From positions 2,430,001-2,462,000 of the forward strand of contig NC_007614.1 in assembly GCF_000196355.1 (NCBI RefSeq): a stretch of DNA of 32,000 nt, written 5' to 3'. Shown piece after piece: positions 1 through 32,000 of this stretch. Position numbers and translations under genes: made by a program. Under the pieces are notes generated by a model that had not been told where the DNA came from, did not search any database, and was given only the letters and a program-made list of their open reading frames with translations. Within the stretch, counting starts at the first letter, position 1. The number at the start of each line of letters is the position of its first letter. The DNA comes from Nitrosospira multiformis ATCC 25196 (GTDB taxonomy: Bacteria > Pseudomonadota > Gammaproteobacteria > Burkholderiales > Nitrosomonadaceae).

Positions 1-396
1 GTCATCCACCACTTTAAAACCAACCTGTACGACGGGTACCACTACGAGTTGCGCAATGCGCTCCAGCGGGTTCAACAGGAAAGGTGCTTGCCCCCGATTC
101 CAGCACGATACGAATATCTGCCCCTGGTAATCCGAGTCGATCAACCCCACCAGATTTCCCATCACGATCCCGTGCTTGTGGCCGAGGCCGGAGCGGGGGA
201 GCACCAGTGCGGCGAGCCCGGGGTCGGACAGATGGATTGCAATTCCGGTGGGGATAAGATGGGCTTCTCCAGGCTGAATCGTCATCACATGCTCGATGCA
301 CGCGCGCAAGTCGAGGCCGGCGGAGCCGGAGGTCGCATAGGCGGGCAACTGATCTTTCAGGCGCGAATCGAGAATTTTTATATCTATTTTTTTCAT
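1..396 (-). CDS. dut: dUTP diphosphatase (dUTPase), 3' end cut by the window edge
   Basis: Missing from the ORF track because it runs off the window edge. Reverse-strand translation from the ATG at 396-394 reads [34 protein letters not shown]...[35 protein letters not shown], which carries the classic trimeric dUTPase motifs. Its ATG overlaps the coaBC stop as ATGA (393-396), matching the usual coaBC-dut order. Confidence 0.9.
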
Positions 397-1628
397 GAAT
401 TAAAATTCCGCCATTTTTCATAAAGCGATGCTGCATGAGCGATGAGGTGCCGCGCCTGTTCGATTTTCGACGATTTTGGCAAGGAATGCCTGCCGGAATC
501 ATCGAAGAGCGTCAACGCAACTTCCTCCGCACCTATCGCCTCCTGGGCGAGATTGGCAGCAAGAAGTGGAAGCTTTTTCCGACGGCGCTTGGCTTCGGCA
601 TTCTCTTCCAGATTTTGGGTCTCCGCAGCAAAACCGATGCAAAACGGCGGATCCGGCAGATTTGCCACGTATTCAAGAATATCAGGATTGGGAACAAGCT
701 CCAGGATGATATTGCTGTCATTCTTTTTCGTTTTGTGTTCGCTGGCATTTTTGGGACGATAGTCAGCCACGGCAGCGACGCTTATAAAAAAATCGACTTG
801 TTGAACCTGTTGAACTTCGCTTTTTACGGCTATCAGCATATCCTGCGCGCTTGTCACCTTGATGAGGCGAGCGCGCGGTGGCGCTTCCAGGCAAACCGGC
901 CCGGATACGAGGATTACTTCCGCTCCTGCCTCGGCTGCGGCACGCGCCACTGCATACCCCATTTTGCCGGAACTTGAATTGGTTATCCCGCGAACCGCAT
1001 CGATTGCTTCGAAGGTAGGTCCGGCAGTGATGAGTACGCGCTTGGTATGCAGCAGTTTGGGTTGAAAAAAAGCGTGTACCGCTTCCGCGAGTTCATGCGC
1101 TTCGAGCATGCGTCCCATGCCGGTTTCGCCACACGCCTGCACGCCGCTGGCAGGACCCAGCACTGTCACGCCATCCCCGCGCAACGTGTCGAGATTGCGA
1201 CGGGTGGCGGAATTTTCCCACATCTGCCGATTCATTGCGGGAGCAATCAGCAAGGGGCATGCGCGCGCAAGGCATAATGTGGAGAGCAGGTCATCCGCGA
1301 GGCCGTGGGCAACCTTGGCAATAAAGTCGGCGCTGGCGGGGGAAATGACAATAGCATCGACGTTGCGCGAAAGGTCGATATGAGCCATGTTGTTGGCTAC
1401 GCTGGCATCCCACAGCTCGGTAAATACGGGCTTGCCGGTCAAGGCCTGTAGCGTGGCCGTACCGACAAAACGGCAGGCTGACGCCGTCATGACTGCCTGC
1501 ACCTCCATGCCCCCGCTTATCAAAAGGCGCACCAGTTCTGCCGCCTTGTATGCCGCAACTCCCCCCGTGAGTCCCAAAAGCACGCGTCTTGCCTCGGGCG
1601 TCCTGCCAGTCGTCTTCAACCGAATCAC
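393..1628 (-). CDS. coaBC: Bifunctional phosphopantothenoylcysteine decarboxylase / phosphopantothenate-cysteine ligase
   Basis: 411-aa ORF. The N-terminal flavoprotein motif is [13 protein letters not shown]. The C-terminal ligase half contains [25 protein letters not shown]. The start is GTG at 1628; an alternative GTG at 1583, preceded by GAGG, is also possible. Confidence 0.93.
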
Positions 1629-1774
1629 TCCCTAAAAAAGAGGAGTCTAACTCAATACTCCCAAAACCCGCACCGCTTTACGGGCGATATATTCTTCAGC
1701 TACAGTTTTTTCACAAACTGACGTTTAAGCGAGGGAATCCCTGAACAATTCCCCGCTACACTGCTACATTTACT

Positions 1775-2449
1775 ATGTCGATTTCAGACTGGCCCGAAGC
1801 CGAGCGCCCACGGGAAAAACTCCTGAAGAACGGGCCCGCATACCTTTCCGATGCGGAATTGCTGGCGATATTCCTGCGTACGGGCATCGCCGGCAAGAGC
1901 GCGGTCGATCTGGCAAGAGAACTGCTCAAACGTTTCAGGGGTTTGACGGGGCTCTTTGCCGCAGATCAAGGCGCATTCTGCCAGGTGCCGGGAATGGGGC
2001 CGGCGAAGTTCGCGCAGTTACAGGCAGTGCTGGAAATGGCGCGGCGCGCGCTTGAAGAAGAATTGAAAAGCAGCGATGCGATGGATTCGCCGGGACCTGT
2101 CCGGGCCTTTTTGCGCCTGAGCCTCGAAGGGAAGGAGCACGAGGTCTTCGTAAGCATCTTTCTTGATGCACGGAATCGGGTCATTGCAACCGAAGAACTG
2201 TTCCAGGGCACCCTTACGCAAACCAGCGTTTACCCGCGTGAAGTGGTAAAACGGGCACTTCATCATAATGCCGCGGCTGTGATCTTTGCACATAATCATC
2301 CTTCGGGTGCGGCTGAGCCAAGCCACGCAGATGCGGTTCTCACGCAATCCCTGAAGCAGGCGCTTCTGCTCGTCGATGTGAGAGTACTGGATCATTTTAT
2401 TGTTGGAAGGGGCGCGACCCTATCGTTTGCCGAACAGGGATTGATTTGA
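1775..2449 (+). CDS. radC: RadC-family JAB/MPN-domain protein (UPF0758)
   Basis: 224 aa. N-terminal RPREKLL...[14 protein letters not shown] plus a helix-hairpin-helix segment ([10 protein letters not shown]). C-terminal JAB motif is AHNHPSG...PSHADAVLT. It is divergent from coaBC, as in many proteobacteria. Confidence 0.9.
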
Positions 2450-2450
2450 T

Positions 2451-2480
2451 TTGAGGAAATCCCGAAAATCGGGATATAAT
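2451..2480 (+). promoter_or_regulatory. Putative sigma70 promoter of rpmB-rpmG
   Basis: TTGAGG (2451-2456), an 18-nt spacer, then TATAAT (2475-2480), about 33 nt upstream of the rpmB ATG. The spacer holds a small 7-bp hairpin, atcccga-aaa-tcgggat (2459-2475). Motif match only. Confidence 0.4.
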
Positions 2481-2512
2481 ATTCGTTTTTCCGCTTTCGG
2501 ACAGGATCAATC

Positions 2513-2749
2513 ATGGCACGAGTATGTGAAGTTACCGGGAAGAAGCCCATGACCGGCCACCACGTTTCCCACGCTAACAATAAAACAAAGCGGCGTTTTT
2601 TGCCCAATCTGCAACGCCGCCGCTTCTGGGTGGAGAGTGAGCGTCGCTGGATCAGTCTGCGCTTGTCCAATGAAGCGCTTCGTACAATTGACAAGAATGG
2701 CATTGATGCAGTACTGGCTGAAATGCGCGCACGCCGCGACAGCATCTAG
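2513..2749 (+). CDS. rpmB: 50S ribosomal protein L28
   Basis: 78 aa, [34 protein letters not shown]..., the canonical L28 N-terminus. Confidence 0.95.
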
Positions 2750-2823
2750 GAATTTAAAGTGCATTCAGTCGGCAACTCGGCCTGTATCGATAAGGTAATC
2801 TAAGTAAGGATAAGGACATTACC

Positions 2824-2979
2824 ATGAGAGAAAAAATAAAGCTCGAATCCTCGGCAGGAACGGGCCATTTCTACACCACAACAAAGAACAAGCGGACTAC
2901 TCCGGAAAAAATCGAAATTACCAAATTCGATCCGGTGGCACGCAAGCACGTCAAATACAAGGAAACCAAGCTCAAATAG
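2824..2979 (+). CDS. rpmG: 50S ribosomal protein L33
   Basis: Not in the ORF track (51 aa, under the cutoff). My translation is [51 protein letters not shown], stop TAG at 2977-2979. AAGGA lies upstream of the ATG. Position directly after rpmB is canonical. Confidence 0.93.
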
Positions 2980-3051
2980 ATTTCCTCGCTCCGGAATCAG
3001 GAAGCCTGAGAGTAAGTATTGTAAAAATAAAACTCAAGAAAATATGGGCTC

Positions 3052-3091
3052 AAAAACAGAAAACCCGCCAAATGGCGGGTTTTCTGTTTTT
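3052..3091. terminator. Bidirectional rho-independent terminator between rpmG (+) and the desaturase gene (-)
   Basis: Perfect 18-bp inverted repeat, aaaaacagaaaacccgcc (3052-3069) / ggcgggttttctgttttt (3074-3091), with loop aaat. The A-run on the left and T-run on the right supply a U-tract on either strand. Confidence 0.8.
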
Positions 3092-3112
3092 GAGCCCTAT
3101 GTTTAGAAATCC

Positions 3113-4282
3113 CTAAGCGTAGCAGCGCAGCCTGCGGGAGAAATTCTGCAATACCTCGATGCCGCTTTCCTCGGCGCGGTGACACCAGTCTTCCAGCTGC
3201 TTGACCAGCTCATCCTTGGATGAAGTGGAGCGTTGCCATACCGTTATCAATTCCTCGCGCATTTTGTAAACTTTATCCAGCGTACTCGTCTTGCTCAGCA
3301 CTAGATTGAGCTTTGCCCGCTCGTCTTCCTGCAGGGTCTTGGAGTCCGCAAGTACCCAACGCTTGAGTGTGGAACGATCGACGCCAAGATTTGTCGCCGC
3401 TTCTTTCAGATGATCAACTTCCTTTGCCAGCGTCTGCTTGAGAGACTGGGCATACTTTGCCAGTACTTCGTAGCGATGGGAAATGACAGCTTGCAGCGTA
3501 TCTGCGTCGCATTCTGTCTTTGCGGCATCGAGGCGCAGTTTCGGCGCCACCTTCTTCACTTGCGCCAACCCCATCCACTGGAGAATGCAAATATACATCC
3601 AGCCGATGTCGAATTCATACCACTTGTTGGATAAGCGCGCGGAAGTGGCATAAGCGTGGTGGTTGTTGTGCAACTCCTCTCCGCCAATGAGAATTCCCCA
3701 GGGAACGATATTGGTGCTGGCGTCTTCGGCCTGGAAATTACGGTAGCCCCAGTAATGTCCTATCCCATTGATCACGCCCGCAGCCATGATGGGCGCCCAT
3801 GCCATCTGGATGGCCCAGATGGTCAGGCCGATGGGTCCGAACAGAATGACGTCGATGATCAGCATGAGGGCCACCCCCTTGCGGCTGTGCTTGTCATAGA
3901 CATTCCGCTCCAGCCAGTCATCCGGCGTACCATGGCCGTATCTTTCCATGGTTTCCATGTTTTTGGCTTCTGCGCGGTAGAGCTCCGATCCCTCCCGCAG
4001 CACTTTGGCGATCCCCACTATTTGCGGACTATGGGGATCATCGACCGTTTCACACTTGGCATGATGCTTCCGGTGTATGGCGGTCCACTCCTTGGTGACC
4101 ATCCCGGTCGTGAGCCACAGCCAGAAGCGGAAAAAATGACTCGGCAAGGGATGAAGATCCAGCGAGCGATGAGCTTGATGACGATGCAGAAAGATTGTGA
4201 TACTGGCTATGGTTATGTGGGTAAGGCCGAGGGTAACGGCGATATAACCCCACCATGGCAAGTCGATAAGACCGAGAGTCAT
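3113..4282 (-). CDS. Membrane fatty-acid (acyl-lipid/acyl-CoA, delta-9-like) desaturase with a roughly 100-aa helical C-terminal tail
   Basis: 389 aa with three histidine boxes: HRHQAH, HRKHH and HNNHH. Hydrophobic N-terminal segments are present. Length and layout resemble proteobacterial DesA-type desaturases. Confidence 0.88.
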   Translation of the reverse strand: MTLGLIDLPWWGYIAVTLGLTHITIASITIFLHRHQAHRSLDLHPLPSHFFRFWLWLTTGMVTKEWTAIHRKHHAKCETVDDPHSPQIVGIAKVLREGSELYRAEAKNMETMERYGHGTPDDWLERNVYDKHSRKGVALMLIIDVILFGPIGLTIWAIQMAWAPIMAAGVINGIGHYWGYRNFQAEDASTNIVPWGILIGGEELHNNHHAYATSARLSNKWYEFDIGWMYICILQWMGLAQVKKVAPKLRLDAAKTECDADTLQAVISHRYEVLAKYAQSLKQTLAKEVDHLKEAATNLGVDRSTLKRWVLADSKTLQEDERAKLNLVLSKTSTLDKVYKMREELITVWQRSTSSKDELVKQLEDWCHRAEESGIEVLQNFSRRLRCYA

Positions 4283-4343
4283 TGTTTGCGACCTTTAGAG
4301 TAAGTACGGGAGAAGCGTAATTGCCGGAAAGAAGGGATACGGA

Positions 4344-4372
4344 AATTTATAGCTAAACGAACGGTTAGTCAA
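4344..4372 (-). promoter_or_regulatory. Putative sigma70 promoter of the desaturase gene
   Basis: The minus strand reads TTGACT (4372-4367), 17 nt, then TAAATT (4349-4344). An alternative reading is 15 nt then TATAAA. It sits about 60 nt upstream of the start at 4282. Motif match only. Confidence 0.4.
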
Positions 4373-4497
4373 GAAATTATGTACCCTCCGGAAGCTCGAA
4401 AGAACCCGAAAAAACGCGGACGGAAAGCGTCGGACGGCAGCGACGCGGGAGAACGTGGACGGCAAGAAATGGGATTCTTCCCGGAGCCAGTACCGGC

Positions 4498-5085
4498 TTA
4501 TTTATCGCTCAATAATTGTTCCAGATCGATGCAGACTGATTCCGCCGTGCTAGCCTTTAACGTTCGTCGCATCTGGCCCAGGGCGTCAGTATGTCTGCTT
4601 TTGTTTATCGCGGCACAACAGTCGGAAGGAATGTGGATCTCAAACCCACGCAAATATGCATCGTTGGCGGTAAACAGCACGCAGGAATCCGTGGTGAGGC
4701 CGCAAAGGATGAGCTTTTTCGCATGCAGGCTCTGGAGCAGAAGATCCAGGGGCGTCTGGAAAAAGCCGGAATGCCTTGGCTTGAGAACAAAATAATCATC
4801 CTGCTGGGGCACGAGCTCTCGGGCTAGCGGCGCGCCGCAGACACCGTCTTTTACACAACGCGACACGAGATGTTTGAAGTCGGACTGCCATTGTCCGAAG
4901 TTGTCGTTCACGTACAAACAGGGAATGCCGAGCTTCTTGGCTTCTGCTTTAAGGGATGAAATGTTTCGCGCCATTGGTATCGCATGTTCAACGAGTTGTC
5001 GTCCACTCTCGAACTCCAGATCATTGATGACATCGATTAAAAGAAGCGCAACGGAACATTCATGAAGCACGCAGGTATCGTTCAT
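4498..5085 (-). CDS. Isochorismatase-family (cysteine) hydrolase
   Basis: 195 aa. ALLLIDVINDL carries the catalytic Asp region, FVLKPRHSGF the Lys region, and LILCGLTTDSCV the nucleophile Cys. It starts 14 nt downstream of the DUF2269 gene. Confidence 0.85.
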   Translation of the reverse strand: MNDTCVLHECSVALLLIDVINDLEFESGRQLVEHAIPMARNISSLKAEAKKLGIPCLYVNDNFGQWQSDFKHLVSRCVKDGVCGAPLARELVPQQDDYFVLKPRHSGFFQTPLDLLLQSLHAKKLILCGLTTDSCVLFTANDAYLRGFEIHIPSDCCAAINKSRHTDALGQMRRTLKASTAESVCIDLEQLLSDK

Positions 5086-5099
5086 CGCTCAAACCGCCG

Positions 5100-5567
5100 T
5101 CATACCGGCTTGGCCACCATCAGATAAAACACAATAACCAGTGCAATAAACGCGGGAATACCCAATCCGATCCAGAACCGGAAGTACTGCCAGTACAAGG
5201 GCGGCAGCTCGTCCCTTCTGTTGCACGCATCGGCGGCGAGCTGGTGCATCCGTATCTGGAGCCACACCACGGGAAGCCAGCAAGCTCCGGCGATCAGGTA
5301 TAAAACTGTCGACCACATTACCCACTTGCTGGTCACGGGAATTTCCGCCAGGTAGACGAGATAAAAACCTGTAAGCGGCTGGATGACGATGGTCGTCGCC
5401 GTGAATATCCAGTCAGCGGTAACGACATTTCTGGTAACCGCAGCAGCAACGGTGGAGTCACGCGTCAGGCTCGCCGAAAACATATAAAAAGCCGTTCCTA
5501 TGCCCGTACCGAACAGCAATGTCGATGAAAGGATATGCAGCCACTTTACCACTAGGTAGTCGATCAC
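5100..5567 (-). CDS. DUF2269-family integral membrane protein
   Basis: 155 aa with four predicted TM segments. The N-terminus VKWLHILSSTLLFGTGIGTAFYMF is typical of DUF2269. Its GTG start overlaps the upstream stop as GTGA (5564-5567). Confidence 0.7.
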   Translation of the reverse strand: MIDYLVVKWLHILSSTLLFGTGIGTAFYMFSASLTRDSTVAAAVTRNVVTADWIFTATTIVIQPLTGFYLVYLAEIPVTSKWVMWSTVLYLIAGACWLPVVWLQIRMHQLAADACNRRDELPPLYWQYFRFWIGLGIPAFIALVIVFYLMVAKPV

Positions 5568-6883
5568 CGTTTCTCCAACTCGTACAACAACAGGATGACT
5601 GCAAGGATGGGCAGATTTTTTATCAACGGACCGAAGGGATGCAGCCAGAACTCAGGAAGAAAAAGAGTGATGGCAACCATATAGACGCCAATCAGGGTAA
5701 CCTGGGCTATCCAGAGTAGTCGCCGGTCGCGGAGAAAAAGGGTTCCGAATCCAAAAGCAATATCCATGGCTGCGGCGCCGTAAAGCGCTATGGGGGCAAG
5801 GCCGCCAGTAATTCCCACGCGGGCAAGCAAAACATAGCTTTCTTCTACCGGATAAATCCCCATCGAAACCGCACCTGCCACAAACCACACTGCAGCCAAT
5901 GAAACACGCAGCACGACCGGCAACCAGCCGAGGAGCGCCGACAAGCGAAGGGCCTGCACCTCCCACTTTGAGGCAAATTCCCGTACAGGGCGGGGATTGC
6001 GCCCGAGCAGCGCGCGCGTCATGGCAGGATCGGCAATGTTCCCCCGCTGGAGCATCTGCCACGTTTCCAGGTCCAGCAAACCCTTCCCGAACCGCTGGCT
6101 TAACTGGCCCAAGCGGCGTGCGCTGAACTCGACAAATCCGACAGGGACCGGCAAAAACGTGGGAGTGCCCAATCCCATCAAATGCCGCAACTCGCCGAGA
6201 TAGTCTCGAAAAGTGATGGGTTCCGGCCCTACCAGAGGGATACGCTGTCCAAGATATCGATCGGTTTGGAGGAGTTCAACCACGGCCTGCGTCAGGTCGT
6301 CAATATGAATCGGCTGTATACGTTGATTTCCAGCCCCGGGCAGCGGGATAACCGGGAGGCTCGCAATAAGGTTGAACAATTGCGCGCTTGTCCCACCTGG
6401 TCCGTATACGAGCGATGGCTGCACGACCATGCTCTTGCTCCTATTGTTTGGAGAAGCAAGCAATGCATCATCTGCGGCTTTCTTGCTGAGGTGATACCGG
6501 CTGCGCGCATTTTCGTCCGCACCGAGCGCGGATATCTGCACGACCTTCACATTTGCTGCTTCGCACGCCGCAAATAGCGCTCTTGGGGCACGATCGTGCA
6601 GTGCCTGGAAGGTTTGCCTTCCGTGCTCCCGCAATATTCCAACCGCATTTATCACCACATCGATGCCGGCAAGGCGTTTTTTCCAGACCTCCATATCGAA
6701 ATCGCGCGTAAAATCTGCCGCGATATAAGTGGGCCCGGTTCCCTTCAAATCCTTTATACCCCTTATATCCTCCGGCTGGCCGCGCCGGGTGGCGCATACG
6801 ATTCTGTGTCCCGCAGCAGCCAATGCCATAACCAGATGGCTGCCGATGAAACCAGAGGCGCCGGTAATCAAAATGGTGGACAT
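5564..6883 (-). CDS. NAD(P)-binding SDR/epimerase-like domain fused to a C-terminal DoxX-like membrane domain
   Basis: 439 aa. The Rossmann motif is ILITGASGFIGSHL. The last ~130 aa are strongly hydrophobic (LLGWLPVVLRVSLAAVWFVAGAVSMGIYP...), consistent with a DoxX-like four-TM module. Confidence 0.8.
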   Translation of the reverse strand: MSTILITGASGFIGSHLVMALAAAGHRIVCATRRGQPEDIRGIKDLKGTGPTYIAADFTRDFDMEVWKKRLAGIDVVINAVGILREHGRQTFQALHDRAPRALFAACEAANVKVVQISALGADENARSRYHLSKKAADDALLASPNNRSKSMVVQPSLVYGPGGTSAQLFNLIASLPVIPLPGAGNQRIQPIHIDDLTQAVVELLQTDRYLGQRIPLVGPEPITFRDYLGELRHLMGLGTPTFLPVPVGFVEFSARRLGQLSQRFGKGLLDLETWQMLQRGNIADPAMTRALLGRNPRPVREFASKWEVQALRLSALLGWLPVVLRVSLAAVWFVAGAVSMGIYPVEESYVLLARVGITGGLAPIALYGAAAMDIAFGFGTLFLRDRRLLWIAQVTLIGVYMVAITLFLPEFWLHPFGPLIKNLPILAVILLLYELEKR

Positions 6884-6997
6884 ATCATATACACTGGAAT
6901 TTAAACCAAAACCCGCACGGACGGATCAAACGGATTTTTCGCGCGGAATACATCTCTTTAAATCTCTTTAAGATTGAAATAAAGTATAGTTTCAGCC

Positions 6998-7564
6998 ATG
7001 ATGCGTCCTGAAAAAACCTGGAGCAGCGCAATTCTTAGCGGCCTCGTTTCCGGCACTGTGGCGAGCATTGTGTCGACCATTGCGCTTTCGATCCTCGGCA
7101 AGGCTGAATTGGGCAAGTTTGCCGCCCCTGTCAATGGACCCAGTCAATGGATATGGGGAAGACATGCCCCCTATCAGGACCAGTTCAGCCTCCGATACAC
7201 GCTTATCGGCTATGCGATCCATCACGCCGCATCGGTATTCTGGGCAATCTGGTATGAAAAGCTTCGCCAGCAACTCCCGCCTGCCGAAAGCGCCGCCACC
7301 GTTCTTGCTCCGGCGGTCGCAACAACCGCCGCGGCCTATGCCGTCGATTTTCACTTCACACCGCAACGGCTGACGCCGGGATTTGAACACCGGCTTTCCC
7401 AGCGTTCCCTGCTCATCGTCTATGGAACCTTCGCCCTCGGATTAGCCGTGACCGTGCTGCTCTCCCGGAAGCCTCCCTTGCGGAGGTGTACCACAAGCAG
7501 GGCCTCATCGCCTATAAATGCACCCCGCATAAAATCAGACGTCGCTGCCTTCAGGAAACAATAA
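6998..7564 (+). CDS. Hypothetical integral membrane protein, no family recognised
   Basis: 188 aa with about four hydrophobic segments and an Arg/Ser-rich C-terminal tail. I found no diagnostic motif. Confidence 0.5.
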   Translation: MMRPEKTWSSAILSGLVSGTVASIVSTIALSILGKAELGKFAAPVNGPSQWIWGRHAPYQDQFSLRYTLIGYAIHHAASVFWAIWYEKLRQQLPPAESAATVLAPAVATTAAAYAVDFHFTPQRLTPGFEHRLSQRSLLIVYGTFALGLAVTVLLSRKPPLRRCTTSRASSPINAPRIKSDVAAFRKQ

Positions 7565-7723
7565 GCCGGTTTTCCCGGTCCCCGGCAGCAGACTAGCAGT
7601 ATTTCATGCCCGCCTGCTGCCACTCTACCTCAATGGCAGAGGCTCGGAATGTGCGTTATCGCACTGATGTGATCAAAGCAACCCCCTATATTCGTTGCAA
7701 GTTTCCTATCTGTCACCGTCGGA

Positions 7724-8332
7724 ATGCGCAGTGAACTCATCGTGCTGCCACATTCGCTTCTGACTCCCACCCAAAGTTCCCCCGATCTGAGCAAAGGCAT
7801 GGTTGATTGGTCCCGTCTTTTTGGTTTTTCCGTAAATCCCGCCGAAATCATTCTGCGAGGAACAGTTATCTATTGGTTCATCTTTTTGCTGTTCAGGCTG
7901 ATACTTCACCGCGATGTAGGCGCCATTGCCATTGCCGATGTCATGCTGCTTGTCCTGATCGCGGATGCAGCCAGTAACGGCATGTCCGGGAATTATGACT
8001 CCATCACCGACGGTTGTCTTCTTATTGCCACCCTTGCAGGCTGGAATTATCTCCTGGACTCGCTGAGCTTTCATTTTCCGGCCATCCGGCGCATTGTTCA
8101 GCAGCCTCCACTGGCTCTCGTTCAAAATGGCAAAATCCAGCGTAAAGCCATGCGCCGGGAGTTGATCACTGTCGAAGAACTGGAATCCAAATTACGGGAA
8201 CAGGGTATCGAGGATTTCAGGGAGGTAAAAATTGCGTATCTTGAGGAAGACGGCGAAATTAGCATATTGCGAAATGACGGCAAGGAACCGGAAAACCCGC
8301 CGGGCAAGCCTAAAAGTAAAAAGACTATTTAG
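7724..8332 (+). CDS. DUF421 (YetF-like) membrane protein
   Basis: A two-TM N-terminus (ILRGTVIYWFIFLLFRLIL...IADVMLLVLIAD) is followed by the soluble YetF-type C-terminal domain (GKIQRKAMRRELITVEELESKLREQGIEDFREVKIAYLEEDGEISIL). The true start may be the internal ATG at 7799 (MVDWSRLFG). Confidence 0.75.
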   Translation: MRSELIVLPHSLLTPTQSSPDLSKGMVDWSRLFGFSVNPAEIILRGTVIYWFIFLLFRLILHRDVGAIAIADVMLLVLIADAASNGMSGNYDSITDGCLLIATLAGWNYLLDSLSFHFPAIRRIVQQPPLALVQNGKIQRKAMRRELITVEELESKLREQGIEDFREVKIAYLEEDGEISILRNDGKEPENPPGKPKSKKTI

Positions 8333-8341
8333 GAAAGCCTG

Positions 8342-9148
8342 ATGGATCAAGAGGAAGCGTTAGAATTCGCCCAACACCTGGCTGATGTGTCCCGGTCCAT
8401 CGCGCTACGATATTTCCGTACTTCCATGGATATCTGCTGGAAGAAAGACACGAGTCCCGTGACGATTGCAGATTGCAAGATCGAAAGTACGCTCCGTAGC
8501 GTCATACGCAGTCGATATCCGGACCATGGCATTATCGGGGAAGAATATGACTGCATTCCCGGGGGGCGCTATAGCTGGATCCTGGACCCGATTGACGGGA
8601 CGAAGAGCTTTACAATGGGGAATCCCCTGTTCGGCACCCTCATTGGACTACTGGATGACGGCCAGCCTATCGCCGGACTGGTCGATCTTCCTGCAATGGG
8701 AGAGCGATGGGGTGGGACGGGCAGAAGGACAACATTCACGGACGGGATCAGCAACGGCCAGGCGAATGTCAGCGGCTGCCGCTCCATTGACGCAGCCCGG
8801 CTTTATATCGCAGCCTCGTCGGGAGCCGATTCCGATGAGAAATATGCAGGGATCGAGACATTGTACCGCGTCGCTGCCATCACTCGTCCTGTCTGCGACT
8901 GCTATGCATACGGCTTGCTCGCCTCCGGCTATTGCGACCTGGTAATCGAGGACAACCTGGAGCCTTGCGATTACCTGCCGCTCATACCGATAATTAACGG
9001 TGCGGGCGGGCAGATTACAGACTGGACAGGAAAACCCCTTACCTTGAATTCGGATGGCCGGGTCATTGCCGCTTCCACTGAATCCCTGTTGAACGCGGCA
9101 ATAGAGGTGCTACGCAGTTCGCTCTCGGCAGATTCAATCACCCGGTAG
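8342..9148 (+). CDS. Inositol monophosphatase-family phosphatase (IMPase / HisN-like)
   Basis: 268 aa with metal-binding motifs IIGEE, WILDPIDGTKSF and a C-terminal DCYAYGLLASG region. Confidence 0.85.
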   Translation: MDQEEALEFAQHLADVSRSIALRYFRTSMDICWKKDTSPVTIADCKIESTLRSVIRSRYPDHGIIGEEYDCIPGGRYSWILDPIDGTKSFTMGNPLFGTLIGLLDDGQPIAGLVDLPAMGERWGGTGRRTTFTDGISNGQANVSGCRSIDAARLYIAASSGADSDEKYAGIETLYRVAAITRPVCDCYAYGLLASGYCDLVIEDNLEPCDYLPLIPIINGAGGQITDWTGKPLTLNSDGRVIAASTESLLNAAIEVLRSSLSADSITR

Positions 9149-9200
9149 TTCACTCATGCTGTTAGTGCGATTCCGCACCGAGAATCCTATCTTCCCAAAA

Positions 9201-9226
9201 TAGAATCCCGTTTTAGAATCCCGTTT
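9201..9226. repeat. Perfect tandem duplication of a 13-bp unit (tagaatcccgttt x2)
   Basis: 9201-9213 and 9214-9226 are identical. A third partial copy, agaatcc, lies at 9181-9187. The repeat is 40-70 nt upstream of the next CDS. Confidence 0.9.
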
Positions 9227-9268
9227 CCGATCGGTCGTTTGTTTCCTGCAACCATTATGGGAGCAACC

Positions 9269-9673
9269 ATGAAACCTTCAAAATTTGCGACTCAATCCTT
9301 GCTCCTGGCGGGCACGGTTTTCCTGGCACCAGTGGCAATCCAGGCGCAGACTACGCCGGGTCCGGGCGGTTCCATCGTCGGTCAACCCCCCGGGCAGGGA
9401 ATGTCGCCCGGGGGCGGTTACATCATCGGGCAGCCACCCCCCTCCCCTCCCATGCCGCCGAAACCCTCGATGAGGCAAAACGATTCGCCGCCACCGCTTG
9501 CGCCCAACCAGATCGGTCCGGTGCAGTCCGGCCCTCCACCCAGCGGCTTGATGAACGGACGCGACCCGATGAAGGAAAGACTCAATCGTGCAAATCGGGA
9601 AGGGGCGGACGTGGATCGAAACGGAATAATAAGTCCGGAAGAAGCTACCACGATACCGCAAAGTTCCCCTTAG
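9269..9673 (+). CDS. Secreted proline-rich protein with one C-terminal EF-hand-like Ca2+-binding loop
   Basis: The ORF track starts at a TTG (9239). I prefer the ATG at 9269, preceded by GGGAG. Signal peptide is MKPSKFATQSLLLAGTVFLAPVAIQA|Q. The mature part is P/G-rich, and DVDRNGIISPEE fits the 12-residue DxDxNGxIxxxE loop. Confidence 0.6.
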   Translation: MKPSKFATQSLLLAGTVFLAPVAIQAQTTPGPGGSIVGQPPGQGMSPGGGYIIGQPPPSPPMPPKPSMRQNDSPPPLAPNQIGPVQSGPPPSGLMNGRDPMKERLNRANREGADVDRNGIISPEEATTIPQSSP

Positions 9674-9694
9674 CTGAGATAGCGAGGTAAATCT

Positions 9695-9720
9695 GGCTCG
9701 AGGATCAGCATCCTCGAGCC
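9695..9720 (+). terminator. Stem-loop, probable terminator after the proline-rich protein gene
   Basis: Perfect 11-bp stem, ggctcgaggat (9695-9705) / atcctcgagcc (9710-9720), loop cagc, 22 nt after the stop. The downstream T-tract is weak (aatattg). Confidence 0.5.
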
Positions 9721-9774
9721 AATATTGTCCCGCCTGTCTGTTAAACCGCCACTCGCCCTTCAGAGGAGAAACCA

Positions 9775-10935
9775 ATGCGCGCACTCACTTATCATGGAAG
9801 TTACGACGTTCGCGTGGATACCGTACCCGACCCGATACTTCAGGAACCGGACGATATTGTTCTAAAAATAACTGCTACTGCGATCTGTGGCTCCGACTTG
9901 CATCTGTACCGGGGCAAAATGCCGGAACTCAAGAATGGCGACATACTCGGCCATGAGTTTATGGGAACAGTCGTCGACGCGGGCCCGGAGGTTACAGCGT
10001 TGCGAAAGGGCGACCGGGTGGTGGTCCCCTTCGTCATCGCCTGCGGACAATGCTTCTTCTGCGAGAGGCAATTGTACGCCGCTTGTGAAACGACCAACCC
10101 GGATCGTGGCGCAATCATGAACAAAAAAAACGTGCGTTCAGGCGCAGCGTTCTTTGGCTATACGCACCTGTATGGGGGAGTGCCGGGCGGCCAGGCTGAA
10201 TATGTAAGAGTGCCGAAGGCGAATGTAGGCCCCATCAAGATCCCTGAAACGCTTCCGGATGAGAAAGTCCTGTTCCTGAGTGATATTCTGCCTACCGGTT
10301 ACCAGGCTGTACTGAATGCAGAGATAGGCCCCGGTTCCAGCGTTGTGATTTTTGGCGCCGGTCCGGTGGGACTGATGTCGGCGGCTTGCGCGCGGCTTCT
10401 GGGAGCGGAAACGATTTTCATGGTCGACCATCATCCGTATCGACTCGAATTTGCCCGCCAAACATATGACGTTATCCCCCTCAATTTCGATGAGGTCGAC
10501 CCTGCCGAGGTCATTGTCGAGAAAACTTCTTATAGAGGTGTCGATGCGGCCATCGATGCAATAGGATTTGAGGCCAAAGGCAGCGCGCTGGAAACCGTCA
10601 TGACCAACCTGAAACTGGAAGGCAGCAGCGGCGTGGCCTTGCGCCAATGCATCGCAGCAGTAAGGCGGGGCGGCACAATCAGCGTGCCGGGAGTATATGC
10701 CGGTTTTATCCATGCCTTCCTTTTCGGTGATGCTTTCGAGAAAGGCGTGACCTTCAGAATGGGGCAAACTCATGTCCAGCGCTTCCTCCCCGAACTGCTG
10801 GAGCATGTCGAATCCGGAAAGCTACAACCGGATGTCATTATCAGTCACCGGATGCCGCTTGCTGAAGCAGCTAGCGCATATAAAATCTTCGAAAAAAAAG
10901 AAGACGACTGCCGCAAGGTTGTCCTGACCCCCTGA
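9775..10935 (+). CDS. Zn-dependent medium-chain dehydrogenase, glutathione-independent formaldehyde-dehydrogenase-like subgroup
   Basis: 386 aa. Catalytic Zn region is ICGSDLH...GHEFMG. Structural Zn cysteines are in [15 protein letters not shown]. Other motifs: [19 protein letters not shown] and NAD motif GAGPVGL. The RBS is strong (GAGGAGAAACCAATG). Confidence 0.88.
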
Positions 10936-11210
10936 CCCCCATACATCGAAGAGCCCCAAGTTCTCGTCCTGAGCTTTCGTCCAGCCTTACCTGACCGTTT
11001 GTCCCGGGTAGTCGCAAGGTGGAGATGAGCTCACAATAGAACTGAAGATGTTGTACGAGTAGTGAGTGGACTGTTCGTTATCGCACAGTAGCTTCCTCTA
11101 AAAACCCCGATCATAGCGGCAACCATCTGCGCTGGCCGAGTAACAAGAATGCGAAAAGCATCCTTATCGGTTCGCGCGCCTCCCGACAGTTTGCTCCAGG
11201 CCAGTGGTCG

Positions 11211-14200
11211 ATGAACGCAATCAATAACAAAATATTCCTTTCTTTTTGGCAGGCAGGCTATGAAGGGGCGGACCACATCAATGGTGAGGGCTTGCCTTTA
11301 TCCATGAATCACGCCACGCAGCATGCTGATCTGGCATATCACGATTATTCGCTACTGCAGGATTTTGGGATCGGAACGGTCCGCGAAAGCGTGGGTTGGC
11401 GGTCAGTGGAAAAAGAGGGGGGCTTCGATTTTTCGTCTGTCGAACTACGTGCCCACGCGGCTCGAGACTGTGGCCTACAGGTCATATGGACGTTATGTCA
11501 TTACGGTTGGCCAGATGAGATCGATCCCTATTCGGCTGATTTCATTGACCGGTTTTCGCTGTTTTGTTCTCGAACGGTGGAATATCTTGAATCATTTTCG
11601 AACAACGACGTTGTTTCCATCTACACCCCGATTAACGAAATCTCCTTCACCAGCTGGGTATCTGTGAGAAATCGCTTCATGTGCGCCAATCCACATGACG
11701 ACGACGGAGCGGAGTTAAAGCGGCAGCTGGTGCGAGCAACGATGAAAGGCTGCGAGGAAATCTGGAAAATCAATCCTTCCGCCCGCATTCTTCATTGCGA
11801 GCCGCTGATACACGTCGTTGCTCCTGATGACCGGCCTGACCTTGAGGATCACGCAGAGATGTACAGGCAATCCCAGTTCGAAGCCTGGGACATGCTCTGC
11901 GGACGCCTGGAGCCTGAGTTGGGGGGCGCGCCGCATTTTCTGGACCTGATCGGAGTGAACTACTATCACAGCAACCAATGGGAATCTAGCAGCGACAAAT
12001 GGGAGGCAGGCCTTCCTCTCTTCTGGCACCTCGATCATCCCCGCCGTGTTCCATTCTATGACCTTCTAAACGAGGTTTATCGCCGTTATCACCGGCCTGT
12101 TTTAATTTCGGAAACCAGCCATGTCGGAAGTGGCAGGGGTGCGTGGATCAAGGAAGTGGCGCAGCACGCGGTAATAGCTCAACAGTCTGGGGTGGACCTG
12201 CACGGAATCTGTCTGTATCCCATCGTTGATCGACCAGATTGGGATAACCCGGAACATTGGCATAAAAGCGGTCTATGGGAAGTAAATATCGAGGGGGAAA
12301 AAGAAGAAACACGGTACCAGCGGGTTTTATCGCAGACATATGCCGCTGGTTTAAGAGATGCTCAACGACTGACTCATAATCTTTTTTCACATTGCCTTTC
12401 AATTCAAACCCCATCCAACACTCTAGGAATCCCAATGACGACAATTATTGTTTTTTCCCATCTGCGCTGGGACTTTGTATATCAACGCCCCCAACATCTT
12501 CTCTCCCGGCTTGCTGAAAACTACAAGATTGTTTTCATTGAAGAGCCGATTCTGCACCAGCACGACAGCTTCCTCGAATACTCCCAGCCGGTGCCGAACA
12601 TTACCGTGGTGAAGCCTCGCACACCGGTCGCCGCAGCAGGTTTCCATGATGAACAACTGCCGCATCTGATCAGATTGATGCAGCAATTTGTCGTTCTGGA
12701 AGAAGAGCACATCGCCTGGTTTTATACGCCCATGGCGCTGCCGCTGCTGCAGGAGCTGCAACCCTCCCTGGTTATTTATGATTGCATGGACGAACTCGCC
12801 TCTTTCAAGAATTCACCCAAGCAAATGCTTCAACGGGAAAATGCGTTGCTGAGAATTGCGGACCTCGTTTTTACCGGCGGGCCAAGCCTCTACCGCGCAA
12901 AGCGGGCACGCCATCCGAACGTGCATTGCTTTCCCAGCAGTGTAGATATCGTACATTTTGAACAAGCAAGGGACCGGAGCAATCACCACCCGGCCCAGGA
13001 GGACATACCCGGCCCCCGGCTCGGCTACTATGGCGTGATAGACGAGCGAATTGATCTGGAACTCATCGATCGTCTGGCGGAGGCGCACCCGCAATGGCAG
13101 ATCGTGCTGGTCGGGCCCGTCGCGAAGATCAGCCGGAGCGCGTTGCCCCGACGGCATAACATTCACTACCTGGGCCAGCAGCCCTATAAGGCCCTTCCGC
13201 ATTTTCTGGCTGGCTGGAACGTATGTTTGCTGCCTTTTGCCTTGAATGAATCCACACGCTTCATCAGCCCGACCAAGACGCTGGAGTATATGGCTGCCGA
13301 ATTGCCTGTAATCAGTACACCCGTTGCGGATGTAGTGGAACTGTATGGGGAAGCCGTATCGATTGCAGATACCCCGCAGGCTTTCATCCGGGCCTGCGAG
13401 AACGCGTTGCTGACCACCCCCGAAGACAATACGCAAACGATTATGAGAATGCGGGAAATGGTATCGGCAACCTCCTGGAATACAACTGCGGAAAAAATGC
13501 ATGAACTCATGCAGGTTGCCGTGCTGCAGAACGAAGGATCAACGAGGGGTGTACGCCGGTTCATGGAACCCGAGTCCCTCATTCCTGGGAACCTGGAATC
13601 TACTCCTGCCGAAAACAGAAAGGTTGTCATTATCGGAGCGGGGCCGACCGGATTGAGTGCTGCTTATCACCTTGACGAAGAGACGCTGCTGCTGGACAAG
13701 AATTCGGTTGTCGGCGGATGGTGCCGCTCGATTGAAGACAAAGGTTTCACCTTTGATCACGCCGGTCACATCATGTTTTCAAACGACCCCTATGTGCATC
13801 AGCTCTACAAGATTCTGCTCGGCAATAACGTTCATTGGCAGGACCGTGAAGCCTGGGTTTACAGCAAAGGCATTCATACCCGCTATCCGTTTCAGGGCGC
13901 CCTCTATGGTCTGCCCGCCGATGTCATCAAGGAATGCATTGTGGGAGCGATGGAAGCGCGCTACGGCACATTAAAGACTCCTCAAGCAAAATCAATGGAA
14001 GGAACCTGCCAGGGTATGGACGGGGCCGCTACCGTTGTATCGGACTGCTGCGCCGATGGGACCGGGAGTATAGTCCCCGGGTCCGGCGAAGTACGAGGGG
14101 CCGAAGGCATGGTTGACAGAAGCAAAGCCGAGAACTTCGAAGAGTTCATCTATCGGGTGTGGGGAGCAGGTATCGCGAAACATTTTGCGATACCTTACAA

Positions 14201-15092
14201 CAGAAAACTCTGGACAGTTCCACTGACCGAAATGGAAACTTCCTGGCTTGGGGGCCGCGTACCCCTGCCTGATCTGGAGGAAATCATAGAAGGCGCATTA
14301 CGGCCTGTCGCCAAACCGATGGGCCCCAATGCGCGCTTCGGTTACCCTCTCCGAGGGGGATTTCAGGCCATGATGTCTGGCTTTGTTCCCCACATCAAAG
14401 GCGCCATTGAGCTGAATACAGAGGTCGCCCGCATTTCACCGGATCAACACTTGATTACATTGGCGGATGGAAGGCGCTACCGCTATCAGTATCTGCTCAG
14501 CACGATACCCCTACCCGAGCTGATCCGCAGCATGGGGGATGAAGCGCCTCCCCCCATCAAAAAAGCGGCAGCCGCATTGCGCCACGTTTCAGTACGCTGC
14601 GTCAACCTGGGTATCGGCAGGGAAAACATTTCAGACAAGCACTGGATCTATTATCCGGAAGACACCATCTTCCATCGGGTTTTTCTCCAGGGGAATGCCA
14701 GTCCTGCCTGCAATCCCCCGGGCGGATTCGGGCTCACCTGCGAGATATCCTACTCGCCGGTCAAACCTCTCCCACTCGACGGCCAGGAGTTGATCGACCG
14801 ATGCGTGGAAGACTGCATCAAGGTGGGTTTATTTACGCGGGACGATAAATTGATTACGGCCAATCTGGTAGATATGCCGTACGCGTATGTAGTATATGAC
14901 CACGCGAGAAAGCAGAGCGTTGAAACCATCCGGCAATGGCTTTCGGAGCGCGATATTATCCTGGCCGGACGCTACAGTGAGTGGGAATATTACAACTCCG
15001 ATCATGCTTTCCTGGCAGGAAAAAAGGCAGCAGAAGTTATCGATGAACTCATTGACGGCGAAGAACATATTGCCGACAAAACCGCAGTGTGA
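11211..15092 (+). CDS. Three-domain fusion: clan GH-A (GH1-like) TIM-barrel glycosidase, GT-B glycosyltransferase, long-form (eukaryote-type) UDP-galactopyranose mutase-like flavoenzyme
   Basis: One uninterrupted 1293-aa ORF.
- Residues ~1-400: YTPINEISF (acid/base Glu) and VLISETSH (nucleophile Glu), about 158 residues apart.
- Residues 409-~780: MTTIIVFSHLRWDFVYQRPQHL plus the C-terminal ISPTKTLEYMAAELPVIST GT-B motif.
- Residues ~800-1293: KVVIIGAGPTGLSAAY (FAD), HAGHIMFS, RYPFQ, FAIPYNRKLWTVPLTEMETSWLGGRVPLP, GPNARFGYPLRGG, HWIYYPED and GRYSEWEYYNSDHAF. As I recall the sequence, these are colinear with fungal-type UGM. Confidence 0.85.
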   Translation: MNAINNKIFLSFWQAGYEGADHINGEGLPLSMNHATQHADLAYHDYSLLQDFGIGTVRESVGWRSVEKEGGFDFSSVELRAHAARDCGLQVIWTLCHYGWPDEIDPYSADFIDRFSLFCSRTVEYLESFSNNDVVSIYTPINEISFTSWVSVRNRFMCANPHDDDGAELKRQLVRATMKGCEEIWKINPSARILHCEPLIHVVAPDDRPDLEDHAEMYRQSQFEAWDMLCGRLEPELGGAPHFLDLIGVNYYHSNQWESSSDKWEAGLPLFWHLDHPRRVPFYDLLNEVYRRYHRPVLISETSHVGSGRGAWIKEVAQHAVIAQQSGVDLHGICLYPIVDRPDWDNPEHWHKSGLWEVNIEGEKEETRYQRVLSQTYAAGLRDAQRLTHNLFSHCLSIQTPSNTLGIPMTTIIVFSHLRWDFVYQRPQHLLSRLAENYKIVFIEEPILHQHDSFLEYSQPVPNITVVKPRTPVAAAGFHDEQLPHLIRLMQQFVVLEEEHIAWFYTPMALPLLQELQPSLVIYDCMDELASFKNSPKQMLQRENALLRIADLVFTGGPSLYRAKRARHPNVHCFPSSVDIVHFEQARDRSNHHPAQEDIPGPRLGYYGVIDERIDLELIDRLAEAHPQWQIVLVGPVAKISRSALPRRHNIHYLGQQPYKALPHFLAGWNVCLLPFALNESTRFISPTKTLEYMAAELPVISTPVADVVELYGEAVSIADTPQAFIRACENALLTTPEDNTQTIMRMREMVSATSWNTTAEKMHELMQVAVLQNEGSTRGVRRFMEPESLIPGNLESTPAENRKVVIIGAGPTGLSAAYHLDEETLLLDKNSVVGGWCRSIEDKGFTFDHAGHIMFSNDPYVHQLYKILLGNNVHWQDREAWVYSKGIHTRYPFQGALYGLPADVIKECIVGAMEARYGTLKTPQAKSMEGTCQGMDGAATVVSDCCADGTGSIVPGSGEVRGAEGMVDRSKAENFEEFIYRVWGAGIAKHFAIPYNRKLWTVPLTEMETSWLGGRVPLPDLEEIIEGALRPVAKPMGPNARFGYPLRGGFQAMMSGFVPHIKGAIELNTEVARISPDQHLITLADGRRYRYQYLLSTIPLPELIRSMGDEAPPPIKKAAAALRHVSVRCVNLGIGRENISDKHWIYYPEDTIFHRVFLQGNASPACNPPGGFGLTCEISYSPVKPLPLDGQELIDRCVEDCIKVGLFTRDDKLITANLVDMPYAYVVYDHARKQSVETIRQWLSERDIILAGRYSEWEYYNSDHAFLAGKKAAEVIDELIDGEEHIADKTAV

Positions 15093-15098
15093 TCAGGC

Positions 15099-15902
15099 AT
15101 GATAATAGACGCTCATATTCATTGTTCAGGAGACGAAAAAGTAGATGACGTTCTACAGGCATTGGATCAGGCGCAAGTGGACAAGGCCGTTGTGCTTGCG
15201 CCATTTTTGAGCGGCCCGTATTCCATGCACGACAGTGCGTCGTTGAGATCGGCCAACCAGTACCTTTCCCGGCTGATAGGCCATCACACCGACCGGCTGA
15301 TCGGCTTTGCGGTAATCAACCCTTCGTTAGAAGGAGCATGCCAGGATCTTGTGAGCGCCCATGAACTGGGGCTCCATGGACTCAAAATGGTGCCAGCCGG
15401 ATGGTATCCTTATGACGACTGTGCACGGGATGTTTATGAAACAGCAGCCCGCCTCAAAATTCCAATCCTGTTCCACAGCGGGATTTTCATCGATGGAAAA
15501 TCGGGGCGTTTCTGCCGCCCCAGCTTTTACGAAGCGATACGCGATTATCCTGACTTGCGCGTTACCCTCGCTCACCTAGGGTGGCCCTGGTCAGATGAGG
15601 CGAATGCGGTAGGTCTCATAGACCTCATCAACGGAGTGCCGCCCGATAACAGCCAGTTTCGCTTCGACATTTCCTTTGGCGCCCCCCCCGTTTACCGCCT
15701 TGAAGTTCTCAGAAAAGCAATCGACGTCCTCACGCCCGATTTATTGCAATTCGGCAGCGATGTGTTCTTGCCCTGTAGCGCGGATTTGATAAAAAGCCGA
15801 ATTGACGAGGTGTTGATGCTGCTGGAACGTCTCGAAGTGGACAAATCCAGTCGCGACCGGATCATGGGAGGGACAGCCGCAGCCTGGTTGGGGATAAACT
15901 GA
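15099..15902 (+). CDS. Amidohydrolase-2 family metal-dependent TIM-barrel hydrolase
   Basis: 267 aa with the N-terminal IIDAHIHC HxH metal motif, a later ILFHSG, and LAHLGWPW. It starts 6 nt after the fusion gene stop. Confidence 0.8.
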   Translation: MIIDAHIHCSGDEKVDDVLQALDQAQVDKAVVLAPFLSGPYSMHDSASLRSANQYLSRLIGHHTDRLIGFAVINPSLEGACQDLVSAHELGLHGLKMVPAGWYPYDDCARDVYETAARLKIPILFHSGIFIDGKSGRFCRPSFYEAIRDYPDLRVTLAHLGWPWSDEANAVGLIDLINGVPPDNSQFRFDISFGAPPVYRLEVLRKAIDVLTPDLLQFGSDVFLPCSADLIKSRIDEVLMLLERLEVDKSSRDRIMGGTAAAWLGIN

Positions 15903-15903
15903 C

Positions 15904-17067
15904 GTGAAAATCATTTCAACCGCCGAACGGCCTGTCAATCTTCTTGAGATCATAGGGGCTTCCATTGTCGGTGGAATGGAAACTTACGTCTTGAGGTTGC
16001 TCGAGCGGCTTCCCCAGGACTCTTTTCGGGTCACCTGCCTCTGTGTGGCGGAAGGCAAACTCGCATCCCAATTACGCAGCATCGGTTGCAGCGTTCACAT
16101 CACGCCCATCACGGATGAGCCCGACTGGCAGGCTGTCCTGCTGGGCTCCAGCCTGATCCGGACTGATGCGATCGACGTCATTCATGCACACCTTCCCAAT
16201 GCACACTCACTTGCAGGTATTCTGAGCAGGTTGACCGACACGCCAGCTGTGTCCACTATTCACGGACGCTACCTGAGCATGCGCGATTTTGAAGTGCACA
16301 AGCTCATGAATACCCATATCAACGTGGTTGCAAAAACCGCCTACTTCCATGCTTTGACCCTCGGCGTACCGAGCACAAAACTACGTTTTATTCCGAATGG
16401 AATCGATACAAAGATCTTTCAACCGGCCCCCAAGTCGAATTACCTTCATTCCTTGATCAAGATCCCGCCAGAAACGCCTCTCGTAGGCTTCATTGGACGC
16501 CTCTCGCCCGAAAAGGGACCGGGAGTATTTGTTCAGGTGGCGCGGATAGCACAAAGGAAATTGAAGAATTGCCACTTCGTACTGGTGGGCGAAGGGCCGA
16601 TGCGGCGGGAGCTCCAGAAGGAAATCGACGAGTATGGCCTGAAGGACCACATCCATATAGTCGGACTGCAGAGAGACATCACAAAAATCTATCCCTGCCT
16701 CGATCTCGTCGTGTCGACTTCATATTCCGAAGCGATGCCACTTGTAATAGTAGAAGCGATGGCGTCAGGCCTCCCGGTGGTGGCCACGAATGTCGGGGGG
16801 GTGGTCGATATTGTCGAGGTAGGCGGAACCGGATTGCTGAAAGGTCCGGGAGATACGGAAGGACTGGCAAACGATGTCATCACTTTGATGACCGACAATT
16901 CGACCCGTATCCAGATGGGAGCAGCAGCCCGAAAACGGGCCGAAGAAAAATTCGACCTAAGTGATATCGTCGCTCAAACTGCACAATTATTGCGATCTCT
17001 TACCCAAGGGGGTATCAAAGGAAGCGATGCGGATACGACAAAAGGCTATCGAAAAGCGCGTTCCTGA
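15904..17067 (+). CDS. GT4-family (GT-B) glycosyltransferase
   Basis: 387 aa. GTG start one nt after the preceding stop. Motifs: GGMETYVLRLLERL, GRLSPEKG, and the E-x7-E region SEAMPLVIVEAMASGLPVVATNVGG. Confidence 0.88.
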   Translation: MKIISTAERPVNLLEIIGASIVGGMETYVLRLLERLPQDSFRVTCLCVAEGKLASQLRSIGCSVHITPITDEPDWQAVLLGSSLIRTDAIDVIHAHLPNAHSLAGILSRLTDTPAVSTIHGRYLSMRDFEVHKLMNTHINVVAKTAYFHALTLGVPSTKLRFIPNGIDTKIFQPAPKSNYLHSLIKIPPETPLVGFIGRLSPEKGPGVFVQVARIAQRKLKNCHFVLVGEGPMRRELQKEIDEYGLKDHIHIVGLQRDITKIYPCLDLVVSTSYSEAMPLVIVEAMASGLPVVATNVGGVVDIVEVGGTGLLKGPGDTEGLANDVITLMTDNSTRIQMGAAARKRAEEKFDLSDIVAQTAQLLRSLTQGGIKGSDADTTKGYRKARS

Positions 17068-18011
17068 TGGTTCTCCGGGAGAGAGGCGTCCATTGCTCCA
17101 ACCTTCCCTGCCGCTGACGGGATAGTAGAGGGGGTTTTGGACGGAATCTCCTGGTTTTTTCGCGATCCTCGAGCATGAGAATATACCCAGGTAAACTCAG
17201 CACCGAGTAAAAAAATCTGAGCCGAGTAGTAAACCCATACCAACACGACAACCAGCGACCCTGCTGCGCCGAATCCGGAACTGATGGCGCTTTTTCCAAT
17301 GTAAAGACCGATCAGAATCTTACCGATGGTAAAGAGCAGCGCCGTAACAACCGCCCCGGCCCCCACATCCCTCCACTGGATTTTCACTTTGGGCATAAAT
17401 TTATAAAGCATCGCGAAAACAGCGGTGGTAAAAACAAAGCTGAATATGAAATTCAGGCTCGTTACCAGAACTTCAAGCCCGGAGAAAAATCCGCCCCACC
17501 ACTTTCCCAACGCGGACACGGCGGCATTGAAAACAAGGGATACCATCATCAGGAAGCCTATTCCCAGGATTATTCCAAACGATAGCAATCTGGTCCTGAT
17601 GAGTTCCCATATCCCGCCGTTCTTGTCGTTCTTGTCTTTGACGGGGGCGCGCCAAATACGGTCGAACGCGTTCTGCAACTCGCCAAATACCGTCGTCGCA
17701 CCGACCAGGAGCAAAACTGTTCCGACCACTGCGCCTGCCGCCCCCTCTTCCGGTTTGCTGACGCTTGCCAGCAAGCCTTCCACCGCGGCCGCCCCTTGAT
17801 CACCCATCAAGTCGCGTAATTGTCCAAAGATTTCCCCACGCACTGCTTCTTCGCCGAAAATAAGTCCTGCAGTTGAAATAACGATCAGCAAAAGTGGGGC
17901 GATCGAAAACAGAGTATAGTAGGCCAACGCCGCGCCCATGCTCGGCGCATAGTCATCCACCCACGACGAAAAAGAAGCTTTGACGAGAGTCCATATCTCC
18001 CTGATATTCAT
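17046..18011 (-). CDS. YihY/BrkB-family inner membrane protein
   Basis: 321 aa. The N-terminus SWVDDYAPSMGAALAYYTLFSIAPLLLI and the multi-TM body fit the YihY family. Its 3' end overlaps the convergent GT4 gene by 22 nt. Confidence 0.88.
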   Translation of the reverse strand: MNIREIWTLVKASFSSWVDDYAPSMGAALAYYTLFSIAPLLLIVISTAGLIFGEEAVRGEIFGQLRDLMGDQGAAAVEGLLASVSKPEEGAAGAVVGTVLLLVGATTVFGELQNAFDRIWRAPVKDKNDKNGGIWELIRTRLLSFGIILGIGFLMMVSLVFNAAVSALGKWWGGFFSGLEVLVTSLNFIFSFVFTTAVFAMLYKFMPKVKIQWRDVGAGAVVTALLFTIGKILIGLYIGKSAISSGFGAAGSLVVVLVWVYYSAQIFLLGAEFTWVYSHARGSRKNQEIPSKTPSTIPSAAGKVGAMDASLPENHQERAFR

Positions 18012-18015
18012 TCTG

Positions 18016-18046
18016 TCCTCCTCTTTTTCCCCTTCCTTCCCTTTCT
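18016..18046. repeat. 31-nt uninterrupted polypyrimidine (+) / polypurine (-) tract in the yihY-like leader
   Basis: tcctcctctttttccccttccttccctttct, read directly. The flanks (18009-18063) are also almost pure pyrimidine. On the minus strand it supplies GAGGAGG just upstream of the ATG at 18011. Confidence 0.9.
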
Positions 18047-18215
18047 GTCCTCTGCGCTTCTGTTCAAATGGGGCGTTAAGGCAGAAATGCGAGCCGGAAG
18101 CTGGAATTCATCCATAGAACCGAAATAACATCATGAATTACAATAGGTGAAACGATTCGATTGGTATGTACGCTAATGCACAGATCGAGCGGACAGGCTT
18201 GCGCTTGGCCAGCCG

Positions 18216-19853
18216 CTACCCGGCTGGTTTTCTGCTCGTATAGATCTGATAGGGAAGGTTGGGTGGATCAGGCAGCCGATCGAAGTATTCGACGATGTAG
18301 CGGTAAATAAGGGGATGGGTGTTACGAAAGCGTAATTCCTCCCGCCCATCGAGGGGCAGATCGTATATCAGAACAAAGCCCGGGCTGGCCGCCGCAATGC
18401 GCCTGATTTCCTCTTGCTGAAAATCCCCATTTCGGGGAAAAAGAGCATATATCTCCCACATCGGAGATTTGGTATTCAGCAGTGGATAGGCGCCAGGCCA
18501 GAATGGAGTCGCGACGAAGCTTCCGCCATCTGGCGCATATTCCTTGGCTAGTTTCCTGAGCAGACGAACGTCGCTTTCCACCTCCGGCAAAACCATGAGC
18601 CGGTTACCCGAAATTTCAATGGCCTTGCATGGGCCACTGGTGTGACATTGCCAGCCCGGATGAAAAGCATGCATCACCCACAAACTCATAATGCATAACG
18701 CCGCTGCGAAAGACCATTTGATTTTCGGGGGCTGCGCGGCCAACAGTACGAGGCAGCCGATCAATAACGGAAAGATGCTCTGGGCAAGGTGCCCCACATC
18801 GGCGCGGGAATATGCATAATGCGCATAGGGCAACCCGAGGAACACCGACGCGACCAGCACGGGCGAAACAGCTTTGTTATGAAATTTCTGGAAAAGGCTC
18901 CATGCAACTCCGACCAGGCTGAAGATCAGTATTCCGATGAAGAGCACGCCGATCAGTACGCCGCGAATTGCTTCCTCGCTCGGTATCGAATCCAGGGATA
19001 CTTTCCATGGCCACGGAACGGGCAGAGAAAGATTGGTCGCCTTCACTTCAGACAGAAAGCGGATGCTTTCCCAGAATGCGCCAGCAAAACCAGGCACAAG
19101 CAGCGCCATCGCAAGCAGCGGCGTGAAGCCAGCCGCCACTCCTGCTGCCCAGAGCAATAATCCCTCCACGAACCCGGGCTGATCCTTTCTACTGTCGGGA
19201 TTGATCGCTAACCAAACCATCACTCCGGCGCTGCCCATCGCTCCATACAGGCCGTGATTGCGGCCAAAAACAGCCACCAGACCGATGCCCAGACCACACA
19301 CGAAGTAGCGTAGCCTCGCGGGATGCTGAACCAGAAAACTCGAGACGCCAACGAGAAGAATGGACAGGGAAATATCGAACAGCTTATGGCGCGGATACAT
19401 CCACACCATGAGAGTGATTGCCGAAAGCAGCAGATAGAGAAAACCCGGGAACTTGAAGCGCAGGAGGCTTTTTTGTGCAATCAGCAGGAGACCCGTGAAC
19501 AAGCCTATGGCCTGGAATACCGCCACCGCGCCACGCAAAGCCATGATGCCATTGTCGCCCCATAAGCTCATCAGAGCTGCCGACCAATAATAACGGCCAG
19601 GATCGTAGGACATGAAATCGCGCAGAGGTACCTCCCCCAGCAATACCCGCTGGGCCCCGTACCATAGGTAACCTTCATCCCACAGATTGAATCCCTTGTG
19701 CCCCTGCCACAGAAAGGACGCAAGCACTGCGAAAGCAGCCAGCACGAATACGGGCAATATTTGATGTATCAGCGGGAGATTTTTTATCGGGAGGGTTTTC
19801 TGGAGTTTGCCTGGCATCGCTGTATGGTTGAGGCGAAGCATGGCATCATACAT
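18216..19853 (-). CDS. Polytopic membrane protein, putative GT-C-fold (PMT_2/ArnT-like) glycosyltransferase
   Basis: 545 aa with at least 10 hydrophobic segments. The first-loop motif LWDEGYLWYGAQRVLLGEVPLRDF resembles the DE-containing loop of GT39/GT83-type enzymes. A soluble C-terminal domain of ~140 aa follows. The family call is tentative. Confidence 0.5.
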   Translation of the reverse strand: MYDAMLRLNHTAMPGKLQKTLPIKNLPLIHQILPVFVLAAFAVLASFLWQGHKGFNLWDEGYLWYGAQRVLLGEVPLRDFMSYDPGRYYWSAALMSLWGDNGIMALRGAVAVFQAIGLFTGLLLIAQKSLLRFKFPGFLYLLLSAITLMVWMYPRHKLFDISLSILLVGVSSFLVQHPARLRYFVCGLGIGLVAVFGRNHGLYGAMGSAGVMVWLAINPDSRKDQPGFVEGLLLWAAGVAAGFTPLLAMALLVPGFAGAFWESIRFLSEVKATNLSLPVPWPWKVSLDSIPSEEAIRGVLIGVLFIGILIFSLVGVAWSLFQKFHNKAVSPVLVASVFLGLPYAHYAYSRADVGHLAQSIFPLLIGCLVLLAAQPPKIKWSFAAALCIMSLWVMHAFHPGWQCHTSGPCKAIEISGNRLMVLPEVESDVRLLRKLAKEYAPDGGSFVATPFWPGAYPLLNTKSPMWEIYALFPRNGDFQQEEIRRIAAASPGFVLIYDLPLDGREELRFRNTHPLIYRYIVEYFDRLPDPPNLPYQIYTSRKPAG

Positions 19854-20016
19854 CAGACAGCATAGGGGCAGGCGGAATGACCTGACGGGGCGGGAAGCAA
19901 TTTTGTGAACGGCTCAGAAAGCAAATGAAGGTTGCTGGCAGGCGCTTTGAATATCGTGTAAATCGGACTGCTTCAGGTCAGGCACGAGAAGGCAACTCCT
20001 GACAACAATTGCCGCC

Positions 20017-20322
20017 TCATTCGCTCGCCTGCCCCCGGCACCTGATTTTCCAGACAAGGCGTGAAAATATCGCTTCGCCCAGGCGGTTGATGGTCGGAAC
20101 CGACTCTTCCGAAATCAGTGAATAGGGGGAATGGCATACCTTTTGCGCCTCGATATCCATCCATTCCGCAAGTCGCTCTTTTGAGGCCTGACTGCCGTCA
20201 TATAAATTTGTGATGGTATAAACGCCGGGACTGTCACCGTTTCCGCCGGATTTGGGGGCGATTATCGAGCCGCAGCCGGCAAGAAGAACGACGAGTGCCA
20301 GAACGCTTTTCACCGAGGCCAA
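20017..20322 (-). CDS. Small lipoprotein of unknown function
   Basis: Lipobox VVLLAG|C. The track start is TTG at 20322; GTG at 20313 would give MKSVLALVVLLAGC. It lies ~40 nt downstream of the tyrosinase gene on the same strand. Confidence 0.55.
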   Translation of the reverse strand: MASVKSVLALVVLLAGCGSIIAPKSGGNGDSPGVYTITNLYDGSQASKERLAEWMDIEAQKVCHSPYSLISEESVPTINRLGEAIFSRLVWKIRCRGQASE

Positions 20323-20360
20323 CCGTCAGGAAATCAAGAGAATCCCGCCCGCATTTCCTT

Positions 20361-21848
20361 TCATGTTCTGACGGAAACACTATACGCCCCTGTACCGGTC
20401 GGGCTGTAATGCCTGACCTGAACATAATAGACACCGGCCCCGAGGTTTTGCACGATGCGCGAATTGGTTCCCGGGCCACTGTCGTCATCCTGGGCAATGA
20501 CGGCAGTCTGGCTGTCGGGGCCGAATAACGTGAGGAAGCAATCAGTGCTACCAGCGGTTTCTATCGTATGGGAGCCGGACGTGCTGACAGTAAAGGTGTA
20601 CAGATCCCTCTCATTGGCGGAGAGTGTGCCCTGCACTGCCGGACCATTTATCTGAATGGTCTGGATACCCGGCTGCGGGCCTCCTGACCCTCGTACTGAA
20701 ATACGGTAGCTTCCAGTGGATGAGCCGCTATAGTGCCTTATGCGAACATAGTATGTTCCCGGCGCCAGGTCTCGTGCAATGCGCGGATTCCGGCCGACGC
20801 CGCTGTCGTCATCCTCGGCAACGAGCGCATTGGCATCATCCGGACCATACAGGGCGGCCACTACATCGGTGGAACCCTCGGTTTCGATAATATAATTCCC
20901 CTGGCTTGAGGCAACGAAGCTATATGTGTCCACTTCTCCCGCCTGGCCTATGGAAGCGGCAAACGGAGCCGCATCAAGGGTCAGGGGTACGATCTGCGGA
21001 GGTTCTTCTTCCTCGTCATCGTACGTGTAGCCAAGCGCATGGTGATCGAGAACATCCCGGGGCGTAGGCGGCGAAGCTTCGTTGTTCCAGGGCGGCATCG
21101 GGTCATCCAGTCCATGGCCGTTCACCACGCCCGCCGTGCCGCTCGGCGGACGATAATTCTGCCCCGGATTTTCCCGCTGCCATACTGCCCATAACCGATC
21201 GATATTGCAATGATGCAGCCAGAACACCGGATCGTTGGGGGAGGACATAGCCATCATCGAGCCGCCTACCCACATGTGGCCGGGATTGTGGATAATCCCC
21301 TCGAGATGGTTTCGAAAACTCGTATTCATGCTGCTGTTACGATTCCAGGGCGCTGAATCATAGGGCACGATATTGATGGCGGCATTCACTCCCTGTTGGG
21401 TGGGCAACGCTCCCATGGCGCCGAAGGCACGGGTGAGAAAATTATCCGTGTCACCGGGGTCCAGAACAGTAAGCGTCCACTCTCCCGTGGAAAAGGCGAA
21501 CGGCCCCGTCATCACGCGTCCGCCGGGGCCCGTTCCATTTCCACCCATGAAATTCGCATTCCAGATGGAAGCATTCGTCGTGCGATCAACTGTCCAGTCC
21601 CAATAGGGGATGGAAACACTGGGATCGATCTGCTGAAGGGCACGCTCGAACCGGCGGAGATACTCCCTGTGCCAAGGCAGAAAGGCAGGACCGCCATGTG
21701 CCGGATCGTTCACGCCGGCAAGAAAGGCGGTACGGTGCTGGGCCACGAATACATCATAGGAGCCATTTGCCTTGAGTGCTTTTACCGCCCCAACAAAGGC
21801 CGCCTTCTCCGCGGCTGTCAACGTGGATTGATTCTTTCGGGTTCCCAT
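20361..21848 (-). CDS. Type-3 copper tyrosinase with two tandem C-terminal PPC (pre-peptidase C-terminal) domains
   Basis: 495 aa. CuA region is AQH...HGGPAFLPWHREYL. CuB region is HNPGHMWVGG...DPVFWLHHCNIDRLW. Residues ~288-386 and ~396-495 are two paralogous ~100-aa units (DDDSG.G.N.RI...L..G.YYV..RHYS...TG.Y..SVR). There is no N-terminal signal peptide. Confidence 0.9.
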   Translation of the reverse strand: MGTRKNQSTLTAAEKAAFVGAVKALKANGSYDVFVAQHRTAFLAGVNDPAHGGPAFLPWHREYLRRFERALQQIDPSVSIPYWDWTVDRTTNASIWNANFMGGNGTGPGGRVMTGPFAFSTGEWTLTVLDPGDTDNFLTRAFGAMGALPTQQGVNAAINIVPYDSAPWNRNSSMNTSFRNHLEGIIHNPGHMWVGGSMMAMSSPNDPVFWLHHCNIDRLWAVWQRENPGQNYRPPSGTAGVVNGHGLDDPMPPWNNEASPPTPRDVLDHHALGYTYDDEEEEPPQIVPLTLDAAPFAASIGQAGEVDTYSFVASSQGNYIIETEGSTDVVAALYGPDDANALVAEDDDSGVGRNPRIARDLAPGTYYVRIRHYSGSSTGSYRISVRGSGGPQPGIQTIQINGPAVQGTLSANERDLYTFTVSTSGSHTIETAGSTDCFLTLFGPDSQTAVIAQDDDSGPGTNSRIVQNLGAGVYYVQVRHYSPTGTGAYSVSVRT

Positions 21849-21850
21849 TT

Positions 21851-22285
21851 TTATCTCCCCGCCTCACGGTAATCGATAATTTTCCGCGCCAAGTCCATAG
21901 GCGAAGGTTGCGGATCGAAAGCGAAGCCGGAGGCGATATACGAGCCGGATGAATTCTTTATGACGAAAACGTTCTTTCCATCAATCCTCACGTCTACTGC
22001 CTCTCCACCTGCAGCCCTTCCCGCTCCCCCGGACTCCAATCCCGCAGCGCCTTCTGCTGGCGCATCTTTCCCCGTTCGAACAACAATCTCCCGGCCTTTA
22101 TAAGTTTCACGCTGTTCCGCCATTTTCTCCCCCGCACAGGTATTGTTCCAAGCTGAATGCTCGCCCCTCGATAAGCTGATGTTTTCAATATAGGTGTTTT
22201 CATCAAAAATGCCAGAAGAGCCAAACGCGGACGCAGCCAACACATAAAGCATGAACGTCAACAAGCCGGATGTAGAATGTCGCAT
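21851..22285 (-). CDS. MelC1/caddie-like tyrosinase cofactor protein with an N-terminal signal/anchor
   Basis: I prefer the internal ATG at 22285 (MRHSTSGLLTFMLYVLAASAFGSSG..., 144 aa) over the track start at 22420. YKGREI, a Gly/Ala-rich linker, VRIDGKNVFVIKNSSGSYI and FDPQPSPMDLARKIID are colinear with Streptomyces MelC1 as I recall it (YKGRRI ... [19 protein letters not shown] ... YEPVDTPRAAARAAVD). Its stop lies 2 nt before the tyrosinase ATG. Confidence 0.65.
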   Translation of the reverse strand: MRHSTSGLLTFMLYVLAASAFGSSGIFDENTYIENISLSRGEHSAWNNTCAGEKMAEQRETYKGREIVVRTGKDAPAEGAAGLESGGAGRAAGGEAVDVRIDGKNVFVIKNSSGSYIASGFAFDPQPSPMDLARKIIDYREAGR

Positions 22286-22426
22286 GCATTGGACCCTCGG
22301 TTCTGTCGCCAAACTTCTACCGGAGCCCCCGTTGAAGCCGGGTCCATGTGGCTTGGGAGCCCAGGGCAAGGGAAGGCAGGGACGGTTCGAATAACAGTAG
22401 TAGGACGTTTCCCCCGTCAAATCCTC

Positions 22427-23488
22427 TTATCGCCACAAAAAGCTTGACATACCATTAAATTCCGGCTTTGCGCGGACGCGAATCAAATGCGCCTCCTGTG
22501 TGACCTGGAAGCGGACTGGCAGAAACTGTTCCAGCAGCCAAATGGTTGTCGCGGCGTGGGAGGAGAGTTCCCTTGTGAGAAAGCAAGATACGCCGCTCGC
22601 CAGCGCGAGGTAGATCAATACTTGGTCTGCCGCATGAATATCCAGCGTTGCGCCGGACAGGATTTCCTCGCGCAAGCACCGCCCCGCCTCAGCACCGAGG
22701 CGTTCGGCTGGCACGCCTCTTTCTGCGACGGCAGATGCCCCCAGACGGCTATGCTCCTTGTGCGCGGTCAAAAGCACCGCTCCGCCCTCACCTATCGCGT
22801 CATCCTTCCCGAATACTTCCAGGCCAACAGCTGGGGTGGGAAAAGTCGAAAGTTCCGCCAGTGCTCCGTTCGCCATGCGGTGGATGATGTGCTTGGGCAG
22901 GTTTGAAATGTGTACGAAACCGGTTATACCCTCCAGCCCTTCCGATGCGTTCAGGAGCACCGGACGCAAAGGCAGGCAAGGTTCTACGTCCACAACCACC
23001 TTTCCTCCGCCGCGAGGATAATACCCCCGGAGCAACACTTCGATCTTCGCCCTGGCGCCCATGCTATAAACCAGCGGCAGCAATACGTAGCGGAAGTAAT
23101 CCAGGGGCGGCGCAGCGCGAACATCGGTCCCACCCGAAATGTTCATCCGCACCTTTTCTCCGCATGCCAAGGCAACTGGAAGCGCTGCCTGGAGCACCAA
23201 GGTAACACTGCCTGCCGTGCCTATCGGAAAATCATATTCGCCCCCGCGTAACGGGCCAGGGCGAAAAATGATTTCCTGCGATTTGACTTCCATTCCTTCC
23301 GTCCGGGCCCTGCAAAGCGCTGCCACCGCCTTTACGGCAGTCAGATGTTGAGGCGCAAGACCAGGATTGGAACGTTTTGCACGAATGTTGTACACACGAA
23401 CCGATTGTCCCGTTATCGCCGCAAGCGCAACCGACGTGCGGAGCAACTGGCCGCCACCTTCTCCATAAGAACCATCGATTTCCTGCAT
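22427..23488 (-). CDS. rtcA: RNA 3'-terminal phosphate cyclase
   Basis: MQEIDGSYGEGGGQLLRTSVALAAITGQSVRVYNIRAKRSNPGLAPQHL is the canonical RtcA N-terminus. The adenylylation-site region is LDIHAADQ. I chose the ATG at 23488 (GAGG 5 nt upstream) over the track start at 23545. Confidence 0.9.
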   Translation of the reverse strand: MQEIDGSYGEGGGQLLRTSVALAAITGQSVRVYNIRAKRSNPGLAPQHLTAVKAVAALCRARTEGMEVKSQEIIFRPGPLRGGEYDFPIGTAGSVTLVLQAALPVALACGEKVRMNISGGTDVRAAPPLDYFRYVLLPLVYSMGARAKIEVLLRGYYPRGGGKVVVDVEPCLPLRPVLLNASEGLEGITGFVHISNLPKHIIHRMANGALAELSTFPTPAVGLEVFGKDDAIGEGGAVLLTAHKEHSRLGASAVAERGVPAERLGAEAGRCLREEILSGATLDIHAADQVLIYLALASGVSCFLTRELSSHAATTIWLLEQFLPVRFQVTQEAHLIRVRAKPEFNGMSSFLWR

Positions 23489-23602
23489 TCTGACCTCTTT
23501 GGTTGATATAGCCGGGAACAATAGATTTTTCGACCTACAATTCATGTAGCATCAAGAATCCCATGACCGCGCGGCTGGGCATCTGCCTGAAAAGGAAGCT
23601 TC

Positions 23603-23884
23603 ATGACTCCCATACAAGACTTGCTCAGCCAGATTCGCTGGGATGAGTCATTCGGAAAAGGTAATTTCGTGATCGGATACTACGATCGCAAGACTGGAGA
23701 AATTATCCAGGTTCCGCTACAGCAGATGCAACTCACGCCCCATGATCATTTCTTTTTCCACTTTACCGATCAAGAGGGACGTACTCGCGAAGTCCCCCTT
23801 CACCGGATCAGGGAAGTGTACAGGAACGGCGAATTGATCTGGCATAGACGGACGATCAATGATGAAGAGGACAATCGTTCCTGA
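23603..23884 (+). CDS. MJ1316/DUF504-type domain protein (predicted RNA cyclic-phosphate-end recognition domain)
   Basis: 93 aa. IRWDE...FVIGYYDR...VPLHRIREVYRNGELIWHRR fits the DUF504 signature (RWD ... YxDR ... P.HRI ... G..IW.R). It is divergent from rtcA across a ~114-nt intergenic region. Confidence 0.7.
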   Translation: MTPIQDLLSQIRWDESFGKGNFVIGYYDRKTGEIIQVPLQQMQLTPHDHFFFHFTDQEGRTREVPLHRIREVYRNGELIWHRRTINDEEDNRS

Positions 23885-23992
23885 TCGAATCATCCCGCTT
23901 GCCTTGGGCTTGCATGCATCATGGTTCTTCTCCGGCATGATGGGGACTGTAGCATTGTGATGCTTGATTAAGTCATTAGCGCCTCTTACTTC

Positions 23993-24031
23993 TATAATGG
24001 TATTATTTGCTCGATCTAGAGCAAATAATAC
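23993..24031 (+). promoter_or_regulatory. TATAAT box followed by a 13-bp perfect inverted repeat, a candidate operator of the HTH cassette
   Basis: TATAAT is at 23993-23998. The arms are gtattatttgctc (24000-24012) and gagcaaataatac (24019-24031), with a 6-nt spacer gatcta. The right arm ends 6 nt before the ATG at 24038, and no SD is visible. Confidence 0.5.
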
Positions 24032-24037
24032 TACTAA

Positions 24038-24307
24038 ATGATCAGTTGTCGACTTTCTGTCATCCTCGGCGCGAAGCGCATCAAGGTCGCGGATGTGTGC
24101 CGTGGAACCGGTATTGCTCGCGCCACATTGGATCGCTACTACTACGACCGCGTGAACAGTTTCGATCGTGTCGTATTGGAAAAACTTTGCAAATTCCTGC
24201 AGGTGAAACCGGGCGATTTGCTTGTGATGATCGATCAGCCGGACCTGTTTGAAGCACACGCTGCGTCGGGTTTTACCGGTGCTTTGGCAAAAGGAAAGAA
24301 AGCATGA
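24038..24307 (+). CDS. Cro/C1 (XRE)-type helix-turn-helix regulator, HTH_26/YozG-like
   Basis: 89 aa. MISCRLSVILGAKRIKVADVCRGTGIARATLDRYYYDRVNSFDRVVLEKLCKFLQVKPGDLL matches the short XRE pattern (..L..im....i....l...tgi...tl..l......s......l..lC..L.c.pgDll). Confidence 0.8.
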   Translation: MISCRLSVILGAKRIKVADVCRGTGIARATLDRYYYDRVNSFDRVVLEKLCKFLQVKPGDLLVMIDQPDLFEAHAASGFTGALAKGKKA

Positions 24308-24525
24308 TAGAGCGCGAAGTAAAGCTTCTGCTTAATGCTAATGCAATAAAGCGTGTACAGGTGCATTACGCGGTGATGTCGGCAGGCTACATGGTCGTGA
24401 TCGATGGCCAGCCCCTTGAGACCTCCAAACGCGAAACCCGCGGGTTCAAGACACTCGACGCCGCGGCCAAATTGCTCTTCAAAATCGGCATAGCGGATTT
24501 TTCGGTCAAGCTCAAAACAGGCTGA
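24304..24525 (+). CDS. 73-aa protein of unknown function
   Basis: Its ATG overlaps the HTH stop as ATGA (24304-24307). It looks like a small alpha/beta protein (EVKLLL, VQVHYAV, YMVVIDG strands; FKTLDAAAKLLFKIGI helix). I recognise no family. Confidence 0.5.
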   Translation: MIEREVKLLLNANAIKRVQVHYAVMSAGYMVVIDGQPLETSKRETRGFKTLDAAAKLLFKIGIADFSVKLKTG

Positions 24526-24530
24526 AGCCA

Positions 24531-24995
24531 GTGATTCAAAAAATCGTTTCAGGGGGACAAACAGGCGTGGATCGCACGGCGTTGGACTGGGCCCTTGCTC
24601 ATCGTATCCCGCACGGGGGATGGTGCCCCGCCGGGCGGCGCGCCGAAGATGGGGTAATTCCAGGCTGTTACGTCTTGCAGGAGACGCCCGAACAGAACTA
24701 TCAGGAGCGCACGAAACGGAACGTACGTGATAGCGATGGCACGCTTATCATTACCGCAACGAAAGAATTGACAGGTGGATCACTATTTACGCAAGAATAT
24801 GCCAATAAAATCAATCGGCCTTGCCTGCACGTTTATCCATGCAAGGAATGGCGCAAGCGAGCCTATGCATTTCTGGAATCGAATCCGATTCGAGTATTGA
24901 ATGTTGCCGGCCCCCGTAATTCAGGCGCACCGGGTATTGAACGATTCGTTCATGAAGTTCTGGATGAAGTTCATCAATATGGTTTCAGCCAATAG
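24531..24995 (+). CDS. SLOG/LOG-superfamily protein of the putative-molybdenum-carrier type (PF12694-like)
   Basis: 154 aa. GTG start 5 nt after the preceding stop. Motifs: IVSGGQTGVDRTALDWAL, GGWCPAGRRAEDG, RTKRNVRDSDGTLI and LNVAGPRNSGAPGI. Confidence 0.72.
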   Translation: MIQKIVSGGQTGVDRTALDWALAHRIPHGGWCPAGRRAEDGVIPGCYVLQETPEQNYQERTKRNVRDSDGTLIITATKELTGGSLFTQEYANKINRPCLHVYPCKEWRKRAYAFLESNPIRVLNVAGPRNSGAPGIERFVHEVLDEVHQYGFSQ

Positions 24996-25323
24996 CGCTG
25001 ACCTTGATCTTCCGGTTACCTTTCCTTCATATTTCCATATCTGGAGATCCGTCAGTCAGTCAATGCAGGCGATGCCCAATAGACGCCCGTTCTCCTGTTT
25101 CAACCAATTCTGAATTAATAGCTCCATTCGGAGCTGCACGCCTTGCATTTTCTCAAGACTTGCTTGTAAATGCCCAACTCAATATATCCGCATGCAGCAG
25201 GCCCTATCTTAGGGTTGTTTAGCGCAGTGATAGTGTATGAAGATGACTTGCGAAGAGAACTTAAACAACAGGAGGATTTGTCAAATCGTTACATTCTTGT
25301 TTTGCGATAAGGAGACCTCATTC

Positions 25324-27456
25324 ATGAAGTGCAATCATGGCATGAAGCGCAAGCTTCTTCTTGCAGCAATAACCATGCTGCTTACCATAATTGCCGTGGC
25401 CCCGGTGCGCGCTGATAATGCCGTCAAGTTGAGAATATTGGTCGTTTCCACAGGAGAGGTGGCAGAAGACCTGGGATTGGCCTATATCAAGCCTGTCCTC
25501 GATGAAATGGGCGTTCCATATGTCGTGCTGAATACCAGGGTGCAGAATCTGACGCCTGCGTTTCTGGCTGCTTCTTCGCAAGGAACGGCCTGCAAGGCCG
25601 AGGAGGCAGGGTGTGTTGGCAACTACAATGGAGTCATCCTCACCGACGCGGACCTGATCCCAGGCTTCACCTCGGCCGAATGGGACATATTGCACAATTA
25701 CGAGAAGAATTTCCGGGTCCGGGAAGCGGTATTGTCAGGGTGGCCGGCCACATACGCGAATCCGAAGCCGCCGCACGACATCTATCTGGATTATGGTCTC
25801 GTCTACTCCTCAAGCGGACACAATTATGATGGGCGCTGGACAATACCGGGGAGGTACAGCAAGGAAGTCTTTGAATACGTAAACAGGAATAATCCGCTTC
25901 CAATTACATCCCTTGCCTTTGCGACCCATCCCCGAAACGATATGAACCGGATGAAAGACGGCTCGATACCCTATGTCGAACCGCTATTACGAACCGGACA
26001 GGGCGAAACACTGCTGTCCATCATACGGTACATGAAGCCTGCCCGTAAGAGCCCAATGCGCGAAGTGCTGATTTCGACGATTACGAATGCGTCGTTCCTT
26101 ATGCATTCGAAAGTTCTGGCTTATGAGTTCGTCAACTGGGCGACCCAAGGCGTTTTCATCGGTGCGCGCTTCATCCATCTGGCGGCGCATGTGGATGACC
26201 TGTTTCGTACCAACAATCAATGGAATCCTGCTCTCGATAAGGAGAACGGCATTTATCGCCTCACCGGCGCTGACATAACCAATGCAGTGGGCAAACAGGC
26301 TGCCCTCCGGGTCGCGCATCCGACAGCGGGGAATTTCAAGCTGGACTTCGCATTCAATGGTGCGGGAGCGGTGGTGAATCCACAGGCGATGCCGCTCGCT
26401 GCAAACTGGAAAGATGATCTGGTAGCAGCAATAGTGGGCAATAAAACGCATTTTCGCTTCATCAACCACACCTTCACGCATGCAGATATGGACAAGTCAC
26501 CGGTTCCGGCTGATGCGCCCTGCGATTACCGCACTTTTACGAGTGCAGAGGCAATCAGGGCTGAAATCACTGCCAACCAGAACGTGTGGGCGCTACTGGG
26601 TCTTCCCGAGAGAAGCGAGAACAATCGCGTGCTCATCACCGGGGCCCATTCCGGCCTGAAAGATCAGAAATGCACGGATGACCCTGCCTTACACCCGGGT
26701 ATGTTCAATCTTCAGGCTGACGACATAGCCTTTGATGCAGGCGGCGCCAATCCGCTATTGCTTCAGGCGGCCGCCACCGCAGGCGTGGAATATCTTGCTG
26801 CCGATACCTCACAAAAAGCTCAAAACGTTGAGCAGTATATCACCCAGTATGAGGATGGCAGCAAAACGGATCGACTCATGCTGCCACGCTGGCCAACCGA
26901 TATTTTTTATAACGTGACAAATCCTTCCCAGCTGGAGGACGAGTATAACTACTTATATTATTACCGTTTTATCAATGCCGGACAAAATCCATGCGAGGCG
27001 CGGGCAAGGGCTTGCTCTCCCCGGAGCTACCGCGAAATCCTCGCCATCGAAGCGGATACCGCAGTGCGGCACATGCTGAGCTTTAGCCGGTGGCCGCATT
27101 TTTTTCATCAGTCGAATCTTGCGCGGTATGATGAAAACGGCAGAACACTCCAGTTTGATTGGCTCGATGCAGTCTTCACGAAATATGAGGGATTGTTCAC
27201 CCTGCCGGTCAAAAATCTTCCTTACTATAAAATCGGCGACCACACTGCGGAAAGCCTCAACGCCAGGTCTGCAAAGATCGATGCAATATGGAATCGGACA
27301 ACCAATCGGGTTACTCTGTCGGCAAACAAAGCGGTGCCTCACCTTCGTGTCACTGGTCTTTCCGGGGGGGAGATTTATGGCGGCCAGCTTATCGGAAACA
27401 TCAGCGTGGATACGAAGGCCACCATGTACGAGGTCGACAGAGGGTTGACTCGATGA
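25324..27456 (+). CDS. Large secreted protein with a CE4-superfamily-like metal-dependent deacetylase core, possibly Agd3/CE18-like
   Basis: The track ORF starts at 25237. I prefer the ATG at 25324, with AAGGAG 9 nt upstream. Signal peptide is MKCNHGMKRKLLLAAITMLLTIIAVAPVRA|DN. Motif pair: AAHVDDLF (Asp-Asp) and FINHTFTHADMD (HxxxH), followed later by WPHFFHQSNL. The N-terminal alpha/beta domain is LRILVVSTG...GVILTDADL. The functional call is tentative. Confidence 0.55.
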   Translation: MKCNHGMKRKLLLAAITMLLTIIAVAPVRADNAVKLRILVVSTGEVAEDLGLAYIKPVLDEMGVPYVVLNTRVQNLTPAFLAASSQGTACKAEEAGCVGNYNGVILTDADLIPGFTSAEWDILHNYEKNFRVREAVLSGWPATYANPKPPHDIYLDYGLVYSSSGHNYDGRWTIPGRYSKEVFEYVNRNNPLPITSLAFATHPRNDMNRMKDGSIPYVEPLLRTGQGETLLSIIRYMKPARKSPMREVLISTITNASFLMHSKVLAYEFVNWATQGVFIGARFIHLAAHVDDLFRTNNQWNPALDKENGIYRLTGADITNAVGKQAALRVAHPTAGNFKLDFAFNGAGAVVNPQAMPLAANWKDDLVAAIVGNKTHFRFINHTFTHADMDKSPVPADAPCDYRTFTSAEAIRAEITANQNVWALLGLPERSENNRVLITGAHSGLKDQKCTDDPALHPGMFNLQADDIAFDAGGANPLLLQAAATAGVEYLAADTSQKAQNVEQYITQYEDGSKTDRLMLPRWPTDIFYNVTNPSQLEDEYNYLYYYRFINAGQNPCEARARACSPRSYREILAIEADTAVRHMLSFSRWPHFFHQSNLARYDENGRTLQFDWLDAVFTKYEGLFTLPVKNLPYYKIGDHTAESLNARSAKIDAIWNRTTNRVTLSANKAVPHLRVTGLSGGEIYGGQLIGNISVDTKATMYEVDRGLTR

Positions 27457-27830
27457 ACGTTGGCGACCGCCAGGTTTTTGTAGGCAGTCAGGAGGAACCA
27501 GAAGGAATTCCGGGAATAAGCGGCATTCGCTTGAGCGATATTCTCCTCTCCCTGTTGCTTGTGTTTTCCTTTCCAGGTGTGGGTGACGCCGCGGATTTGG
27601 CAAATGCAGCTGCGGAAAAGACTGACGAGACAGCCAAAACAACAGAGCAGGCGGAAGATGAGAATCGAAAAAAGATGCAGCAAATGAACGATCTCAAACA
27701 GAGGGAGTGCGACCCGTTATTTCCGGAACAGGCAAAATCACTGGCAAAGGGCTACAGGGAGACTGCAAAGATGATCGTGGAGCAAGGCGATGACCCCAAA
27801 GCGGGTTCTCGATACTGCTGCTTATTTTGA
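27453..27830 (+). CDS. Small hypothetical protein with one hydrophobic segment, translationally coupled to the upstream gene
   Basis: The ATG at 27453 overlaps the upstream TGA as ATGA, and AGAGGG lies 8 nt upstream. 125 aa: MNVGDRQ...ILLSLLLVFSFPGVG, then an acidic/Lys-rich helical part, ending in CCLF. It is in frame with the longer track ORF 27288..27830. Confidence 0.45.
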   Translation: MNVGDRQVFVGSQEEPEGIPGISGIRLSDILLSLLLVFSFPGVGDAADLANAAAEKTDETAKTTEQAEDENRKKMQQMNDLKQRECDPLFPEQAKSLAKGYRETAKMIVEQGDDPKAGSRYCCLF

Positions 27831-28023
27831 GAAACAGTCCGGGGCGTTCTGATCGGGAGTGGGAACAAGGGAATATCGGCGTGTAAAAACCGCTCCTACT
27901 CATTCGGTGCCCCCATAGTATCCAAAAAACCACGGTCCTGCATCATGTCAGACTCGACTGACTCCGATCCCCCCAGATTGAGATCCTTCTGCCAGGGATA
28001 GAATCAATCAAGTCTGGCCTGGC

Positions 28024-28365
28024 CTAGTCGCCTGTTGACTTACGCATGTGCATCAGGGCTTCGTCAACGTGCTTGGTGGCAACATCCGCATGTCCTGCTT
28101 TGGCATGCTCGATTGCCTGCTTCAGTTCCTTGATGGAGTCCGTCATATGCTTATGTTGTTCGGCGTGCTGTTTCTCCGCCGCCTGAGCATGGGTCAGGCT
28201 CTCTTCCGCGTGCTTGAGCAGCACTTTTGCGTGACCGTCCTCGCCATGTGCCTTTGCCATTGCGGCATGTTCGATCGCCTGGGCGGCGTGATGATCGGCA
28301 ATCGCCGGGGGCGCCAGAAGAACGCCCAAAACACCGATGGCAAAACCTGCTGATATGTATCTCAT
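28024..28365 (-). CDS. His-rich periplasmic small metal-binding protein (SmbP-like)
   Basis: The start is probably the ATG at 28365 (MRYISAGFAIGVLGVLLAPPAIA|DHH), with GGAGG upstream. By my count the ~90-aa mature part has 14 His residues in repeating helical H-A-x-x-A/E-type units (AIEHAAMAKAHGEDGHAKVLLKHAEESLTHAQAAEKQHAEQHKH...). This resembles the SmbP described from Nitrosomonas europaea. Confidence 0.72.
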   Translation of the reverse strand: MRYISAGFAIGVLGVLLAPPAIADHHAAQAIEHAAMAKAHGEDGHAKVLLKHAEESLTHAQAAEKQHAEQHKHMTDSIKELKQAIEHAKAGHADVATKHVDEALMHMRKSTGD

Positions 28366-28553
28366 GAGAGCCTCCACAAGTCCATTGGATAGTTTTTATT
28401 GACAGCACGCTTTGCTGGCACCTGCCGGCACTTTTAGCCTGCAACAAGCCGAAGTCTGTCTCTCGAAGTATAGGCTATCTTTCTCCTCTTTGCTGTAACC
28501 GGTTCATCCTCATACGCGGCAGCGATATTTGGCTCGCAGAAGGCGGCAGCTTG

Positions 28554-29555
28554 TCAACATGACAGAGCTGGTGTTTCAGGCCCGGGAAAAATACCTGTCC
28601 GTGCTATGCCATCCTCTCCAATTGTGCCGCGAAACATGGCGCCGGTGTTGAACCGTATCGCATAGTTGCCGTCCGCATCCAGGACGATCAGGCCCCCATC
28701 TCCACCTATCGCCGCGATTTCCTCCAGCGTGTTATCGGCTGCCGCAGTAATCGGAGCATGCAGAAATCGCACCTGCGCTGCTGTGTTGAAAGCGGCAGCG
28801 GTACGAATGAACATTTCGCCTGTACCAGTCGTGGATACCGCAACCGAGCGATTGTCCGCGTAGGTTCCCGCCCCGATAATGGACGAGTCTCCTACCCGGC
28901 CAGGGTGCTTGTTCGTGAGCCCACCGGTCGACGTGCCGGCCGCCAGATTGCCCTGGCAGTCGAGCGCCACTGCGCCAACGGTTCCACGTTTTTCATCCTC
29001 ACCCGGCAATGTATCCAGACCCGCATCATGGTCGAGCAGGATACTTTCTTTAGCGATGGCTTTCTGCAGCTGATTCCAACGGTGCCGGGTATAGAAATAG
29101 GACGAATCCACGATTTCCAGATCCTGCTTTGCAGCGAAAATTTCCGCACCTTGCCCGATGAGCATCACGTGGGCGCTTTTCGTCATTACCGCATGTGCGG
29201 CGCGAATCGGATTGCGAATCGTCGTCACTCCCGCAACGGCGCCTGCCGCGCGAGTGGCCCCTTCCATGATTGAAGCTTCCAGTTCGTTGCGGCCATCATG
29301 GGTCAGCACGGCGCCCTTGCCGGCATTGAACAAGGGGCAATCCTCCATCACTGTAATGGCCGCAATCACTGCATCGATGCTGTTGCCGCCTGCTGCAAGC
29401 ACCGCATGGCCAGCGATCAGCGATTGCGCGAGTGCCTCCCTGTAAGCCTGCTCGCGTTCTGGCCCCTGCCCGGATTTCACGCTCCCGGCCCCTCCGTGAA
29501 TCACGAGCCGGATCGGCGAATCATTCCCCGCGCTTCCGCGCATGTGTATCGTCAT
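28554..29555 (-). CDS. Isoaspartyl peptidase / L-asparaginase (Ntn-hydrolase, plant-type asparaginase family)
   Basis: 333 aa. Motifs: LVIHGGAG, and the autoprocessing/nucleophile site GTVGAVALDCQGNLAAGTSTGG, then GRVGDSSIIGAGTYA. Confidence 0.9.
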   Translation of the reverse strand: MTIHMRGSAGNDSPIRLVIHGGAGSVKSGQGPEREQAYREALAQSLIAGHAVLAAGGNSIDAVIAAITVMEDCPLFNAGKGAVLTHDGRNELEASIMEGATRAAGAVAGVTTIRNPIRAAHAVMTKSAHVMLIGQGAEIFAAKQDLEIVDSSYFYTRHRWNQLQKAIAKESILLDHDAGLDTLPGEDEKRGTVGAVALDCQGNLAAGTSTGGLTNKHPGRVGDSSIIGAGTYADNRSVAVSTTGTGEMFIRTAAAFNTAAQVRFLHAPITAAADNTLEEIAAIGGDGGLIVLDADGNYAIRFNTGAMFRGTIGEDGIARTGIFPGPETPALSC

Positions 29556-29897
29556 CTAAACAGATCTACAGAGCATCGACATTACCGGTCATGCGGCCAG
29601 TGCCTGCATGAAGAGTGTAGAGAACGGGATCGGACGCAACTGCCATCCGCCAATCATTAATGCCCCCCGTCTGTAAACCCTGGCCGATGCCGGCGTCAAG
29701 CTCTTGAAGACTCCAGAGCGAAGCAGAGGATAGAGAGGGAAATAACGCTGAACGGAGTCGGACGATGGTCACATAAGCGTGTTATCTCGTCATACACAGA
29801 AACGCCCATATCGGTCATCGACCCGCAAACAGCTGAGGTTTGATCAATTCTTGTCCGGCAATAACAACTGTACTCGAACCCACAGCTTGTCCCGGCT

Positions 29898-30089
29898 TTA
29901 TTTTTCTGCCATAGAGTGGCATTTATCAATAAATGCCTGCCGCTCGGCTTCGCTGTCGAAAGTTGGAAGCACCGCCTGCATTCCTATGCCAGAACAATTT
30001 GTTGAATTTGCTTCGGGAGTCCCGCCCCCGCCACAACTAGCCAAAGCCCCACTCAGCGCAATAATAAATACAATATATTCAGGCTTCAT
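29898..30089 (-). CDS. Small lipoprotein of unknown function
   Basis: 63 aa with lipobox GALAS|C followed by GGGG. The RBS is strong (GAGGGAG, 6 nt before the ATG). Confidence 0.55.
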   Translation of the reverse strand: MKPEYIVFIIALSGALASCGGGGTPEANSTNCSGIGMQAVLPTFDSEAERQAFIDKCHSMAEK

Positions 30090-30317
30090 TAAATTCTCCC
30101 TCTTTAAAAATCCTCAACGTGGGGCAGATTCAAGTTTGAGATGCAACACTGATGGTTGCCACGCGCAGCTCACCAAAACCCCGAAGAATACCTTATCAAG
30201 AGCTCTGATCCCAGGACTTTGCGGGGTCGCCCTTGATGGTAGTGCCTCGCCTTACTGTCAGAGCAGTTCTCGCAACAGCTTTTGTAGATAACGCAGCCAC
30301 AGAATCGAAGATTGGTT

Positions 30318-31664
30318 CTATCGCCAGTTTATACGGACCGGAATTCCACCTTTGGGTCGCAGGGTTATTGCCATCTCCATCTCGACTTCCTTTGAATCAA
30401 GCAGCTGTAAATCACAGTGCTGAATTATCATGCATAGCAAAAGCTGGCTCTCCATCAATGCAAAATGACTGCCGATACAGATGCGTTCACCTGTCCCGAA
30501 AGGTATGAACGAATATCTCCGGTTTTGGGATAGCAGAAATCGTTCGGGGTCAAACTGCTCCGGTTGGGGCCAAAAGTCGGCATGATGATGAAGATTGAAA
30601 ATACTGAATATCGCAAGCTTGCCAGCTTTTAAAAAATAACCGTCAACCTCGGTGTCTTTACTAACTTTACGCAGCAAAAAGCTGGCAGGCGGACGGAGGC
30701 GCATCGATTCACTGAGTACGGCCCTGGTATAAACAAGCTGCTGCAAATCTTCGGCATTCGGTATTTTTCCTTGTAACACCCGATCAAGTTCCTCACGCAG
30801 CCGAGTGAGCACGCCTGGATGGCGAACGAGTAAATATAAAGTCCAGCTTAGTAAATTCGCAGTTGTTTCATGGCCCGCGCTAAAAATGGTAATAACTTCA
30901 TCACGAACCTGCCTATCGGTCATCTTCTCACCGCTGTCGTCATCACGCACTTTTAACAGCATATCCAACAGGTCATTCTGATCCGAGGGTGCAGCGCGGC
31001 GTTGATCGATGATCCCGTAAATGACATCATCGATTATTCCCAATGCCTGCTTGAATTTTCGGTTGGCCGGAGTGGGTACATATACCGGAAGAGTCAAAGG
31101 ATTTGCGATGGTTCTAGCGGCATATCTCAATAAAATCTCCAAGGACGGCGCGATCCGTTCTATTTTGTCGAGGACACTGGTGCTGAACATGGTTTGGGTG
31201 ATGACCTCCAATGTGAGCCGCATCATTTCACCCGACAGGTTGATTTGCGCCCCTTCACCCATCTGCCGCCATCGACCCAGCATGTTATTACCTGCGGTAA
31301 CCATTTGCGGCAGCAACGTGGTTACATTACTTCTCTGAAAAACGGGCTGCATCAAGCGCCGTTGTCTTTGCCATAAATCGCCCTGACTTGTTACTAATCC
31401 CTGGCCTAAAATCAATGCCAGACCGGTTGGCTTCTCAGGATTGTAGATTTTTACAAAAACATCGCTTTGCCTGATCAAGGCTTGTTCAACCAGTTTTGGA
31501 TGGCTGAATAAATAAAATTGGCGAGCCGCCAGCCTGAAGCTGACCAAATCCCCATAATTCTGCTGCCAGTCATAAAAGGCTTGAAGGGGGCTCGCAATCA
31601 TCTGCCTTAAATTCCCCAGCAGAAACTCGCCCTTGACCTGGGGAACTGTCTTGTTATGCGCCAT
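30318..31664 (-). CDS. Cytochrome P450 monooxygenase
   Basis: 448 aa. I-helix FSAGHETTANLL, ExxR in ESMRLRPP, and the heme-thiolate loop FGTGERICIGSHFA. Confidence 0.92.
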   Translation of the reverse strand: MAHNKTVPQVKGEFLLGNLRQMIASPLQAFYDWQQNYGDLVSFRLAARQFYLFSHPKLVEQALIRQSDVFVKIYNPEKPTGLALILGQGLVTSQGDLWQRQRRLMQPVFQRSNVTTLLPQMVTAGNNMLGRWRQMGEGAQINLSGEMMRLTLEVITQTMFSTSVLDKIERIAPSLEILLRYAARTIANPLTLPVYVPTPANRKFKQALGIIDDVIYGIIDQRRAAPSDQNDLLDMLLKVRDDDSGEKMTDRQVRDEVITIFSAGHETTANLLSWTLYLLVRHPGVLTRLREELDRVLQGKIPNAEDLQQLVYTRAVLSESMRLRPPASFLLRKVSKDTEVDGYFLKAGKLAIFSIFNLHHHADFWPQPEQFDPERFLLSQNRRYSFIPFGTGERICIGSHFALMESQLLLCMIIQHCDLQLLDSKEVEMEMAITLRPKGGIPVRINWR

Positions 31665-32000
31665 CGTCTCCGCAGTTGGAAAGTTAATGAGGGGTTCGCC
31701 CGCCTCGATTCAGCCATGCATACCTCAATGCAATAAGCCAAACAAAACAGACCGCCTCCATTCAAGCAACAACAACCGATAGGCCGCATCCTAAATTGCT
31801 TTGTCCCTGATTACCATCCTGACTGCTGCATGGATGTTCTTTTCAATCTCTCTTGAATGCCAGGTTGCTCCTGGATGATACCAGGTCAACGCGAGCTCCT
31901 TCTCTGCGTTAAATGAGGCGGCAGCCTGCAAGCTCTATGGACGCTGCCGCTCGTGAAAGAATCAAAAGGACCAAGAGGCTGATACGACTCAACATAATAC

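Follow-up and report, generated by a model that had tools for sequence, protein, structure and literature searches.

We analysed a 32,000-nucleotide window of the Nitrosospira multiformis ATCC 25196 genome. On its forward strand lies one long ORF that encodes a glycosidase-like (GH) domain, a glycosyltransferase (GT) domain, and a long-form UDP-galactopyranose mutase (UGM) domain, followed closely by an amidohydrolase gene and a second glycosyltransferase gene (Table 1).

Table 1. Features of the locus, in window coordinates.
Feature	Position	Strand	Basis
Whole ORF, GH1-like + GT-B + long-form UGM	11211..15092	+	ORF list, translation, full-length orthologues across many genera
GH1-like (β/α)8 glycosidase domain, aa 1-400	11211..12410	+	AF2 model, Foldseek, weak GH1 HMM
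N142-E143, predicted acid/base 'NE' motif (PINEISF)	11634..11639	+	Conservation, 50 homologues
E301, predicted nucleophile (ISETSH)	12111..12113	+	Invariance; alignment to GH1 ITENG
Shine-Dalgarno-like AGGA (12425-12428) and ATG of M409 (12435-12437), candidate internal start	12425..12437	+	Conservation; deletion variants
GT-B domain, TuaH-like/GT4-like, aa 409-775	12435..13535	+	Pfam, NCBIfam, AF2, Foldseek
Long-form UGM domain, aa 801-1280	13611..15050	+	phmmer PDB, invariant catalytic residues, Glf displacement
FAD motif GAGPTG of UGM domain	13635-13652	+	
Variable insertion in UGM domain, aa ~917-972	13959..14126	+	Alignment
DCCADG motif within UGM insertion	14043-14060	+	Invariance
Amidohydrolase_2 family gene, probable operon partner, 6 nt downstream	15099..15902	+	Pfam PF04909, E 5e-22
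Conventional GT4 glycosyltransferase, start abuts amidohydrolase stop	15904..17067	+	Glycos_transf_1, Glyco_transf_4

A conserved three-domain fusion

The initial annotation described a single unbroken frame of 1293 codons, and the ORF list and translation bear this out: the frame starts with ATG and contains no internal stops. The motifs quoted were each found in place, PINEISF and ISETSH in the first domain, SHLRWDFVYQRPQH at 416–429, GAGPTGL at 809–815, RYPFQ at 891–895, PYNRKLW at 995–1001, GPNARF at 1038–1043, YYPED at 1147–1151, and GRYSEWEYYNSDHAF at 1253–1267. Neither a transmembrane segment nor a signal peptide was predicted in the protein.

Database searches returned 1889 homologues. 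The best 120 of these were nearly all 1260–1360 aa long, with 98–100% query coverage, and their genera included Nitrosospira, Nitrosovibrio, Nitrosomonas, Janthinobacterium, Duganella, Methylotenera, Rheinheimera, Shewanella, and Alteromonas. An orthologue of the same length, 1293 aa (ABB75443.1), is encoded in the complete N. multiformis ATCC 25196 genome, and within our genome collection unbroken GH-GT-UGM ORFs were also present in Enterobacterales, Xanthomonas, and Herminiimonas. Comparison of orthologous loci found the gene fused in many genera and split in other lineages, either as GH / GT-UGM or as GT / UGM. The split versions would suit a frameshift or assembly error that merged two or three genes, but there is virtually no chance of this: unbroken orthologues occur across these genera in dozens of independent assemblies, finished genomes such as that of ATCC 25196 included, and the linkers can be aligned without a change of frame. 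The three-domain fusion is real, conserved, and common, not rare. Like the initial annotation, we know of no characterised example: our search turned up none, and we found no paper on any member of the fused family. The architecture is new; its component enzyme kinds are already known.

The three domains and their catalytic residues

All three domain assignments held when HMM, phmmer, Foldseek, and AlphaFold evidence was brought to bear. The AlphaFold (AF2) model of residues 1–400 had a pLDDT of 92, and its top 50 Foldseek matches in the PDB were GH1 enzymes only (E ~1e-17, TM ~0.7). GH1 HMMs matched weakly, far under the Pfam and NCBIfam cut-offs. Across 50 homologues (46–70% identity), R58, H97, N142, E143, Y252, E301, and W344 were invariant or nearly so; E143, E301-T302, and H304 were invariant, and N142 was at least 90% conserved. 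Motif and fold would put N142-E143 at the position of the GH1 NEP motif, and E301 falls in the GH1 ITENG region when aligned by phmmer to 6kdc. A clan GH-A barrel with both catalytic Glu had been proposed, and by alignment and model the domain is a divergent GH1-like (β/α)8 barrel. It has ~2900 homologues, standalone proteins of 385–420 aa among them.

The domain might instead be a non-enzymatic module with a sugar-binding, scaffolding, or regulatory role for GT-UGM. Its low HMM scores fit this, as does the motif alignment, where the glycone-binding Glu of the GH1 'NFEW' reads Asp (RPDW), and close Nitrosospira relatives have dropped the GH domain and kept GT-UGM. However, both catalytic Glu and the GH1 signature positions are preserved in the 50 homologues, and we consider a non-enzymatic role improbable.

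The assignment of residues 409–780 as a glycosyltransferase was borne out by a Pfam match to Glyco_trans_1_4 (42 bits; cut-off 27). Glyco_trans_1_2 also matched, and NCBIfam TuaH did so with an E of 1.8e-25, far below the model cut-off. The AF2 model (pLDDT 88) has a GT-B fold, and Foldseek retrieved MshA, sucrose-phosphate synthase, glycogen synthase, OtsA, and BshA. In this domain, the classic EX7E motif of GT4 enzymes was not intact.

The GT domain begins at M409, a residue invariant in 30 sequences and encoded by ATG in all 18 of 18 fused genes. AGGA, GGAG, or GAGG lies 4–16 nt upstream of this ATG in 14 of the 18, against a background of 6.5%, a comparison that ignores shared ancestry. 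In two Nitrosospira deletion variants (L001 and L007), GT-UGM begins at the M409 ATG itself. The junction is thus a candidate site for translation to start internally and yield an 885-aa GT-UGM product, and its conserved ribosome-binding site and ATG would probably give two proteins, of 1293 aa and 885 aa.

The UGM domain matched the Trypanosoma cruzi (4dsg, E 3.5e-50) and Aspergillus fumigatus (3ute, E 5e-50) enzymes in a phmmer search of the PDB. Bacterial Glf (E. coli K-12 b2036) was matched over the FAD-binding start only (E 5e-4), and neither Pfam GLF (PF03275) nor TIGR00031 scored above threshold. The term 'eukaryote-type' used earlier is right in that solved eukaryotic UGMs match at ~1e-50, but it misleads because a large prokaryotic family of 430–450-aa proteins outscores them. 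G852, H853, R1016, N1040, Y1147, R1156, Y1226, R1254, Y1260, and N1262 were invariant in 30 orthologues, and all catalytic residues named for TcUGM and AfUGM (PMC4192007, PMC3322874) are kept. AfUGM Tyr334 corresponds to Ala1163 and Gln458 to Ser1263. The variable insertion is missing from eukaryotic UGMs in the alignment, and its DCCADG segment sits where AfUGM has loop 135–141. D945, C946, C947, D949, and G950 were invariant in 30 sequences, and DCC[AGT]DG was present in 49 of 64 UGM-domain ORFs.

Several sources label the protein 'protoporphyrinogen oxidase' or 'FAD-dependent oxidoreductase', and the sole Pfam matches of the C-terminal domain are NAD_binding_8 and Amino_oxidase. A redox enzyme of the amine-oxidase/protoporphyrinogen-oxidase type in place of a mutase is nevertheless very improbable. 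PPOX and phytoene desaturases match at ~1e-3 and over the FAD-binding start only, against ~1e-50 for UGMs; the UGM substrate-binding residues are all conserved; and classical Glf takes the place of the domain in other loci.

Gene associations across loci

A mutase partners the GT in 45 of 47 well-flanked loci, in agreement with the earlier remark that such transferases are typically found beside UGM genes. In precisely the loci without the long-form domain, a classical Glf, 36–44% identical to E. coli Glf, adjoins the GT (L060, L063, L064, L065, L076, L079, L081, L082), and in L070 it is joined in frame behind the GT. The long-form domain is thus displaced non-orthologously by classical Glf, which supports both the mutase function and UDP-galactofuranose (UDP-Galf) as donor. 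GT-UGM was the commonest architecture in the genome collection. It is under purifying selection (dN/dS 0.12) even in Nitrosospira variants without the GH domain, amidohydrolase, and GT4, and forms the system's conserved core.

No PDB relative was found for the amidohydrolase; the GT4 downstream matched HepE, BshA, and MshA. These two genes stand together beside a GH-GT(-UGM) gene in L054, L065, and L074, and the L020 contig stops past the amidohydrolase. A clan GH-A glycosidase was present in 41 of the 47 well-flanked loci, and GalT and GalK were adjacent in 15 and 16 loci, respectively. The gene family's most frequent neighbour is a furanosidase-type GH2, nearest to GH2 group III (7XYR, E 9e-95; β-D-galactofuranosidase 9J6N, E 3e-59), a furanosidase group (PMC12243196). 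This association ties the system to furanoside chemistry. No GH2, GalK, or GalT was found in the window. The description of the protein as a self-contained enzyme did not survive: its relatives have furanosidase-type GH2, GalK, and GalT genes as neighbours, and natural deletion variants do without the GH domain.

A probable galactofuranose multi-enzyme

From these results we infer the activities, donor, acceptor, and product that follow. We consider it fairly probable that the gene encodes a soluble cytoplasmic Galf multi-enzyme that combines mutase, Galf transfer, and retaining glycosidase/transglycosidase functions, probably as two products. The C-terminal flavin domain would convert UDP-Galp to UDP-Galf, and the fused GT-B domain would at once move Galf from UDP-Galf onto an acceptor. 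Because the mutase equilibrium favours the pyranose by ~9:1 and UDP-Galf is a labile compound, the GT-UGM fusion would pull the reaction forward. The GH1-like domain would be catalytically competent and act, as a retaining glycosidase or transglycosidase, on a β-linked sugar in the pathway, whether for turnover, trimming, or chain transfer. Furanosidase-type GH2 may share or take over this role in other genera, where GalK and GalT would re-activate freed galactose. Many soil and water bacteria have this uncharacterised fused protein, which probably makes and remodels a galactofuranose-containing compound.

To our knowledge, UDP-Galf is not a known donor for a GT-B/GT4-like fold, nor is any furanosidase known in GH1. 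Characterised Galf-transferases belong to GT2, GT31, GT40, and GT111 (PMC12269835, together with general knowledge). The nearest structural relatives of the GT are retaining (GT4, GT5, GT20), so the product may be α-Galf. The linkages cleaved by clan GH-A glycosidases are those of β-D-Galf or β-D-pyranosides; the GH domain may therefore not act on the product of its own GT.

Could the product instead be an oligo- or poly-galactofuranoside, possibly cyclic, that is periplasmic or exported? In that case the GT would polymerise Galf, the GH domain would set the length or cyclise, and an ABC transporter of the MsbA/NdvA type would export. GH1 enzymes can be transglycosidases (plant SFR2), as is the GH-like domain of cyclic β-1,2-glucan synthase (Cgs). 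Immediately downstream in L008, L060, and L068 lies a half-size ABC exporter (fused TMD and NBD, ~600 aa), which a few further loci have close by, and the surroundings repeatedly include GGDEF, VpsR-type σ54 activator, and PAS-kinase genes. Yet the exporter is present in just 4 of the 47 well-flanked loci and is missing from the window, the protein lacks a membrane segment, genes for a polymerase, flippase, or chain-length control do not adjoin it, and the structural neighbours of the GT mostly glycosylate small molecules. We regard export as unlikely.

Somewhat less likely still is a catabolic or salvage role, in which the GT would run in reverse like sucrose synthase (Galf-X + UDP -> UDP-Galf + X), the mutase would pull towards UDP-Galp, and the GH1-like domain, GH2, GalK, and GalT would deal with leftover galactose. 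The mutase equilibrium, known to favour UDP-Galp, speaks for it, operons with GalK, GalT, GalM, and furanosidase-type GH2 resemble Leloir catabolic operons, and the Janthinobacterium operon has a sugar MFS transporter nearby. However, Nitrosospira, Nitrosomonas, and Methylotenera, which carry the gene, are obligate chemolithoautotrophs or methylotrophs, and galactofuranosides are not an expected food source for them. The clusters are without GalE, no uptake system shows consistent linkage, and a hydrolase by itself would suffice for catabolism.

The Galf-synthesising and -remodelling enzyme that we favour resembles known systems in parts. With GH1 β-glycosidases it shares the (β/α)8 barrel and the NE and E catalytic motifs on the expected strands, but its GH domain is 14–18% identical to them, would be cytoplasmic, and is joined to a GT. 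TuaH-like GT-B/GT4 enzymes share the fold, Glyco_trans_1_4, and the Lys/Glu pair conserved in SPTKxLEYMAA; identity to any solved GT, MshA, sucrose-phosphate synthase, OtsA, and BshA included, is 12–17%. The UGM domain has the FAD motif, histidine loop, both catalytic Arg, and diphosphate-binding Tyr pair of AfUGM (3UTE) and TcUGM (4DSG), as well as Asn207 and Trp315, markers of the eukaryote type. Unlike them, it is bacterial, lies behind a GT in one chain, and bears the ~50-aa DCCADG insertion and the two substitutions given above. Bacterial Glf presumably catalyses the same reaction and fills the same genomic slot by the TuaH-like GT, but its similarity stops at the FAD-binding start. The neighbouring GH2 is a close relative of the group III furanosidases (Streptomyces ORF1110, 9J6M/N; 7XYR), but is encoded by a separate gene, is missing from this window, and belongs to another fold subfamily than the N-terminal domain. 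Cgs (family GT84) carries GT and GH-type modules in one chain. The bifunctional Galf polymerases WbbM and GlfT2, and also PamC, use UDP-Galf (PMC12269835). Cgs, WbbM, and GlfT2 are membrane-associated, have other GT folds (GT84, GT111/GT8, GT2), and lack a mutase or GH1-like domain, but like the protein described here they pair sugar transfer with another carbohydrate-active module in one polypeptide.

A single reading frame with three domains

The gene under study joins a GH1-like domain (GH), a GT-B glycosyltransferase (GT) and a long-form UDP-galactopyranose mutase (UGM) in one ORF of 1293 codons that begins with ATG and, by both the ORF listing and the translation, is free of internal stops. 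Among 5.8 billion proteins we found 1889 homologues; of the 120 best, almost all were 1260-1360 aa long with a query coverage of 98-100%, and they came from Nitrosospira, Nitrosovibrio, Nitrosomonas, Janthinobacterium, Duganella, Methylotenera, Rheinheimera, Shewanella and Alteromonas. A Nitrosospira homologue, from N. multiformis, was 93% identical, and the finished N. multiformis ATCC 25196 genome encodes an orthologue of equal length (ABB75443.1, 1293 aa). The uninterrupted frame proposed in the initial annotation is thus confirmed, all of the motifs it listed were recovered in place in the translation and the orthologue alignment, and the comparison of split and fused loci that it suggested yielded full-length fused orthologues in many genera and split forms elsewhere. 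These full-length orthologues, including that of a finished genome, effectively exclude an assembly accident. The three-domain protein is a new architecture made from known kinds of enzyme and is common among environmental bacteria.

A sequence scan found no signal peptide or hydrophobic segment in the 1293-aa protein. In a scan of 9-18.5 kb of the window, promoter and terminator sites were no commoner than in shuffled sequence, so that an operon boundary could not be called; an Rfam scan of the whole window gave no match. Homologues carry automatic database names ("NAD(P)-binding protein", "protoporphyrinogen oxidase", "UDP-galactopyranose mutase"). Literature searches on UGM fusions, Nitrosospira, GT-B galactofuranose (Galf) transferases, TuaH and Galf-ase/GalK clusters found no paper on the three-domain protein, and neither a paper nor a solved structure turned up for this protein, its TuaH-like GT or its GH1-like domain.

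Residues 801-1280 matched the UGMs of T. cruzi (TcUGM, PDB 4dsg, E 3.5e-50) and A. fumigatus (AfUGM, PDB 3ute, E 5e-50); the alignment spans residues 13-490 of a 503-aa query and contains a single insertion. Protoporphyrinogen oxidases and phytoene desaturases reached only about 1e-3, over the FAD-binding start only, against ~1e-50 for the UGMs, and reading the C-terminal domain as an oxidase is effectively excluded. The FAD-binding GxGxxG motif (GAGPTG, 809-814) and the histidine loop (A851-G852-H853) were invariant in 30 orthologues; in this loop a Gly-His lies above the flavin N5, and the role of His62/63 has been described (PMC4192007, PMC3322874). The residues that matter in TcUGM (Gly61-His62, Arg176, Asn201, Tyr317, Arg327, Tyr395, Arg423, Tyr429 and Asn433; PMC4192007) have as counterparts G852-H853, R1016, N1040, Y1147, R1156, Y1226, R1254, Y1260 and N1262, all invariant across the 30 orthologues. 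AfUGM Asn207 and Trp315, which mark it apart from prokaryotic UGMs (PMC3322874), are kept as N1040 and W1145; Gln458 is replaced by Ser1263 and the pocket Tyr334 by Ala1163. The protein has no match to PF03275 (GLF), stays below the TIGR00031 cut-off (19.9 bits versus 303; E 2.9e-4) and, in BLASTP, resembles the classical short bacterial UGM (Glf) of E. coli only in the FAD-binding start. Whole-domain similarity to solved UGMs and the retained catalytic residues bear out the earlier assignment of this segment to the long form.

Its description as eukaryote-type fared less well. A search of 1.84 billion representatives with the UGM domain gave 6685 relatives at E <= 1e-3, of which 1190 reached E <= 1e-30. 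Stand-alone proteins of 430-450 aa and 35-42% identity are numerous among them and score 260-340 bits, versus 174 bits for the eukaryotic UGMs; they keep the histidine loop, the Arg327 equivalent and a C-terminal G-R...W.Y, while other substrate positions vary. Because so many stand-alone relatives outscore the eukaryotic enzymes, the long form amounts to a large prokaryotic family (NCBIfam PRK07208, "hypothetical"), with the eukaryotic UGMs as its relatives. The existence of such a family is relevant to where the fungal and protozoan drug-target enzymes came from.

Compared with eukaryotic UGMs, the domain carries an extra insertion of ~50 aa. It lies at the short AfUGM loop 135-141, the equivalent of prokaryotic UGM mobile loop 1 (PMC3322874). 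Both its length and its sequence vary, apart from D-C-C-A-D-G, which is invariant. This motif occurs in 49 of the 64 UGM-domain ORFs and is missing from stand-alone Gemmatimonadales UGMs and short-spacer forms. As a speculation, a vicinal Cys pair in a flexible loop near the flavin site is reminiscent of redox or metal shuttles.

The middle domain (residues 409-775) passed the Pfam cut-offs for Glyco_trans_1_4 (42.2 bits versus 27) and Glyco_trans_1_2 (32.4 versus 25). It is weakly TuaH-like, with 89.7 bits against the TuaH equivalog and its cut-off of 550. An AF2 model (pLDDT 88) has a GT-B fold of two Rossmann-like domains, in keeping with the glycosyltransferase first proposed; a PDB sequence search gave no usable match. 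The Foldseek neighbours include MshA, sucrose-phosphate synthase, glycogen synthase and OtsA (TM 0.62-0.74) as well as BshA. The closest structures belong to retaining enzymes, and several of these add sugars to small molecules; the inverting GumK is listed too. With both kinds present, the fold neighbours failed to decide between retention and inversion. The EX7E motif of retaining GT4 enzymes is absent from the domain, whose segment N679-E680-STRFISPTK689-TL-E692-YMAA-E697 has Glu spacings of E-x11-E and E-x4-E. We know of no described Galf-transferase with a GT-B fold. The Galf-transferases listed in PMC12269835 are GT2 and GT111 enzymes.

Residues 1-400 had no Pfam match, PF00232 (GH1) included. 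They scored 23 bits against TIGR03356 (cut-off 478; E about 1e-3 to 1e-5) and matched GH1 chains in PDB sequences weakly (E 0.03). A confident AF2 model built on 50 homologues (pLDDT 92) is a (β/α)8 barrel of the clan GH-A kind, and its top 50 PDB matches in Foldseek were all GH1 β-glycosidases (E 2.7e-17 to 1e-15, TM about 0.7, 14-18% identity). E143 (P-I-N-E), the putative acid/base Glu of an N-E motif, and E301 (S-E-T-S-H), the putative nucleophile of a T/S-E-N/T motif, were invariant in the 50 homologues and N142 was invariant or nearly so; from the secondary structure of the model, N142-E143 and E301 would occupy strand positions. R58, W63, H97, Y252 and W344/W350 were likewise invariant and, judged from motifs, probably correspond to GH1 signature positions. 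The structural matches and the invariant catalytic pair uphold the glycosidase fold. A few homologues, together with related GH1::RmlD fusions, do reach PF00232; we found no characterised homologue. Since fold and catalytic dyad agree with GH1 while the scores stay below the family HMM thresholds, the domain is best called GH1-like.

Mutase exchange and gene neighbourhood

We scanned one genome per species and mapped the three domains on the ORFs of the resulting 80 loci. All three are fused in Herminiimonas, Nitrosomonas, Janthinobacterium, Pseudoduganella, Xanthomonas and many Enterobacterales, including a Pantoea plasmid. GH and GT-UGM are neighbouring genes in Bryobacteraceae and other Acidobacteriota, Polaromonas and Uliginosibacterium, and GT-UGM stands alone in Massilia, Duganella, Herbaspirillum and as a second copy in Nitrosospira sp. 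Nl5. GH-GT occurs without the long-form UGM in Acidovorax, Paracidovorax, Caldimonas, Variovorax and Chloroflexota, and in Gemmatimonadales all three are separate.

Probing with E. coli K-12 Glf revealed a classical Glf (36-44% identity, E 1e-67 to 1e-85) adjoining the TuaH-like GT in related loci L060, L063, L064, L065, L076, L079, L081 and L082, all without a long-form UGM. The same probe found no classical Glf in any locus having the long-form domain. In a Chloroflexi MAG (L070), a classical short Glf lies in frame behind the TuaH-like GT; here the other mutase type has been fused independently. We defined a well-flanked set of 47 loci with flanks of at least 8 kb and 11 kb: 40 have a long-form UGM and 5 more a classical Glf. 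This non-orthologous displacement, in which the GT is paired with either mutase type, is strong, if indirect, evidence that the long-form domain would do the mutase job and that the GT donor would be UDP-Galf. The pairing with one or other of two mutase types that look unrelated also offers a clean genomic handle for tracing the product.

A clan GH-A glycosidase was present in 41 of the 47 well-flanked loci, as the GH1-like domain (28), a GH2 (21) or a GH1-like::RmlD-like fusion (5). The GH2 neighbour is highly conserved (56-84% identity); among solved structures it comes closest to 7XYR (E 9e-95), 7SF2 and 9J6N, a β-D-galactofuranosidase (E 3e-59). PMC12243196 assigns 7XYR and 9J6M to group III of GH2 and describes it as the sole GH2 group with furanosidase activities. 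GalT was found in 15 loci, GalK in 16 and a 371-aa protein in 11. The Janthinobacterium operon reads galT-unk371-galK-GH2-[GH1-GT-UGM] and that of Methylotenera [GH1-GT-UGM]-GH2-galT-galK, with galM divergent; GH2, GalK, GalT and the 371-aa protein are all absent from the 32-kb window. The 371-aa protein has no Pfam match on record and no NCBIfam or PDB sequence match. The GH1::RmlD-like fusions likewise combine GH1 with a nucleotide-sugar enzyme and are also uncharacterised.

Downstream in the window lie an Amidohydrolase_2 gene (6 nt gap) and a conventional GT4 gene (1 nt gap). This pair recurs beside the gene in L054, L065 and L074; in L020 only the amidohydrolase was seen, and the contig ends just after it. 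A PDB sequence search with the amidohydrolase gave no usable match. The IMPase/HisN-like and BrkB genes were ruled out as partners, being unchanged flanks in the deletion variant described below and absent from other genera. Long N-terminal extensions in L033, L038 and L074 were ruled out as extra domains, having no Pfam match, and look like ORF-calling run-on in high-GC DNA. Elsewhere in the window, the Agd3-type deacetylase ORF belongs to a family known from fungal galactosaminogalactan processing and may mark a separate exopolysaccharide locus.

Coordinates of the features in the window and in related loci (L numbers)
Location	Strand	Feature	Remark
Window 11211-15092	+	Fused GH-GT-UGM ORF	
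Window 12425-12437; L004-L086 junctions		Shine-Dalgarno-like motif and invariant ATG	GH/GT junction inside the ORF
Window 14043-14060		D-C-C-A-D-G motif	UGM-domain insertion
Window 3113-4282	-	Fatty-acid desaturase domain plus ISL3-family transposase fragment, one ORF	Same chimera called in L001
Window 17046-17067		3' ends of GT4 gene and convergent BrkB/YihY gene	22-nt overlap
Window 18216-19853	-	545-aa ORF	No Pfam/NCBIfam match, no counterpart in any related locus; only a 98-aa ORF at the syntenic position in L001
Window 20361-22420	-	Tyrosinase with C-terminal PPC domain	Adjoins MelC1-like copper chaperone gene
Window 22427-23545		RtcA RNA 3'-phosphate cyclase	Next to tyrosinase
Window 25237-27456	+	739-aa ORF, Agd3-type deacetylase domain (PF25115)	
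L001 7786-8004; L007		Natural deletion variant with 72-aa N-terminal GH remnant	Zn-dehydrogenase, amidohydrolase and GT4 genes reduced to fragments; LysE gene inserted
L023 12873-15041; also L040, L043, L045, L050, L051, L053, L062, L071		GH1::RmlD-like (dTDP-4-dehydrorhamnose reductase) fusion, ~720 aa	Adjoins GT-UGM in several genera; GH1 part more canonical
L070 2617-5088		GT-Glf fusion	
L085 5851-6966 and 10 other loci		371-aa protein	Between galT and galK; always in the same operon as GH2 and GT-UGM

Deletion variants and a candidate internal start

In the close Nitrosospira relatives L001-L003 and L007, GT-UGM is 91-93% identical, GH residues about 81-400 are lost, and most of the Zn-dehydrogenase, amidohydrolase and GT4 genes is missing. 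A 72-aa N-terminal GH remnant remains, and its TGA overlaps the GT-UGM ATG (ATGA), which is exactly the codon of M409. Reading the L001 72-aa ORF as a C-terminal GH remnant was wrong, as it matches the N-terminal part (residues about 20-80). GT-UGM in the deletion variant is under purifying selection (dS 0.36, dN/dS 0.12). These variants mark GT-UGM as the functional core, with the GH domain as an accessory.

M409 is also invariant in the orthologue alignment, and its codon was ATG in 18 of 18 fused genes examined. An AGGA, GGAG or GAGG lies 4-16 nt upstream of this ATG in 14 of the 18, versus 6.5% of other in-frame positions (binomial P 6e-14, a value that ignores the kinship of the 18 genes). 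The linker peptide between GH and GT is variable, with mixed residues at -5/-4 (Q, K, E, L, S or P, then G or E), and a purine-rich motif is always encoded. The GT/UGM junction had no such start signal and no conserved Met in the alignment. These patterns suggest that a functional ribosome-binding site has been retained in the fused genes, which would make an 885-aa GT-UGM protein in addition to the full protein. A conserved start inside the gene would neatly illustrate how a single ORF can yield two isoforms of an enzyme.

A possible galactofuranose pathway

We favour a model in which the flavin domain would, with reduced FAD, make UDP-Galf from UDP-galactopyranose (UDP-Galp) and the fused GT would use it up on an acceptor. 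A GT-UGM fusion would offset the unfavourable mutase equilibrium and the lability of UDP-Galf. The GH1-like domain, or GH2 elsewhere, would then hydrolyse or transglycosylate a β-linked sugar of the same pathway, and GalK and GalT could feed or recycle galactose in many genera. The main conflict is one of anomers. A retaining GT4-like GT would yield α-Galf, and clan GH-A enzymes act on β-D-Galf or β-D-pyranosides. Either the GT would invert or the glycosidases would act on another bond.

Alternatively, the product may be an exported or cyclic oligomer, in line with an MsbA/NdvA-like exporter directly downstream in L008, L060 and L068. Another alternative is a catabolic route in which the GT would run in reverse. 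Going further with the make-and-remodel scheme, we think it unlikely, taken as a whole, that the TuaH-like domain founds a new family of GT-B Galf-transferases and that the two-isoform protein runs a cytoplasmic cycle making and remodelling Galf. Its product would be an undescribed galactofuranoside (a Galf-based solute, glycolipid or oligo-galactofuranan), the GH1-like domain would be a furanoside transglycosidase or hydrolase, and GH2, GalK and GalT would recycle galactose. If so, environmental members of the Proteobacteria, Acidobacteriota, Gemmatimonadota and Planctomycetota, nitrifiers included, would widely share the pathway.

Taken together, the fusion suggests that a Galf-containing product has gone unrecognised and makes its GT a candidate for a new family of Galf-transferases. 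Work on Galf has dealt almost solely with pathogens (mycobacteria, Klebsiella, Aspergillus and trypanosomatids), in which the transferases are of GT-A type or GT111 and the mutases stand alone. Here, the predicted mutase is physically joined to a GT-B transferase and a glycosidase, and hundreds of environmental bacteria, ammonia oxidisers among them, have this arrangement.
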